From a virus (lineage: Duplodnaviria; Caudoviricetes): a DNA stretch of 59,703 nt. This document shows positions 1-59,703 of this stretch, in pieces (within the stretch, counting starts at the first letter, position 1; each line of letters begins with the position of its first letter). The notes under the pieces are model-generated. The model was given only the letters and a program-made list of their open reading frames with translations, searched no databases and had not been told where the DNA came from. Location: IMG/VR virus record IMGVR_UViG_3300036770_004625, positions 1 through 59,703 of that record; one strand, 5' to 3'. Made by a program: the position numbers and the translations under genes.

Positions 1-129
1 CGAAATCGACTGCAGTCCCGAGCTCCTTGGACCCCTACACGGTGACTCCGAGCACCCAAAAGGTAGACACGCGCGCGCGTGGGAGGCAGATTTCGCTCAA
101 GATTGAAAGCGACGAAACGGATACGTTCT
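1..129. repeat. Terminal direct repeat, left copy (circular assembly overlap)
   Basis: 1-129 matches 59575-59703 except position 3 (A) vs 59577 (C); implies a unit genome of about 59,574 bp. Confidence 0.97.
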
Positions 130-179
130 GGCGCTACGGCACGCTACGGGTAGATATTCAGCCTGACGGGTTGCGATGA
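1..179 (+). CDS. 3' end of the tail nozzle/tubular-B-like gene that starts at 57888 and wraps the join
   Basis: Frame from 57888 continues through the repeat to ...[19 protein letters not shown], stop TGA 177-179, which overlaps the next ATG at 176. Confidence 0.85.
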
Positions 180-1132
180 GCAAGATATTCAACGTCCGAC
201 TGCCTAATGCTGCACCTGCACAATACAGCCCGCAGCAGTTTGACCAGCTGGTACGGTCGCTAGAGCAGATTGTTCTGCAGCTCAACAGTAGTTACACGTC
301 AATCCCGGATCAAAATGCTTCTGGGGCAGCGGCATGGTTTGGCTCTGGTGGAGGCGCGGCTGGAGGTGGTTTTGCTGGATCCGTGCGAGGGTTTCAGCCG
401 AGCACAGGCATTTTACTGCCCTATGCCATGCTGATGTCGGATGAAGACCAGGAAAATGTGGGCACTACGTCCGAGAACATTGTCACTTTTGATGCCCCTA
501 TTTTTGAGTATGGGATCAAAGTGGCTAGCCATACGGCGGTGTTTACCGGTGAGATTGACGACGGCGCTGGTTCTGCTGGCACAGTTTTGGACGTCACGGC
601 AGTTACTTCTGGCACGATTCTCACCGGCATGGAGCTCTCAGGAACCGGTATTACCGCTGGAACCCGTGTAATCGCCCAGGTCAGTGGAACGACAGGCGGG
701 GTCGGTGTATACACTGTAGACACGTCTCAGCTTGCTGCAAGCACCACGATCAACGGATCACGGGCCTCGAAGATCGTCTTTGATTACCCAGGTCAGTACC
801 TGATCAATATGCGTTTTCAGGTGTCTAATCAGGACAATGCCACTGGGGAGTTTGAGATTTGGGCCAAGAACGCTGGCACGAATTATGCCCTGAGCAACAC
901 TCGGTTTGATTTAGCAGCAAGGAAAAGCGGCAGCATTTGGTCGCACATTGTCCCCTCCATTACGGGCATTTTTACGGTCAACGACCCCACCACGGAGTAC
1001 CTTGAGATGGCCTGGTGGTCAGACCGAGCGGGGGCCTATTTAGAGCACTATGCTGCTGGGACTAGCCCCACACGGCCTGAAATTCCTTCTGTTATTTTGA
1101 CGGCGGTGTTTGTTTCTGCGGAGATGTACTAA
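176..1132 (+). CDS. Virion structural/tail-associated protein (318 aa)
   Basis: ATGA-coupled to the nozzle gene; N-terminal helix, Gly linker, then Thr/Gly-rich beta domains. Confidence 0.6.
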
Positions 1133-1461
1133 TGGCCAATAAATATTTTCGTCAATATCACGAATCTGTGGCTACGGTGGAACACACCCTGTACACGGTG
1201 CCTGCGGCCAACTCGGCCATCGTCAATTCCCTGCGGGTGACCAATGCCAACTCGACGGATGCCACGATTGATGTGACGGTCTACCCCCTGGGCGGGACCG
1301 CACATAAGGTTCTGCGGGATTCGTTCTTGCCTGTCAACGGGACCATGGACGTATTTAGTGGGATTCCGCTGGTTTTGGAGGCTACGGACGAGATTGCCGT
1401 GACGGCCTCTGAGGACGATGTGGTCTTCTACTTATCGTACCTAGAGATAGACAGGAACTAG
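1132..1461 (+). CDS. Small beta-rich virion protein (109 aa)
   Basis: TAATG coupling; MAN.Y...LYTVP...S.LEI pattern typical of podovirus tail-module proteins. Confidence 0.6.
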   Translation: MANKYFRQYHESVATVEHTLYTVPAANSAIVNSLRVTNANSTDATIDVTVYPLGGTAHKVLRDSFLPVNGTMDVFSGIPLVLEATDEIAVTASEDDVVFYLSYLEIDRN

Positions 1462-1549
1462 TGATTTACAGCATAATATTGCCCATATTCGCGTCCTTTC
1501 CCGACGCGCGGGCGAAGTCGGCCCACCGGCAAACTTGGAAAGGATAGCA

Positions 1550-3844
1550 ATGGAAGAGCAAGGAATTATGTCTCTGGGGGGCATGGGAGCACCGGCTCCT
1601 GCCCCAGTCAATCAGCCCTCACCTTTTGATCCCGCTGCCTCGGCTGCGTTTGAGTCTGCTCGTCAGCAAATCGACCCCAGGGAATTTGGCAGTGAGCTGC
1701 TGACAGCGGCAGAAGAAACCGATCCTGCTGCGGTGCAAGAATTTAAGAATGCATTGCAAAGCATGCAACTGCCTCCCGAGGTGATTGACGCTCTTGGTCA
1801 GATGGTGGATGCTATTTTGGCCGAGCCGCAGAACTACCAAGAAATCAGGGCTGAATTCATTCAAGAGGGCGTCCCAGAAGAGCTTTTGCCTCTTGAGTTT
1901 GATGCCGCTTATTTTGGTGCTTTGAACATGGCTCTGGATCAGATGTCCGGTTCAACACAGCCCATGCCTGTTCAAGGTTTTGCCAATGGCGGAATCGTTA
2001 CTCTTAATCCCATCGCTCAGATTTTGGCCGATCAAGGCCGAAACGGCGACCGGATGTTGGCTCACATTACTCCCTCTGAGGCACGAATGCTTCGTCGCAG
2101 GGGCGGTTCTGGAACAATCAACCCCGTCACTGGACTGCCTGAGTTTTTCCTTAAGTCTGTTGCAAAGGCCGTGGGCGGAGTGTTTAAAGGAGCTGCCAAG
2201 GCGGTAGGAAGTGTGGTCAAAGGCGTAGCTGGGGCCGTGAAGAAATTCGCAAGCTCCACGGTCGGCAAGGTCGTTACCGCTGTTGCATTGGGCTTTTTCC
2301 TTGGCCCAGCGGCAGCTAGTGCGTTGGGAGTTACTTCTGCCGCAGGTGTGGCTGCGGTGAGCGGCTTTGTTGGTGGCTTTGGCTCAAGTCTCTTGGCTGG
2401 GCAAAGCTTAAGCGCTGCCCTTAAATCGGGCGCTTTTAGCGGTGTGTTTGCTGGCGCAACGGCTGGTGTCACCGGCGGCATGGGAGCATTTGAATCCGGC
2501 TCTTACGCCGGTCCTACAACCATCTCCGGCCAGTGGAATCGGGCTGTTGAGTCTGGTAAGTCCTTGCTCGGAATGCCTTCTGCGCAGCCAGAGGTTACTG
2601 GGACCCTTCAATACACAGGTGATGGACAAGTTCTTCCCGGCTCTGCTGCCCCTTCAGTCCCATCCATTGAAGAGCAAACCGCAGCAATGTTTGACCAGCG
2701 TCTTGCCAGTGGAGCGCCTTTCCCAGGTGAGGGCGCTATTGTGCCGTCTGCTGCTACTGTTTCCCCTCTGGAAACTCAGAGCGCAGCAATGTTCGATCAG
2801 CGTCTTGCCAGTGGAGCGCCTTTCCCAGGGGAAGCGGCCGCTGGAGTTCCTCCGATCGAAGCGCAAAGCGCTCGTCTATTTGATCAGCGTCTTGCCAGTG
2901 GAGCGCCTTTCCCAGGGGAAGCGGCCGCTGGAGTTCCTCCGATCGAAGCGCAAAGCGCAGCAATGTTCGATCAGCGTTTGGCCACGGGCAATGCATTTCC
3001 TGGAGAAGAACTGGGTGGCGGACTTCGCTTGCCGGGAACTCAAACTTCTCCCTCATTGATGGCTCCTCGAGGAGAGGGCATCACATCATTGACGAGCCCT
3101 TCTGCTACAGGCACCGCAGGCTTTCAACAAGCCCCGTCGGCCATGGACCTCTTCAAGCAGGGCGAGTATGTACAAGGGGCCAAGGAGCTTTTCTCTCCGA
3201 CCTCTTATACGGATCAGCAATTAATAAATAGTCCCGTTTTTCAATCCGCTAGGGGAGCTGGTGCAAGTTATTCGGAAGCGATGAAGGCTGCATCAAACGC
3301 ATACAACCCAAGTTTCATACGTTCATATGGCCCGACTGTTGCTGCAGGAACCGCCGTCCTTGGCGGAATAGGCGGCTTTGGTCCGCAAGAGCAGCCTGCT
3401 CCTGGGATCGTGCCACAAGAAACAGGATTTGATCTTTTGGCCAGAAGCCCAGAGATTTATGGCACCACTCCTGGGGGCGCCAATATTCAATATGGCACTC
3501 CCCAATATATGGGATATGGCCTGCCAACAAGGCAGTTTTCTCCGATGCAATATGCGCTTACTCCGGTTCGCTACCCATCTTTCCAATACAGTCAACAAAG
3601 ACCAATGTTTGCTGCAGAAGGCGGCATTGCTTCTTTGAAGAAAGGCGGAACGCCCAAGTTTCCTCGCAAAAATGGGGCAATCAACGGACCGGGAACGGGA
3701 ACTTCGGATGACATCCCGGCGATGCTCTCTGATGGTGAGTTTGTCTTTACCGCCAAAGCTGTTCGAGGGCTTGGAAATGGCTCGAGAAGAGAAGGCGCCA
3801 GAAGGATGTATGCGATGATGAAAGCACTTGAAGGGAAAGCATAA
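1550..3844 (+). CDS. Internal virion/ejection protein with hydrophobic Gly/Ala segment and tandem repeats
   Basis: ATG 1550 after GGAAAGGA; LAHITP..GGSGTINPVTGLPEFF and GPGTGTSDDIPAMLSDGEFV motifs; membrane-like segment VALGFFLGPAAASALG. Confidence 0.7.
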   Translation: MEEQGIMSLGGMGAPAPAPVNQPSPFDPAASAAFESARQQIDPREFGSELLTAAEETDPAAVQEFKNALQSMQLPPEVIDALGQMVDAILAEPQNYQEIRAEFIQEGVPEELLPLEFDAAYFGALNMALDQMSGSTQPMPVQGFANGGIVTLNPIAQILADQGRNGDRMLAHITPSEARMLRRRGGSGTINPVTGLPEFFLKSVAKAVGGVFKGAAKAVGSVVKGVAGAVKKFASSTVGKVVTAVALGFFLGPAAASALGVTSAAGVAAVSGFVGGFGSSLLAGQSLSAALKSGAFSGVFAGATAGVTGGMGAFESGSYAGPTTISGQWNRAVESGKSLLGMPSAQPEVTGTLQYTGDGQVLPGSAAPSVPSIEEQTAAMFDQRLASGAPFPGEGAIVPSAATVSPLETQSAAMFDQRLASGAPFPGEAAAGVPPIEAQSARLFDQRLASGAPFPGEAAAGVPPIEAQSAAMFDQRLATGNAFPGEELGGGLRLPGTQTSPSLMAPRGEGITSLTSPSATGTAGFQQAPSAMDLFKQGEYVQGAKELFSPTSYTDQQLINSPVFQSARGAGASYSEAMKAASNAYNPSFIRSYGPTVAAGTAVLGGIGGFGPQEQPAPGIVPQETGFDLLARSPEIYGTTPGGANIQYGTPQYMGYGLPTRQFSPMQYALTPVRYPSFQYSQQRPMFAAEGGIASLKKGGTPKFPRKNGAINGPGTGTSDDIPAMLSDGEFVFTAKAVRGLGNGSRREGARRMYAMMKALEGKA
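2681..3007 (+). repeat. Intragenic tandem repeat, four copies of FDQRLA(S/T)G(AP/NA)FPGE
   Basis: GA(C/T)CAGCGT core at 2693, 2795, 2882 and 2969; spacings 102, 87 and 87 bp. Confidence 0.95.
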
Positions 3845-4728
3845 TGGCTGAAGTCACCGAACAGATAGTCCGCGAAGCGCCGCAGATCGAGGCCTATAAG
3901 CTAGGCCTACTTGAAGCCGCTAAAAAGCTCTCCGAGCAACAACTTCCCCTGCCCGCTTATCAGGTAGCAGGGATGACGGACCTGCAAAAGCAGGCCGCTC
4001 AACTAGGCTCACAGGGCATTGGTGCATATCAGCCATTTTTGCAAGCAGGACAAAAAGCAGTAGAGGCAGGGATCACCTCGACTGGGCAGGCTATTGGAGC
4101 GCCGACCACGGCTCAGTTGCAGCAATACCAAAATCCCTACCAAGAACTTGTCACTCAGCAAGCTCTAGCCGAGATGCGTCGTCAGGCAGACATTGCTCGT
4201 CAAGGGCAGGCCGCTCAGGCTGTTCGAGCTGGTGCTTTTGGTGGCACTCGTGAAGGCGTTCAACGGGCAGAAACAGAGCGTGGCCTGCAGGACATCATGA
4301 GCCAACGAATTGCTCAGGATCTTGCGCAAAATTACGCACAAGCGCAGAACCTTTTTGGCCAACAACAAGGCCGAGCCTTGCAGGCCGGACAACTTTTTGG
4401 TCAGCTGGGTGTGCAACAAGCCGCTTTGGGCCAGAGTGCTCAACAGCTTGGCCTTCAAGATGTGCAGACACTAAGCACTCTTGGGCAGCAAGAACAAGCG
4501 CTTGCTCAACAGCAGCTCGAAGCGCAACGTGCGACACAACTGCAACAAGCGCTTACGCCATATCAACAGATATCCTTCTTGTCGGACATATACAAAGGTG
4601 CCCCTGGTACACAGGTTGCACTGACTGCACAAACTGCTCCACAGGCAAGTCCTCTGATGCAAGTAGCGGGGCTGGGGATTGCTGGCTTGAGTGCTGCGGC
4701 CGGAGCGAAAAAAGCAGGGCTATTTTAA
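3844..4728 (+). CDS. Gln/Ala-rich ejection (DNA pilot-like) protein
   Basis: YQNPYQ..V, AGAFGGTREGV motif, Q-rich coiled coil, hydrophobic C-terminus; sits in the ejection-protein cluster. Confidence 0.7.
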   Translation: MAEVTEQIVREAPQIEAYKLGLLEAAKKLSEQQLPLPAYQVAGMTDLQKQAAQLGSQGIGAYQPFLQAGQKAVEAGITSTGQAIGAPTTAQLQQYQNPYQELVTQQALAEMRRQADIARQGQAAQAVRAGAFGGTREGVQRAETERGLQDIMSQRIAQDLAQNYAQAQNLFGQQQGRALQAGQLFGQLGVQQAALGQSAQQLGLQDVQTLSTLGQQEQALAQQQLEAQRATQLQQALTPYQQISFLSDIYKGAPGTQVALTAQTAPQASPLMQVAGLGIAGLSAAAGAKKAGLF

Positions 4729-4740
4729 TAGGGTGGATAA

Positions 4741-7137
4741 ATGAACAATCCTGTCATGCAACGACAGATGTTCATGGCAATCGGTACGCCTTCCAGAAAG
4801 CCAGAAGAAGGAATTGTTTCTGGGATGGAAAGTGTAGAGGGCTATGAAGATCGTACTCCGGACAACTTAGAGATCATCGCCAACAACTTGCGTGGCGATA
4901 TTCGCTCCTTGGATGAGCGGTATCTTGAGCTTGCGGGTATGGTCGGTGAAGCGGCGTTCGAGACACCTGAAGAAGTTTTGGCATTGATGCAGTCTCAGCT
5001 TCAACAGCAAGGTGCTCCTGCAGCTGCGGCTCCTCCCCCGCCTCCTGCTGCTTCTCCAAAAATGGGTGGCATTGAAGCGCTCATGGCAGGGAACGCTCCT
5101 CAGCAAGGTGCTCCTCAGGGGATGCCTATGCCAGAGCAGGGCATGCCCAACCAAGGCATGCCTCCCGGTCCTGGTGGTATCGAGGGCCTTGTTGCACCGC
5201 CCACGGAACAAGCGCCAGTGATGCGGCAAGCCGGATCACCGCCCACGGGTGAGGTTTCTCGGAACATGCGAATTAATTTGCCTCCTTCTGCGTATCCAAG
5301 TTACTTAGAGGCGATGCGTAGCTATGGGCGAGCAGCTCCTACTTCTGTTCCTTCGGGAAACATTTACACACAGAGCATTTTGGACCTGTTAAAGACTGAG
5401 GCGCCAACGTCTCGTTCTGGCAGGCCCATCCCATTTGTAGACAAGAGGGGTCGCATGTACCAGCCTGTTGGTGGCACTGATCCTCGCATGGCGAGCCGTG
5501 GCACTCCGTTCTTGCCTCAATCATCGTATGGCCCACAGATGCTGAGGATGCTTGGTCCTTTAGGGTACACGGCAGGTGTCGGATATCTTGGCACAGAAGC
5601 TTTAATGGCCACAGACAAGAGTGCTGGTGAAACCACTGGTGATTCGTTTGGTCTGGAGTTTGGCAGCAGTGTGGCGGAAACTCCGGGGTATCGGTATTTG
5701 CCTGGAGTTGAGCCAACTCCAGTTCCTGCCCCAATTAGTCAACAACCCAGTGGGCTTGCAGAGAAGATTCCTGTAGCGCCCAGCGCTCCTGTGCCCCTTC
5801 CAAGTCGTGAATCGGACGCAGCGGATGCTGTTGCAATTGCGCCAGGAGTTGTTCCGTCCGCAAAAGACGAGGAGGAAGAAGTTACCGAAGCAGGCGTAAA
5901 AGGTACTCTTCCCGCTCCTCCCAAGCCAACAGAGCGTGGACTCAAAGAGCGTACCGAAGAGCGTTACAGAATTTATCGAGACCTGCTTGGCGATGACAAG
6001 AACATGCGTCAGGCGCAGGCGTTGTTTCTTTTGGCAGAAGCTGCTCTTAATGTGGGCGGTGCCAAGAGCAAACAACGTGGTGTTTCTGGCACCTTAGAGC
6101 GTTTGACCACGGGCCTTAAGGGATTGCCTGCGGGCTTGGCCGCTCTTGGCGCCGAAACTTCTCGTGAAGACAAAGCACTTAAAACTGCTGCCATTAGTGC
6201 AGTTGAGCAAGAGATGGCAGCTGAAGCCAAAGAGCGTGGCCTTCTTCAAAGAGAAAGCCTCAAGCTCTTGGCTAAGTCTGCGCCGATTAACGACTTGGCT
6301 GCATCCTTTAAAGGCCGTTATCCAGGATACGACGATGGGTTTTATGTTCGCATGGCCAAGGACTATAAGTCTGGCTTGATCAAAGAACTGCCGGATACGA
6401 GCGAGCTGTATGACGTCGCCTCTGGCAAGGTCTTGTTAAGCCCGTTAAATCCAAATGACAAAGAACGAGTCGGATACCTTGATCCCACTATGCCGTTTAC
6501 TTCGACAAGCGATAAGAGACTTTCGAGAGCAACGAACAAGCAGCGGCCTGAGCTGATCGATCGGATCTCGAACAACGAATCTCTGGTCCAGGATATTGAG
6601 AACTTCTACAAAGACATCATGGACAAGAACTTCATTGGTGTCGTGCCTTCGATCCAAAGCGGCCTGACCAACATCACATTGCCGTTTTTTGGTGAAAACC
6701 CATTCTCAAACGTTCCGTTGCAGCAACAGAGAAATGCTGGCCTGCAGATGAACCAGCGTTTGCGTGAGATGGCCATGGCGTATCGGGGTCGTCCATCGAA
6801 CTGGTCCGAGGAGCAAGTCAATAAGTACTTGGTCGATCCTCAGGCGATCTTCAAAGACAAGTCACAGTTCTTTGCCGTGCTTGAGAACTTCCGTCAGGGT
6901 GCGATCAACGAAATCAACAGGGACTACCACCGTCTGTTCCCGGAGCAAGTGCCTTTGCGTCAGCTCTCGCAAGTTCCGTTGGGCGACAAGAAGTCTCCGC
7001 TCGAGTCCAAGGATCTCAAATACATGGGAGAGATGTTCCGAGTCAATCCCAACCGTGAGGTTTACGTTAAACTACCTGATGGCACTTCTGAGAGAGTTAC
7101 TGCTGAAAGCTTTCGCACTATGACTGGACAGCAATGA
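4741..7137 (+). CDS. Internal virion/ejection protein (798 aa)
   Basis: Long ORF with a Pro/Gln-rich N-half and helical C-half; gene context. Confidence 0.6.
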   Translation: MNNPVMQRQMFMAIGTPSRKPEEGIVSGMESVEGYEDRTPDNLEIIANNLRGDIRSLDERYLELAGMVGEAAFETPEEVLALMQSQLQQQGAPAAAAPPPPPAASPKMGGIEALMAGNAPQQGAPQGMPMPEQGMPNQGMPPGPGGIEGLVAPPTEQAPVMRQAGSPPTGEVSRNMRINLPPSAYPSYLEAMRSYGRAAPTSVPSGNIYTQSILDLLKTEAPTSRSGRPIPFVDKRGRMYQPVGGTDPRMASRGTPFLPQSSYGPQMLRMLGPLGYTAGVGYLGTEALMATDKSAGETTGDSFGLEFGSSVAETPGYRYLPGVEPTPVPAPISQQPSGLAEKIPVAPSAPVPLPSRESDAADAVAIAPGVVPSAKDEEEEVTEAGVKGTLPAPPKPTERGLKERTEERYRIYRDLLGDDKNMRQAQALFLLAEAALNVGGAKSKQRGVSGTLERLTTGLKGLPAGLAALGAETSREDKALKTAAISAVEQEMAAEAKERGLLQRESLKLLAKSAPINDLAASFKGRYPGYDDGFYVRMAKDYKSGLIKELPDTSELYDVASGKVLLSPLNPNDKERVGYLDPTMPFTSTSDKRLSRATNKQRPELIDRISNNESLVQDIENFYKDIMDKNFIGVVPSIQSGLTNITLPFFGENPFSNVPLQQQRNAGLQMNQRLREMAMAYRGRPSNWSEEQVNKYLVDPQAIFKDKSQFFAVLENFRQGAINEINRDYHRLFPEQVPLRQLSQVPLGDKKSPLESKDLKYMGEMFRVNPNREVYVKLPDGTSERVTAESFRTMTGQQ

Positions 7138-10100
7138 ACATCATTACTCTTCCCAGTGGAAAACAGGTAAACGTTGACACCGGAGAACTTGTAGGCGCCA
7201 CACAAGCTGCCCCAGTTCCTGCGGGACAATTGACTCAAACTGGGAGAGTAGACATTGAAGGCAAAGGTGCGGCCAGGACTGCCGTCGATGCCTTGCAGCA
7301 ATTCAGTGCGGGCTTCAATACCATGTTGTTTTCGTTGCCCGATGCAACGATCCGTGCCGTGGCCAAGGCTGCAAATGTAAAAGACGACGAGATTCCTCAG
7401 TTCGTTAATTACTTCAACCGTGGGCAGACTGCTCCGACAAATTCTCTTGAGCGTTTTGCCTATGCGATCGGCGCAGGAGCAGGATCTGCTCTACCGTTTA
7501 CTGGCCTTCTTGGTGCGGTAGCCAGGACGAACGTTCTTCGTTCTGCTTTGCCTGCAGATGCTGGCGTAGCCAGACGTGTTGCGAAGGACATGCTCGACTT
7601 CACACGGGCCAATCCTGCCGGTGCAGTTGCCATGGACCTTGGGTTTGGTGGCGCTTATGGTGGTCTTGAGCAATCTGTGGAAGAGTTTGCAGATCCAGGC
7701 GAGGCAAAGGACTTCTTGAAAGCGACTGTCCCGTTTGCTGGAACAGTGGCTATTCCTTTGGCCGCTTCAAAAATAATCAGCCTTGCAAGCAGTCTGCCCT
7801 CCGTGCAGGCAGCAAAAGGCGTCGCAGGTGTTGGCCAGCAGATGTTCGGTGGTCAGACAGCCGAGGGCTTTGCTGCTGAGATTGGGCGTGAGCGGGCCTT
7901 GAACATCCCGTTCTTGCGTAGTGTAACTAATTACGCGGGGCGTAAATACGCTGAAAAAGCAGAGCGTGATGTGGAAAAAGTACTGGCTCCTTTGGTGGAA
8001 TCGCCTGGAAAAGCCATGGCTCCTGGAGTCAGAGAAGCGCTTCAGGTTACAGACGCTATTGAGAACGATCCACGGCTCAAGGAACTGTTCTTATTTGATG
8101 CCGGTGAGCAGAGTCTGTATGCCCCGTTGATCGTCGCACGGAACAAGATGTTCCGAGAGCTTGCTGGTGATCTTCTGGCAGATGCGCAGGTTCGGTATCA
8201 AAAGAACCGGGAAGGGTTCTTAACTGCCTTTGATCGCTTTGCTCCGAATGCAGAGATGAATTTGGACAAGGCCTTGCAGCTTACTTATGCGGATCAGACT
8301 CGCACGGTCAACAATGCGCTCAAGCAATTGACTGATTTGCAAGAGGGCGAAGCAGCTCGGGTGATGGACAACTTTGTCCCTCAGAATTTGGATGAGATTG
8401 GCGAGAGCTTGCGCAGTGGTGTGTTAGCTCAGATGAGCGCCAAGTTCCAGAGTCTTCGCCGTGCTGCTGAAAACATTGGTGCGCGAGAAGGGTTTGATGT
8501 GGAAGGAGTCAAGATTCCTACCATTCAAGAGGGTGCGCCCATTTATCCGCTTGGCATCAGCGCTGCAGACTACGAAAACTTTGGGCGCTCTTTGGTCAAC
8601 CGTTACAGGATGACAAAAGAAGATCGGATGTTCCCGGATGGAACACCGCATCCCGTGCAGTTGATGCAAAACCAATTGCGTCGTCTTGAGGACGCTAGGA
8701 ATAAAGCGGCCGCCGAGTACATTCCTGACATTGTTCGGCAAAAAATTATGGAGGACCCTGACGGTCCAAAAGTTCTTCGGATGATGCAGGAAAGCGAGGT
8801 AAAAAATTATCTCGACAAGGCTACTCAATTCGTATTAACGGGGAAAATGCCTCGTTCTACAACACCTCCCAGGCGCGGGACGGTGCAGCTTCAGGCGATT
8901 ACGGGAGGTGATACGCCTCCGTTTACCAAAGATCAAGTGGAACAAATTAGAGACGAAGCAAGAAAGATGGCGATGAAGGACGTCAGCACATCGATGACCT
9001 TCCCAGATGCTTTGGATCTTTTGGATGCTGCTCAGACCTACCGCAACATTTCCATCCACCAGTACAACCGACTCTTGGGCCTTGGTACTCCTCGCAATCA
9101 AGCCAACCAAACGCTCGATCGTGGGAACGCACTTCTGCGTGATGTGGAGAACTTCATCTTCACAAACTTTAAGGGGGTGCGTGGCGATCAAGGCAAGGCA
9201 CTTCGCAATTGGATGGACGAGTACAAAGCCGTCTACACCGACGGCTACGAAAAGGCCTTCCCACTTCTGATCTCGAAGCGCGATCCACGGGGCAATTTCT
9301 ATACAGGCAACGAAGAGCTGGTCAACAAAGCCTTCTCTTCTGCTCAAAATATTCGCGACTTGAACGCTATCTTTGGCCAGGACCCCGCCTACATGCGGAC
9401 CATGACCAATGTCCTTTTGGATAAGGCTCGCGTTGCGCCAGGAGTGATTAAAGACGGAATTATCGACCCCGAAGCATTCCAAAAGTTCTTGAGCTCAAAG
9501 AACATTAAGTCTGTCTACGATGCAATGCCAGATCAAGTCAAAGCAAATGTCTCTGATGAGATGAAGATCGGCATTGACATGGCACGTCGGGTCAAGGAAA
9601 TGCAAGACCGGGTTGATCTTGCCCGTGACGATGAGCTCATGGCCATCCTTAAGAAATCAGTGCGCCCGGACGCCGATCCAAATGCTCTAGTTCAGCAGGC
9701 CATTACCGATCCGGCTGTCATGCGCAAGCTCGTCAATGCCGTTGGGGCAGAGCCTCCTCCCGGAGTTGGGCCCACGGCCACCGGGACTCAACGCAAAGAA
9801 GCCCTGCAGAGGCAGGTTTGGGACACAGTCCGCAACAAGTTGATGGACCAAAGCGATCCGTTGTTCTTGCAGGATTTCCTGACCCGTCACAGCAAATCAC
9901 TGAACATTCTCTATGACAAACAGCACCTCGACGATCTACAAAAGCTTGCTGAGATACAGCGTCGAGTATTTGCGGGTGAGGCGCCAGTTGGCACGATCAG
10001 CCCGTTCACGACCCTGGATGAGGCGCTAAGAGAGAAGATTGGTGCAGGCATTGGAACGATTGAAGCCACCGCCCGTGCGGCGATGATTCGTCAGATCAGC

Positions 10101-10592
10101 CCAATGCATGCCGGTGTCACTCTTGCCAGCCGCTACCTCAGCCGTCAGCAAAATGCCATTTACGAAACGGTGCTCTACAAGGCGCTGACCGACCCTGAGT
10201 ATGCGCACCAGCTGGTGAACGCCAATAAGCCGATCACGGACAATAAGACGTTCAACACCATGAGCAAGCTCACCTTCCAAGCGGGTGGCTACTTGCCTGC
10301 TCTGATGCAAGGTGGTGCTCGTGTGGCGGGGATCGAAGCAACACAGGCGCTCTCAGATCAAGAGCGCCAAGTGCCTAGCGCGATGCCGGTGATCCCGCCT
10401 CGTGCTGCCCAAACAGCTCCTGCTGTACCGGCTGCGAATCAGCGTCTCTCTCAAAGTACTCCAGCAAGGACGCTTCCTCAGATGCCAAGTCAAGGGGATA
10501 TGCAGAATCTGGCGGCGAACTATGCGGCTCTGTTTCCTCAGGATTTTCTGAGTCCGATGCTTCAGCAGCGCCAGCAAATGCCGCAACCTTAG
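7134..10592 (+). CDS. Large internal virion/ejection protein (1152 aa)
   Basis: ATGA coupling, helical composition, C-terminal YAALFPQD motif; last gene of the structural transcript. Confidence 0.65.
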   Translation: MNIITLPSGKQVNVDTGELVGATQAAPVPAGQLTQTGRVDIEGKGAARTAVDALQQFSAGFNTMLFSLPDATIRAVAKAANVKDDEIPQFVNYFNRGQTAPTNSLERFAYAIGAGAGSALPFTGLLGAVARTNVLRSALPADAGVARRVAKDMLDFTRANPAGAVAMDLGFGGAYGGLEQSVEEFADPGEAKDFLKATVPFAGTVAIPLAASKIISLASSLPSVQAAKGVAGVGQQMFGGQTAEGFAAEIGRERALNIPFLRSVTNYAGRKYAEKAERDVEKVLAPLVESPGKAMAPGVREALQVTDAIENDPRLKELFLFDAGEQSLYAPLIVARNKMFRELAGDLLADAQVRYQKNREGFLTAFDRFAPNAEMNLDKALQLTYADQTRTVNNALKQLTDLQEGEAARVMDNFVPQNLDEIGESLRSGVLAQMSAKFQSLRRAAENIGAREGFDVEGVKIPTIQEGAPIYPLGISAADYENFGRSLVNRYRMTKEDRMFPDGTPHPVQLMQNQLRRLEDARNKAAAEYIPDIVRQKIMEDPDGPKVLRMMQESEVKNYLDKATQFVLTGKMPRSTTPPRRGTVQLQAITGGDTPPFTKDQVEQIRDEARKMAMKDVSTSMTFPDALDLLDAAQTYRNISIHQYNRLLGLGTPRNQANQTLDRGNALLRDVENFIFTNFKGVRGDQGKALRNWMDEYKAVYTDGYEKAFPLLISKRDPRGNFYTGNEELVNKAFSSAQNIRDLNAIFGQDPAYMRTMTNVLLDKARVAPGVIKDGIIDPEAFQKFLSSKNIKSVYDAMPDQVKANVSDEMKIGIDMARRVKEMQDRVDLARDDELMAILKKSVRPDADPNALVQQAITDPAVMRKLVNAVGAEPPPGVGPTATGTQRKEALQRQVWDTVRNKLMDQSDPLFLQDFLTRHSKSLNILYDKQHLDDLQKLAEIQRRVFAGEAPVGTISPFTTLDEALREKIGAGIGTIEATARAAMIRQISPMHAGVTLASRYLSRQQNAIYETVLYKALTDPEYAHQLVNANKPITDNKTFNTMSKLTFQAGGYLPALMQGGARVAGIEATQALSDQERQVPSAMPVIPPRAAQTAPAVPAANQRLSQSTPARTLPQMPSQGDMQNLAANYAALFPQDFLSPMLQQRQQMPQP

Positions 10593-11247
10593 CATTCCAT
10601 TTATCTAAATAGGAATCAAACTCCCGGCCGCAGAGCAAGAACTCTTCGGTCGGGCCGTCCTGGGCGGCCATAAGAATCACGCCTTGACGGATCTTGGTGC
10701 CGTGTTGCTCATTGTGGGCTTGGGCGTATGCGACCAACTGGATAAAGTAATCATCGATCCACTCCCGGCGTTTCATTTTATTGGTCTGCTTGAAGTCCAC
10801 AATGCTTTCCTGGCCCTTGTACCTTCCCGCTAGGTCAGTGGTTCCGGCATATTTTCCCCGGCAGTAGACCATCACTTCGTTGCCCCAGACCTCGTCGAGG
10901 TTGTCAAAGAAGTCCTCCATCAAAGTTGCCCCCATCCGGTAAGCCCTTAATTGCCACCATTCCTTGGCGGGGCGAATCGGTCGATTCTTGATGTGGCACT
11001 CGATAAAACTATGCATAGCGGTGCCCACGGCCGCCGCTTCTTTGCGAATCCGCTCGGCTTCTTCCTCCCCGACCCGCTTGACCCAGGCATCCAGCCCGCT
11101 TTTGTCCTTCCCGGCAGACAGGATTGTGGTCACACTTGGAAGGGACTCCCCATGTTGGTTCACATACTTTCGACCCTCCGGTAAATCCTGCCGAGTCAGA
11201 GTTTCGTAGCGGTACCTACGGACAGTGTTGATGATCAGATTAGCCAT
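10375..11247 (-). CDS. PD-(D/E)XK exonuclease
   Basis: LPSVTTIL, GTAMH, E..V, YAGTTDL, IVDFKQ and YFIQLVAY motifs. Confidence 0.9.
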   Translation of the reverse strand: MANLIINTVRRYRYETLTRQDLPEGRKYVNQHGESLPSVTTILSAGKDKSGLDAWVKRVGEEEAERIRKEAAAVGTAMHSFIECHIKNRPIRPAKEWWQLRAYRMGATLMEDFFDNLDEVWGNEVMVYCRGKYAGTTDLAGRYKGQESIVDFKQTNKMKRREWIDDYFIQLVAYAQAHNEQHGTKIRQGVILMAAQDGPTEEFLLCGREFDSYLDKWNAKVAAFAGAAEASDSENPEETEPHSSPPDSAYPLDLASEEASLLEYFERDADSQPVQQELFGQHEAGSPASR

Positions 11248-12680
11248 TTCTTGAGGTCCTCTCCAAGCACTTGGGTGGCAATGTCGATCTTGCTTCGCAG
11301 GGCTTCGACAATCTTCTGATCGACGGTTTTGGGTGACATGAGGTCAACGTAGGTCACAGATTTGGTCTGCCCGATCCGGTGAGCACGGTCCTCGGACTGC
11401 AATCTGACCTCCAGGTCATAACTGTTGGAGTAGTAGATGACCGTCTTGGCCTCGGTCAGCGTCAATCCATAGCCCCCAGTCTTTGGCTGGCCAATAAAAA
11501 AGCGCAATTCTGAGTTTGGATCTTGGAATTTATTGACGATTTCCTGGCGCTCATCCCCTGGGGTGTCCCCGTAGTAGGTCGCCGCACACCCTCCGCCGTA
11601 GGCTTTGGATAGCGCCTCGTGGATTTTGAGGATGTCATGGGTGTAAGTGGCCCAAATAATGGCTTTTCCATCGCTCTCTTCGATTACTTCGAGCAATGCA
11701 TCAAGCCGGTTACTAGGGATTTCCCTAATCTCACCGTCATCCGATCGAATGTGCCCACAGCAGATCTGGTGCATGCGCATGATCTGAGTCAGTGCGGTAG
11801 TGGTTGTGGTGATCGAGCCGTCGCCCAGGATGGAAAGCGCCGTCTTTTTCATCTGCTCGTAGGCCTGCTCTTGCGCCTCGGTCAACGGAACATCCCTGCT
11901 CACGTAAACCTTCTCAGGCAAATCGATGCACTCCTCCTTGGTGACCCGAAAAGCAAAAGGCTGGAGCTTCTCAGTGAGCTCGTCCAGACGCCGGTAGCCC
12001 ACAACTTGGTTGAATGACCTACTACCCATAGTCTTTTTGACCACTACTGCGTAGCGCATTTGGAACGCAAAGTAGCTGGCAAAGCCCAAAAGATCAGGGT
12101 TCAGGAACGCACATTGTGTGTACAAATCCAGCGGGCTTTTGGTGATCGGGGAGCCTGTCAGGATCCTGCGAAACGAGGCAAACCTGCCGACTTTGTAGAT
12201 GTTCTTGGTCCGCTGAGCCGTCGGGCTCTTGATTGTTGTGCTCTCGTCCACGGCCATCAGTGCCGTGTGGGACAACAAAAAACGCTCTGCAAACTTGGTG
12301 CCCTTAGGGCTGGAGAATGCTTCAACGTTCATGACCATGATGTGCAGCTTATCGTCAATGTCAAACATCTTTTCCATTGCCATCTCTTGTTTTTTAGACG
12401 GCTGTGGGCTCCAGAGAGCTACAGAATGCGTGACATGATCCGGCATGTGCTTTGGGATCTCAAGTTCTGCCCAGTTGCGATACACGCCCTTTGGAGCAAT
12501 GATCAAGGCCCCGTTGATGTGGCCGTTGTCGTACAGCATTGCCATGTTGTTGATGAGCATGAACGACTTGCCCGTGCCCATGTCAGCAAACAACGCCGCT
12601 GTCCGGTCATCCCAGAAACGGTGTAGATATGCCGCTTGATGAGCATATGGCTCGTTCTTAAATCGGTAATCGACTAGCAT
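11235..12680 (-). CDS. SNF2-family (SF2) helicase
   Basis: DMGTGKS, VDEST, LTGSP, GGYGLTLT and QSEDRAHRIGQ motifs; ATG 12680 follows AGAAAGGA. Confidence 0.93.
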   Translation of the reverse strand: MLVDYRFKNEPYAHQAAYLHRFWDDRTAALFADMGTGKSFMLINNMAMLYDNGHINGALIIAPKGVYRNWAELEIPKHMPDHVTHSVALWSPQPSKKQEMAMEKMFDIDDKLHIMVMNVEAFSSPKGTKFAERFLLSHTALMAVDESTTIKSPTAQRTKNIYKVGRFASFRRILTGSPITKSPLDLYTQCAFLNPDLLGFASYFAFQMRYAVVVKKTMGSRSFNQVVGYRRLDELTEKLQPFAFRVTKEECIDLPEKVYVSRDVPLTEAQEQAYEQMKKTALSILGDGSITTTTTALTQIMRMHQICCGHIRSDDGEIREIPSNRLDALLEVIEESDGKAIIWATYTHDILKIHEALSKAYGGGCAATYYGDTPGDERQEIVNKFQDPNSELRFFIGQPKTGGYGLTLTEAKTVIYYSNSYDLEVRLQSEDRAHRIGQTKSVTYVDLMSPKTVDQKIVEALRSKIDIATQVLGEDLKKWLI

Positions 12681-12692
12681 CTTTATCCTTTC

Positions 12693-12721
12693 TTGACAGG
12701 CACCTTCGCCTTGGGTATAGT
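12693..12721 (+). promoter_or_regulatory. Sigma70-type promoter for the replication operon
   Basis: TTGACA (12693-12698), 17 bp, TATAGT (12716-12721), in the divergent intergenic gap. Confidence 0.8.
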
Positions 12722-12753
12722 CTATCTCAGAAGTCATAAAGGAGAAAGACGGA

Positions 12754-13086
12754 ATGCCAAAAATTTACGTTGTGCAAGAGACTATGCGTCACAATCTTTT
12801 GCCAGCCCAAGCCTTTGGGGACTTGGTTTTCCTGTTGCCACCCGTGGCACAGATCACCTTTTCCCCAGGACCCACGGTCCAGCGCATGAACCGCATCCTA
12901 AGCAACTTTACGGATGAGGACTACCTGCTCTTGATCGGGGACCCTGCTGCGATGTGTCTTGCTGCTGTTTTGGCATCAAACAAAAATCGTGGTAGGTTTA
13001 AGCTTCTGAAGTGGGACAAGCGTGAAATGAAGTACTACCCAATTCAGATTGACGTTTACAAGAAAGGAGAAAGTGATGAGTATTGA
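12754..13086 (+). CDS. Hypothetical protein (110 aa)
   Basis: AAGGAG RBS; DYLLLIGDP motif; first gene after the promoter. Confidence 0.75.
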   Translation: MPKIYVVQETMRHNLLPAQAFGDLVFLLPPVAQITFSPGPTVQRMNRILSNFTDEDYLLLIGDPAAMCLAAVLASNKNRGRFKLLKWDKREMKYYPIQIDVYKKGESDEY

Positions 13087-13633
13087 TGTATCGCAGTTGG
13101 AAAAGGATGCCGACGCATTAGGTCTTGCTGACCAATCGCTCACCGGCATTAGCGATCTTGCCAAGAAGGCTCTCTTGATCGAGAAAGAAATCGAAGATCT
13201 CGAGGCCACCTTGTCAGAGCGCAAAGAAGCACTTCGGGACATAACAGACAACCGTTTGCCCGAAGCAATGCGCGAGCTCAACATGAACTCGTTCCGGATG
13301 GCCGATGGATCATTCATCGAGGTCAAGCCCTTCTACAGCGCAAGCATTCCGTCTGACAGAAGAGGCGAGGCCTATGAATGGCTCCGTGCCAAAGGCTTTG
13401 ATGACATCATCAAGAACACCGTGTCCGTGCAGTTCGGCCGTGGTGAGGATGGGAAGGCAGGAAATCTCATCCAAGAAATCCGTGAGAAAGGGATGATCCC
13501 CGAGCAAGCGGAGAAGATCGAGCCATCAACGCTCAAGGCCTTCATCAAAGATCTGGTCGAGCAAGGTGTTGATTTCGACACGGAGCTTTTCGGCGCCTAC
13601 ATCGGCTGGAAAGCAAAAATCAAGTCCAAGTAA
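13076..13633 (+). CDS. Conserved replication-module protein with N-terminal coiled coil
   Basis: ATG 13076 after AGAAAGGAG; AYEWLR..G.DDIIKN and P.TLKAF motifs. Confidence 0.75.
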   Translation: MSIDVSQLEKDADALGLADQSLTGISDLAKKALLIEKEIEDLEATLSERKEALRDITDNRLPEAMRELNMNSFRMADGSFIEVKPFYSASIPSDRRGEAYEWLRAKGFDDIIKNTVSVQFGRGEDGKAGNLIQEIREKGMIPEQAEKIEPSTLKAFIKDLVEQGVDFDTELFGAYIGWKAKIKSK

Positions 13634-13647
13634 AAAGGAAACTAATC

Positions 13648-14412
13648 ATGAATCAAGTAGCCAAAAAGCAGTCTAGCGATTTAGCCCTCGTCAACGAGAT
13701 GTTTGAGGCCGATGCATCCAATGGCATGGAAAACATGTCCCAGGAAGACCTCGCACTTCCGTTTCTCAAGGTGCTCTCACAACTGTCCCCGGAACTCGAG
13801 TCAGTCGAGGGCGCCAAGGCAGGCATGATCTTCAACACGGTCTCCAACCAGCTCTACGACGGGCAAAAAGGAATTCTTGTTCTGCCCTGCTATTACGAGC
13901 GCAAGTACATTGAATGGGCACCCCGTGGCCAAGGCAGTGGCGCACCAGTCAACGTCTACCCCGCAACAAGCGACGTCATGTCCCGCACGTTCCGCAAGCC
14001 AGGAGATAGCAAAGACTATCTGGAGAGCGGCAACTACATCGAGAACAGCGCACAGCACTACGTCTTGGTGCTCGATGAGAAGGGCGACCATCCTGCTCTG
14101 ATTGTAATGAAGGCCACACAGCTTAAAAAGTCACGCAAGTGGAACAGCATGATGATGACTGTCAAGATGAATGGCAAGAACGGTCCGTTCACGCCTCCGT
14201 CGTACAGTCAGGTTTATCGCTTGACCACGTCCAAGGAGTCCAATGACAAGGGCACTTGGTATGGTTGGGAAGTTGAGCGTGTCGGTCCTGTCGAAAACCA
14301 ATCTCAGTATTTAATGGCCAAGGGCTTTGCCGAATCCGTTAAGTCTGGGGATGTGCAGGTCAAGCACAGCGATGAGGCTGCCGAAGCTCCAAAGGCCCAC
14401 ACCGCATTCTAA
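13648..14412 (+). CDS. Putative ssDNA-binding protein
   Basis: DLALPFLKVL..LSPE, YIEW, SRKWN and GTWYGW motifs; directly upstream of the primase. Confidence 0.6.
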   Translation: MNQVAKKQSSDLALVNEMFEADASNGMENMSQEDLALPFLKVLSQLSPELESVEGAKAGMIFNTVSNQLYDGQKGILVLPCYYERKYIEWAPRGQGSGAPVNVYPATSDVMSRTFRKPGDSKDYLESGNYIENSAQHYVLVLDEKGDHPALIVMKATQLKKSRKWNSMMMTVKMNGKNGPFTPPSYSQVYRLTTSKESNDKGTWYGWEVERVGPVENQSQYLMAKGFAESVKSGDVQVKHSDEAAEAPKAHTAF

Positions 14413-14420
14413 ATGAGCTA

Positions 14421-14448
14421 GGGCCCGGTCCTTCGGGGTCGGGCCTTT
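14421..14448 (+). terminator. Stem-loop with cUUCGg tetraloop (weak terminator or RNA stabiliser)
   Basis: GGCCCGGTCC-TTCG-GGGTCGGGCC then TTT; short U tract. Confidence 0.6.
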
Positions 14449-14467
14449 CATACAGAAAGAGAAGCTC

Positions 14468-15997
14468 ATGCTCGATATCTCTCGTTTCAAGTCGATCTTT
14501 GAAGGACTTGATATTGCCTATGGCACGTACCTCATAGAAGGTGAAAGAGAAGATGGAAAGAAGAACGGAAAGGCCACTGTTATCCGTAAGTCCCCAGGGG
14601 ATGATCTTTGGGAAAAGCACCTCATGGGTGTGGAACCTAGTCTTGGGATCATTCCGATCCGTTCGGATAACACCTGTACCTGGGGGTGTATTGATATCGA
14701 CCAATACCCACTCGACCACAAAGCCCTCATCAAGAAGATCCGACGGCTCGAACTTCCATTAATCGTCTTTCGTTCTAAATCCGGAGGCGCTCACGCCTTC
14801 ATGTTCTGCCGCGACCCAATATCAGCGGCTGATATGCAGAAGAACCTCAAGCTGTTCTCGTCCTACCTGGGCTACAGCGGCTGTGAGATCTTCCCAAAAC
14901 AAACTGAAATCCTTGTTGACCGTGGCGACACGGGCAACTTCTTAAATCTGCCCTACTTCGGCGGAGACAGCGGGACACGTTACGCATTCAAAGACGATGG
15001 CACCGCCGCTACGCTCGAGGAGTTCTACGAGCTCTACGAACAATACGCCGCCGCTCCCGGCAATGAAGCGCCAAAGCCTGTCGTTCCAATTGATTCAGAC
15101 CTGCCCGACGGCCCACCATGCTTGCAGTATCTCTGCTCCCAGGGCTTCCCTGAAGGAACACGGAACAATGGCCTGTTCAATATTGGCATCTACCTGAGGA
15201 AAGCTTTCCCTGACACATGGGAAGACGAGATCCTCAAGGCCAATCAGAAGTACATGACCCCGCCCCTGCCGCTCAACGAGATCAATCTCTTGGTGCGTCA
15301 GTTAAAGCGCAAGGACTACCACTACAAGTGCAAAGATGCACCGATCAACAGCCATTGCAACTCGAGTCTCTGTAAGACCCGTAAGCACGGCATTGGGCAG
15401 AGCAATTACGAGGGCCCAACAATCGCGGCGCTATCTAAATACGCCAGCGACCCACCCCTGTGGTTCTTAGACGTAGAGGGCAAGCGCATCGAGCTCACGA
15501 CCGAGGAGCTCCAGCAACAGCACAAGTTTCAAATCGTCTGCATGAACAAGCTCAACGTTGCACCGCCCACGGTTAAGAAAGAGCAGTGGGAACGCCTGCT
15601 TAATTCTCTGCTAAAGGAAATGGTCGAGAGCCAAGCAATCACTGAGGCGCCGGAAGATACCAGCAACGAAGGCCGCTTCTACGATCTGCTCGAGGAGTTT
15701 TGCACACATATGCAGAGCGCCCTGGAGAAGGACGAGCTTCTCATGGGCCGCCCGTGGACGGACGAAGAAGAGGGCATGACTTATTTCCGGCTCAAGGACC
15801 TCGAGTCCTACCTCGTCCGTCAGCGCTTCACGTTCATGACCTCGCCCAAGATTGCTCAGCGCCTGCGTGACATGGAAGGTTCCCCCGTGTCCGTGACGAT
15901 CAAGAGCCGGACCGTCCGCTTGTGGAGAATCCCGTCGTTCAAGCGCCAGGATGCGCCGTTCCACGTGAAGATTGAGAGCAAGGAGTCGCCGTTCTAA
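14468..15997 (+). CDS. AEP-type primase with PriCT-like domain
   Basis: CIDID, RSKSGGAH, GNFLNLPY and PPCL...EGTRNNGLF motifs. Confidence 0.85.
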   Translation: MLDISRFKSIFEGLDIAYGTYLIEGEREDGKKNGKATVIRKSPGDDLWEKHLMGVEPSLGIIPIRSDNTCTWGCIDIDQYPLDHKALIKKIRRLELPLIVFRSKSGGAHAFMFCRDPISAADMQKNLKLFSSYLGYSGCEIFPKQTEILVDRGDTGNFLNLPYFGGDSGTRYAFKDDGTAATLEEFYELYEQYAAAPGNEAPKPVVPIDSDLPDGPPCLQYLCSQGFPEGTRNNGLFNIGIYLRKAFPDTWEDEILKANQKYMTPPLPLNEINLLVRQLKRKDYHYKCKDAPINSHCNSSLCKTRKHGIGQSNYEGPTIAALSKYASDPPLWFLDVEGKRIELTTEELQQQHKFQIVCMNKLNVAPPTVKKEQWERLLNSLLKEMVESQAITEAPEDTSNEGRFYDLLEEFCTHMQSALEKDELLMGRPWTDEEEGMTYFRLKDLESYLVRQRFTFMTSPKIAQRLRDMEGSPVSVTIKSRTVRLWRIPSFKRQDAPFHVKIESKESPF

Positions 15998-17505
15998 TGG
16001 AGACCAAGAAGATATTTGGCCCTCCAGGGACAGGAAAGACCACGTTCCTGCTTAATACCGTTGAGCAGCTGCTGAACGAGGGCATTCCTCCAGAAAGAAT
16101 TGGCTACTTTGCTTTTACCAGAAAGGCCGCTCACGAGGCAAAAGAGCGGGCGCTCAAGAAGTTTCCGCACCTAAATGCAAAGAGCTTCACTAACTTTCGC
16201 ACTATCCATAGTCTGTCGTTTGTCTGCTTGGGCATTCGTAGCGAGCAGGTTCTTAAGGACAGCCACATCCGGGAGTTCTCCCAGGAGATCGGCATCCAAC
16301 TGAAGTTCTCCCAGGGCGATGAGAGTTGGGAAGTCTCCGTGGATCACCCCGCCTTTGCCGTCATACATTTGGCACGGCAGAAGATGGTCGATCTCGAGGT
16401 GGCCTACAACGCCTCTGAGCTTCAGATGACTTGGTTTGAGTTCAGGTTCTTGCATGATTCCTACCGCCAGTTCTTGCTCAAGAACCACCTCTACGACTTT
16501 ACCGACATGCTGGAGATGTTCTCCAACGCCTTTGACGATGCCTACCCATCCTTTGATGCAGTGATCATCGACGAGGCCCAGGACTTGACGCCCTTGCAAT
16601 GGAAGATTGCCAAGCGGCTCATCGACAAGACCAACATTTCCTACGTCGCAGGAGACGATGATCAGGCCATCTTTGGCTGGAGCGGAGCAGATGTAACGTC
16701 CTTGCTTACACTGCCAGGAGAGAACGTCGTTCTCGATCAGTCTTACCGGGTGCCCCAGGCCATCCACGACCTGAGCGCCGAGATCATTCAGCGTGTGCGC
16801 TACCGAGTCGATAAAGAGTGGAAGCCCATGGACACTGAGGGTGCCATCCATAAAATCTTCAACGTGCGCTCGATTGACTTTGAGAATATTGAAGGCAGTT
16901 GGATGATCCTGGCCTCCACAAATTACATGCTCAACGAGGTCCACGAGCACTTAAAAAGCATTGGGATCCTCTTTGAGCGCAACCACGTCCGCTCGATCGG
17001 TGAGGGCACCGTTGATTCGGTCTACGCATGGGAGCGCTTACGCAAGGGCGATTCCATCAACGCCAAGGAAGTCAAGAACATCTACAACCTCTTGGGCCCC
17101 GGCATGGTCCGGCGAGGGTTCAAGAAGTTTGACGGCGCCGATACTCAGCTTTATTCCTTTGAAGAACTGACCACGAACCACGGGCTTGACATTGCAAAAG
17201 AAACCCCATGGTACGAGGCATTGATTCGCATCCCCCAGCCACAAGAGGTTTACATTCGTGCCGCTCTTCGCAGGGGCCAGTCTCTACGCGGCGAGCCACG
17301 CATTCGCCTGTCCACGATCCACGGAGCCAAGGGCGGTGAGGCTGACAACGTCGCCTTACACATGGACCTGTCTTCCAAATTCATGGACCTCTACCACCAA
17401 AAGCCAGATGACATTCACCGCCTGTTTTACGTTGCCGTAACACGGGCAAAGAAGAATCTCTACTTGGTTCTTCCCAAAGACTACTCGAAAGCTTTCCACA
17501 TATGA
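15997..17505 (+). CDS. UvrD/Rep-like SF1 helicase
   Basis: GPPGTGKT, IIDEAQD, GDDDQAI, QSYR, TIHGAKGGE and FYVAVTRAK motifs. Confidence 0.95.
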   Translation: METKKIFGPPGTGKTTFLLNTVEQLLNEGIPPERIGYFAFTRKAAHEAKERALKKFPHLNAKSFTNFRTIHSLSFVCLGIRSEQVLKDSHIREFSQEIGIQLKFSQGDESWEVSVDHPAFAVIHLARQKMVDLEVAYNASELQMTWFEFRFLHDSYRQFLLKNHLYDFTDMLEMFSNAFDDAYPSFDAVIIDEAQDLTPLQWKIAKRLIDKTNISYVAGDDDQAIFGWSGADVTSLLTLPGENVVLDQSYRVPQAIHDLSAEIIQRVRYRVDKEWKPMDTEGAIHKIFNVRSIDFENIEGSWMILASTNYMLNEVHEHLKSIGILFERNHVRSIGEGTVDSVYAWERLRKGDSINAKEVKNIYNLLGPGMVRRGFKKFDGADTQLYSFEELTTNHGLDIAKETPWYEALIRIPQPQEVYIRAALRRGQSLRGEPRIRLSTIHGAKGGEADNVALHMDLSSKFMDLYHQKPDDIHRLFYVAVTRAKKNLYLVLPKDYSKAFHI

Positions 17506-19373
17506 GCCTGACATTCATCAAACCTTCCAAGACAGAGTGGCTCCCGCCGGACACGCTCCCCGACCTATCGTCGGCGACAGAAATAGCCATCGACCTCGAA
17601 ACACGGGACCCAAACATGAACACCGAGGGCCCAGGCTGGCCGACCAAGCAGGGCGACATCGTCGGTTTTGCCATTGCCGTGGAGGGCTGGAAGGGTTACT
17701 TGCCCATCAAGCACGAGGGCGGGGGTAACTTGGACGAGGGTATCGTGCGCCGATACGTTCAAAGCGTTCTCGATCTGCCCGCAGACAAGATTTTCTTCAA
17801 CGCCGCCTACGACGTGGGCTGGCTGTTGGCCGAAGGATTTAAGATCAACGGACGCATCCTCGATGCCATGGTTGCCGCCGCGCTGGTCGATGAGAACCGC
17901 ATGAGCTACAGCTTGAACGCCTTGTCCTTCGACTACCTCAAGGAGCTCAAGTCCGAGGAGGGCCTGCGCAAGGCCGCCGCAGAGTTTGGCATCGACCCAA
18001 AGAAAGAGCTCTGGAAGTTGCCTGCCATGTTCGTTGGAGAGTACGCCGAGCAGGATGCGGCACTGACCTTGAAGCTCTGGCAGATCATGAAGATTGAGTT
18101 GATCAAGGAAGAGTGTTCCAACATCTTCGAGCTTGAAACAGCGCTCACGCCTTTGCTAATTAAGATGACCCAGCGCGGCATTCGGCTCAATACCAACAAG
18201 GCCGAGTCTGTCAGCAACTACCTACAGGCTAAGGAGCAGGCCCTGCTTAAACAGATTAAGGATCTCTGCGGGGTTTCGGTGGACATTTGGGCGGCGGCCA
18301 GCATTGCTCGGGCCTTTGACAAGCTCAACCTTTCTTACAACAAAACCGAAAGAGGCGCGCCCAGCTTTACCAAGGGGTTTCTCTCCGCCCATCCCCATCC
18401 GATTGCACAGATGATCGTCGGCGCTCGGGAGTACAACAAAGCCTCTGGAACCTTTGTCCAAAAGCTTTTGGGCTACGCTCGTCATGACGGCAGAGTTCAC
18501 TCTCACATCAACCAAATCCGATCCGATGATGGCGGCACGGTGACCGGGCGATTCTCCATGAACAACCCCAATCTTCAGCAGATCCCCGCTCGGAACGAGG
18601 AAATCGGCCCGATGATCCGGGGCCTGTTCTTACCGGAAGAGGGAGAAGAGTGGGCGAGCCTGGACTACTCCCAGCAAGAACCACGGCTCACGGTCCACTA
18701 CGCTGTATCCATCAAACTTGCCAGCGCCATGGAGGCGGCTCAAAAGTATCGCGAAAACCCCGATGCCGACTTCCATCAAATGGTGGCCGACATGGCAAAG
18801 ATCCCCCGAAAGCAGGCCAAGACCATTGGCCTTGGGCTGACCTACGGCATGGGACGGGCCAAGATGGCCAACGAACTGGACCTAAGTGATGCAGAAGCGG
18901 CAAGTCTGATTGCCAAGTTTCACGACGGCGTCCCGTTCCTGCGCTCCCTGATTACCAGCGTCCAAGCCCGTATCGATGACCCCGAATCGGGAGGAGCCGT
19001 CCGTACTTTGTTGGGCAGGCGGTGCCGGTTTCCACTTTGGGAGCCCGCGACCTACGGCCCACTGCACAAGGCCCTGCCTCGAGATCAGGCGCTTGCCGAG
19101 TACGGGCACCCGATTCGCCGCGCCATGACCTACAAGGGGCTCAACCGATTGATCCAAGGCTCGGCCGCCGACCAAACAAAAAAGGCCCTGCTTGACTGCT
19201 TCAACGAAGTTGGATGCCTTGCCTCGCTTCAGGTGCATGACGAGCTGTGCTTCTCGGTCAAAGACCGGGCGCAGGCAGAAGAATTAAAGAGGGTGATGGA
19301 GGACTGTGTTAAGCTGGAAGTTCCTTGCAAGGTGGACCTAGAGATGGGCCCGTCTTGGGGGGAATCGGCTTAG
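17502..19373 (+). CDS. polA: Family A DNA polymerase with 3'-5' exonuclease domain
   Basis: ExoI DLET, ExoIII YAEQD, TGRFS..NPNLQQIP, motif A DYSQQEPR, motif B RKQAKTIGLGLTYG, motif C VHDEL. Confidence 0.97.
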   Translation: MSLTFIKPSKTEWLPPDTLPDLSSATEIAIDLETRDPNMNTEGPGWPTKQGDIVGFAIAVEGWKGYLPIKHEGGGNLDEGIVRRYVQSVLDLPADKIFFNAAYDVGWLLAEGFKINGRILDAMVAAALVDENRMSYSLNALSFDYLKELKSEEGLRKAAAEFGIDPKKELWKLPAMFVGEYAEQDAALTLKLWQIMKIELIKEECSNIFELETALTPLLIKMTQRGIRLNTNKAESVSNYLQAKEQALLKQIKDLCGVSVDIWAAASIARAFDKLNLSYNKTERGAPSFTKGFLSAHPHPIAQMIVGAREYNKASGTFVQKLLGYARHDGRVHSHINQIRSDDGGTVTGRFSMNNPNLQQIPARNEEIGPMIRGLFLPEEGEEWASLDYSQQEPRLTVHYAVSIKLASAMEAAQKYRENPDADFHQMVADMAKIPRKQAKTIGLGLTYGMGRAKMANELDLSDAEAASLIAKFHDGVPFLRSLITSVQARIDDPESGGAVRTLLGRRCRFPLWEPATYGPLHKALPRDQALAEYGHPIRRAMTYKGLNRLIQGSAADQTKKALLDCFNEVGCLASLQVHDELCFSVKDRAQAEELKRVMEDCVKLEVPCKVDLEMGPSWGESA

Positions 19374-19403
19374 TGAGTCTCCTTCTCCTTACATGGGGGA
19401 TTG

Positions 19404-19436
19404 GTCACCGGGGGGATCCCCCCGGTGACATTTTTT
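19404..19436 (+). terminator. Intrinsic terminator after polA
   Basis: Perfect palindrome GTCACCGGGGGGATCCCCCCGGTGAC (19404-19429) followed by A and T6. Confidence 0.85.
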
Positions 19437-19447
19437 AGGAGAAAGCC

Positions 19448-19696
19448 ATGCTAAAGATCGACGGACACGACAACGCCATCCTCGGACCAGCCTTGGTCTG
19501 GGGCACCGACGGCAAGAGGACAGAAGTCCTCGTTTATGACGCCGAACTCATCCGAGCCAACCTCATGAGCGAGGGCATGAGCTCGGAAGAAGCCCGAGAA
19601 TTCATCGAATACAACATCGAAGGCGCCTTTGTAGGAGCCGACACGCCAATCCTGGTATGGACTCAGGACGAATGGTCGGACTGGGTTGACAGCTGA
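19448..19696 (+). CDS. Hypothetical protein (82 aa)
   Basis: AGGAG RBS; DG.D.AILG...EEAREFIEYNIEGAFVG..TP pattern seen in aquatic phages. Confidence 0.8.
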   Translation: MLKIDGHDNAILGPALVWGTDGKRTEVLVYDAELIRANLMSEGMSSEEAREFIEYNIEGAFVGADTPILVWTQDEWSDWVDS

Positions 19697-19715
19697 GTAA
19701 CCGGTATCCTATAAT
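19686..19715 (+). promoter_or_regulatory. Consensus sigma70 promoter, probably giving a leaderless transcript
   Basis: TTGACA (19686-19691), 18 bp, TATAAT (19710-19715); ATG 8 nt downstream with no SD. Confidence 0.75.
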
Positions 19716-19722
19716 CCTATAC

Positions 19723-19929
19723 ATGGACAAAACCAAATGGAAATCGGTCATCATTCAAGTAGCCACTCATGAAAAGATCAAGGATTTGGCGCACTTTCAG
19801 AAGTTGCCGATCAATCATGTCCTCGAGAGGTTGGTTGAGGAGGCGTGGAACAAGATCTACGGACCACGGACCGCTCCAAGTCCGTACTTGGACCCAGCGC
19901 CTAAGGGAGTTTTTCGCAGTAAGGCTTAG
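19723..19929 (+). CDS. Putative ribbon-helix-helix DNA-binding regulator
   Basis: KWKSVII strand followed by two amphipathic helices (THEKIKDLA, INHVLERLVEEAW). Confidence 0.6.
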   Translation: MDKTKWKSVIIQVATHEKIKDLAHFQKLPINHVLERLVEEAWNKIYGPRTAPSPYLDPAPKGVFRSKA

Positions 19930-19963
19930 CAGTAGATTTTTCAACAATCAGAAAGGAGAAAGT

Positions 19964-20011
19964 ATGTGGCCCTACGTTATTGCAGCAATTATCCTGGGAG
20001 CAATCCTATGA
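19964..20011 (+). CDS. Possible 15-aa hydrophobic peptide MWPYVIAAIILGAIL
   Basis: Strong AGAAAGGAG RBS; stop overlaps the next ATG (ATGA). Confidence 0.5.
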   Translation: MWPYVIAAIILGAIL

Positions 20012-20301
20012 AGCTGCTAACAGAAGAGCAAACGGAGAACGTCCAAGGCATGAAGTTTGCCAGTGCCATGGACGTTGCCAATTTGCAGTACTGGAAGAGT
20101 GTTGCTCGTCGGTATCGTCGTCAGCGCGATGAAGCTTTAGAGAGGGTTCATTTTCTGCGTAATAAGCTTTTGCAGGAGACGGGCCGTGCTTACGATGGGC
20201 ATGACTATCTGCGCCTTGTCATCAAGACCGCCTCCAAGCCGTCTTGGCGATACAGGCTTCTTTTTGCCATTGAGCGCCTGCTCAAAGTGAGGGGCAAATG
20301 A
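20008..20301 (+). CDS. Hypothetical protein (97 aa)
   Basis: GGGAG RBS; coupled to both neighbours. Confidence 0.6.
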   Translation: MKLLTEEQTENVQGMKFASAMDVANLQYWKSVARRYRRQRDEALERVHFLRNKLLQETGRAYDGHDYLRLVIKTASKPSWRYRLLFAIERLLKVRGK

Positions 20302-20465
20302 AAGAGCCTATGCACCCATCTGGCCTGCCAATGTCGCGTTGGAATTGGCCGTTCAAAACTGCGGAAGAACGAAAGCTTGTTGCCGCATGGTTCAAAAAAG
20401 CCGCCGTCCAAGAACGAGATTTAAACAAACCAGATCCCGCTAAATACGGGACAGCACCCTTTTAA
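20298..20465 (+). CDS. Hypothetical protein (55 aa, MKEPMHPSG...)
   Basis: ATGA coupling; fills the gap exactly; below the ORF-track size cutoff. Confidence 0.55.
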   Translation: MKEPMHPSGLPMSRWNWPFKTAEERKLVAAWFKKAAVQERDLNKPDPAKYGTAPF

Positions 20466-20476
20466 GGAGATTACCT

Positions 20477-20848
20477 ATGAAAACTAAAGTACAACCCAAA
20501 CGCCGTGGCCGTCCCCCTGGATCAAAGAATAAGACCACCGCTCGCCGTGGCCGCCCGCCAAAGTCGGCTACCCCGACCACCATCGATACGACCTTGGACC
20601 AACGCGCCGGACGTTACGGACTGTTCCTCGGTCAGGCCGAGATCTCTCAGAACTTCAAGCAGTTGGTCTACCACTACTTGGTTCACCGGGAAAAGACCCT
20701 GGACGTGGACCAAGCCGAGGCCCTCGAGATGATCGTCCACAAGATCGCCCGCATCATCAACGGCGATGCGGACTACTCCGACAGTTGGAGAGACATTGCA
20801 GGCTACGCCATGCTGATTAGCGATCGGCTCGAAGGCCGACCACGATGA
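20477..20848 (+). CDS. DUF6378-like protein with two N-terminal AT-hooks
   Basis: RRGRPP twice; L..R..RYG, KIARI and DSWRDIAGYA motifs. Confidence 0.75.
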   Translation: MKTKVQPKRRGRPPGSKNKTTARRGRPPKSATPTTIDTTLDQRAGRYGLFLGQAEISQNFKQLVYHYLVHREKTLDVDQAEALEMIVHKIARIINGDADYSDSWRDIAGYAMLISDRLEGRPR

Positions 20849-21117
20849 ACCCTAAAGAGCAAAAGAAGATCATGGATGTTCTCATCAGCATGAACGCTGA
20901 GAGCAGGAAGCTACACACCATGAAACAGCTTTCACTAAACTCGGTGAACTTCGCCATTGAGGCAGGCTTAGATCCTGCTGAGTCGCTGGTGGCCCTGGCC
21001 ACCACTGTCGCAGTCATCGGGAAGGTCTCTGAAATTCCCCTGCGCGAACTCGTCTCCGCAACCGTTAAATGCTATGAGGACATGTATGCAAACCCCAACC
21101 AACCAACAATGCAGTGA
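20845..21117 (+). CDS. Hypothetical protein (90 aa)
   Basis: ATGA coupling. Confidence 0.6.
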   Translation: MNPKEQKKIMDVLISMNAESRKLHTMKQLSLNSVNFAIEAGLDPAESLVALATTVAVIGKVSEIPLRELVSATVKCYEDMYANPNQPTMQ

Positions 21118-21130
21118 TATTGGAGGTGAC

Positions 21131-21301
21131 GTGGTCACCATCAACCAATCGGCCCGCCTCCTGCAAGAGGTCCTGGCCGAAGCCCACCCGAGCCAGGAAC
21201 AACTCAACGCGGCCGAAGAGCTGTGCCTAAAGATCCACCGCTCCACCTGCGCCATCCTCGTCTGGGCAGAACAAAAGAAAAAGGCTGTTGACAACGTGTA
21301 A
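21131..21301 (+). CDS. Hypothetical protein (56 aa, GTG start)
   Basis: GGAGGT RBS before GTG 21131. Confidence 0.5.
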   Translation: MVTINQSARLLQEVLAEAHPSQEQLNAAEELCLKIHRSTCAILVWAEQKKKAVDNV

Positions 21302-21316
21302 AACTACCCGTAGTAT
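21288..21316 (+). promoter_or_regulatory. Sigma70 promoter overlapping an ACTAC-N2-GTAGT palindrome
   Basis: TTGACA, 17 bp, TAGTAT; ACTACCCGTAGT at 21303-21314. Confidence 0.75.
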
Positions 21317-21347
21317 GAAGCTGTAGTACTTAATAAAGGAGAAAGAA

Positions 21348-21590
21348 ATGACGTTCCTCAGAGAGAAGTACCTCTTGCCTTGCGCCTTTGCCGCTGTGTT
21401 TCTTTGCGGCATGTTGGCCTCGGCATTCATTGGTGGGCTCATCGTCCACGATCCAACGCCCAAGGTCCTCGAAGCGTACAAGCGGGGCAAGCAGGACGCC
21501 CTGACGATCAAGCGCGGCAATACGGAGCTTGAGATGACGTGCGCCGCTTTGTGGCAGAGCAACCAGCCGTTCTTAGGAGAGCACAAATGA
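21348..21590 (+). CDS. Small membrane protein (80 aa)
   Basis: AAGGAG RBS; N-terminal hydrophobic helix. Confidence 0.7.
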   Translation: MTFLREKYLLPCAFAAVFLCGMLASAFIGGLIVHDPTPKVLEAYKRGKQDALTIKRGNTELEMTCAALWQSNQPFLGEHK

Positions 21591-21823
21591 GCCTAGACAC
21601 ACTAAAGCTCTCGCTCGACGGGAGAGAAGTGGTGGATGCGGAGTTGGCCGGATTAGATAGCGCCGACTACCCCGACTTTTGCGATGCGTACTTCGACAAA
21701 GCATTCTTTGCCGATACAGGCGAGGCCTTGGACGACGAACAACTCGACCGTCTTGCCGAACAAAACCCCGACGAACTACACGTCTTGGCCCATCGGACCA
21801 TTCGCTACGGAGGAAGAGGATGA
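21587..21823 (+). CDS. Small acidic protein (78 aa)
   Basis: AGGAG RBS, ATGA coupling; D..DYPDFCDAYF motif. Confidence 0.75.
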   Translation: MSLDTLKLSLDGREVVDAELAGLDSADYPDFCDAYFDKAFFADTGEALDDEQLDRLAEQNPDELHVLAHRTIRYGGRG

Positions 21824-22128
21824 CAAACGACGAAATTCTCATGCTGGTTGCCCAGGTCATGACCAGCGGCATCAAGCAAGAAGGAGCAAAGTTCACGCTC
21901 CCCGAATCAATGATCATCGAGCTCGTCCGACGGGCGCAGAAGGCAGAGCGTGAGGCGTGTGCGAAGGTGTGTGAGGAACTTGTGCTGGCTTACGCTGGAA
22001 ATGCCTCTGCTACCGCCAACCAATGTGCTGACGCAATCCGAGCAAGGGGGGATGAGGAAAGATTTTCGAAGGATTGGCAAGAAACCGTAGCCAGAGTAGA
22101 AGCCAAACTAAAGGAGAAGAACACATGA
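21820..22128 (+). CDS. Hypothetical protein with EREACAKVCE/CADAIRARG module
   Basis: ATGA coupling; ends EAKLKEKNT. Confidence 0.7.
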   Translation: MTNDEILMLVAQVMTSGIKQEGAKFTLPESMIIELVRRAQKAEREACAKVCEELVLAYAGNASATANQCADAIRARGDEERFSKDWQETVARVEAKLKEKNT

Positions 22129-22502
22129 CCAAAGAAGAGATCGCAGAGATTGTCCACGGGATGCCACAGGGCATGACCGCAGATGATTATTTGGTCGAGC
22201 TTGTGAGCCGAGCCGTCACCCCACTTGAACAACGGATCAAGCTCCTACGAGACGAAGTCGCATGGGCCGAAAACGGCTACACAAAACATAAATGGGTCGG
22301 GCTCACGGACCAAGAAATCACCGATCTCTACCTCCTGGCAGGAATCATCCCCTGGACAAAACATACCATCGGCCCCAATCCGTCTTTAGTTGGAGGCGTG
22401 TTCCTCACCCCTTTCGTAGAAGACGGAATGGACGGGGACGGCACTTGCCTGAGACAGTTTGCCCAATTGATCGAGGCCAAGCTGAAAGAGAAGAACACAT
22501 GA
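22125..22502 (+). CDS. Hypothetical protein with WVGLTD.EI module
   Basis: ATGA coupling; ends IEAKLKEKNT. Confidence 0.7.
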   Translation: MTKEEIAEIVHGMPQGMTADDYLVELVSRAVTPLEQRIKLLRDEVAWAENGYTKHKWVGLTDQEITDLYLLAGIIPWTKHTIGPNPSLVGGVFLTPFVEDGMDGDGTCLRQFAQLIEAKLKEKNT

Positions 22503-22515
22503 GGGGGACTACCAA

Positions 22516-22719
22516 ATGAGGTGCATCTACTGCGACGGGGAGGAAACAAAAGTGCTCGACACCCGCAAATTCCCGGACCGCGAACCTTGGATCACCCGAA
22601 CCCGCCGGTGCTACACCTGCCTTGAGCGCTTCAAAACCGTCGAAATCCCCGTCGGAGAACTCAAAACCAACTTCTTTGAGGACGAAAGCAATGAGATCGA
22701 AATCGATGACGATCAATAA
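22516..22719 (+). CDS. Stand-alone NrdR-like zinc-ribbon protein
   Basis: MRCIYC....TKVLDTR.....RTRRCYTCLERFKTVE matches the NrdR N-terminal pattern; no ATP-cone. Confidence 0.8.
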   Translation: MRCIYCDGEETKVLDTRKFPDREPWITRTRRCYTCLERFKTVEIPVGELKTNFFEDESNEIEIDDDQ

Positions 22720-23065
22720 AGCATTTGCCGCAATGTTTCTTGCCCTTGCACTAACCCCCACCGTATCCCAGGCCACGGTCTACGAAACAGGAAACCAACT
22801 GCTCAGAGACCTCGAAGATATAAACAAGACCGGCTTTGGCCCCTCCTACGCCCTGGGATACATCGTAGGGGCCGCAGACGCTTACGGCGGAGCATCCCTG
22901 TGCATCCCCGCCTCGGTTACGAAAGGACAGCTCAACGACGTCGTACACGCGTTCCTGAAACAAGAACCAGGGATCAGGCACCTACCGGCAGACGTGCTCG
23001 TGCTTGTAGCGCTCGGGAACCACTGGGCATGCCCGAAGGAAGCCAAGAAAAAAGGCAAGGTATGA
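22706..23065 (+). CDS. Rap1a-family immunity-like exported protein
   Basis: Signal peptide (..TPTVSQA); TGNQLL, GYIVGAAD, CIP..VT.GQL, P..RHLPA and WACP motifs. Confidence 0.8.
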   Translation: MTINKAFAAMFLALALTPTVSQATVYETGNQLLRDLEDINKTGFGPSYALGYIVGAADAYGGASLCIPASVTKGQLNDVVHAFLKQEPGIRHLPADVLVLVALGNHWACPKEAKKKGKV

Positions 23066-23067
23066 GA

Positions 23068-23130
23068 GGTGTAGAAGGCGCAAAGAGGTGTAGAGAAAGG
23101 GGTGTAGAAGAGGTGTAGAGAAGGTGTAGA
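23068..23130 (+). repeat. Five iteron-like GGTGTAGA direct repeats
   Basis: Copies at 23068, 23087, 23101, 23112 and 23123. Confidence 0.9.
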
Positions 23131-23231
23131 AACGTAATGCCCAGGCAGGATAAGGGCTGCAAGCGAAGTGAGCGGTTATTTATGGATCAAGGAACACGGA
23201 CCAGGGGCCAGAGGAGAGAGGAAAATTGCCT

Positions 23232-23476
23232 TATACGCTGAAAATTCAAAAAAAGTTTTTTATGATCACCAAAAATCAAAATTTGACGTAATTGGTGTAA
23301 TAGACGTAATTTCTATTTGTTTTCAATGAGTTATAAATTACAGCGAATTACAGTAGTGTTTTGACGTAATTACTGATGTTACAATTAACCATGCTTTTTA
23401 ACCTTTCGTACTACAAACGTCCAGGAATTCATAAAAAAAGAAAAGTTTTTTTTTTTTTTTGAATTTTCAGCGTATA
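23232..23476. other. AT-rich non-coding core bracketed by a perfect 23-bp inverted repeat (candidate origin or packaging site)
   Basis: TATACGCTGAAAATTCAAAAAAA (23232-23254) and its reverse complement (23454-23476); three GACGTAATT copies inside. Confidence 0.65.
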
Positions 23477-23586
23477 TGGTGAGGGCGGAGGGGCGAAAAG
23501 TTACACCTGTGAAGGAGAGCCGTAATGTTATTTGTCGTAATTTTGGGAGTGTTCTTTGTGATGCTTTTTCTGGAGGATCGATTGAA

Positions 23587-24267
23587 ATGAGCTCGACAGT
23601 CCGAAAGAAGCAGGCGCAAGCTTTGTCCAGGGTGGCGCAGTATGACCCTGCGATACATAAACGGGGGCCGAAGCAAAGGAAGGTCCTGACCGAGCGGGAA
23701 GTTAAATTTGTAGAAATATGGTTGTCTTCTGCTGGACAACTCAGCATGCGGGAGGCGGCGATCGAGGCAGGCTATCCGGCGGCATCTGCCCATAGCAGGG
23801 CCACAGAACTGACCAATCCGGTACGCAAGCCCCACGTAGTGGCCTACATCCAAAAGAGGCAGAGGGAGCTCGGGGAGAAGTACGGGACGAACTTTGAGCG
23901 CCACATGAAGGATCTGCTGATGATTCGGGATAAGGCGATCGAGGCCGGGGCTTGGGCGGCGGCAGTCCAGGCGGAGTACCGGAGGGGGCAAGCCTTGGGC
24001 AATATCTATGTGGATCGCAAAGAAATCCGTCATGGGACGATTGACTCGATGAGCAAAGAGGAGGTGCAGAAGAAGCTGGAGGAGTTGCGGCGCCTATACT
24101 CCCCTCGGAAAGAGGTCATCGACGTGGAGGACACGTCTTTGGATGATGCGATAGAGATGGAAAGAGAAGCTGATCACACTACAGGGGAGGAATTTGATGA
24201 AGCCGGAGACAGCGTTTTATCGGAGGATGAAGGCGGGGATGAAGAAGACGAGGATTACCCGCGTTGA
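23587..24267 (+). CDS. terS: Terminase small subunit
   Basis: LTEREVKFVE...AAIEAGY HTH pattern, coiled coil, acidic tail; ATG 23587 after GGAGG. Confidence 0.75.
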   Translation: MSSTVRKKQAQALSRVAQYDPAIHKRGPKQRKVLTEREVKFVEIWLSSAGQLSMREAAIEAGYPAASAHSRATELTNPVRKPHVVAYIQKRQRELGEKYGTNFERHMKDLLMIRDKAIEAGAWAAAVQAEYRRGQALGNIYVDRKEIRHGTIDSMSKEEVQKKLEELRRLYSPRKEVIDVEDTSLDDAIEMEREADHTTGEEFDEAGDSVLSEDEGGDEEDEDYPR

Positions 24268-24586
24268 GTCCTGGGTGAACCTGGGAATTCCGGACTGCAT
24301 CCTGTCCCTGGAGAAGCGCTTTTTGTTGGTCGAACTGAAGGTGGCGGCGCCGAGCGGTCGAATAAAGTTGAGCGCCCATCAGGTTGCTTTTCATGAGGCG
24401 CATCGGGACTATCCCTGCTTTATCTTGGCAAGCTTTGGTGAGGCAAGGAAAAGGGAGATCTGGCTTTATCCGTCGCACAGGGCGAAGGATTTAGCGGTGG
24501 GCGTATGCCAGCCGGACATAAGGATTCCGGAGAACGCCGAGGGGTGGCAGAAGCTGGAGGAAGCATTCGGGTTTTCCCTAGATTGA
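24197..24586 (+). CDS. Holliday-junction resolvase/VRR-NUC-like nuclease
   Basis: E..FY, RVE....GIPD, VELK and LSAHQVAFH motifs. Confidence 0.8.
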   Translation: MKPETAFYRRMKAGMKKTRITRVESWVNLGIPDCILSLEKRFLLVELKVAAPSGRIKLSAHQVAFHEAHRDYPCFILASFGEARKREIWLYPSHRAKDLAVGVCQPDIRIPENAEGWQKLEEAFGFSLD

Positions 24587-24611
24587 CTACCGGTAGTAAT
24601 GATGCTATAGT
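24583..24611 (+). promoter_or_regulatory. Early promoter with ACTACCGGTAGT palindrome over the -35
   Basis: TTGACT, 17 bp, TG-extended TATAGT; palindrome at 24586-24597. Confidence 0.8.
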
Positions 24612-24644
24612 GTGGGTGTAGTCAACTCATACAGGAGAATTACC

Positions 24645-24851
24645 ATGGCAAGAAAATGGCTTGTTGGCACCAACACCGCAAAGGTCGATGGTCCCTCATT
24701 CAAAACGAAGCGCGAGGCGATCGAGTATGGTCGCCGATATATCAACGGCATTTTTATGGTTTGGAAGGCCGATCTGCACGAAGGGCAGAAGGCAGAGAAC
24801 GGCGCTCGTCTTCGGGCATGGCTCCGGGATACGGCGGAGGCCTCAGCATGA
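24645..24851 (+). CDS. Early hypothetical protein (68 aa)
   Basis: ATACAGGAGA leader; FKTKREA motif. Confidence 0.75.
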   Translation: MARKWLVGTNTAKVDGPSFKTKREAIEYGRRYINGIFMVWKADLHEGQKAENGARLRAWLRDTAEASA

Positions 24852-25162
24852 GCGCCAAAGAGCTTTATCGCTTGCTGGACAATTACGCCGGAGCATATGA
24901 GACGGTCGAATCGTTCGATGGGGTTCGCATCATTCGCTTTGAAGTGGAGGAAGACGCGGGGTTTGGCCTTTTGCCCCTCGAGAGGGCCTCAGATGAGCAG
25001 GTCATCGCTTATGCGGATTCGCAGGGATATCAGCTTACGCTGGAAGACGTGCAGGAAATCCGGAGCGGTTGTTTAGCCTCGCCTTTGTGGGGAATGTTAA
25101 ATAATAAGGATGAGACCGTATCGCGAGCGGTGAATGATTTTCTCGATGCGTTCGAGAGGTAA
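24848..25162 (+). CDS. Early acidic hypothetical protein (104 aa)
   Basis: GGAGG RBS, ATGA coupling. Confidence 0.7.
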   Translation: MSAKELYRLLDNYAGAYETVESFDGVRIIRFEVEEDAGFGLLPLERASDEQVIAYADSQGYQLTLEDVQEIRSGCLASPLWGMLNNKDETVSRAVNDFLDAFER

Positions 25163-25165
25163 GGC

Positions 25166-25194
25166 TTGCAAGAATAAACTACCCGTAGTAATCT
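25166..25194 (+). promoter_or_regulatory. Early promoter with ACTACCCGTAGT palindrome
   Basis: TTGCAA, 17 bp, TAATCT; palindrome at 25178-25189. Confidence 0.7.
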
Positions 25195-25224
25195 AGTGGC
25201 TCAACTCATACAGGAGAAATTAGC

Positions 25225-25911
25225 ATGCTAAAAACGGTCGCAATATCAAGCAATAAAAAGACGGGCCCAATCGCTGTCACCTATCGATCGGGAGCGGCGG
25301 ACGTGTTCGGCACGTGCCCCAAAACCTGCGGGCTCTTGCCATGCGGTAAAGCTGGGGCGGCGGAGATTGACTCGGAATATATCCGGGCTGTGGTCGATGC
25401 GGTCCCCCGCCAGGGTAAGGCGTGGACGTACTCTCATTTCCCGGCCGATCAATTGCCTCTGCCCGAAGAGGGCAAGACGGTTATCAATGCATCATGCGAT
25501 TCGATGGACGAGGCCGTTCGTGCGTTTTCTTTGTCCCGTCCGGCGGTGGTGGCCCTGCCGCGCCAGGACTGGAAGAGCACTGAATACAAGGGTGTTCAGT
25601 TTGTTCGCTGTCCGGCAGAATTGTCCGATTCGTTCGCATGTTCCGATTGCGGCGGCGGTAACCCGATATGCGCGCAACCCCATCGGGATTACGTAGTGGC
25701 CTTTTTTGCCCATGGTCCGAGCGCGAAGAGGGTAGGGACTGGCACGGGGGGCTGTTATGGTTCGAGCGGGCCGGTGGCGATTCAGTGGCGCAACACTAAA
25801 GACAAGGGGGCCGCCAATGATGCCGAGGCCGTCCGCCAATTTGCGTGTTCGCTCCCGCCGGGTTCGTTGCTCCGCCATCATGTCGTGGGAGACGTCGGGG
25901 CCGCACTGTGA
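25225..25911 (+). CDS. Cys-rich, probably metal-binding phage protein (228 aa)
   Basis: S.NKKTGPI, TCPKTC, WTYSH, INAS, CPA....C..C....C, F.AHG, LRHHVVGD. Confidence 0.75.
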   Translation: MLKTVAISSNKKTGPIAVTYRSGAADVFGTCPKTCGLLPCGKAGAAEIDSEYIRAVVDAVPRQGKAWTYSHFPADQLPLPEEGKTVINASCDSMDEAVRAFSLSRPAVVALPRQDWKSTEYKGVQFVRCPAELSDSFACSDCGGGNPICAQPHRDYVVAFFAHGPSAKRVGTGTGGCYGSSGPVAIQWRNTKDKGAANDAEAVRQFACSLPPGSLLRHHVVGDVGAAL

Positions 25912-25959
25912 TAATGCTCTTATTGGTGTTTATCCTAATGTGGGTTTTGCATGATTGGC

Positions 25960-25988
25960 TTGACTAGCGTCCCGGTATCCTATAAATT
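25960..25988 (+). promoter_or_regulatory. Early promoter of the DUF932 gene
   Basis: TTGACT, 17 bp, TAAATT; the same TAAATTATCG occurs at 26998. Confidence 0.65.
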
Positions 25989-26042
25989 ATCGACATGGCT
26001 CGAATGGTTCGGGCCTGCAACCTCAATACAGGAGATTTAAAA

Positions 26043-26876
26043 ATGACCGCTCACCGCTCAATCTACAACCAGCACGGCATCCCCGTCGATCAACTTGCCG
26101 CCACGGTTCCCTCTGTTTTCGCTCAACAGCCCTTTTCTGGCGTGTCCGCCCGGTACGGGTTCGTCCCGACAATTGACGTTGTGGAAGACCTCCGCGCTTC
26201 CGGGTTTAAGGTTGTGCAGGCTGGCCAGACCCTCACCCGCGTCGCGGATAAAAGGGACTTTACCCGGCACGTGCTCCGCTTCCGTCCCGATTACGCGCCC
26301 ACCGTTGCGGGCTCGCTCCCGGAGGTTGTGCTCATGAATTCTCATGATGGCTCATCCGGGTTTAAATTGTGGGCGGGGCTCTTCCGCATGGTTTGCGCGA
26401 ATGGGCTCATTGTTTGCACGTCCACCATGGGGGCCGTGTCCGTCCCTCACCGCTCGAATGCTGTCGAGGCCGTCCGCTCCCGTTCATTCGATTTTCTCTC
26501 CCGTGTCGATAACCTCTCCGAGACTGTCGCCCGGTATGAGTCCCGGCATATGACCGACGAAGAGGCCTTTTCTTTTGCCGAGATTGGCGCGCAAATCCGG
26601 TGGGGCTCCGAGCGGCCTGCCGGTTTGAATGCCCGAGACCTGCTCATGGCTCGCCGGTTCGAGGATGCAAGGCAAAACCTGTGGACAGTTCTCAACACCA
26701 TTCAAGAAAACCTCACTCGCGGCGGAGTTAACCTCACCCGCGCCAATCGCCGCTCGAGCACTCGGGGCATGCGATCGGTGCAGGACGATACCCGCATGAA
26801 CGTCCGGCTGTGGGCGGCTGCCGATGAATTTTTATCGGGGGATGTTGTGGACGTCGAGGCTGTCGAGGTAGCATAG
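26043..26876 (+). CDS. DUF932-family protein
   Basis: PSVFA, S.RY.FVPT, H.LRFR, NSHDGSS, GLFRMVCANGLI, R.ED..LW...N.IQENL.RGG, N..LW; ATG 26043 after ATACAGGAGA. Confidence 0.9.
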   Translation: MTAHRSIYNQHGIPVDQLAATVPSVFAQQPFSGVSARYGFVPTIDVVEDLRASGFKVVQAGQTLTRVADKRDFTRHVLRFRPDYAPTVAGSLPEVVLMNSHDGSSGFKLWAGLFRMVCANGLIVCTSTMGAVSVPHRSNAVEAVRSRSFDFLSRVDNLSETVARYESRHMTDEEAFSFAEIGAQIRWGSERPAGLNARDLLMARRFEDARQNLWTVLNTIQENLTRGGVNLTRANRRSSTRGMRSVQDDTRMNVRLWAAADEFLSGDVVDVEAVEVA

Positions 26877-27037
26877 TCTCAGGCTATCGGATAGTCCTAT
26901 GGGATAGTTATAAACTAAGCCCCATGGTCCGAGGGCCGTGGGGCTTGAAACTTGAGGCAAGGGCCGTGGGGCCCTTGCATTGATTGCCGATAATTGATAA
27001 ATTATCGGTTCGTTCAATCAATACAGGAGAATGCACC
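26877..27037 (+). promoter_or_regulatory. Hairpin-promoter element E1 (divergent copy)
   Basis: GATAGTTATAAA; hairpins at about 26917-26946 and 26957-26978; TTGCAT-17-TAAATT with the -10 inside the CCGATAATT/AATTATCGG inverted repeat; ATACAGGAGA. Confidence 0.7.
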
Positions 27038-27316
27038 ATGCAACATGATCAAAGACACGGCGGCCCGTATGATCGGGGCCGCGCGGACTCTTACTATCGG
27101 CGGCCATTCGCGCCGCATTATTTCGTCGGCGATACCTATTCGAGCCCAAGAGTCGCCGCCGCCAATATGTCGGCGGCGGAGGTTGCGGCCTATGCTCGAG
27201 GGTTCGCGGACAATGAGCAGTTCGGGGATTTTAAGGACTGGGATTCACCCTATGCCCATGTCTCTCGAGACATGGGGGAGGATGGGGAGGGCTCTATCGA
27301 GACGGCGTCTCGATAG
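27038..27316 (+). CDS. Early hypothetical protein (92 aa)
   Basis: RHGGPYDRGRADSYYRR...PHY and GDFKDW motifs; ATACAGGAGA leader. Confidence 0.8.
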   Translation: MQHDQRHGGPYDRGRADSYYRRPFAPHYFVGDTYSSPRVAAANMSAAEVAAYARGFADNEQFGDFKDWDSPYAHVSRDMGEDGEGSIETASR

Positions 27317-27403
27317 TTAAAAAGTAATGGACGGGCCTAGGCCCTGCCGGTAATGTGAACATTACCGGCAGGGTGCCGGTAACCCTTAATACAGGAGAAA
27401 ATC
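27294..27403 (+). promoter_or_regulatory. Hairpin-promoter element E2
   Basis: CTATCGAGAC-GGC-GTCTCGATAG, TTAAAAAGTAATGGAC, TGGACG-17-TAATGT, 15-bp inverted repeat 27342-27373, ATACAGGAGA. Confidence 0.85.
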
Positions 27404-27838
27404 ATGGGCAATAGAGCCGTTATTACGTGGGGCACCGAAGGGTCTGAATCGGTGGGTGTTTATTTGCACTGGAACGGTGGCCGCGCGTCAGTGCGGGCTT
27501 TCCTGGACACGTGTAAGGCCCGAGGCTACCGGTCTCCGGTAGCCGATCCGTCGTATGCCATGGCTGGACTGGTGGCCGTGGTCCAAGAGTTTTTTGGCGC
27601 CACTGGGTTATCCGTTGGCGTCGACGTGATAAACCGCATGGACTGCGACAACATGGACAACGGGGTTTATCAGGTGGGCGAGGGTTGGCAAATTGTTGAC
27701 CGGTGGGGCGAGGGCTCGCAGTCGGTCGAGCTGACCATGGCCGCCATGCATGGCCGCGAGCTCGAGCAGTATGAGAGCATCATGGCCCAACTGGCGCGAG
27801 CCAGGGAACCGGCAGCCATCGTGTTTGAGACGGTCTAA
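27404..27838 (+). CDS. Early hypothetical protein, MG.RA.I/YLHWNG type (144 aa)
   Basis: MGNRAVI, VYLHWNGG and DNGVY motifs. Confidence 0.8.
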   Translation: MGNRAVITWGTEGSESVGVYLHWNGGRASVRAFLDTCKARGYRSPVADPSYAMAGLVAVVQEFFGATGLSVGVDVINRMDCDNMDNGVYQVGEGWQIVDRWGEGSQSVELTMAAMHGRELEQYESIMAQLARAREPAAIVFETV

Positions 27839-27840
27839 GG

Positions 27841-27955
27841 GACTATCGGGGCGCGAGCCCCGATAGTTATAAAGTAATGGACCGGGGCAGACCGCGCCGG
27901 TAATGTGTCACTTAACCCCGGCGCGGTGCTGGGGCCAATACAGGAGAATGACCAA
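27841..27955 (+). promoter_or_regulatory. Hairpin-promoter element E3
   Basis: ACTATCGGGGC-GCGA-GCCCCGATAGT, TATAAAGTAATGGAC, TGGACC-17-TAATGT, ACCGCGCCGG/CCGGCGCGGT, ATACAGGAGA. Confidence 0.85.
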
Positions 27956-28321
27956 ATGAAAGCTTATTTAATCGACCCTCAGGCCCAGCAAATCACCCAG
28001 GTGGAATACTCTGGCAATTACGAAGAGATTTATACGCATATCAACGCGCCGCTGTTCACCACGGCCACATTCAATAACGCGGGCGACACCTGCTTCGTCG
28101 ATGACGAGGGGCTCTTCAATGGTGACAATTGCTTCTTCGTCATCGCCGGTTATCCCCAGCCCCTGGCTGGGCGGGGCTTGGTCCTTGGCTGTAATGACGA
28201 AGGCGAGAGCACGGAGCCCAGCATTACATTGAACCAGCTGCGGGCCCTGGTGGACTGGGTCCCACGGTTTATGGTGGCGGCCGTGGCCGAGGCGCTCGAG
28301 GAGGAATACCGGCGGGGCTAG
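27956..28321 (+). CDS. DUF3846-like early protein (121 aa)
   Basis: MKAYLIDP, FVDDEGL and LAGRGLVLG...EGE motifs. Confidence 0.7.
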   Translation: MKAYLIDPQAQQITQVEYSGNYEEIYTHINAPLFTTATFNNAGDTCFVDDEGLFNGDNCFFVIAGYPQPLAGRGLVLGCNDEGESTEPSITLNQLRALVDWVPRFMVAAVAEALEEEYRRG

Positions 28322-28433
28322 ACTATCGGGGCCTTGGCCCCGATAGTTATAAAGTAATGGACGGCAGTTGACCGCGCCGGTAAAGTCTTACTTATCCCCG
28401 GCGCGGTGCTGGGGGCATACAGGAGAAAAGACC
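28321..28433 (+). promoter_or_regulatory. Hairpin-promoter element E4 (near copy of E3, 480 bp downstream)
   Basis: ACTATCGGGGCC-TT-GGCCCCGATAGT, TATAAAGTAATGGAC, TGGACG-17-TAAAGT, ACCGCGCCGG/CCGGCGCGGT, ATACAGGAGA. Confidence 0.85.
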
Positions 28434-28883
28434 ATGTTGCAAGATCTAGTGAATGAAGACACCCGTGGCCCTGGCTTTCCCGCCAGCTACAAGTACGACG
28501 GCCTGTTGAGAGAACTAGCGGCACTGCTCGTGCCCCATATCCTCGAGCATGTTGATGTGCAGAGGCTGTTCGCCGGTGCGTCCCAGCTGGTCACTCGTGA
28601 GACGGTCGAAGAGATCGTCCAGGCGAAGATGGACGAACTGGGCCCGATCGACAAGGACATGATCCGCGAGGTCTGCGAAGAGGTCGTCGATGCGTCAGAC
28701 ATCGACGATAAGATCAACGACTGGTACGTGAACAACTTCGACATCTCCGACTATGAATCGGAGATCAAGGACATGGTCGATGTGGACGATGCGGTCGAGA
28801 CCCACCTCAACACTTACCTGCACGACGAAGTGGTGTCGTGCATCCAGGGCCTCAAGTTTAATGTCGAGGTTTCGTCCAGGTAG
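28434..28883 (+). CDS. Highly acidic early protein (149 aa)
   Basis: About 34 D/E vs 12 K/R by hand count; ATACAGGAGA leader. Confidence 0.8.
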   Translation: MLQDLVNEDTRGPGFPASYKYDGLLRELAALLVPHILEHVDVQRLFAGASQLVTRETVEEIVQAKMDELGPIDKDMIREVCEEVVDASDIDDKINDWYVNNFDISDYESEIKDMVDVDDAVETHLNTYLHDEVVSCIQGLKFNVEVSSR

Positions 28884-28957
28884 TTGACAGCCACACCGAT
28901 ATCTGCCAAGATATCGGTGTAGTACATCTCAACCGCAGTCATACAGGAGAAATCAAC
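28884..28957 (+). promoter_or_regulatory. Hairpin-promoter element E5
   Basis: TTGACA at 28884; 12-bp stem ACACCGATATCT-GCCA-AGATATCGGTGT over the -10 position; ATACAGGAGA. Confidence 0.7.
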
Positions 28958-29230
28958 ATGCAGATCTACTCACTCAACATCGAGCGTCAATCCAGCTACT
29001 CTGACTTCAAACCCAACCAGCTGGTGTGCAAGGTTCAGCTGCGCGACATCGAGGGCAACTCTCAGATCGTAACCCTGGACGATGCGACCCTGGTCGCGAT
29101 CCTCGAGGTGATCCGCGAGGCCACCGTCGCCAAGTGCAAGGCCAACGCCGCCGTCGCCAAAGCCGCGATCGAATCCGCGATCGCGGCCCCAGCCCTGGAG
29201 GACGCCACCACGCTCAAGCTGGAGGACTGA
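28958..29230 (+). CDS. Early hypothetical protein (90 aa)
   Basis: ATACAGGAGA leader; last gene of the island. Confidence 0.8.
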   Translation: MQIYSLNIERQSSYSDFKPNQLVCKVQLRDIEGNSQIVTLDDATLVAILEVIREATVAKCKANAAVAKAAIESAIAAPALEDATTLKLED

Positions 29231-29239
29231 CTCTCCTGT

Positions 29240-29370
29240 CTGGCGCGTACCACGCGCCAGTCTTCCCGTCCAATTGCATTTTGCAATTGGACGGGGGGAA
29301 GTGATAGGCAATGCCTATCACTCCCAAACATCTCCCACAAAGGGTGGAGGCGGGGGTGGGCGGGCCCGCC
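29240..29370. repeat. Three back-to-back perfect hairpins with 3-nt loops, plus a GC palindrome
   Basis: 29240-29260 (9 bp), 29265-29295 (14 bp), 29300-29322 (10 bp); GGCGGGCCCGCC at 29359-29370. Confidence 0.9.
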
Positions 29371-29578
29371 TGGAGTCCCTTGAGAGTTGGTTGTGTTCCT
29401 TCTGTTCTGTCTGACTGCTTCCCACCTTTTGGCCCCGTCTCTCCTGCTTTGCCCCTTTAAACTCAGTTTTAGCCAGCCAGCCAACGAACGAAAACTTGGC
29501 AATTTCAAAACACCCCCGGTATCATACAAACACTTTTCCCACAAAAATTTTTGCAAAAAATTTAAACCTGAGGCTGCT

Positions 29579-30247
29579 ATGGACTACGAACCATTTAAGA
29601 ATGCGCCAAACGTTTCTTCTATGTTCATGACGGACCGTGGTTCGACGTACGCGCTTTTTGATGACCAGACCTCGCAACGTAATCGGAGTGGTGCGAATCA
29701 TGAGGACAAGAGCACGGGGTTGCAGCAGCGTTCTGGAAAGACAATATTTTTGGACCGGGATTCAATGAACAAGGTTGGTATGACGTTTCAGCGAGAAGAT
29801 GTAGCGACAAGATTCCTGCCCATTTTAGATAGTGAAAATAAGCCTACTGGCAGGGCGAAGTTAGAGCTAACGCAGGACCATACTTATCGGCCCTCGAAAC
29901 TTGTGCAGGGAAAGTTTGTGATGGGAGAGCCGCAGACGTTAAGGGCGGGGACGGTATTGACAGAAGTGCCGTACTCAACGAGGCCTGCGGTGGGGATGCA
30001 TCCGGTGGAGATTATGCGGTCGGAAAGTCCGATTGGGGATAGGGGTCGGGGAATTCATTTTGGCTCGAAGATTACGGAAATAGTAGATCGTGCTCGGGAG
30101 AAAGCGGCTGCAAACAGGGCAGTTGGAATTGGCGGTGGTGGGATGAATCCGATGGATATTGAGAGGGTTCCTGGAAAGCGTCCGTTGAAGATGGCCAAGG
30201 GTGGTATGGTGGACAAGGCGATTGCTGGTAATTGGAAGATTATTTAG
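29579..30247 (+). CDS. Hypothetical protein (222 aa) with C-terminal KRPLKMAKGG tag
   Basis: ATG 29579 after GAGG; shares a 24-aa C-terminal block with the next gene. Confidence 0.75.
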   Translation: MDYEPFKNAPNVSSMFMTDRGSTYALFDDQTSQRNRSGANHEDKSTGLQQRSGKTIFLDRDSMNKVGMTFQREDVATRFLPILDSENKPTGRAKLELTQDHTYRPSKLVQGKFVMGEPQTLRAGTVLTEVPYSTRPAVGMHPVEIMRSESPIGDRGRGIHFGSKITEIVDRAREKAAANRAVGIGGGGMNPMDIERVPGKRPLKMAKGGMVDKAIAGNWKII

Positions 30248-30256
30248 GGGTCATGC

Positions 30257-30676
30257 ATGCCTAAGAAAAAGAAACCTGAACCGTCGTACGCGGGCCGTGA
30301 GATGTATTCCGGCTCCGAACAAAATGAGCGGGACTTGCAGGAGTGGTGGGACTCGATGAACAAGGAAGAAAAGCGCATGGCGGAGGAGGCCAAGAAGCCA
30401 AAGACGCCGCCGTACAAACCGCTTGATCCAAAAGATCCGTTGGACAAGGCGATTATGGGTTTGGAGAGGCATGTACGAAAGTGGGAAAAATTCCAAGGAA
30501 TGTATGGCAATAAGTCTGCGCCTGCGGGTGGTGGGATGAATCCTGCTGATATAGAGAAGGTCCCTGGTAAGCGGCCCTTGAAGATGGCGAAGGGTGGCCT
30601 TGCTACTCGTGGGTATGGAATTGCAAGAAGGCCAGCGAAAAAGATGGTGAAGTTAGCGGTCACTAAGAAACGATGA
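30257..30676 (+). CDS. Lys-rich hypothetical protein (139 aa) with KRPLKMAKGG tag
   Basis: GGGMNPADIEKVPGKRPLKMAKGG..RGYGIA. Confidence 0.75.
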   Translation: MPKKKKPEPSYAGREMYSGSEQNERDLQEWWDSMNKEEKRMAEEAKKPKTPPYKPLDPKDPLDKAIMGLERHVRKWEKFQGMYGNKSAPAGGGMNPADIEKVPGKRPLKMAKGGLATRGYGIARRPAKKMVKLAVTKKR

Positions 30677-30686
30677 CTGCAGCCAA

Positions 30687-32147
30687 ATGACCACGATCCA
30701 AGATCCGTCGGCCGAGATTGCTCGTCTGGAGTACAGGCTTGAGCAGTTGCAGGTTCGTGAGCGGGCGAGGGAGAACTTTTTGGACTTTGTGCGGTATGTG
30801 TGGCCGGAGTTCATATGTGGCCCGCATCACAGAATCATGGCGGAGAAATTTGAGGCCCTGGTCCGTGGAGATTTGACCAGGGTCATTATTAATATTGCGC
30901 CTCGACATGGTAAGTCAGAGCTTACTTCGTATTTGTTTTTAGCGTGGCTCATGGGCCGTGATCCGACGTCGAAGATTATTCAGGCCACGCACACGGGGGA
31001 GTTGGCGATGCGGTTTGGTCGCAAGGTCAGGAACCTGATGGATTCGGAGTTGTACAAGGAGGTGTTTCCGGAGGTGGCGTTGGCGGCGGACAGTAAAGCG
31101 GCGGGCCGGTGGGAAACGAACAAGGGTGGGGAGTATTTTGCCACTGGTGTGGGTGGTGCGATGACGGGTCGTGGTGCGAATTATTTGGTCATTGATGATC
31201 CGCACTCGGAGCAGGATGCGTTGTCGGAGACGGCGATGGAAGCGGCGCATGAGTGGTACACGTCGGGACCTCGGCAGCGGCTGCAGCCTGGGGGCAAGAT
31301 TTTGTTGGTCATGACGAGGTGGTCGAAGAAGGATTTGACCGAGATGGTGTTGAAGGATCAGGCCAGAGATTCGAGGTCGGACAAGTGGGATGTGATTGAG
31401 TTTCCGGCGATCATGCCCAGTGGCAAGCCGTGTTGGCCGGAGTTTTGGAAGTTAGATGATTTGTTGGCGGTCAAGGCTGCGTTGCCTCTTAATAAGTGGA
31501 GTGCGCAGTGGCAGCAGAACCCGACCTCGGAAGAAGGAGCCATATTCAAGCGGGAGTGGTGGAAGGTTTGGCCGCATGAAAACATTCCACGCCTGAAGTA
31601 CATCATTCAGAGCTATGACACGGCGTATTCCAAGAAGGAGACGGCCGACTTTTCTGCGATTACGACGTGGGGAGTATTTCAGCCCAGTGTGGATGATCCG
31701 GACAGTTTGATTTTGTTGGATGCCAAGAAGGGGCGGTGGGACTTTCCGGAGTTAAAGAGAAAGGCGCTGGAGTTTTACAAGTTCTGGAACCCGGACTGTG
31801 TGTTAATCGAAGCGAAGGCTTCGGGGCTGCCGCTCACGCAAGAATTGCGCAGAACGGGCATTCCGGTAGTAAACTACTCACCTGGAGGGCGCAACAAATC
31901 GACGGACAAGGTCAGTCGAGCGAACTCGGTGTCTCCGGTTTTTGAGGCGGGGATGGTATGGGCCCCTGACCAGCCGTGGGCGGAGGAAGTTGTTGAGGAG
32001 ATGGCGGAGTTTCCGTTTGGAGAAAATGATGACCTCACGGACAGTGCTGTGCAAGCGGTGATCCGATTCCGCCAGGGCAATTTTATTGGGCTGCCGGATG
32101 ACTTTGAGGACGAGCCTTCTGAAGAACAACAGTACGTCTATTACTAA
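30687..32147 (+). CDS. terL: Terminase large subunit
   Basis: Walker A APRHGKS, Walker B LVIDDPH, MTRW, nuclease SYDTA and FP.G..DDLTDS. Confidence 0.96.
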   Translation: MTTIQDPSAEIARLEYRLEQLQVRERARENFLDFVRYVWPEFICGPHHRIMAEKFEALVRGDLTRVIINIAPRHGKSELTSYLFLAWLMGRDPTSKIIQATHTGELAMRFGRKVRNLMDSELYKEVFPEVALAADSKAAGRWETNKGGEYFATGVGGAMTGRGANYLVIDDPHSEQDALSETAMEAAHEWYTSGPRQRLQPGGKILLVMTRWSKKDLTEMVLKDQARDSRSDKWDVIEFPAIMPSGKPCWPEFWKLDDLLAVKAALPLNKWSAQWQQNPTSEEGAIFKREWWKVWPHENIPRLKYIIQSYDTAYSKKETADFSAITTWGVFQPSVDDPDSLILLDAKKGRWDFPELKRKALEFYKFWNPDCVLIEAKASGLPLTQELRRTGIPVVNYSPGGRNKSTDKVSRANSVSPVFEAGMVWAPDQPWAEEVVEEMAEFPFGENDDLTDSAVQAVIRFRQGNFIGLPDDFEDEPSEEQQYVYY

Positions 32148-32158
32148 GGACTGGGGCA

Positions 32159-35100
32159 ATGCAGACACCTGTGCCTAACCCAAATGCGAAACCGGTGATG
32201 CCGAGCACGGACAGTGATACACGGCCCACGGACCAGAACTTGCAGAAGTTTTTGGACTTCTTGGGCAAGGCTGAGGGGGCGGATTACAACGTCATTGTCG
32301 GTGGGAAGAAGTTCCAAGACTTCTCAAAGCATCCTAGTGTGGTCGGATTGCGCACCAAAGAGGGCCCGAGTACGGCGGCTGGTAAATACCAGATCACGAA
32401 GACGACTTACGATGACTATGCGCCTAAATTAGGCATCACTGACTTCTCTCCGCAAAGCCAAGATCGCATTGCGATCGAACTAATCCGCAGGAAAGGGGCC
32501 TTGGAGGATGTCCAGAAGGGTGATTTTCGCTCGGCGATAGACAAATTGGGCTCGACTTGGGCGTCTTTGCCCTCGAGTCCGTACACTCAGCCCAAGCGTG
32601 GGTGGGATTTTGCTGAAACTACGTTGGGTGTGCCCCTTGGTGAGCGTACTCAAATAGCCAAAGCGGCGACTCAGACGCAAAAAGCGACCAAGGGAGTGTC
32701 TCCATCGGCTAAAAAACCGATGAAACTGGCTTCTTTAGACACTTTACCGACCAGTTATCGCACGGCGCTGGCGTTGAACTTCTTGGCAGACAGTGATCCG
32801 GAGGACGAAGTCATGTCCAAAGCGATCGAAGTGCTCAGAACAACGCAAGAGGACAGTGAAAGGGGGGCGCCAGCGGGTGCAGCGACGCTTCAGAAATATA
32901 TAAAGTCGCAAAAACCGGTCGATCCTTTTCAATTTGTCGCTCGCGAAGAGGAGCCTCAGCAAAGAATGCGTCCTCCAGCAATTCGGAGGATGGCGCAAGG
33001 TGGTCTTGTGTACCGTCAAGCGGGCAGTCCGCATCAGGGGGAGCGTTCGCTCAATGAAGTACCACAGATTGGGCCCGATGGGAGGGTACTTTTACCGACA
33101 CCGAAACCTGAACCAGAGTTAAGTCTCGCAGAAAAAGCAAGAGGCCTGCTAGAAACCGGTGCGACGATCGCAACAGGGGCTGTTGCGGCGCCAATTGCGG
33201 CGGTAACAGGCTTGGCTCGTGGCAAAAACATCAATGAAGCCAATGTAGAGGCCGGGAAAGTGATGGAAGCGCTGACCTACATGCCTCGAACAGCGGCTGG
33301 GCGGGAGTATTTGCAGCAATTTGGCAAGGCAATGCAGGAGAGCAAGCTCGATGCGTTGCTTCCGCAGGCGCAGCTGCTCAATGTGCGTGTTGCGCCGGGT
33401 GCTGCAAGGTACTTGGGCGAGCAGGCCAAGGGAAAAGTTGAAGAAGCAGTCATGCCAGGACTGCGTGAGAAGGCCGGGGACCCTAATTTGACCCCGGAGC
33501 AGGTTTACGACGCCATGTTAGGCAAGCCCTCCGAAGTCCTTGCTGGGGCAAGTGCAAGCTACGCCACCCGTCCTCTGGGAACTCGAGCGGATGTAACAGG
33601 CGATGTTTACCAAGCCGCTAAGGTTTCGCAAAGATATGCGGAAGAAGCCTCATTAGAGGCGGATGACTACGTCCGGATACTGCAACGTGAGCTTGGGAAT
33701 ACGAACAACAGCTTGACGGAGATGAATACCGCGCTTGCTGAGATGCAAAACATGCCCATAGGCCAGCTCAGGGAAGATCCGGAGAAGTTTGCTCGCGTCA
33801 CTCGCCGTGTTGAAGAGCTTCAAGGTCAAAAGAGCATGTTGGAAGGTCGGATTGCCAAAGAAGCCGACCGTGCTCAGGTCTTTGGCAACTTTGCGCCTGC
33901 AATCCAGACTATTTCTGACAAGGCAGCAGACTACTTCTCGACGACTTTCGGCACGGTCAAAGATCCTTTGTACAAAGCCTTTATTGATGGGCGTTGGACA
34001 CCAAAGTGGATGAATGAAGTTGAAGGTGGCGGCATTTCCGGAGACATGCAGCTTAACTACGAGAGATTTATTCCACTGGAGCTAAAAGATTTAAATCCTT
34101 GGACAGAGCCCACTGCCGGAATGCCCAATCGGCCCGCAGTTCCTGCATTTGGTCTGACCTTAGACGATCTTCGAGCCATGGCCCGTGGCGAGACGGGCAC
34201 TCCGCTGCAGCAAGAACAATCACAAATCGCTCTTTCAAAAATGTACGACGCTTTGAGCGACCAAACGGGAGAAATCATCAGCCCGTACACGGACGTTGGC
34301 TTCTTTATGAACCCAGAGGCCAAAAAGTTGGTAGTCCCCGTTATGCAGGATGCAGCGGAAATAACCCTGCGAAACATGAAGAGGGCATTTACCGACCAGA
34401 ATCTTTTTGATTACGCCAAAAAAGACGGTGGGAGAGCGGCCGACGAAGCGCTAGAATCGATGGTTAGTCGTATGAGGAGAGCATCAAGCGAAGCATCGGA
34501 AGAGGCTAAGCAAAGAAACGAAGCAATGGTCCAAAACTTCATCGGTCAAGTAAAAGACGCTTTAAATGACTTTGAGGTTTTTGATGCAAGAACAAATGCC
34601 AACGTAGATGCATTTAGGTCAGAGTTGAGAAGAAAGCTTAACGAAGAAAATGCAGGCAGAAGATTTGATGACGATGAGTACGGGTGGGGAGAAAGGCCCG
34701 GACTCGAAACAGAAAATGTTTTAGACGCATTTGAAAACCACTACTTAAAAACGCTTAAGTATTACTACGACAATCATGCAGACCCTGCCGCTGGAAAGGT
34801 AACTACAACCTCTGATCCCAAGACCGTTGCCATGACCAAGATGCTGTACGAGTTGGTTGGGACGCCAGAGATGAAGAAAAAGAGCATCAAAGACATTGAG
34901 ACTGATCTCAGGCAGGCATTTGGCGGGAAATTTAAATGGAGGACCAGCAGCATAGACATGCGGACTCCAGAAGAAGTCGTGATGGCAGAAGCAATGGAAG
35001 CTGCTCATGGATCCATGGCGGATGTGTATGAAACGTTTTACAACCAAGTGCTAGAACAACAAGGGGCTCCAACGTCTGCCCTGTCTTTCCGTCGAGGCAA

Positions 35101-35944
35101 AACGTATGCAAGTACGTTGATGCCAGATACAACAGATCCGTTTAGCAGATCAGGGCAAGTTCTTGAGACGGGGGCATCAAGGCTTGACATATTGAACGCC
35201 TTGGTCCGTGACACGCCTGCCTTTGACGAAGCGATCAGGAAAGGCCAGCCGGTCTACTCATTGGATTCCAATGTTTTGTGGGACCAAGAGTTCAGTCCCT
35301 TTGACATGAGGGACATCACAGAATACGCGGCAACCCTGACGCCTGCGCAGTTGCAAAAAGCTACATTTGCGGACTTAGTCGTTGGGGCTGAGGGTAATTG
35401 GACAAATATCTCTAATCCAAAAACAATTTTGAATCGAATGGAAAAGGGGCGTCCAGTTACTCCAGATCAAGCGCTTTTGGGGGTTACCAAAACTCAGTAC
35501 AACGTTCCGTTGAAGAATTCAGCCCTGGGTAAAAACAAAGAGGTAGCAGGTTGGTATGAGATTACGAGCGCAGACGGCATGAAGGCGGAAGGTTTGATGG
35601 CGCAACATTGCATCAAGCAGCCTAGCTATTACAATCAATACCTTGATGGGCAGTCAAAGTTCTTTACTCTGCGGGATTCTCAGGGATATCCTAAGCTGAC
35701 CATTCAAATGTTGAACACAAGTCAAGGGCGTCCTGGGATTCCAAGCAGTAGTCTCCCCGGATCTGATTTCAGGACGGTTGCCCAGATAAAAGGAAACTTT
35801 AACAGCGCAGATGCGGAAATGTTTGCAGACGAAGTGGACAGTTTCTTCCGCAATTACATGCGAGAGAATAATGTAGACAAATTGGACATCACCGAGGATT
35901 ACGAGTACCTCACTCCCGCCCTACGTGGCGAAGAGCCACTATAA
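32159..35944 (+). CDS. Large virion protein: N-terminal lambda-R-type lysozyme, C-terminal PcfJ-like domain (1261 aa)
   Basis: FLDFLGKAEG, STAAGKYQI, DFSPQSQD, WASLP..PY.Q; C-terminal EG.MAQHCI...FTLRD..G.PKLTI...QIKG.FN. Confidence 0.8.
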   Translation: MQTPVPNPNAKPVMPSTDSDTRPTDQNLQKFLDFLGKAEGADYNVIVGGKKFQDFSKHPSVVGLRTKEGPSTAAGKYQITKTTYDDYAPKLGITDFSPQSQDRIAIELIRRKGALEDVQKGDFRSAIDKLGSTWASLPSSPYTQPKRGWDFAETTLGVPLGERTQIAKAATQTQKATKGVSPSAKKPMKLASLDTLPTSYRTALALNFLADSDPEDEVMSKAIEVLRTTQEDSERGAPAGAATLQKYIKSQKPVDPFQFVAREEEPQQRMRPPAIRRMAQGGLVYRQAGSPHQGERSLNEVPQIGPDGRVLLPTPKPEPELSLAEKARGLLETGATIATGAVAAPIAAVTGLARGKNINEANVEAGKVMEALTYMPRTAAGREYLQQFGKAMQESKLDALLPQAQLLNVRVAPGAARYLGEQAKGKVEEAVMPGLREKAGDPNLTPEQVYDAMLGKPSEVLAGASASYATRPLGTRADVTGDVYQAAKVSQRYAEEASLEADDYVRILQRELGNTNNSLTEMNTALAEMQNMPIGQLREDPEKFARVTRRVEELQGQKSMLEGRIAKEADRAQVFGNFAPAIQTISDKAADYFSTTFGTVKDPLYKAFIDGRWTPKWMNEVEGGGISGDMQLNYERFIPLELKDLNPWTEPTAGMPNRPAVPAFGLTLDDLRAMARGETGTPLQQEQSQIALSKMYDALSDQTGEIISPYTDVGFFMNPEAKKLVVPVMQDAAEITLRNMKRAFTDQNLFDYAKKDGGRAADEALESMVSRMRRASSEASEEAKQRNEAMVQNFIGQVKDALNDFEVFDARTNANVDAFRSELRRKLNEENAGRRFDDDEYGWGERPGLETENVLDAFENHYLKTLKYYYDNHADPAAGKVTTTSDPKTVAMTKMLYELVGTPEMKKKSIKDIETDLRQAFGGKFKWRTSSIDMRTPEEVVMAEAMEAAHGSMADVYETFYNQVLEQQGAPTSALSFRRGKTYASTLMPDTTDPFSRSGQVLETGASRLDILNALVRDTPAFDEAIRKGQPVYSLDSNVLWDQEFSPFDMRDITEYAATLTPAQLQKATFADLVVGAEGNWTNISNPKTILNRMEKGRPVTPDQALLGVTKTQYNVPLKNSALGKNKEVAGWYEITSADGMKAEGLMAQHCIKQPSYYNQYLDGQSKFFTLRDSQGYPKLTIQMLNTSQGRPGIPSSSLPGSDFRTVAQIKGNFNSADAEMFADEVDSFFRNYMRENNVDKLDITEDYEYLTPALRGEEPL

Positions 35945-35953
35945 GGAAAGACA

Positions 35954-38326
35954 ATGCCAAAGCCATCAAATATTGAAAAAGCAATCTACGGGTCACCGGA
36001 GGAGGTGGACGTGATTGTGGAAGAGGAAGAAGAGGTCGAGGTTCCTGAGGAAATCGAGATCGTCCTCGACGCCGATGGTGGGGCGACGATCAATATGGGT
36101 GAGCCAGAGAAAGAGCTGGGCGACACCAAGCATTACGAGAATCTTGCAGCCAAACTGGAAGATGACGAGTTAGCTCAAATTTCTGAGCACATTTTGGCTA
36201 TGTTGGATGCGGATACCAGCAGCCGCCAGGAGTGGGAGCAGACGTATTCCCAGGGCATGAAGCTTTTGGGCTTCCAATTGGAAGAGAAGACCAAGCCTTT
36301 CCGTGGTGCGTCCAGTGCGATGGTTCCGTTGATCACGGAAGCCATTCTTCAGTTTACGGCTCAGGCTATGAAAGAGCTCATGCCCTCGAGCGGGCCCGTG
36401 CGCACACAGGTGGTTGGCAAGAAGACCCGTGCGCGCGAGATGCAGGCGGAGCGTGTCAAGGAGTTCATGAACTACCAGATCACGACGGTCATGAAGGAGT
36501 ACACCCCTGATTTTGACCAGATGCTCTGGTACGTGGGCTATGGTGGGTCGGCCTTTAAGAAGGTGTATTTCGACGAGAACAAGCGGCGGTGTGTGTCGCC
36601 CTTTATCACGCCGGACAACTTTGTCATGCCTTATCACGGCTCAAGCAATCCGTGGGAGAACGAGCGCTGTATTCAAATCGTTCCGATGTCCTCGAATGAG
36701 TTGCGCAAGCGTCAGGTCAATGGCACGTATTTGGATGTCGATGTTGCAATTCCAGCGTATCCCAATACCACGCAGATCCAGGAGTCCGAGAACCGTGTTT
36801 CGGGGTTCTCGCCCAATAGTGAGGATGTCGAGTACACCTTGCTTGAAGCTTACATTGAGTTGGAAATCCCTGGTGACTCGAAGGATGGGGTCAAGAAGCC
36901 TTACATCGTCACGGTGGACAAGGACACTGGCACGGTGTTATCGATCTATCGCAACTGGGGCGAGGACGATGAGACGTGTTGCCCGGAGCAGTATTTCGTG
37001 CATTACATGTTCCTGCCCGGTCCTGGCTGTATGGGTTATGGCCTTGTCCACATCATTGGTGGACTAAACAAGGCGGCGACAGCTGCATTGCAACAACTTT
37101 TGGATGCGGGGACGTTGTCGAATTTGCCTGCCGGATTCAAGGCCAGGGGCTTACGGATTGCGGACGATGACAAGCCATTGCAACCGGGTGAATTTAGGGA
37201 CATTGATGCGGGTGGTGCGGAGCTATCGAGTGCTTTATTGCCGCTGCCGTACAAGGAGCCCAGCCAGACGTTGTTTGTGTTGCTGGGATTCTGTATTGAT
37301 GCAGGGCGCAGGGTTGCCAGCATTGCCGACATGCAGGTTGGGGATGGCAATCAGCAGGCAGCGGTGGGAACGACGATTGCGCTTTTAGAGCGTGGGTCGA
37401 TGATCATGTCTGGCATTCACAAGCGGCTGCATTATGCGCAGAAGCTTGAGTTTGAGTTGATGGCCAAGTGCTTTCACAAGTATTTGCCTGACGAGTACCC
37501 GTATGACGTCATTGGTGGGGACCGGACGATTAAGCGGGAAGACTTTGATGATCGGGTGGACATTGTTCCGGTGGCCGACCCCAATATTTTCTCGGCGGCG
37601 CAGCGTATTGCTATGGCGCAGGCTCAGTTGGAGTTAGCCAAGAGTGCGCCTCAGATCCACAACATGTATGAAGCGTATCGGAGGATGTATGAGGCTTTGG
37701 GAACAAAGGATGTGGACTCGATTCTCAAACCGGATGATACGCAGAACCCCAAACCTAAGGATCCTGCTTCCGAAAATGCGGACGCGATTGATGGAAAAGA
37801 GCTTAAAGCTTTTGCTGGTCAGCAGCATGATGCGCATATTGTTTCCCATTTGATTCAGGGCATGTCTCCGGTTCTTCAGGCCAATCCATTTGGCGCGTCA
37901 AATATGACGAAGCATATTTTGGAGCACATTCGGATTAAGGCAGAGGAGCAAGTGGAGGCTCAGAACTTTAAAACCTATGGGGTGGAAGCCAGCAGCATGG
38001 TGTCGGACATTCAAAAAGAGGCTCAGGTTGCAATGCTCGTAGCGCAAGGCATGGCGGAGTTGCGTCAGCTCTCGTCACAACTTGCAGGAGAAGGTCCTGA
38101 TCCGTTGGTGCAGTTGAAAGAGAAGGAATTGGCTCTGCGTCAGGCTGACTCTCAGGCCAAGGCGCAGGAAACGCAGGCAAGAATGGGCCTTGAGCAGGCA
38201 AGACTGCAACAAGATGCTCAAGAATCGCAGGCAAAACTGGCGCAAAACCAGCAGATTGCGAGTGAGAAGGCTGCAATTGCTCGGGAGCGTCTTGACATCA
38301 TGGAAAGGGGCCAAAATGCCGCTTAA
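35954..38326 (+). CDS. Portal protein
   Basis: SRQEWE, GSAFKKVYFD, QLLDAGTLSNLPAGFKARG, VPVADPN, C-terminal coiled-coil barrel; lies between terL and the capsid genes. Confidence 0.9.
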   Translation: MPKPSNIEKAIYGSPEEVDVIVEEEEEVEVPEEIEIVLDADGGATINMGEPEKELGDTKHYENLAAKLEDDELAQISEHILAMLDADTSSRQEWEQTYSQGMKLLGFQLEEKTKPFRGASSAMVPLITEAILQFTAQAMKELMPSSGPVRTQVVGKKTRAREMQAERVKEFMNYQITTVMKEYTPDFDQMLWYVGYGGSAFKKVYFDENKRRCVSPFITPDNFVMPYHGSSNPWENERCIQIVPMSSNELRKRQVNGTYLDVDVAIPAYPNTTQIQESENRVSGFSPNSEDVEYTLLEAYIELEIPGDSKDGVKKPYIVTVDKDTGTVLSIYRNWGEDDETCCPEQYFVHYMFLPGPGCMGYGLVHIIGGLNKAATAALQQLLDAGTLSNLPAGFKARGLRIADDDKPLQPGEFRDIDAGGAELSSALLPLPYKEPSQTLFVLLGFCIDAGRRVASIADMQVGDGNQQAAVGTTIALLERGSMIMSGIHKRLHYAQKLEFELMAKCFHKYLPDEYPYDVIGGDRTIKREDFDDRVDIVPVADPNIFSAAQRIAMAQAQLELAKSAPQIHNMYEAYRRMYEALGTKDVDSILKPDDTQNPKPKDPASENADAIDGKELKAFAGQQHDAHIVSHLIQGMSPVLQANPFGASNMTKHILEHIRIKAEEQVEAQNFKTYGVEASSMVSDIQKEAQVAMLVAQGMAELRQLSSQLAGEGPDPLVQLKEKELALRQADSQAKAQETQARMGLEQARLQQDAQESQAKLAQNQQIASEKAAIARERLDIMERGQNAA

Positions 38327-38555
38327 ATCTGGTAGCAGCAAGAAAACCGTGTCCTCCAACATCTCTGAGATGATGGGGTCGTACAAAAAAACTGGCAAGT
38401 TGGGCACCTCAAAGCCCAAATCCAAGAAAAAGGCTCAAAAGCAGGCTGTGGCTATTGCTTTGAGCAAAGCTCGGGAGGTTAAAACACCTTCAACAAAGTC
38501 TGGTGTGAGTTACGTTCTGCGTAAAGACGCCAAGAATAAGACTATGATTGCCTGA
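38316..38555 (+). CDS. Small basic protein (79 aa)
   Basis: MPLKSGSSKKTVSSNISE...KQAVAIALSKA pattern common in head modules. Confidence 0.75.
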   Translation: MPLKSGSSKKTVSSNISEMMGSYKKTGKLGTSKPKSKKKAQKQAVAIALSKAREVKTPSTKSGVSYVLRKDAKNKTMIA

Positions 38556-38556
38556 T

Positions 38557-38739
38557 ATGAATCCATTTGAAAAAATACTAAAGTTTATTCGCCAGCGGAG
38601 GGCTGAGTTGACTCAGGCCGTGGCCTCTGGGGGCGCTAAAAACATGGAGCATTACCGCCATTTGATTGGAAGTATCGAGGCGCTTGCCCTGGTAGAGGAC
38701 GAATTAAAGCAGATTTTGTCCGAAGTAGAAGAGCAGTAA
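38557..38739 (+). CDS. Small helical head-module protein
   Basis: G...MEHYR.LIG.I.AL helical-hairpin pattern, directly upstream of groES. Confidence 0.7.
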   Translation: MNPFEKILKFIRQRRAELTQAVASGGAKNMEHYRHLIGSIEALALVEDELKQILSEVEEQ

Positions 38740-38776
38740 ACGGGTTCGCGGACTCTTTCCGCGCAATAAAGGAGAT

Positions 38777-39220
38777 GTGATGGAAGAAATGACCGAACTT
38801 CAGAAGAAGTGGGCGAAAGAAATACAGGAGGAAGAGGAGCAAAAGAAAGATTCCATTGACCCGAACAAGATGGACGAGGGTGTTTTGGAGCGTATTCCGG
38901 TGCCAACAGGCTGGAGGATCGTGGTTCTTCCTTACAGGCCTCCTAATACCACTAAAAGTGGAATTGTTTTGGCTGAAAAGGCCGTCGAGAAACAGCAAGT
39001 TGCCACTGTTTGTGGGTATGTGGTGGAGGTTGGGCCACTGGCGTACAAAGACTCGGACAAATTTCCTGATGGTCCCTGGTGTCAGAAGGGGGACTGGGTG
39101 ATTTTTGCTCGATATGCGGGAGCTCGTATCAACATCGAAGGTGGTGAGATACGCATTCTTAATGACGACGAGATTCTGGCCCGAGTAAAGGATCCAGAAG
39201 ACGTCCTTCACATGGTTTAA
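38777..39220 (+). CDS. groES: GroES-like co-chaperonin
   Basis: PTGWRIVV, TKSGIVL, G.VVEVGP, GDWVIFARYAG, ILNDDEILA. Confidence 0.93.
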   Translation: MMEEMTELQKKWAKEIQEEEEQKKDSIDPNKMDEGVLERIPVPTGWRIVVLPYRPPNTTKSGIVLAEKAVEKQQVATVCGYVVEVGPLAYKDSDKFPDGPWCQKGDWVIFARYAGARINIEGGEIRILNDDEILARVKDPEDVLHMV

Positions 39221-39230
39221 GGAGGTTGCC

Positions 39231-40166
39231 ATGCCTAAAAATGCTCAGATGGAATTAGACATAGATGTACCAAACCCTGATGCTGAAGTGCCGGATAACG
39301 TCACGGAGCAGGATCAGGAAACAGAGGTCGTTTTAGAGGAAAAGGATGGGGAAACCGTAGCTGTGGTTGCGGAGGCCTCGGAAACTCCTGATCAAGGCGA
39401 CGAGAAAGAGCACGAAGAATACAGCGACAGAGTCAAAAAACGCATCGATAAGATGACGGCCAAGCTTCGCGAGGCAGAACGGCGCGAAAAGGCGGCTCTG
39501 GAGTATGCCCAGGGAGTGCAGGCTCAGCTGGCGCAAGCTCAGCAAAGAGCGCAAACCATGGACGAGAATTATGTGACGGAGGCCTCCGGGCGTATTAAGT
39601 CACAACTGGCGATCGTGGAAGCAAATCTGCAAGACGCTGTGGAACGTGGGGATGGAAAAGCGGCAGTTGAGGCCCAAAAAATGCTGGCTCAGCTGGTATT
39701 ACAGCAAGAGCGCATGAATGAGGCGGCTTCTAGGACTGCAGCGCAGCAAAAGATGCCTCAAATGCCCCAGCAGCCCGCACAGATCTATGCTCCGCCCCCT
39801 GCTCAGCCAAAACCAAGCCCTAAAGCTGAAGAATGGGCAGAGAAAAACGAGTGGTTTGGTGCGGATCAGGCCATGACTTATGCGGCTTTTGGCATCCATA
39901 ACCAGCTAAAAGACGAAGGGTTTGACTTATCGTCAGATGAGTATTACGATGAATTGAATCGGAGAATCCGAAAGGAATTCCCGCACAAATTCAAAAAACA
40001 GGACAACGTGCAAGTGAACGCCCCTACCGTTGCTCCTGCCACCCGTGGACAGAGTTCCGTTGGGACAAGTGGGCGCAGGACCGTCAAACTCACACCTAGT
40101 GAGGTGAGTATGGCAAGACGGCTAGGAGTTCCTTTGGAAGAGTACGCAAAGTACGTTAGGAGATAA
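39231..40166 (+). CDS. Capsid scaffolding protein
   Basis: Acidic N-terminus, VKKRIDKMT coiled coil, WAEKNEWFG, LT..E..MARRLGVPLEEYAK C-terminus. Confidence 0.75.
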   Translation: MPKNAQMELDIDVPNPDAEVPDNVTEQDQETEVVLEEKDGETVAVVAEASETPDQGDEKEHEEYSDRVKKRIDKMTAKLREAERREKAALEYAQGVQAQLAQAQQRAQTMDENYVTEASGRIKSQLAIVEANLQDAVERGDGKAAVEAQKMLAQLVLQQERMNEAASRTAAQQKMPQMPQQPAQIYAPPPAQPKPSPKAEEWAEKNEWFGADQAMTYAAFGIHNQLKDEGFDLSSDEYYDELNRRIRKEFPHKFKKQDNVQVNAPTVAPATRGQSSVGTSGRRTVKLTPSEVSMARRLGVPLEEYAKYVRR

Positions 40167-40168
40167 TC

Positions 40169-40645
40169 ATGGAAGATCAAGTTAAAGTTGACCGCAGTGC
40201 TCGTTCGGCTTCTGGCCGCAAGTCAGAGGATCGTCGGCGCCCATGGGCACCTCCTTCGCGCTTGGATGCTCCCGCAGCTCCCCCTGGATTTAAACATCGT
40301 TGGATTCGCGCAGAAGCGGGTGGTCAGGAAGATCGCAGCAATGTTGCTGGGAAACTTCGTGAAGGCTACGAACTTGTTCGTGGCGAAGAGCACCCTGAGT
40401 ATGTGGTTCCGACGGCCGAAGATGGTCGCCATGCCGGAGTAATCAAGGTTGGCGGACTGCTTTTGGCACGTATTCCAGAAGAGACTGTGGCGGAGCGCAA
40501 TGCCTACTACCAAGGGCGCACCCAAGATCAGCTTGAGGCTCTGGATAATGATTTGATGAAGGCCAATGCCCATTCAACAATGGTCATTAACCGTCCAGAT
40601 CGTTCTTCGAGAACCACTTTTGGCGGCCCTAAAGCCGACACTTAA
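40169..40645 (+). CDS. Conserved head-module protein (158 aa)
   Basis: W.PPS.LDAP..PPGFKHRWIR, GGLLLARIPEE; lies between scaffold and capsid. Confidence 0.75.
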   Translation: MEDQVKVDRSARSASGRKSEDRRRPWAPPSRLDAPAAPPGFKHRWIRAEAGGQEDRSNVAGKLREGYELVRGEEHPEYVVPTAEDGRHAGVIKVGGLLLARIPEETVAERNAYYQGRTQDQLEALDNDLMKANAHSTMVINRPDRSSRTTFGGPKADT

Positions 40646-40664
40646 CCTTTAAAGGACTTAAAAA

Positions 40665-41237
40665 ATGGCAAATTCCAACAATCCTTTTGGAATGCGCCCT
40701 CTAGGCAACCTCTCTGCCACGGGAGCGCAAAAGCAGTATGGGTATCTGATTAAAGAGGACTACGGCACGAATCTTTTCCAAGGCGACTTGGTACGTATCG
40801 TAGGTGGATACATTCAACTGGCTGTCGCTGACGCGGCTGCCGTGGGCGTATTCAATGGTGTCTTTTATGATGACCCTGTTACCGGCAAGCCCACTTGGTC
40901 AAACAAGTTTATTGCCAACGCAGCCTACACTGTAGACCTGCAAGCAGACATCCTTGACGATCCTAGCCAACTGTTCCTGATCCAGGCTGACAGTCAGGCA
41001 ATCGTTCAAGCTGACATCGGCGAAAACGTCAACATTACTCAGGGAACTGGCAGCACTACTACTGGACAATCAGGCATGACTACTACTGGCGCTCCTGATA
41101 CCACTGCTGGTAGAAACCTGAAAATTGTCGGTCTGTACGACGCACCGGGCAACGAACTTGGCGCTTATGCTCAACTCGTTGTGAAAATCAACAATCACAG
41201 CTACAGCAGTGGTGGTGTGGCTGGCGTGGCATCGTAA
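40665..41237 (+). CDS. Capsid decoration/cement-like protein
   Basis: MAN...PFGMRP, F.GD.V, GVF.G, DDP...F.IQ; immediately upstream of the major capsid gene. Confidence 0.7.
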   Translation: MANSNNPFGMRPLGNLSATGAQKQYGYLIKEDYGTNLFQGDLVRIVGGYIQLAVADAAAVGVFNGVFYDDPVTGKPTWSNKFIANAAYTVDLQADILDDPSQLFLIQADSQAIVQADIGENVNITQGTGSTTTGQSGMTTTGAPDTTAGRNLKIVGLYDAPGNELGAYAQLVVKINNHSYSSGGVAGVAS

Positions 41238-41249
41238 GGAGTCTGACAA

Positions 41250-42158
41250 ATGGCTATTTCCCGCGCACAACTAGTAAAAGAGCTTGAGCCCGGTCTCAAT
41301 GCCCTTTTCGGTTTGGAGTATCAAAACTACGAAAACGAGCATGCAGAGATTTATGACACCGAGTCTTCGGATCGTGCATTTGAAGAGGAAGTGATGCTCT
41401 CTGGCTTCGGCAACGCCCCAGTGAAAACTGAAGGCGCTGGCGTGGCTTACGACAACGCTCAGGAAGTCTATACCGCTCGCTATACCCACGAGACGATTGC
41501 TCTTGCATTCTCTCTGACGGAAGAGGCGGTGGAAGACAACCTGTATGACAAGCTTTCGGCTCGTTATACCAAGGCGCTTGCTCGTTCCATGGCTCAAACC
41601 AAGCAAATCAAGGCTGCTGCTGTTCTGAACGGCGCTTTCACCACCTCTCTCGGCGGTGACGGCAAGCCCTTGTGTGCTGACGATCACCCGACCCTGTCGG
41701 GCCCGGTCCTCAAGAACGAGTTGGCAGTCCCTGCTGACCTGTCTGAGACCTCTCTTGAGCAGATGCTGATCGACATCGCTGCGTTCACTGACGAGCGTGG
41801 CTTGAAGATCGCTGTTCAAGGTCTGAAGCTCATTATTCCTAAGGAACTCCAGTTCACGGCGGATCGCATCCTGAAGTCCACTCTGCGTGTTGGTACTGCA
41901 GACAACGACATCAACGCCATCCGTAACATGGGCATGGTTCCTCAGGGCTACGCTGTTAACCACTTCCTGACCGACCCGGATGCGTATTTCATTAAGACTG
42001 ACGCTCCCAACGGCATGAAGATGTTCCAGCGTGTGGGCATCAAGACGGCGTTTGAAGGCGACTTCGACACCGGCAACGTCCGTTACAAGGCTCGTGAGCG
42101 CTACAGCTTCGGCTTCAGCGATCCCCGTGGCATCTTCGGATCTCCCGGCGCAGCTTAA
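41250..42158 (+). CDS. Major capsid protein
   Basis: MAISRAQLVKELEPGLNALFG, SDRAFEEEV, EEAVEDNLY, DFDTGNVRYKARERYSFG; followed by a terminator. Confidence 0.93.
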   Translation: MAISRAQLVKELEPGLNALFGLEYQNYENEHAEIYDTESSDRAFEEEVMLSGFGNAPVKTEGAGVAYDNAQEVYTARYTHETIALAFSLTEEAVEDNLYDKLSARYTKALARSMAQTKQIKAAAVLNGAFTTSLGGDGKPLCADDHPTLSGPVLKNELAVPADLSETSLEQMLIDIAAFTDERGLKIAVQGLKLIIPKELQFTADRILKSTLRVGTADNDINAIRNMGMVPQGYAVNHFLTDPDAYFIKTDAPNGMKMFQRVGIKTAFEGDFDTGNVRYKARERYSFGFSDPRGIFGSPGAA

Positions 42159-42169
42159 AAAGCAGCAAG

Positions 42170-42197
42170 AAAAAGGGGGCGACAAGCCCCCTTTTTT
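42170..42197 (+). terminator. Intrinsic terminator after the major capsid gene
   Basis: A5-GGGGGC-GACAA-GCCCCC-T6. Confidence 0.9.
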
Positions 42198-42226
42198 GTC
42201 TTATTATTAAGGGACTAGGATTTTTA

Positions 42227-42279
42227 CCTGTACCGACTGACCTAGCAGACTTAGTAGAGACGGTACGGGGATGTGCTAC
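42227..42279 (+). ncRNA. Candidate structured 5' leader (stem-loop, possible pseudoknot)
   Basis: CCTGTACCG/CGGTACGGG and ACTGA/TTAGT stems; loop TAGCA complementary to TGCTA at 42274-42278. Confidence 0.35.
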
Positions 42280-42298
42280 TACACGAAAGGAGCCTTAA

Positions 42299-43009
42299 AT
42301 GGCCGTTCACTTTACAGGCCCAGTGCTATTCACGGGCAAAAACTCTCCTGGTCCTTGGTGGACCGATCAACCAGTTAGCAACAACGTTGACTATGTCAGC
42401 TACATGGACGACTTTACTGGAGTCGCCCTTGACTCGACCAATGATTGGACCGTGGTCAAAGACTCTGGAGCCACTGTTGCAATCGTTGCCGATACGGTCA
42501 ATGGTGAGGTCGCGATTACTTCTACTGCCACGACTGATGACGATGGTGGTTCGCTTCAAGGCAATGAGGTTTTCGCAGTTCAGACGGACAAGAGCATTTG
42601 GTTCGAGACCCGCATCAAATGTAATGATGCTGACCAGACCGATCTGTGCTTTGGACTGACGGTTAACTTTGCGACCAACCCTGAGGCCATGCTGACTGCA
42701 GCCGATCGTATCGTCTTCCAAGTCAATGATGGCAATGCCTCCATTCTGTGCAAGACCGAAAAGAATGGCACGGAGACCTCCACCGATTCCGGTATTGATC
42801 TTGCCGATGACACCTATGTTCGTCTTGGCTTTTGGGCCAACAGCACGGGTTCGGTTCAGTTCTTTATCGATCGTCAGCTTGTTGCAACGCACACAACCAA
42901 CATTCCTGACGATGAGAACCTTACCATCGGTGCAATGTCTGTAAGCGGGAGCGCCACCGGTACTCGGGTAACCACTATCGATTATCTGTTCTGCGCTGCT
43001 GACCGTTAA
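42299..43009 (+). CDS. Virion structural protein, probable beta-sandwich (236 aa)
   Basis: AAGGAG RBS; HFTGPV, DDF, Thr/Asp-rich strands. Confidence 0.7.
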   Translation: MAVHFTGPVLFTGKNSPGPWWTDQPVSNNVDYVSYMDDFTGVALDSTNDWTVVKDSGATVAIVADTVNGEVAITSTATTDDDGGSLQGNEVFAVQTDKSIWFETRIKCNDADQTDLCFGLTVNFATNPEAMLTAADRIVFQVNDGNASILCKTEKNGTETSTDSGIDLADDTYVRLGFWANSTGSVQFFIDRQLVATHTTNIPDDENLTIGAMSVSGSATGTRVTTIDYLFCAADR

Positions 43010-43021
43010 TAGGAGGTCATC

Positions 43022-43396
43022 ATGAGCTTTGCTAGTGATCTCCAGTCGGTAACCCGCGCGGGTGATGCACAGATGATCAATGGACGCACTCGCGTCCAGG
43101 CGATCTATTTTGTGAGCACCGGTGGCGCGGGTTATATCCGGCTTTATGACGGAGTGGACGATTCCACCGATCCGGTGACAACCATTGCTTCTCCGGCTTC
43201 AGTGGGGGCTACGGACTTGATCCTGCCGGACGCCGGTCTGTTGTTCAAGACCGGGGTTTATATGGATCTGAGCAACGTCACCAGCGTGACCTTGTACTTC
43301 TACGGTGGTGCAAGGGTCGATGTGGATGTTCCTGTGTCTGTCTCTGGTGTTTCAGGTTCTGGAACAGTAGCGCCTGTGACAGTGAGCACTCCGTAA
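43022..43396 (+). CDS. Virion structural protein (124 aa)
   Basis: GGAGG RBS; GRTRV..IY, IL.D.GLLF..GVY; VSVSGVSGSG tail. Confidence 0.7.
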   Translation: MSFASDLQSVTRAGDAQMINGRTRVQAIYFVSTGGAGYIRLYDGVDDSTDPVTTIASPASVGATDLILPDAGLLFKTGVYMDLSNVTSVTLYFYGGARVDVDVPVSVSGVSGSGTVAPVTVSTP

Positions 43397-43677
43397 TGGC
43401 CAAGGGCATGGGCATCAAGACATCGGTAAAGTCGGGCAATTTTCGCCCGACTAAAGCCGGTGCTGGCATGACCAAAAAGGGCGTGGAGGCTTATCGCCGC
43501 GCCAATCCTGGCTCTAAACTTCAAACGGCTGTGACTGAGGACAAGCCCACGGGAAAACGTGCGGCTCGTCGGAAGTCGTTTTGTGCTCGTTCAGCTGGGC
43601 AGATGAAGAAATTTCCAGAGGCCGCAAAAGATCCCAACAGCCGCATTCGACAGGCTAGAAAACGGTGGAAGTGCTAA
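43396..43677 (+). CDS. DUF6321-like small basic protein
   Basis: GMT.KG...YRRANPGSKLQTAVT, RRKSFCAR, DPNSR...ARKRWKC. Confidence 0.75.
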   Translation: MAKGMGIKTSVKSGNFRPTKAGAGMTKKGVEAYRRANPGSKLQTAVTEDKPTGKRAARRKSFCARSAGQMKKFPEAAKDPNSRIRQARKRWKC

Positions 43678-43929
43678 ATGGAAATGATGTTATGGAACAT
43701 CGTCCTTTCGGCGATAGTAGGCGTCATGGTGTTCATGCTTAAGGGCAAGTTCGATGAACTCCAGCGCATCAGCATCCTGCTGAATAAAACCAGGGAGGAA
43801 GTGGCTCGTGATCACATCACTCGTGCAGAAGTCAGGGCTGATTTGGAAAAAATTCGTGATCACTTTGACAACGGTTTCAAGCGTCTTGAAGACAAGATTG
43901 ATGACCTTGCTAGGGCGCAAAGAAGATAA
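43678..43929 (+). CDS. Membrane-anchored coiled-coil protein (83 aa)
   Basis: N-terminal TM helix followed by a heptad pattern. Confidence 0.7.
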   Translation: MEMMLWNIVLSAIVGVMVFMLKGKFDELQRISILLNKTREEVARDHITRAEVRADLEKIRDHFDNGFKRLEDKIDDLARAQRR

Positions 43930-43931
43930 CA

Positions 43932-44117
43932 ATGGCCAAGGCAACACCAACAAACCCAGCTAAATGGGCGGCCGCTAAGGCGAAAGCCAAGTCGAAATTT
44001 AAGGTGTACCCCTCTGCTTATGCCAATGCGTATGCGGCGAAGGAGTACAAAGCCGCTGGAGGTGGCTGGCGTGGTGGCAACAATAAAGTAGCTACGAAGA
44101 GGAAGAGTCGTGGCTAA
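43932..44117 (+). CDS. Small basic protein (61 aa)
   Basis: KSKFKVYPSAYAN...YK..GG.W motif. Confidence 0.75.
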   Translation: MAKATPTNPAKWAAAKAKAKSKFKVYPSAYANAYAAKEYKAAGGGWRGGNNKVATKRKSRG

Positions 44118-44373
44118 AGGTGGGTTAGGTAAGTGGTTTGGTGAGAAATGGGTCAATATTGGGGCGCCTAAAAAAGGTGGCAAGCGTCCCGAGTGTGGTA
44201 GAAAATCAGCGTCTGAAGGGGGTGGATATCCCAAGTGTCTGCCCGCTAAGAAAGCAGCTAAGCTGACCGAGGCACAGCGCAAGTCCGCAGTGCAACGCAA
44301 GAGAGCTGCTGGAAACACTGGGCCAAAGCCCACTTTTGTATCAACCCTGTCAAAAAGGAGTAAGAAGTCATGA
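44110..44373 (+). CDS. Small basic protein (87 aa, GTG start)
   Basis: GGL.KWF.EKWV, CGR, YPKCLP motifs. Confidence 0.75.
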   Translation: MAKGGLGKWFGEKWVNIGAPKKGGKRPECGRKSASEGGGYPKCLPAKKAAKLTEAQRKSAVQRKRAAGNTGPKPTFVSTLSKRSKKS

Positions 44374-44546
44374 TGAAGAAGAAATCTTCCGCTGCTGGCG
44401 GCAAAATGAAAAAAGGTGGTCCGGTAGGCATGCATAAAATGCCCGATGGCACAATGATGAAGAACTCGGACATGGCCGATAAGATGGGTCGTGCGGTTAA
44501 ACGTAAAACGGCAGATGTCAAGGGCCGTGCAATGAGGGGGAAATAA
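44370..44546 (+). CDS. Small Lys/Met-rich protein (58 aa)
   Basis: AGGAG RBS, ATGA coupling; KMKKGGPV, HKMPDG.MM; below the ORF-track size cutoff. Confidence 0.65.
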   Translation: MMKKKSSAAGGKMKKGGPVGMHKMPDGTMMKNSDMADKMGRAVKRKTADVKGRAMRGK

Positions 44547-44548
44547 TC

Positions 44549-44830
44549 ATGGCTGGACGTGGAATGGGATGCGCCACTCGTGGTGGCGGGGCTGTTGAAA
44601 GTGGCCCAAAAAACAAGATGCTGTCAAAGACCAGCGACAAAACTGGTCCGGTGATGATGGCAAAAGGTGGAGAGGCTATCAATGAGCACAAGCGCATGGC
44701 AATGGGCATGGCTGGCGGCGGCATGATGAAAAAAGGCATGGCTGCGGGTGGAATGATGACCAAGGGCTATGCGGCCGGTGGTGCTGCAATGAAGAAAAAA
44801 GGCTACGCAGGCGGCGGGAAGAAGAGCTAA
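44549..44830 (+). CDS. Small basic protein made of [M/Y]AxGG repeats (93 aa)
   Basis: RGMGCA.RGG then MAKGG, MAGGG, MAAGG, YAAGG, YAGGG. Confidence 0.75.
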   Translation: MAGRGMGCATRGGGAVESGPKNKMLSKTSDKTGPVMMAKGGEAINEHKRMAMGMAGGGMMKKGMAAGGMMTKGYAAGGAAMKKKGYAGGGKKS

Positions 44831-45498
44831 TGTCGTATCTCATCAGCAACATCCCGTACTTTAAGTGCTGGGTGAGGCGTGAGTTTACGCATATGCATCA
44901 GAAGTATCATGGAGAGTACCTTCACGCTATGGCGATTGCGGTCAACTCCATGCCCGACCGTTGTCTGAGCTTTCAGCTGGTATTTACCGGGTGTGAGAGC
45001 GATGCGGATGGTTCAGAAAATGTACATGGGGGTGCAATGTGGGCCAGGATGCCGATTACGGCATTGGTGGGGGATATCCCGCTGGATGACTGGCCTGAGC
45101 GCATGCCTACGCATTTGGTTCAACCTTGGGATTGCCCTTCGCATGAGCACACTGTCATCAAGTTTGCTCGTACCAGTCCTAGCCCTTGGCTATGCAAAAT
45201 AGCTGGGGAGTTTTATACTGGGCGGTACTTGTTCACGGTGGATTATGCCGAGAGCGAAGTAGCCGACTGTCCGGCGCAACACAAACAAAGCCATGTGTTG
45301 ATCTTGACGGATGCGGGAAAGTGGACCGGAAATATTGTGGCTTTGCCGAATAATCGAGTGAGAGTGACGAGCCCTGCTTTTTGGGAGACCGGAAAAGGAG
45401 CTCCTGATTTCAGGCCCAGCCAGTGGATTCATTGTGCAGAACAAGATGATACGTACATGGATCCGACCGTAACCTTTGATAATTTGTACAAAGAATAA
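44830..45498 (+). CDS. Conserved hypothetical protein (222 aa)
   Basis: GAMWARMPI, QPWDC, YLFTVDY, QHKQSHV, PNNRVR. Confidence 0.8.
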   Translation: MSYLISNIPYFKCWVRREFTHMHQKYHGEYLHAMAIAVNSMPDRCLSFQLVFTGCESDADGSENVHGGAMWARMPITALVGDIPLDDWPERMPTHLVQPWDCPSHEHTVIKFARTSPSPWLCKIAGEFYTGRYLFTVDYAESEVADCPAQHKQSHVLILTDAGKWTGNIVALPNNRVRVTSPAFWETGKGAPDFRPSQWIHCAEQDDTYMDPTVTFDNLYKE

Positions 45499-46160
45499 TG
45501 GCAACTTCAGGGACGACTACTTTTGATCTAGCCATCGACGACATCGTTGAGGAGGCCTTTGAGCGTTGCGGAATGCGTATGCAATCCGGCTATCAACTGT
45601 CGTCAGCCCGCCGGTCTTTAAATCTAATGTTCTTGGATTGGGCCAATAGAGGGTTAAATCTTTGGACAATTGAAGAGCAGATTTATCCTTTGGTTGGAAC
45701 GGCAGAAATTACTTTGGATGCAGACACGGTGAACGTGTTGTCTGCGGTTATTCGGGACTACTCTCAGTCTCCTTCAGTTGACATTACAATTGATCGAATT
45801 AGCCGGGAAGAATATCTAAATATCCCAGACAAACAGACTGGTGCTCGCCCCGCTCAGTACTATGTTCAGCGGGCTAATCCGACAAAGGTATTCTTATACC
45901 CTCGCCCGAATGGCCCATACAGTCTTGTGTACTATCGCATTCGTCGTATTGAGGATGCAGGGGCGTATACCAATACAGCCGACGTCAACTTCAGGTTTTT
46001 GCCCTGTTTAGTTTCCGGGTTGGCATACTATTTGTCTCTTAAGTTTGCTCCTGATCGTACAGTCGGGCTTAAGCAAATTTACGAAGAAGACTTTACAAGG
46101 GCAGCGTTGGAAGATCGGGACACAGCGAGTGTTTCCTTTGTTCCAGAACTAGGGGTATGA
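45498..46160 (+). CDS. Head-tail adaptor/tail tubular-A-like protein
   Basis: MATSGT..F, EEAFERCG, ARRSLN....WANRG.NLW, RF.PCL..GLAYY. Confidence 0.75.
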   Translation: MATSGTTTFDLAIDDIVEEAFERCGMRMQSGYQLSSARRSLNLMFLDWANRGLNLWTIEEQIYPLVGTAEITLDADTVNVLSAVIRDYSQSPSVDITIDRISREEYLNIPDKQTGARPAQYYVQRANPTKVFLYPRPNGPYSLVYYRIRRIEDAGAYTNTADVNFRFLPCLVSGLAYYLSLKFAPDRTVGLKQIYEEDFTRAALEDRDTASVSFVPELGV

Positions 46161-46161
46161 A

Positions 46162-46914
46162 ATGGCTTACGCAACGGGTAAATACTCGTATGGCCTGTGC
46201 GACTACTGTGGTCAACGTTACCCTTATAAAACTTTAAGGAAAAACTGGCGTGGATTTAAAGTCTGCCCCAGTGATTACGAGCCCAAAGAACCTCAATTAG
46301 AGCCCCTTAAGTACAGGGGAGACGCTATTGCACTGCTCGAGCCTCGACCAGATCGGGTCGAGCCGGTGGATGTTTATGTTGGGCAGCCTGGGTATACGTA
46401 TTTCCAAAGCGTTGGAAGCGCCAACAATGTCATCAACATGCGGCCTTTCCCGCCTCAAGATCTTCCCATGGGCCATGGTGCGGTGGGCACTGTTCTTGTG
46501 CGAGGCGATGCTCGAGCTGTGTTGGTTTCTGGGGTTAGTGCGAGCGGCCAAATTGGGACGGTCACGTTACCGAACACTGCGGTCAATCTCACAGACGGAG
46601 TAGAAGGCACGGGAGAGATTGGTTCCGTTTCTGCTGAAGGCAACTCCGTCATCATTCCTTTTGCGGGAAGCGCCTCAAGTAATGGCCAGATTGGCAATGT
46701 TTCCATAGCCGGAGCTGCTCCTGTTGGGCCTAGTGGGCTGTCCGCCACTGGCACTGTAAACCCTGTTTCGGTAAGTTTGATCTTAAATGTACCCTTATCA
46801 AGTGTGAGCGGCTCTGGTAGTATAGGCACAGTGGTTGTGCCTGATGCCTCGTTCTCTGTGACTGGTGTTGCAGGCACTGGTGATGTGGGCGATCCTTCGG
46901 TGACTACAACATGA
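46162..46914 (+). CDS. Virion protein: N-terminal Cys motif plus VxGVxxxGxIG repeats
   Basis: CDYCG....VC...YEPKEPQL; C-terminal Gly/Val/Thr repeats. Confidence 0.7.
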   Translation: MAYATGKYSYGLCDYCGQRYPYKTLRKNWRGFKVCPSDYEPKEPQLEPLKYRGDAIALLEPRPDRVEPVDVYVGQPGYTYFQSVGSANNVINMRPFPPQDLPMGHGAVGTVLVRGDARAVLVSGVSASGQIGTVTLPNTAVNLTDGVEGTGEIGSVSAEGNSVIIPFAGSASSNGQIGNVSIAGAAPVGPSGLSATGTVNPVSVSLILNVPLSSVSGSGSIGTVVVPDASFSVTGVAGTGDVGDPSVTTT

Positions 46915-47570
46915 ACTACAACGAACTTGTAACCAACATCCGTAATTACACCGAGGTAGACGCCAATGTCTTTTCCAACTCGGTGATCAACACCTTCATC
47001 ACGATGGCCGAAAATCGTATTCTTCGGGACATCGATTTGGATGTTTTTAAGCTTGAGGTGGCAGGGAGTTTGACAGCCAATAATAAGTTTTTGACTGCCC
47101 CAAGTGATATTCTGACCCATCGCTACATGATGCTAACCTCGGCAGGTGGAGATCAGATCTTTTTGGACTTTCGAGATACTTCTTTTATGAAGGAGTATTG
47201 GTCCGATGGCACGGATACTGGGATTCCTAAGTACTATTCTGTTTGGGATCAAAACACCTTTTATGTGGCGCCGACTCCGGCGGCCTCTTATGCTGTAGAG
47301 CTTGGGTATATCTATAGACCGGCCCAGCTTTCTTCAACCAACACGACCACCTGGGTAAGTATTAATGCCCCGGAGGCGCTGCTGTATGCTTGTTTAATAC
47401 AGGCGTACAGTTACACGAAAGGGCCACCAGATATGTTGGCCTATTTCAACAATGCCTACAAAGAGGCAATCCAAGGTCTTGGAATCGAGCAACAAGGCCG
47501 TCGTCGTCGTGACGAATACCGTGATGGTATGGCTCGCATATACGTGAAATCAGAAAGTCCAGGTCCATGA
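46911..47570 (+). CDS. Second adaptor/tubular-A-like protein
   Basis: MNY.EL...I..Y, FI.MAE.RI.R, G.PKYY, APTP, LLYACL. Confidence 0.75.
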   Translation: MNYNELVTNIRNYTEVDANVFSNSVINTFITMAENRILRDIDLDVFKLEVAGSLTANNKFLTAPSDILTHRYMMLTSAGGDQIFLDFRDTSFMKEYWSDGTDTGIPKYYSVWDQNTFYVAPTPAASYAVELGYIYRPAQLSSTNTTTWVSINAPEALLYACLIQAYSYTKGPPDMLAYFNNAYKEAIQGLGIEQQGRRRRDEYRDGMARIYVKSESPGP

Positions 47571-48271
47571 ATGGTGTTCCAAATTTAGAAGGCAAGAAAG
47601 TAGCAATAGTCGCAATGGGAAAGAGTCACGGTCAGTACATACTGGCCAGGACTCATTCGTTTGATTTTGATGAGGTATGGGCGATTAACTGCATGGCAGG
47701 GGTCATTTACCACGACCGGGTTTTTATGATGGACCCGGCCAGTCGGTTCTTGGACTCTGAGGATGCAGGCAGCCAGACGGGGATCATGTCCAAGGTGCTC
47801 AAGGAGCACAAAGGGCCGATTTACACGTGTGAGCTGGATTCTCGCTGTCCTGGGCTGGTGGAGTATCCCTTGGAAGAGGTGATGAACTCCTGCCGAACGG
47901 GGTACTTCAACAACACCGTGGCCTATGCGATTGGTTTTGCGATTGCAGCAAAAGTGGCGGAAATTCACCTCTACGGCATCGATTTTTCGTACAAGGGTTA
48001 TGTTCATTTTGCAGAGGCTGGGCGGGCAAACTGTGAGTTTTTGCTGTCCACGGCAATCTCGCGGGGTATCAAAATTGGAATCGCTCAGGAATCGTCCTTG
48101 TTGGACACCAATGAGCCGGTCCAGAGCAAGCTTTATGGTTACCACCGGCTGGCCGAGCCCCTTGTGGTTGGGCTGGAAAATGACCAGTTTGTGGCCAAAA
48201 AGTACTCTGAGGTTAAGGATTCTATCGAGCAAGCCCCTAACCTTCTCCCACCCGAAGCCCTGAGGACATAA
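47567..48271 (+). CDS. Putative glycosyltransferase-like Rossmann-fold enzyme (GT29/Maf/DUF115-like)
   Basis: VAIVAMGKS, EVWAIN, F.MD, NTVAYAI..A....EIHLYGIDF. Confidence 0.55.
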   Translation: MNGVPNLEGKKVAIVAMGKSHGQYILARTHSFDFDEVWAINCMAGVIYHDRVFMMDPASRFLDSEDAGSQTGIMSKVLKEHKGPIYTCELDSRCPGLVEYPLEEVMNSCRTGYFNNTVAYAIGFAIAAKVAEIHLYGIDFSYKGYVHFAEAGRANCEFLLSTAISRGIKIGIAQESSLLDTNEPVQSKLYGYHRLAEPLVVGLENDQFVAKKYSEVKDSIEQAPNLLPPEALRT

Positions 48272-48273
48272 CT

Positions 48274-48561
48274 ATGCTTGATTTAAAATTTGGACAAATG
48301 CCCAATCCAATCGTCAAAACGAGTGACTTTGGGGGCCTTTCGTGCGAAGATCTATCGGAACTTTGTACTGATAAAATTATTGGTGTGGCCGAGAACGCTC
48401 CCCCGGCCATACGTGAGCAGGCGAAGTTTTTCCGGGAGCGCGTTCAAAGAACCGTCTTTGAATATCTGAAACAGGCAAAGCGGTCTGAAAGGGCCACTTG
48501 CATCCAAATTTGCGCTCAAGGCGGGGAGCAAGACGCCGCCAACCTCTTAAGGAGAGTCTAA
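48274..48561 (+). CDS. Conserved hypothetical protein (95 aa)
   Basis: G.S.E.L...C.DKII.V...APP.IREQA..F. Confidence 0.75.
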   Translation: MLDLKFGQMPNPIVKTSDFGGLSCEDLSELCTDKIIGVAENAPPAIREQAKFFRERVQRTVFEYLKQAKRSERATCIQICAQGGEQDAANLLRRV

Positions 48562-48996
48562 ATGGCTTTTACCACAACTGTAATGCCCACGTCCTTTAAG
48601 CAACAAATCCTTCAGGGCGTCCACAACTTTGCAACCGGCGGTAATACTTTTAAGCTGGCCCTGTATGACAACAGTGCCTCGTTCACCGCTGCAACGACTG
48701 CCTACACCACGACCAACGAGGTGAGTGCTTCGGGTTCTTACACAGCTGGCGGCGGTACGCTGACCAAGCAGGGTGTGAGCACCAGCGGCACGACTGCCTT
48801 GACTGATTTCAGTGACCTGTCGTTTACGACTGCCACAATCACTGCTTATGGCGCGTTGATTTACAACGACACCGCCACTGGTGATCCTGCTGTTGCCGTG
48901 TTGAACTTCGGTGGTGCAAAGACCTCTACTGCTGGTACTTTTACCATCGTCTTCCCCGCTGCTACGGCTACTGGGGCGATTATCCGTATCGCTTAA
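48562..48996 (+). CDS. Tail/fibre-associated structural protein (144 aa)
   Basis: SFK..IL...HNF, FKLALY, Y..GG.TL, GALIYN, VL.FG..K, F.I.FP. Confidence 0.8.
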   Translation: MAFTTTVMPTSFKQQILQGVHNFATGGNTFKLALYDNSASFTAATTAYTTTNEVSASGSYTAGGGTLTKQGVSTSGTTALTDFSDLSFTTATITAYGALIYNDTATGDPAVAVLNFGGAKTSTAGTFTIVFPAATATGAIIRIA

Positions 48997-49007
48997 GGAA
49001 TGATTAA

Positions 49008-50162
49008 GTGGCGACCTACTCCGGTTGGGGAAGTGGCCCATGGGGCGAGGTCCCTTGGGGTCAGGACGTCACCATTGTTCCGCTGGGTGGATGGGGCTAT
49101 GACGCCTGGGGGTCGAATGGTTGGGGCCAAGGAAGCGCTGGTGTTCAAGGCACCGGCGCTATTGGCACCGTCACGGTTCAAACCCAGCAAAATGCCCTTG
49201 TCAATGTTGATGGAGTACAGGGAACCGGCCAGGTTGGAGCAGTTCAGGTCTTCGCCGGTGCAGACGTACTTGTTACCGGAGTATCGGGAACAGGCTTTAT
49301 TGGGCAGGCCCAAGTCACAGGCACAGCTGTTGTATCGGTTGACGGGGTGGCAGGCACCGGCGCCATTGGCACCGTTGCCGTATCGGCTTCGGTGGATGTC
49401 CTTGTCATTGGAGTCTCGGCGACAGGATTCATTGGTCAAGCTGCCGCCATTGCCAGCATTGCTGTGCCCGTCACCGGGGTCCAGGGTGCTGGATTCGTCG
49501 GAGACGTCGCAGTCACAGGAAGTGCAGTCGTCCCCGTCGTCGGAGTCGCAGGTAGCGGTGCTATTGGGGCCGTTGCCGTCTCTGGTGGGGCAAGTGTCCT
49601 CGTTACCGGAGTCTCAGCCACAGGATTCATCGGACAAACCGCCCAAACCGGATCAGCCGTTGTCCCAGTCACCGGGGTGGAAGGTAGTGGTGCCGTCGGT
49701 GATGTGGCAGTCCAGGCCGCAGCTATTGTTGCGGTCACGGGTGTCCAGGGAACTGGGGCAATTGGCCAAACGGTTCAGACTGGAACAGCCGTTGTCCCTG
49801 TTACCGGGGTTCAGGGTAATGGGCAGGTTGGCGATGTCGTCGTCATACAAAGTGCGGTTGTTAATGTCACGGGAGTGCAGGGCACTGGCTTTATTGGTCA
49901 GGCGGTTGCCAGCATCCCTGTCACGGTCAATGTCACTGGAGTCGGGGCTACTGGAGCAGTCAGCCCGGTCACGGTGCAGGGTGGCTCGATCATCCCAGTC
50001 ACTGGGGTCAGCGCCACTGGAGCGGTTGGCTCGGTCACAATTTGGACAACTATTAATGACAATCAGGTGCCTAACTGGCAAAATGTTAATGATTCACAGG
50101 CCGGTGGCTGGGTGGTTGTCAACGATTCACAGACCGGAACTTGGGTTCCGATAGCGGCATAA
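49008..50162 (+). CDS. Repetitive fibre protein, about 22-aa V(T/S)GV.GTG.(I/V)G repeats (GTG start)
   Basis: AAGGA RBS; Trp/Gly N-terminus and regular Val/Thr/Gly repeats. Confidence 0.8.
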   Translation: MATYSGWGSGPWGEVPWGQDVTIVPLGGWGYDAWGSNGWGQGSAGVQGTGAIGTVTVQTQQNALVNVDGVQGTGQVGAVQVFAGADVLVTGVSGTGFIGQAQVTGTAVVSVDGVAGTGAIGTVAVSASVDVLVIGVSATGFIGQAAAIASIAVPVTGVQGAGFVGDVAVTGSAVVPVVGVAGSGAIGAVAVSGGASVLVTGVSATGFIGQTAQTGSAVVPVTGVEGSGAVGDVAVQAAAIVAVTGVQGTGAIGQTVQTGTAVVPVTGVQGNGQVGDVVVIQSAVVNVTGVQGTGFIGQAVASIPVTVNVTGVGATGAVSPVTVQGGSIIPVTGVSATGAVGSVTIWTTINDNQVPNWQNVNDSQAGGWVVVNDSQTGTWVPIAA

Positions 50163-50172
50163 AGGAAAAGTC

Positions 50173-51081
50173 ATGGCAAGCACTTACTCTGATCTTAAAA
50201 TTGAGCTCATAGCGACCGGTGAGCAATCCGGTACTTGGGGCACCACCACCAACAACAATCTAGGCGTTGCCATCGAGCAGGCCATCGTTGGAAAAGCAGA
50301 CGTCACGGTCTCAAGCACCTCGGTTACGCTGACCCTGACAGACTCAAACGCTCTGCAAGATGCACGAGCCCTCTACCTAAACCTTAGTGGAACCCCCGGT
50401 GGTGCAGCGACACTCAACGTGCCTGCCATCGAGAAGAACTACATCGTTAAAAACGGCACCAACCAAGTCGTTACGATCAAGGTTGCAGCCCAGACTGGCG
50501 TTGTGGTCCCGGTTGGCAAGACGGTTCTGGTCTACAACAACGGTACGGACGTCGTAACAGCGGTTGACCACATTCCCTCTCTGACGCTTGGTGCAGCCCT
50601 TCCTGTGGCTTCTGGTGGTACGGGGGCTACGACTTCAACGGGTAGCGGAGCGGTGGTTCTTGCTGTTTCTCCCAGTCTTACGACTCCTGCCCTTGGCACC
50701 CCGACAGCGGGTGTGTTGAGTTCTTGTACGGTTGACGGCACGGATGCGGTTGGCTTTAGAAACACCCCGGTCAACTCCCAATCGACGGCTTACACGGCTG
50801 TTCTGGCGGATGCTGGCAAGACAATTTACCACCCTGCTTCGGACGCAAACGACCGGACGTTCACGATCCCGGCTAACTCAAGTGTGGCTTACGCAGTGGG
50901 CACAGTTCTGACCTTTGTAAACCTTTCAGCAAACGATCTGACGATTGCAATCACAGACGACACCATGTACTTGGCGGGTGATGGGGCTACAGGCTCTCGA
51001 ACACTTGCAGAATATGGCATCGCCTCTGCGGTTAAACTTGCAAGCACGACGTGGCTGATCTCGGGAAATAACTTGACATGA
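50173..51081 (+). CDS. Tail fibre protein (302 aa)
   Basis: MASTYS.LKIEL..TGE.SGTWG.TTN.N anchor, LPVASGGTG, P.NSQ..AYT..L.DAGK, WLISG..L. Confidence 0.8.
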   Translation: MASTYSDLKIELIATGEQSGTWGTTTNNNLGVAIEQAIVGKADVTVSSTSVTLTLTDSNALQDARALYLNLSGTPGGAATLNVPAIEKNYIVKNGTNQVVTIKVAAQTGVVVPVGKTVLVYNNGTDVVTAVDHIPSLTLGAALPVASGGTGATTSTGSGAVVLAVSPSLTTPALGTPTAGVLSSCTVDGTDAVGFRNTPVNSQSTAYTAVLADAGKTIYHPASDANDRTFTIPANSSVAYAVGTVLTFVNLSANDLTIAITDDTMYLAGDGATGSRTLAEYGIASAVKLASTTWLISGNNLT

Positions 51082-54000
51082 CCGGAATCCTTCAGATTCT
51101 TTTTGCGGCTTACGCTGGCAAAGAAACTATTCGTGCTGACTTCCTTGTTATCGCTGGTGGCGGGGGTGGTGGTATAGATGCTGGCGGTGGCGGCGGTGCT
51201 GGAGGATATAGAGAATTTACTGCTCAAACTTTAGATGTTGGGACGGCCTACACCGTCACAGTTGGCGCTGGCGGTGGTGGGTCTACTAACGGGGCCGCAA
51301 AAGGTGTGAATGGTAGCAACTCTGTTTTTTCAACAATTACTTCTACTGGTGGCGGCGGTGGCGGTTCTGTTTCTAGTAGAGCAGGTGCCGTTGGTGGTTC
51401 AGGTGGTGGTGGTTCTGTTGATACCGCTGGAGGGGCTGGCACAGGCTCAGAAGGATCTGCCGGTGGAATAGGTGGCACCGATGGGGTAACTAATTCAGTC
51501 GGTGGTGGTGGTGGTGGGGCAAGCGCCGTTGGTGCGGCTGGTGTATTTAATGTTGAAGGTGGTGATGGCGGTGCTGGTACTACTTCAAATATTACTGGAA
51601 CTTCTGTACCAAGGGCTGGCGGTGGTGGTGGCAGTTCTCAAGATGGTGCTATAGCGGGTGCAGGCGAAGGTGGTGCGGGCGGTGGCGGTGATGGTAGTGT
51701 TAGTACAGCGAATGGAAGTCCTGGTTCCGCAAACACAGGTGGTGGTGGCGGTGGCGGCGGTGCTAATGTTAGTACAGGTGGCAACGGCGGCTCTGGTGTT
51801 GTCATCATCAAAATCCCATCTTCGCATTTCGCTTCGTTCTCATCGGGCGTAACTTCTACGCTTTCCACATCTGTCCCCGGATACAACGTATACACAGTCA
51901 CTGCGACTTCAACTACATCTGAGACCGTTACTTTCCTTGCTGGCGCACCGATTACTGAGGTGCTTGTGGTGGCTGGTGGTGGTGGCGGTGGTACAAATCT
52001 TGGAGGCGGTGGCGGTGCTGGTGGCTATCGGTCAAGCACAGCACAAACTGTTGAATTTGGAACCGCTTACACAGTTACGGTTGGTGCCGGTGGCGCAGCG
52101 GGAACTGGAACAACTGGTACTGCTGTTCAAGGAACAAATGGTGGCAACTCTGTTTTTTCTACCATTACTTCTAACGGAGGTGGTGGAGGTGGTGGTGGCA
52201 GTTCGACCGGTCAAGTAGGTAAAGATGGTGGGTCAGGGGGTGGGGCTGGATATTCTGCTCCAAACGCAACCGCTAATGGCGGGTCTGGAAACACACCAAA
52301 CACAAGTCCATCTCAAGGAAATAATGGCGGTATAGGAAGATGGACTGTCGGAGGTGTTGCCGCTGGTGGAGGTGGTGGTGGCGCTGGTGCAGTAGGGGCT
52401 GACTCAACTGCTGGCTCAACTGGAAATGGTGGCGCAGGTGGCGCAGGAACGGCATCATCAATTACAGGGTCATCTGTCACTAGAGCGGGTGGCGGGGGTG
52501 GCGCTGGGCTTCAATCAAATGGTTCTGGCGGTTCTGGTGGCGGTGGGAATGGTGGTGGTGTAAACGCTGGAACAGTAAATACTGGTGGTGGTGGAGGTGG
52601 TGGAGCCGCCTCACCAAGTGAAAATGGCGGCGCAGGCGGTTCAGGCATCGTCATCATCAAAGTGCCTGACAACGTAACTGCGACATTCTCTGGTGGCGTA
52701 ACTTCCAGCCTCTCGACTTCTGTCAGCGGGTTCAATATTTACTCGGTGACTGCAACATCCACGACCAGTGAGACTGTGACATTTGCCCGTGTGGTGCCGA
52801 TTACCGACTTGCTTGTTGTAGCAGGCGGAGGCGGAGGTGGTGGATACTCTGGTGGCGGTGGCGGTGCAGGAGGCTATCGAACATCTACAACCACTACTTT
52901 AAATATAGGAACTGCGTATACCGTAACCGTCGGAGGCGGCGGTGTAGGCGGTAAATTTGCAACAACAACGGTAGCCACGAACGGAAACAACTCTGTATTT
53001 AGTGCGATTACTTCTGCTGGCGGTGGCGCTGGTGGAACAATTAGCCTTGCAAATGACGGTTCAAACGGTGGTTCTGGTGGTGGCGCAAGAGGTTCTACCG
53101 TTACTGGATATTCAGGCGGTACAGGTAATACGCCTTCTACAAGCCCTTCACAAGGTAATAACGGCGCTGGAAATAATACTTCATCCCCATATAACGGTGG
53201 AGGTGGAGGTGGCTCAGGTGGTGCGGCATCTTCTGGAAACCCATCAAACGGTGGCGCTGGAACTGCAAACTCAATTACTGGCTCATCAGTAACTTACGCT
53301 GGCGGTGGTGGTTCAGGTGTTCGTGCTGGCGGTACTGCTGGCACGGGTGCTGGCGGTGGTGGAAATGGCGGTGTTGGTGCAGATGTGCAAAATGGTGGCA
53401 ATGGAACTGCCAACACTGGCGGCGGTGGTGGTGGCGGTGATGACGGAAATAACACAAGTGGCGGCACCGGCGGCTCAGGCATCGTTATTTTCAAAGTCCC
53501 CGCTATCTTCACAGCGACATTCTCTGGCGGGGTAACGTACACACAGACCAACGATGCGGCTGGTAACTCGGTTTATCAAGTCACTGCAACATCCACAACT
53601 TCTGAAACGGTCACGTTCTCCGAGACCCCGACAACTTTCGCCCTTGACTACTTGGTGATTGCGGGTGGTGGTGGAGGTGGTTCTAACTTTGGCAATCAAT
53701 CTGGCGGTGGAGGCGCTGGTGGGTACCGTGAATTAACATCCCAGTCGCTTTTGGTCGGATCTTCACACACGATTACTGTTGGCGGTGGCGGTGCGGCTGG
53801 ATCATCTTCAATAGGTGCTCAAGGTAGTTCTTCAGTATTTAGCATTGTCACTTCCACTGGCGGTGGTTATGGTGGAATCAGAGCAGTTTCTGGTGGTTCT
53901 GGTGGCTCAGGTGGCGGTGGTGGGGATAATGGAGGTGCTGGCGCATCTGGCGCATCAGGACAAGGAAACAATGGTGGTACTGGAGCATCTCCAGCAGGTA

Positions 54001-55232
54001 ACGGTGCTGGAGGTGGTGGTGGCGCTAATGCTGTTGGTAATAATGGCTCTGGTATAAATGGTGGTGCTGGTGGTGCTGGCACTGCTTCATCCATAACAGG
54101 TTCATCTGTTACAAGAGCAGGGGGCGGTGGAGGAGCGGCATCAACTTCTGGCACGGCTGGCGCAGGGGGCAATGGTGGTGGTGGTACTGGTGGTGTAAAT
54201 GCCGCATCTTCAGGAACAGCGGCTTCAGTTAACACAGGTGGGGGTGGAGGTGGCGGTGCTTATAACGGATCTACTACAGCAGGTGGCAACGGCGGATCAG
54301 GCATCGTTATCCTGAAAGTCCCAAGCACCATCGGTGCGGTGTTCTCATCTGGAGTCACTTCGTCTCTGTCTACTGCTGTCTCGGGCTTTAACGTCTACTC
54401 TGTTACTGCGACATCGACAACGAGCGAGACCGTGGCGTTCTACCCAGCCTTTTCTGCCGACTACCTTGTGATTGCAGGGGGTGCGGGGGGTGGAGGTGCA
54501 TCAAGCACCACAAATGGAGGAGGTGGTGGTGGAGGTGCTGGTGGATACAGAGAGTTTTCTGCTCAGACCCTTATTAAAGGAACTGCTTATACCGTAACGG
54601 TTGGTGGCGGTGGAACGGGTAGTAGTCCTACTGGGACTGCGGGAAGCAACTCCGTATTTAATACGATAACTTCTGCGGGTGGTGGTGGCGGTGGCGCTGC
54701 GTCCGCTAGTGGCGTAAACGGAGGTTCTGGTGGTGGAGGCGGCGCTCAAGGCGTTTTTTCTCCAACATCTGGCGGAACAGGAAATACCCCAACCCAATCT
54801 CCGTCACAAGGAAACAACGGCGGCGGGTCAACTGCTACAACCAATGGTGGTGGAGGTGGCGGCGGCGGCGCTGGTGGGGCGGGTAGTGCTACTAGCACGG
54901 GAACAGGAGGTGCTGGAGGTGCGGGAACTCCCTCATCTATTACTGGTTCAAGCGTCACAAGAGCCGCTGGTGGAAATGGTGGTAATGGTTCTGGAGGAAC
55001 TAACGGTGCGACTGGAAGCGCAAACACAGGCGATGGCGGCGGCGGCGGAAACCAAGCAAGCGGTCAGGGTGGTAACGGAGGTTCAGGCGTGGTCATCATT
55101 AAAGTCCCGTCATCCGTGACTGCTTCCTTCTCAGGCGGGGTTACTTCGTCACTTTCAACTGCTGTTTCTGGGTTTAATATCTACACTGTAACGGCAACTT
55201 CAACCACGTCGGAAACCGTGGTCTTTTCATAA
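51078..55232 (+). CDS. Glycine-rich fibre/adhesin with five tandem modules (1384 aa)
   Basis: Five modules from LV(I/V)AGG.GGG to GSG(I/V)VI.K(I/V)P, each followed by a FS.GVT...TATSTTSETV.F domain. Confidence 0.85.
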   Translation: MTGILQILFAAYAGKETIRADFLVIAGGGGGGIDAGGGGGAGGYREFTAQTLDVGTAYTVTVGAGGGGSTNGAAKGVNGSNSVFSTITSTGGGGGGSVSSRAGAVGGSGGGGSVDTAGGAGTGSEGSAGGIGGTDGVTNSVGGGGGGASAVGAAGVFNVEGGDGGAGTTSNITGTSVPRAGGGGGSSQDGAIAGAGEGGAGGGGDGSVSTANGSPGSANTGGGGGGGGANVSTGGNGGSGVVIIKIPSSHFASFSSGVTSTLSTSVPGYNVYTVTATSTTSETVTFLAGAPITEVLVVAGGGGGGTNLGGGGGAGGYRSSTAQTVEFGTAYTVTVGAGGAAGTGTTGTAVQGTNGGNSVFSTITSNGGGGGGGGSSTGQVGKDGGSGGGAGYSAPNATANGGSGNTPNTSPSQGNNGGIGRWTVGGVAAGGGGGGAGAVGADSTAGSTGNGGAGGAGTASSITGSSVTRAGGGGGAGLQSNGSGGSGGGGNGGGVNAGTVNTGGGGGGGAASPSENGGAGGSGIVIIKVPDNVTATFSGGVTSSLSTSVSGFNIYSVTATSTTSETVTFARVVPITDLLVVAGGGGGGGYSGGGGGAGGYRTSTTTTLNIGTAYTVTVGGGGVGGKFATTTVATNGNNSVFSAITSAGGGAGGTISLANDGSNGGSGGGARGSTVTGYSGGTGNTPSTSPSQGNNGAGNNTSSPYNGGGGGGSGGAASSGNPSNGGAGTANSITGSSVTYAGGGGSGVRAGGTAGTGAGGGGNGGVGADVQNGGNGTANTGGGGGGGDDGNNTSGGTGGSGIVIFKVPAIFTATFSGGVTYTQTNDAAGNSVYQVTATSTTSETVTFSETPTTFALDYLVIAGGGGGGSNFGNQSGGGGAGGYRELTSQSLLVGSSHTITVGGGGAAGSSSIGAQGSSSVFSIVTSTGGGYGGIRAVSGGSGGSGGGGGDNGGAGASGASGQGNNGGTGASPAGNGAGGGGGANAVGNNGSGINGGAGGAGTASSITGSSVTRAGGGGGAASTSGTAGAGGNGGGGTGGVNAASSGTAASVNTGGGGGGGAYNGSTTAGGNGGSGIVILKVPSTIGAVFSSGVTSSLSTAVSGFNVYSVTATSTTSETVAFYPAFSADYLVIAGGAGGGGASSTTNGGGGGGGAGGYREFSAQTLIKGTAYTVTVGGGGTGSSPTGTAGSNSVFNTITSAGGGGGGAASASGVNGGSGGGGGAQGVFSPTSGGTGNTPTQSPSQGNNGGGSTATTNGGGGGGGGAGGAGSATSTGTGGAGGAGTPSSITGSSVTRAAGGNGGNGSGGTNGATGSANTGDGGGGGNQASGQGGNGGSGVVIIKVPSSVTASFSGGVTSSLSTAVSGFNIYTVTATSTTSETVVFS

Positions 55233-55242
55233 GGAGATTTAG

Positions 55243-55623
55243 ATGGCGCACTTTGCGAAGTTAGATGCAAACAACGTCGTGACCTTTGTCACGGTAGGAC
55301 GGCAGGAAGATGACGGTCAAGAAGCCGCTCTGACTGCTCGGACGGGGGATGTTTACAAGCAGACCTCATACAACACCCGTGGCGGTGTCCATGTTTTGGG
55401 AGGCACACCTCTGCGTAAGAACTACGCCGGTCTGGGCTACACCTACGACGCTGCTCGGGACGCCTTCATTCCCCCCAAGCCATACAACTCTTGGGTGCTC
55501 AACGAAACAACCTGCCTGTGGGATGCTCCTGTTGCAATGCCTGCTGATGCTGGTACGGGTGAGCCCCCGAAGCGTTACACATGGGATGAAGAGGCCGTTA
55601 ACTGGGTAGAGGTGACTGAGTGA
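55243..55623 (+). CDS. Fibre-associated (chaperone-like) protein
   Basis: MAHFAKLD, KQTSYNT, RKNYAG.GYTYD..RDAFI.PKP. Confidence 0.75.
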   Translation: MAHFAKLDANNVVTFVTVGRQEDDGQEAALTARTGDVYKQTSYNTRGGVHVLGGTPLRKNYAGLGYTYDAARDAFIPPKPYNSWVLNETTCLWDAPVAMPADAGTGEPPKRYTWDEEAVNWVEVTE

Positions 55624-55817
55624 AACTTATTCGACTGACGAACGCATTTAAAGGCCGTATCGGCGAGGGCTTGATCCTGAACACCGATCTCATTGCATCA
55701 TTCTTTGAGCATACCCAAGAAGACGGAACCAAGGTCACTGTGGCCTTTGGCATGAACGGCAACTCTTGGGAGGTCTCCGAGTCAGTCGACGAGATCATGC
55801 AGCAAATCAAAGAGTAA
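55620..55817 (+). CDS. Hypothetical protein (65 aa, GTG start)
   Basis: GTGA coupling; MKLI.LT...LN.D.I...V.ES.DEI. Confidence 0.7.
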   Translation: MKLIRLTNAFKGRIGEGLILNTDLIASFFEHTQEDGTKVTVAFGMNGNSWEVSESVDEIMQQIKE

Positions 55818-55829
55818 AAGTGAGGAGTA

Positions 55830-56351
55830 ATGGATCCAATTACCCTGCTTGCTACGGCAAGTGCGATATGGAGCGGGCTAAAGAAGGCCAGTGAGTTTGC
55901 ACAAGAAGCCGAGGGCATCTGGGGTCAGTTGTCCAAGTACTGCGGAGTTGCCGATCAGTTAGAGCAGGTCATCCAGAAGGAAAAGAACAAGCCCAAAAAG
56001 GCCAAGATTTTCCAGAAACTGGACTTCTCCAACGACACCCAAGAGGCGTTTAACGTCTTTGAGGCAGAGCATAAGTTGATGCAGATGGAGAAGGACATTC
56101 GCCACGAGTTTTTGTATGGTGCCTTTGCCAATCTAGAGGGCGGTTATGGGTCGATGGATGGCTACCGCAAGTTCTGTGAGATGCGCCGCAAGATCAGGGC
56201 CGACCGGATCAAGGCCAAGCAGGATCAAGAAGCCGCTGAGAAAGCCTTCTGGGACAACCTGATTCTGTGGATTGGCGGAGCAACCATCGTGGGTATCGGC
56301 GGAATGGTCGTCTGGGCTGCTGTCATGGCAATCATTAACAGGGGGGTGTGA
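55830..56351 (+). CDS. Coiled-coil protein with C-terminal TM helix (173 aa)
   Basis: GAGGAG RBS; MDPITLLA N-terminus; hydrophobic C-terminus. Confidence 0.75.
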   Translation: MDPITLLATASAIWSGLKKASEFAQEAEGIWGQLSKYCGVADQLEQVIQKEKNKPKKAKIFQKLDFSNDTQEAFNVFEAEHKLMQMEKDIRHEFLYGAFANLEGGYGSMDGYRKFCEMRRKIRADRIKAKQDQEAAEKAFWDNLILWIGGATIVGIGGMVVWAAVMAIINRGV

Positions 56352-56506
56352 TGGCCTACGCCCTTTTGGTCTTCATGATTGGCTCGGAGATACGGATCGA
56401 GACCTTCTCCACGATGTACGACTGTGAGGTTCGGAAGGCTGAGATTTACAAAGAGACCGGCGACCGTGCCCGGTGCTTATGGATACAGGAGCCGCAACGT
56501 GTTTAA
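56351..56506 (+). CDS. Small hypothetical protein (51 aa)
   Basis: TGATG coupling; MAYALLVFMIG...C...C; below the ORF-track size cutoff. Confidence 0.55.
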   Translation: MAYALLVFMIGSEIRIETFSTMYDCEVRKAEIYKETGDRARCLWIQEPQRV

Positions 56507-56771
56507 AGAACTTACAACCGAAGAAATCGAAGTCCGGGTCTGGGCGCTAATTGTTTTAATTCTCTCCGGCATTCTGTTGTTTTCTGTGATTACCATCCTG
56601 CTGGCTGTGACCTTTGTGGAGCAGAACCCCGGCGAGATTGCAGAGATTGACAAGGAGTACCTCTCGATCCTCAAGGACATAATGCTCTTGTGTATTGGAG
56701 CCATCGGTGGGATTGTGGGCCGCAAGGGCGCTTACTCAGCCATTAACGCTATGAAGGAGGAGAAAGAATGA
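56499..56771 (+). CDS. Two-TM membrane protein (holin/antiholin candidate; GTG start)
   Basis: AGGAG RBS; two hydrophobic helices; lysis-gene context. Confidence 0.6.
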   Translation: MFKELTTEEIEVRVWALIVLILSGILLFSVITILLAVTFVEQNPGEIAEIDKEYLSILKDIMLLCIGAIGGIVGRKGAYSAINAMKEEKE

Positions 56772-57208
56772 TTCCGCTCGGAGCAATCCTGTCCATCGGG
56801 GAGAAAGTCCTCGATAAAGTACTACCCGATCCTGAAGCCAAGGCAAAGGCCCAAGCCAGTCTCATGGAGATGGCCCAGAAAGGTCAGTTGGCTGAACTAG
56901 AAGCAATGGGTAAAGAGATGGAGTCTGCCCGTAACAGGGAGGTTCAGATTGCCACGAGCGAGTTTGCCCCCATGCTCAATAAGATCGTCACGCCAATTCT
57001 GGCTTTGGGCACGGTTGCGCTGACCTTCATTCTCTACGGCATCATCATCTTTACCGACGTGGACGAGCAGTCCAAAGACATCCTGATCTACGTGCTCGGT
57101 GCGTTGACTTCAGCAGTCACCATGGTGCTGGGTTATTACTTCGGATCTTCTGCCGGTTCCAAGGAGAAGAGTGCCCAACTTGACGAGATTTTGGACAAGA
57201 AGAAATGA
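56768..57208 (+). CDS. Holin candidate
   Basis: LDKV.PDP..KA.A, SAR.RE, two TMs, YYFGSSAGS.EK; directly before the endolysin. Confidence 0.75.
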   Translation: MIPLGAILSIGEKVLDKVLPDPEAKAKAQASLMEMAQKGQLAELEAMGKEMESARNREVQIATSEFAPMLNKIVTPILALGTVALTFILYGIIIFTDVDEQSKDILIYVLGALTSAVTMVLGYYFGSSAGSKEKSAQLDEILDKKK

Positions 57209-57669
57209 ACCTGACCAAGAACTTCACCCTTGCTGAGATGACCAAAAGCGAGACCGCACTGCGTCATGGTCTTGAGAACACCCCCGGTGAGGCAGAGATT
57301 GCTGCGATGCAACTGCTGGCTGAGAAAGTCCTCCAGCCTGTCCGTGACTACTACGGCATGGGCGTTAAAGTGAATAGTGCCTACCGGCATCCAGACGTTA
57401 ATTCTAAGGTTGGGGGAAGTCGTAACTCGGATCACACCCGAGGGCAGGCAGCAGATATTGAGATCCCCGGCGTGGCAAACGCTGACCTTGCCGCTTGGAT
57501 CAGGGACAACCTTGAATTCCGTCAATTGATTCTGGAGTTCTACACCCCCGGCGTCCCTGATTCTGGCTGGGTGCACGTCTCTTATGTGGCTGAGGACAAC
57601 AAAAAAGAGGTGCTGACGGCAACCAAGAAAGATGGTAAAACAGTGTATTTACAGGGGTTGGTGGCCTAA
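57205..57669 (+). CDS. Endolysin, peptidase M15A family
   Basis: NFTLAEM, SAYR...N..VGG..NSDH..GQAAD, WVHVS zinc-ligand pattern. Confidence 0.92.
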   Translation: MNLTKNFTLAEMTKSETALRHGLENTPGEAEIAAMQLLAEKVLQPVRDYYGMGVKVNSAYRHPDVNSKVGGSRNSDHTRGQAADIEIPGVANADLAAWIRDNLEFRQLILEFYTPGVPDSGWVHVSYVAEDNKKEVLTATKKDGKTVYLQGLVA

Positions 57670-57887
57670 TGAAGACCGTCATTGAAGCCAGAAAAGCCGA
57701 GTTTGGCGTTGAGCCCAAACACGAGATCGAAGTCCTTTGCGCAAATTGCAAGGACCCCGTCAGCGCCTTGGAAGAGGCCTCTGGTACATGCACGAACTGT
57801 GGTCAGCCTTGGGCCCCGCTTCAGAACGTGTCTATTTGGGTGACCACGCTCCCCGCAGCAGGAGCCAAGACCTGGGGCTCACAGTAA
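57669..57887 (+). CDS. Small zinc-finger protein (72 aa)
   Basis: CANC and CTNC; TAATG coupling. Confidence 0.7.
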   Translation: MKTVIEARKAEFGVEPKHEIEVLCANCKDPVSALEEASGTCTNCGQPWAPLQNVSIWVTTLPAAGAKTWGSQ

Positions 57888-59703
57888 ATGGCCTATCTCC
57901 GCCTTGCCCTCAAGCCTGGAATAGACAAGCAAAATACTGAGTATGGTGCGGAAGGCGGCTGGATTGACGGCGACTACATTCGTTTTCGCTACGGGCTGCC
58001 AGAAAAACTAGGCGGCTGGACAAACTTTGGCGATGTTGAGACGTACCTCGTCGGGCAGGCTTCCAACGTCTTTACTTGGAACTCTTTGAGCGGGGCGCCC
58101 CACATGATGGTGGGGACCAACAAAAAGCTCTACGTCTATCGCGGCGGCACCTGGGGTGACGTCACCCCGATTCGCAGCACCACGGGCGCAGGCGATGTGA
58201 CCTTTGCGGCAACAGACGGCAGCACACTAATTACTGTCGCCGATACGGGCCACGGTGCAATTGCCGGGGACTTTGTCACCTTCAGCGGGGCCGCTTCTCT
58301 TGGTGGAACAATCACTGCGACGGTGCTTAACCAGGAATATGAAATTGAGTCGGTCCTGACCACCAACAGCTACACAATCCGCTCCCCGGTGGCAGCAAAC
58401 GCCTCAGACGTAGGCAACGGGGGCGCCTCTACGGTAGGCGCCTATCAAATTAGTATCGGGGCGAACGTCAGCTACTTTGACTTTGGCTGGGGAACAGGAA
58501 CCTGGGGGCTGTCCACCTGGGGCACTCCTCGTCCTAGCGGCGCTGGCGTCGAGCTCCTCCCAGGAATCTGGCAACTGGACTCTTTTGGCGAGGACGTAGT
58601 TTGCCAAGTGGTGGGGGGTGGAATTTATCTTTGGGACACCAGCGCGGGTCTTGGCGTTCGAGCAACGGCCATCGCAGGAGCGCCAACAAGGAGCAATTTT
58701 GCGCTCGTATCCACGCCGGACAGGCACCTTGTGTGCTTTGGCACGGAATCGACCATCGGTACGACAAGTTCTCAGGACCCAATGTTTGTTCGGTTCTCCA
58801 ATCAGGAGGACATCAACACGTTCACTGAGTCTGCAACGAACACGGCCGGTGGACAACGGCTCACGGACGGCAGCACGATTGTTTCGGCAATCAGGTCACG
58901 TGGTCAGATTTTGATCTTCACGGACACTTCTCTTCACGGCATGCAGTATGTCGGGCCCCCATATACCTTTGGCTTCCAGCAGCTGGGCGCCAACTGCGGG
59001 ATCATCGGGCCTCACGCGGCTGTGGACGTCAACGGACTGGCGTTTTGGATGGGCCCTGAGGCGTTCTACGTGTTTGATGGCACGGTCAAAAAGCTGCCTT
59101 GTACGGTGCAGGATTATGTCTTTAAAGACATAAATCTGGTGCAGGGTTTTAAGGCCAACGCCGGGGTCAACTCTCAGTTCAACGAGGTGACGTGGTGGTA
59201 TTGCTCGGCTGCCTCTGACTTCATTGACCGCTTTGTCACCTACAACTATCTTGAGAACACTTGGCACGTAGGCAGTATGCCTCGAACCGCTTGGTCGGAC
59301 ATTGGCACGTATGAAAGGCCAATCGGGACGGAGTTCTTGCCGAACGATACCAGCGCGACCATTGACACGATTCAGGGCCTGACAGCAGGAAGAAGCAGGG
59401 TCTACCTTCAGGAAACGGGCAGAAATGCCAACGGATCACCGATCACGGCCTACATTCAGTCCGGTTACTTTGACATTGGCGACGGCGACAGCATGGTGTT
59501 CATGAAGCGCTTCATTCCTGACTTTAAGGATCAACAGGGCAATTTGGAAGTGCAGTTGAGGTTGCGGCCATACCCGCAATCGACTGCAGTCCCGAGCTCC
59601 TTGGACCCCTACACGGTGACTCCGAGCACCCAAAAGGTAGACACGCGCGCGCGTGGGAGGCAGATTTCGCTCAAGATTGAAAGCGACGAAACGGATACGT
59701 TCT
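57888..59703 (+). CDS. Tail nozzle/tubular-B (P22 gp10-like) protein, about 621 aa, completed at 1-179
   Basis: ATG 57888 (MAYLRLALKPGIDKQNTEYG), RFRYG.PEK.GGW, RFSNQED, NSQFNEVTWWY; absent from the ORF track because the stop lies across the join. Confidence 0.85.
   Translation, partial: MAYLRLALKPGIDKQNTEYGAEGGWIDGDYIRFRYGLPEKLGGWTNFGDVETYLVGQASNVFTWNSLSGAPHMMVGTNKKLYVYRGGTWGDVTPIRSTTGAGDVTFAATDGSTLITVADTGHGAIAGDFVTFSGAASLGGTITATVLNQEYEIESVLTTNSYTIRSPVAANASDVGNGGASTVGAYQISIGANVSYFDFGWGTGTWGLSTWGTPRPSGAGVELLPGIWQLDSFGEDVVCQVVGGGIYLWDTSAGLGVRATAIAGAPTRSNFALVSTPDRHLVCFGTESTIGTTSSQDPMFVRFSNQEDINTFTESATNTAGGQRLTDGSTIVSAIRSRGQILIFTDTSLHGMQYVGPPYTFGFQQLGANCGIIGPHAAVDVNGLAFWMGPEAFYVFDGTVKKLPCTVQDYVFKDINLVQGFKANAGVNSQFNEVTWWYCSAASDFIDRFVTYNYLENTWHVGSMPRTAWSDIGTYERPIGTEFLPNDTSATIDTIQGLTAGRSRVYLQETGRNANGSPITAYIQSGYFDIGDGDSMVFMKRFIPDFKDQQGNLEVQLRLRPYPQSTAVPSSLDPYTVTPSTQKVDTRARGRQISLKIESDETDTF
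59575..59703. repeat. Terminal direct repeat, right copy
   Basis: Matches 1-129 with one mismatch. Confidence 0.97.

What the first reader, a model, noticed from the sequence alone, without database searches (positions are those of the whole stretch)
26877..28957. Array of single-gene cassettes, each headed by a covarying hairpin-promoter element
Seen: five consecutive genes are each preceded by an element of about 75-160 bp. E2-E4 share hairpin 1 (CTATCG..CGATAG), then TTA(T/A)AAAGTAATGGAC, a TGGAC(G/C)-17-TAA(T/A)GT promoter-like pair, a second perfect inverted repeat that contains or encloses the -10, and ATACAGGAGA. Stems differ in sequence but keep pairing (CTATCGAGAC/GTCTCGATAG vs CTATCGGGGC/GCCCCGATAG; CCCTGCCGG/CCGGCAGGG vs ACCGCGCCGG/CCGGCGCGGT). 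E1 and E5 place unrelated inverted repeats over the same -10 position. Inference: the left arm of hairpin 2 lies upstream of the predicted start site, so the structure may act in DNA (cruciform or single-stranded) or in read-through RNA. Known analogues are Frpo ssDNA promoters of plasmid leading regions, N4 hairpin promoters and T4-type promoter stem-loops that shuffle genes, but no phage RNA polymerase or integrase was recognised here. Candidate structure-gated early expression and gene-shuffling platform.
Basis: partly seen in the sequence, partly recalled or inferred. Interest (0 to 1): 0.85.

Follow-up and report, generated by a model that had tools for sequence, protein, structure and literature searches.

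The report
Phage early-gene cassettes with terminator-promoter heads
A 60-kb environmental phage carries a row of small early genes, each behind its own stem-loop-plus-promoter "head", and related phages have gained, lost and swapped genes at these heads, as is known for the PeSL cassettes of T4-type phages.

Summary
The window is a complete 59.7-kb phage genome. Eight heads (24583-28957), not five, end in an exact ATACAGGAGA leader. E1-E5 fold far better than shuffles (z -3.3 to -6.6); the three upstream heads do not.

Each head has a stem-loop, an A-rich tract, a sigma70-like -35/-10 and a Shine-Dalgarno leader. That is the published anatomy of PeSL (promoter-early stem-loop) cassettes of T4-type phages, whose stem-loops also sit on or around the -10.

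Relatives keep the pairing through compensatory changes: 3 of 10 pairs in hairpin 1, 6 of 13 in the E5-type repeat. Contigs from other samples show four gene orders between g1 and g4, with breakpoints in the conserved head blocks. The same head type precedes different genes, and the same gene carries up to four head types.

G.U wobbles and GNRA loops on the + strand suggest the stems act in read-through RNA as insulators, not as cruciforms or ssDNA promoters. No T7-type RNA polymerase domain, integrase or plasmid similarity was found.

Verdict: a new member of a known kind, in a non-T4 phage. The gene-shuffling reading is supported; the structure-gated DNA promoter reading is not. No transcript data exist.

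The parts
24583..24644 (+). Head 1: TTGACT-17-TATAGT promoter-like pair and the ATACAGGAGA leader. No notable stem-loop.
   Evidence: z -0.44
24645..25162 (+). Two overlapping small genes (24645-24851 and 24848-25162), no known family. A relative carries two extra genes, one NinX-like, inserted at their junction.
25163..25224 (+). Head 2: TTGCAA-17-TAATCT and the leader. No stem-loop.
   Evidence: z +1.30
25225..25911 (+). Cassette gene, DUF7227.
   Evidence: E 1.2e-32
25912..26042 (+). Head 3: TTGACT-17-TAAATT, an 8-bp hairpin downstream of the -10 (25997-26015, one G.U pair; a relative has two), and the leader.
26043..26876 (+). Cassette gene, DUF932. The true start is at 26043, behind the leader.
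   Evidence: (E 1.8e-36)
26877..27037 (+). E1, a composite head. It has a degenerate E2-E4-type head (26882-26921); hairpin 26917-26946; hairpin 26957-26978, which overlaps the -35 TTGCAT (26975-26980); the -10 TAAATT (26998-27003), which lies inside the repeat 26987-26995/27000-27008; and the leader at 27021-27030.
   Evidence: D6; z -6.55
27038..27316 (+). g1, 92 aa, no known family.
27294..27403 (+). E2. Hairpin 1 (27294-27316) ends in the g1 stop codon. It is followed by an A-rich tract, the -35 TGGACG (27328-27333) and the -10 TAATGT (27351-27356), which lies in the left arm of hairpin 2 (27342-27356/27359-27373). A third arm (27374-27382) repeats part of the left arm and can pair with the middle arm (27362-27370). 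The leader is at 27389-27398.
   Evidence: I11; z -6.22; z -3.18
27404..27838 (+). g2, 144 aa, a variable cassette gene. It is absent from contigs of 3 of the 4 runs laid, and a 192-aa gene takes its place in L023.
27839..27955 (+). E3: hairpin 1 (27842-27867), the -35 TGGACC (27878-27883), the -10 TAATGT (27901-27906) in the 17-nt loop of repeat 27891-27900/27918-27927, and the leader at 27938-27947.
   Evidence: D1; z -4.29
27956..28321 (+). g3, 121 aa, DUF3846, a variable cassette gene absent from L003, L004 and L005.
   Evidence: (E 1.6e-7)
28322..28433 (+). E4, 86% identical to E3 over 97 nt: hairpin 1 (28322-28347), the -35 TGGACG (28358-28363), the -10 TAAAGT (28381-28386), repeat 28371-28380/28398-28407, and the leader at 28417-28426.
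   Evidence: D1; z -3.30
28434..28883 (+). g4, 149 aa, acidic, no known family.
28884..28957 (+). E5: the -35 TTGACA (28884-28889) directly after the g4 stop codon, repeat 28893-28904/28909-28920 over the spacer and the -10 CAAGAT (28907-28912), and the leader at 28941-28950.
   Evidence: (z -4.55)
28958..29230 (+). g5, 90 aa, the last gene of the array.
29232..29326 (+). End of the array: the reverse complement of the leader core (29232-29239), then three strong hairpins. L004, L023 and L034 have one hairpin and a canonical U-tract terminator at this place.
   Evidence: (I19)

Best explanation
The region 24.6-29.3 kb is the hyperplastic early-gene region of a lytic-type dsDNA phage. Almost every gene there is a separate transcription unit.

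Each unit has a composite regulatory head. Its parts are:
- an optional stem-loop just after the upstream stop codon (hairpin 1);
- an A-rich tract that resembles an UP element;
- a host sigma70-type -35 (TTGACA, or the weaker TGGAC) and a -10;
- a second stem-loop laid over the spacer, the -10 and the start site;
- an almost invariant leader, ATACAGGAGA(A), that carries the Shine-Dalgarno sequence.

This is the anatomy of the PeSL cassettes of T4-type phages.

Shown here:
- the anatomy itself;
- selection for pairing, through compensatory changes;
- confinement to the early half of the genome;
- four gene orders between g1 and g4 among related genomes, with breakpoints in the conserved blocks of the heads.

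Inferred:
- The host RNA polymerase fires each head early in infection.
- The stem-loops form in + strand RNA that reads through from the cassette upstream. There they stop, pause or mark that RNA for processing, so each cassette is insulated from its neighbours.
- The repeated conserved blocks (the leader and the A-rich/-35 block) are short homologies at which ordinary phage recombination deletes, inserts and swaps cassettes. No dedicated recombinase is needed.
- In E2 the phage's own transcript would start inside hairpin 2 and fold a smaller hairpin at its 5' end from the middle and third arms. That could stabilise the mRNA.
For: Anatomy:
- Searches show the layout.
- The leader is exact 8 times, only on the + strand, between 24629 and 28941.
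- Full TTGAC[AT] promoter-like pairs lie on the + strand at 12693-28884. The only others lie inside late genes and have weak -10 boxes.

Structure: E1-E5 fold at z -3.3 to -6.6, with 0 of 200 shuffles as good.

Pairing is kept through change:
- Hairpin 1, 10 distinct sequences: 96% of cells paired, 3 of 10 pairs changed on both sides, and 0 of 500 shuffles reach the score.
- L099 and L100 also change the otherwise constant fifth pair on both sides.
- E5-type repeat, 7 sequences: 93.4% paired, 6 of 13 pairs changed on both sides, 0 of 500 shuffles.
- The E2 stem reads TAATGT/ACATTA here and TAAGGT/ACCTTA in L004. L023 holds the one-sided intermediate.
- The E4-type stem reads CCGG/CCGG here and CCAG/CTGG in L031.

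Position: of 58 distinct heads, 43 received a promoter call. In 24 of those a perfect repeat of 8 bp or more overlaps or encloses the called -10.

RNA and + strand:
- In 40 distinct hairpins the internal mismatches are 13 G.T, 4 A.C and 17 other.
- Of the 24 four-base loops, 8 are GNRA on the + strand and 0 on the - strand.

Shuffling:
- L003, L004 and L005 lack g3 and carry extra genes.
- L023 has another gene in place of g2, and the E2-type head there precedes g3.
- Contigs of runs X4, X6 and X7 give no depth over g2 but join across it. One joint shares the 11 letters of the leader on both sides.
- The g4 family has 3 head types and the g3 family has 4.
- The head model finds 18 + strand hits at E <= 1e-5, all in this phage lineage. 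It finds none in the 13 loci that carry g2 homologues in other phages.

Published parallel: the PeSL paper describes an AT-rich tract, sigma70 boxes, a stem-loop in five positions including over the -10, G-T pairs, terminator activity, and crossovers between the SD and the -10 (PMC2839356, section 14 and passages).
Against: - No transcript data exist, so neither the start sites nor termination are shown.
- None of the E1-E5 stem-loops is followed by a U tract. The terminator scan lists none of them on the + strand, yet it does find a canonical terminator at 19404-19429. They are therefore not ordinary intrinsic terminators.
- The same scan does not list E1-E5 as promoters. E2-E4 match only 7 of 12 consensus positions. 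Promoter-like sites in 19-31 kb are no commoner than in shuffles (7 against 7.4).
- One relative's head (L034, at 2480) keeps a 16-bp stem but has no convincing -10.
- The + strand folds better in 32 of 45 heads, but coding windows lean the same way (56 of 89). That measure is weak.
- Heads are related by descent and by conversion between neighbours, so the covariation counts are not independent events.
- All relatives are metagenome contigs. Repeated heads could seed chimeric assemblies, although the same orders recur in separate samples and studies.
- In a distant relative (L006) the variable hairpin lies wholly downstream of the -10 in all 3 heads seen. That fits a 5'-end role better than an insulator role.
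Confidence: 0.6

Rival explanations
1. The stem-loops are RNA processing and stability elements, not terminators. The array is also read as long transcripts, which an RNase III-type enzyme cuts at the intergenic hairpins, as in the T7 early region (recalled). The cut leaves a protective 3' hairpin on the upstream message and a defined 5' end before the leader.
For: - No U tracts follow the stems.
- The + strand carries G.U pairs and GNRA loops.
- The stems are long, 10-15 bp, and are extended by flanking pairs in E2-E4.
- The hairpins lie directly upstream of each leader.
Against: - Every head also carries its own promoter-like pair, which a processed operon would not need.
- Most stems are shorter than the roughly two helical turns usual for RNase III sites (recalled).
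- No cleavage data exist.
Confidence: 0.14
2. The inverted repeats over the -10 are operators. A dimeric phage or host DNA-binding protein sits on them and shuts the early promoters off, as anti-CRISPR-associated repressors do at acr promoters.
For: - The repeats are centred at a fixed place. In 7 aligned E5-type heads the centre falls at the upstream edge of the -10.
- Many share a GATAT core.
- The abstract of PMC13551039 (seen only in the listing) says such repressors bind DNA within acr promoters.
Against: - The window alone holds four unrelated repeat sequences (E1, E2, E3/E4, E5), and relatives add at least six more. One regulator cannot read them all.
- What is conserved is the pairing, including in the flanks that vary.
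- The shared AT-rich core is explained by the -10 lying in one arm.
- The arm spacing varies from 2 to 20 nt.
- No helix-turn-helix gene lies inside the cassettes.
Confidence: 0.1
3. The promoter calls for E2-E4 are wrong and transcription starts upstream of hairpin 2. The stem-loops are then 5'-UTR elements of each gene's own mRNA, acting as stabilisers or translational switches.
For: - In L006 (3 of the 3 heads seen), in L034 (2 heads), in L031 at 1342 and in head 3 of the window, the hairpin lies downstream of the -10.
- The E2-E4 boxes are weak.
Against: - In E1, E5 and all TTGACA heads the -35, the 17-nt spacer and the -10 are clear, and the left arm lies in the spacer.
- Across variants the -10 of E2-E4 keeps T, A and the final T: TAATGT, TAAGGT, TAAAGT, TAAACT and TAGAAT.
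- The TATAAA-like stretch upstream is replaced by a plain A run in L034, so it is not itself a -10.
Confidence: 0.08
4. One reading: the repeats act in DNA. They extrude as cruciforms, or fold in single-stranded DNA, to switch the promoter on or off, like Frpo or the N4 early promoters.
For: - E2, E5 and hairpin 1 are perfect palindromes with 3-4 nt centres, which could extrude under supercoiling.
- The cargo includes DUF932 and DUF3846. From memory these are common on conjugative elements, but a text search found neither name in the papers listed.
Against: - The -35 is outside the repeat in E1, E3, E4 and E5, so a folded strand would not rebuild a whole promoter.
- E3 and E4 have 17-nt spacers, and relatives have up to 20.
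- Mismatches and loops are asymmetric between the strands.
- The phage is a dsDNA phage with a terminase.
- No match to PF00940 (the T7-type single-subunit RNA polymerase domain) was found.
- blastn of the 2,081-nt region against 72,556 plasmids found nothing.
Confidence: 0.05

Closest known systems
PeSL (promoter-early stem-loop) cassettes of T4-type phages (PMC2839356: section 14 and passages read; PMC4122927: abstract read)
   Same: - A stop codon, an AT-rich tract, sigma70-like -35/-10 boxes, a stable stem-loop and an SD with the start codon.
- The stem-loop position varies and most often lies between the boxes or over the -10.
- G-T pairs occur in the stems.
- The elements are clustered among small genes of unknown function.
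- Indels and replacements between close relatives are bounded by the motifs.
- Crossovers fall in the AT-rich tract or between the -10 and the SD.
   Different: - The host phage is an unrelated 59.7-kb genome with a family A polymerase and Pam3-like replication genes. No T4 core was seen.
- Many heads carry two stem-loops.
- One head type has three arms that can pair in two ways.
- The leader is invariant over 10-11 nt.
- Promoter activity, terminator activity and mini-circles are untested here.
Morons of lambdoid phages (recalled, no paper read)
   Same: Single genes with their own promoter and terminator, set between other genes and present or absent among relatives.
   Different: Morons are scattered insertions in late operons of temperate phages and are expressed from the prophage. 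This is a tandem array with shared heads in a phage without an integrase.
Start-associated sequences (SAS) and extended SAS of Cluster K mycobacteriophages (PMC3203893, abstract and passages read)
   Same: - A conserved asymmetric motif that includes the SD lies just upstream of the start codons of a subset of genes in the non-structural half.
- About half of them have an inverted repeat with a variable spacer just upstream.
- The function there is unknown.
   Different: - The ESAS repeats share a 17-bp consensus within a genome. Here the repeat sequences differ from head to head and only the pairing is kept.
- No promoter boxes are described inside ESAS.
- The motif sequences are unrelated.
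Frpo single-strand promoters of plasmid leading regions (PMC11541004, passages read)
   Same: Promoter boxes combined with secondary structure ahead of early-acting small genes.
   Different: In Frpo a long fold pairs the -35, the -10 and the UP element with complementary stretches on DNA that enters as a single strand. Here only the spacer and -10 are paired, the DNA is packaged double-stranded, and no plasmid similarity was found.
N4 early hairpin promoters (recalled)
   Same: A small hairpin at the promoter.
   Different: N4 promoters need the giant virion RNA polymerase and a short stem with a 3-nt loop. No such gene was recognised, and the stems here are 9-16 bp.

Membership tests
PeSL cassettes (T4-type phages) | A sigma70-like -35 and -10 with an AT-rich tract upstream of the -35. 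| tested here: met
   TTGACA/TTGACT/TTGCAT or TGGAC, a 16-18 nt spacer, and a -10 that keeps T, A and the final T. An A-rich block lies before TGGAC. This is sequence-level only. The consensus scan lists heads 1 and 3 but not E1-E5.
PeSL cassettes (T4-type phages) | A stable stem-loop in or next to the promoter, at a variable position: upstream in the AT-rich tract, between the boxes, over a box, or just downstream of the -10. | tested here: met
   Hairpin 1 lies upstream of the A-rich tract. Hairpin 2 lies over the spacer and -10. Head 3 and some relatives have it downstream of the -10.
PeSL cassettes (T4-type phages) | An SD and the start codon of the next gene at the 3' end. | tested here: met
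   The ATACAGGAGA leader lies 6-9 nt before the ATG in 8 of 8 heads.
PeSL cassettes (T4-type phages) | Clustered in a hyperplastic region of small, mostly unknown genes. | tested here: met
   There are 9 genes of 68-277 aa. Three have only DUF families and six have none.
PeSL cassettes (T4-type phages) | Indels and replacements between close relatives are bounded by the motifs. | tested here: met
   Four gene orders between g1 and g4. One joint lies within the shared leader (11 letters common to both sides). The head-by-gene table is mixed.
PeSL cassettes (T4-type phages) | Measured promoter and terminator activity, and mini-circles from recombination between heads. | not testable with these tools
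   No RNA run holds the stretch. No joint that skips the 480-bp E3-E4 unit was listed. The supplementary figure with the published assays could not be read.
PeSL cassettes (T4-type phages) | The host genome is a T4-type myovirus. | tested here: not met
   The genome is 59.7 kb, with a family A polymerase, an AEP primase and Pam3-like genes. This is a feature of where PeSLs were described, not of how they work.
Frpo / ssi single-strand promoters | The fold pairs both the -35 and the -10 with complementary stretches. | tested here: not met
   The -35 is unpaired or outside the repeat in E1, E3, E4 and E5. In E3 and E4 the -10 lies in the loop.
Frpo / ssi single-strand promoters | Sequence similarity to known Frpo, and residence on a conjugative T-strand. 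| tested here: not met
   blastn of 26877-28957 against 72,556 plasmids found no match. The genome encodes terminase subunits and virion genes.
N4-type hairpin promoters | A virion RNA polymerase that reads them. | tested here: inconclusive
   The large ORFs gave no RNA polymerase family. The PF00940 six-frame search found nothing, but its control genomes did not ring either. A very divergent enzyme cannot be excluded.
Intrinsic (rho-independent) terminators | A GC-rich hairpin followed by a U tract. | tested here: not met
   None of the 18 terminator-like sites is an E1-E5 stem-loop on the + strand. After the stems come A-rich or GC-rich stretches.
Cluster K SAS/ESAS | Inverted repeats that share one consensus within a genome. 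| tested here: not met
   There are four unrelated repeat sequences in the window alone.

The most novel reading that the evidence does not exclude
The heads may tell a cassette's own transcript from a neighbour's. In the three-arm heads (E2 here, conserved in L004 and L023 with a wobble-compatible change, and L100 at 4737), RNA arriving from upstream contains the left arm and folds the long left-plus-middle hairpin, which stops it or marks it for processing. RNA started at the head's own promoter lacks the left arm and folds the middle-plus-right hairpin at its very 5' end, which protects it. The invariant ATACAGGAGAA leader, together with its reverse complement placed right after the last gene of the array, would then be a common handle for coordinated translation or shut-off of all early cassettes.
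Probability: 0.15. Interest if true: 0.65.

Novelty: new member of a known kind. Interest (0 to 1): 0.42.

Why it matters
PeSL-type cassettes have been described only in T4-like myoviruses. My one text search for the term returned papers on T4-like phages plus one passing mention in a paper on haloarchaeal viruses (listing only).

Finding the same design in an unrelated 60-kb environmental phage lineage suggests convergent or widespread use of composite terminator-promoter heads. These heads act as insulation for accessory early genes and as the linkers at which such genes are exchanged. In this lineage four gene orders are visible across independent metagenomes. A distant GC-rich relative keeps the architecture with entirely different sequences.

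The array is a compact natural set of roughly 100-nt insulator, promoter and RBS parts. It also marks small unknown early genes (DUF932, DUF3846, DUF7227, an acidic 149-aa protein) as candidates for host-takeover or counter-defence functions.

Tried and rejected
- RNA evidence: no RNA holder was listed for 24500-29400, so nothing can be said about expression.
- Rfam: only two sub-threshold miRNA-model hits on a palindrome at 29257-29304.
- blastn of 24500-29400 against 50,697 phage records: two short matches of 2-3% coverage. Against plasmids: none.
- Protein atlas look-ups of g2 and g4 gave only unnamed or weak clusters with scores of 0.90 or less. The cargo functions stay unknown.
- I guessed that ORF 24194-24586 is a VRR-NUC-like nuclease. 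Pfam gave no family at E <= 0.01, so I dropped the guess.
- The PF00940 search found nothing, but its controls did not ring, so it proves little. PF00589 found nothing, with controls ringing in 14 of 14.
- Strand test by folding energy: heads favour the + strand 32 to 12, but coding windows do too (56 to 33). I rejected it as a strong argument.
- 5'-hairpin idea for all heads: only E2 is clear (z -3.18, 0 of 200 shuffles). E3 and E4 give z about -1. E1 and E5 have none.
- The E3xE4 480-bp deletion or circle was not among the 10 joints listed.
- The D-type head was not found next to g2 homologues in other phage groups.
- The supplementary files of the PeSL papers, which hold the promoter and terminator assay figure and the motif tables, could not be seen and may bear on the comparison.
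- My automated promoter caller required A at position 2 of the -10. It therefore missed the TCTAAT heads and E1. The 15 'no promoter call' heads include such cases.

Full report
**What the window is.** The 59,703-base window is the whole record. Its last 126 bases repeat bases 4-129, and CheckV rates it 99% complete. It is a tailed-phage genome read almost entirely on the + strand.
- The replication block (12.7-19.4 kb) holds Pam3-like genes, an AEP primase, a UvrD-type helicase and a family A DNA polymerase.
- A run of small genes follows.
- An AT-rich stretch lies at 23.07-23.48 kb.
- A protein with a small-terminase-like domain is at 23476.
- The array in question comes next.
- The large terminase is at 30687 by its sequence, followed by virion genes.
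- No match to PF00940 (the T7-type single-subunit RNA polymerase domain) and no tyrosine integrase was found. The polymerase search lacked a working positive control.

**Checking the observation.**
- The 12-mer AAAGTAATGGAC is exact three times, only in E2-E4.
- ATACAGGAGA has 16 matches at up to one mismatch against 2.2 expected (0 of 100 shuffles reach 16). The eight exact copies are all on the + strand between 24629 and 28941, each 6-9 nt before an ATG.
- E1-E5 fold with z-scores of -6.55, -6.22, -4.29, -3.30 and -4.55 (0 of 200 shuffles as good). The three heads further upstream do not (z -0.44, +1.30, +0.10).

The array therefore starts at 24583 and has eight heads and nine genes. Only the last five heads carry the strong stem-loops. 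E3 and E4 are near-copies (97 nt, 86% identical, 480 nt apart). Inside the window the covariation rests on E2 against E3/E4 alone.

**The promoters.**
- Heads 1, 3, E1 and E5 have good sigma70-type boxes: TTGACT-17-TATAGT, TTGACT-17-TAAATT, TTGCAT-17-TAAATT and TTGACA-17-CAAGAT.
- E2-E4 have the weaker TGGAC(G/C)-17-TAA(T/A)GT, preceded by an A-rich block.
- Relatives show TTGGAC at the same place and -10 variants TAAGGT, TAAACT, TAGGAT and TAGAAT. All keep the first T, the A and the last T.
- The upstream TATAAA-like stretch is a plain A run in L034, so it is not itself a -10.
- Full TTGAC[AT] pairs occur on the + strand from 12693 to 28884, the early half. The only others lie inside late genes with weak -10 boxes.
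- Against this reading, the consensus scan lists only heads 1 and 3 and finds no excess of promoter-like sites in 19-31 kb (7 against 7.4). All promoter statements are sequence-level inference.

**Relatives.** Pattern and protein scans gave three kinds of relative.
- Close relatives: L003, L004, L005 and L023, 75-93% nucleotide identity across the array.
- More distant ones whose DUF932 protein is 56-66% identical: L026-L036, L099-L101.
- A GC-rich relative, L006.

The ATACAGGAGA leader is kept throughout the first two groups. L006 has the same plan with other sequences. In each of 3 heads it has a conserved promoter block, then a variable hairpin just after the -10, then its own conserved leader.

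**Pairing is under selection.**
- Hairpin 1 (10 distinct sequences): 96% of cells pair, 3 of 10 pairs change on both sides, 6 never vary, and 0 of 500 shuffles reach the covariation score.
- L099 and L100 additionally flip the fifth pair on both sides.
- The E5-type repeat (7 sequences): 93.4% paired, 6 of 13 pairs changed on both sides, 0 of 500 shuffles.
- The E2 stem has TAATGT/ACATTA here and TAAGGT/ACCTTA in L004. L023 has the one-sided intermediate with one mismatch.
- The E4-type stem changes CCGG/CCGG to CCAG/CTGG in L031.
- At least ten unrelated stem sequences occupy the same place between the -35 and the leader.
- Of 58 distinct heads, 43 received a promoter call from my simple caller. 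In 24 of those a perfect repeat of 8 bp or more overlaps or encloses the called -10.
- These heads are related by descent, so the counts are not independent events.

**RNA or DNA?**
- In 40 distinct hairpins the internal non-Watson-Crick positions are 13 G.T, 4 A.C and 17 other. Of 24 four-base loops, 8 are GNRA on the + strand and none on the - strand; five of the eight are copies of one GAGA loop.
- The + strand folds better than the - strand in 32 of 45 heads. Coding windows lean the same way (56 of 89), so this adds little.
- The -35 lies outside the repeat in E1, E3, E4 and E5. E3 and E4 have a 17-nt spacer between their arms.

Together this favours a role in + strand RNA. Given the called start sites, that RNA must come from the cassette upstream. 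Cruciform or single-strand promoter models fit poorly. The stems are not canonical terminators, because no U tract follows them. The genome does use canonical terminators elsewhere, at 19404 and at the end of the array in relatives.

**Cassette exchange.** Four gene orders exist between g1 and g4:

| Order | Where seen |
|---|---|
| g1-g2-g3-g4 | window; run X2 covers g2 |
| g1-small ORF-g2-g4 | L003, L004, L005 |
| g1-other 192-aa gene-g3-g4 | L023 |
| g1-g3-g4 | contigs of X4 and X7 |

- In X4, X6 and X7 the depth over 27452-27779 is zero, yet contigs join across the gap. One joint (27387 to 27937) shares the 11 letters of the leader on both sides. Another replaces 548 bases by 194 others.
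- L004 also has two extra genes at 24851, one of them NinX-like.
- The E2-type head precedes g2 here and in L004, but g3 in L023.
- The g4 family has three head types and the g3 family has four.
- The covariance model of the E2-E4 head finds 18 + strand hits at E <= 1e-5. All are in this lineage, and none is in the 13 loci with g2 homologues from other phage groups.
- The predicted 480-bp E3-E4 deletion was not seen.
- Caveat: all of this rests on metagenome contigs. The same orders recur in separate samples.

**Comparison with what is known.** The PeSL paper (PMC2839356; section 14 and passages read) describes composite motifs in T4-type phages. They consist of an AT-rich tract, sigma70 boxes, an SD and a stem-loop. 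The stem-loop may lie upstream, between the boxes, over either box or just after the -10. It contains G-T pairs, and one tested stem-loop reduced reporter expression about as strongly as the rrnB T1 terminator. Recombination between these motifs explains indels and yields mini-circles, with crossovers in the AT-rich tract or between the -10 and the SD. Every sequence-level feature of that description is met here. The host phage is not T4-like, and the activities are untested. Cluster K SAS/ESAS (PMC3203893) resemble the leader-plus-repeat layout, but their repeats share a consensus. Frpo (PMC11541004) and the N4 promoters fail defining features.

**An extra feature.** In E2 a third arm (27374-27382) repeats the core of the left arm. 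The middle arm can therefore pair upstream (15 bp) or downstream (9 bp, 3-nt loop). The predicted own transcript folds the downstream hairpin at its 5' end (z -3.18, 0 of 200). L004 and L023 keep that arm with an A-to-G change that gives a U.G pair, and L100 at 4737 has the same three-arm layout. E3 and E4 are not significant on this test, and E1 and E5 have no such hairpin. This is the basis of the novel reading. It is not established.

**Verdict.** The finding is real and well delimited, and larger than reported. It is best read as a PeSL-like array of insulated early-gene cassettes whose shared heads serve as exchange points. The DNA-structure-gated promoter part does not. It is a new member of a known kind and of moderate interest.

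Noticed in passing
window 23068-23479: Five GGTGTAGA repeats lie within 63 nt (23068-23130). An AT-rich stretch follows, with three GACGTAAT(T) copies and a 26-nt inverted repeat (23229-23254/23454-23479, 96% complementary, 199 nt apart). It sits just upstream of the small-terminase-like gene and looks like an origin, packaging or control region.
   Followed up: partly
window 29232-29326; L004 7338-7400; L023 4238-4300; L034 3787-3850: Directly after the stop codon of the last array gene lies the reverse complement of the leader core (TCTCCTGT here and in L034/L035; TCTCCTGC in L004 and L023). Hairpins follow. The relatives end with a canonical U-tract terminator. The window instead has three strong hairpins without a U tract.
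   Followed up: partly
L006 3380-3500, 4188-4290, 5857-6001: A GC-rich (65%) relative keeps the same synteny (small-terminase-like gene, DUF7227, DUF932, g2, large terminase) and the same head plan, but with unrelated sequences. Each head has a conserved promoter block ending in TAAAAT, a variable hairpin right after it, and a conserved AGAAAGCGAGAAAG leader that is not a typical SD.
   Followed up: partly
window 22622-23065: A 147-aa protein matches Rap1a (PF18602, E 1.1e-13), the family of immunity proteins against type VI secretion effectors. This is unexpected in a phage.
   Followed up: no
window 51078-55232: A 1,384-aa protein has five stretches of the glycine-rich domain PF21722 (E 1.8e-99) and matches phrog_2295 of unknown function.
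   Followed up: no
L007-L022: Homologues of g2 (37-57% identity) occur on viral contigs of 16 to 352 kb with quite different GC content and ordinary SD sequences. None has this head. g2 is therefore a widely travelled accessory gene.
   Followed up: partly
window 1-129 and 59578-59703: The record's ends overlap by 126 identical bases. This indicates a circular assembly or a terminal repeat, although the collection labels the record linear.
   Followed up: partly
window 21288-21316, 24583-24611, 25167-25195: Three promoters share a CTACC(C/G)GTAGTA motif, placed at different distances from the -35. Two others (19686 and 25960) share CCGGTATCCTATAA. The early promoters therefore fall into several sequence families.
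   Followed up: no
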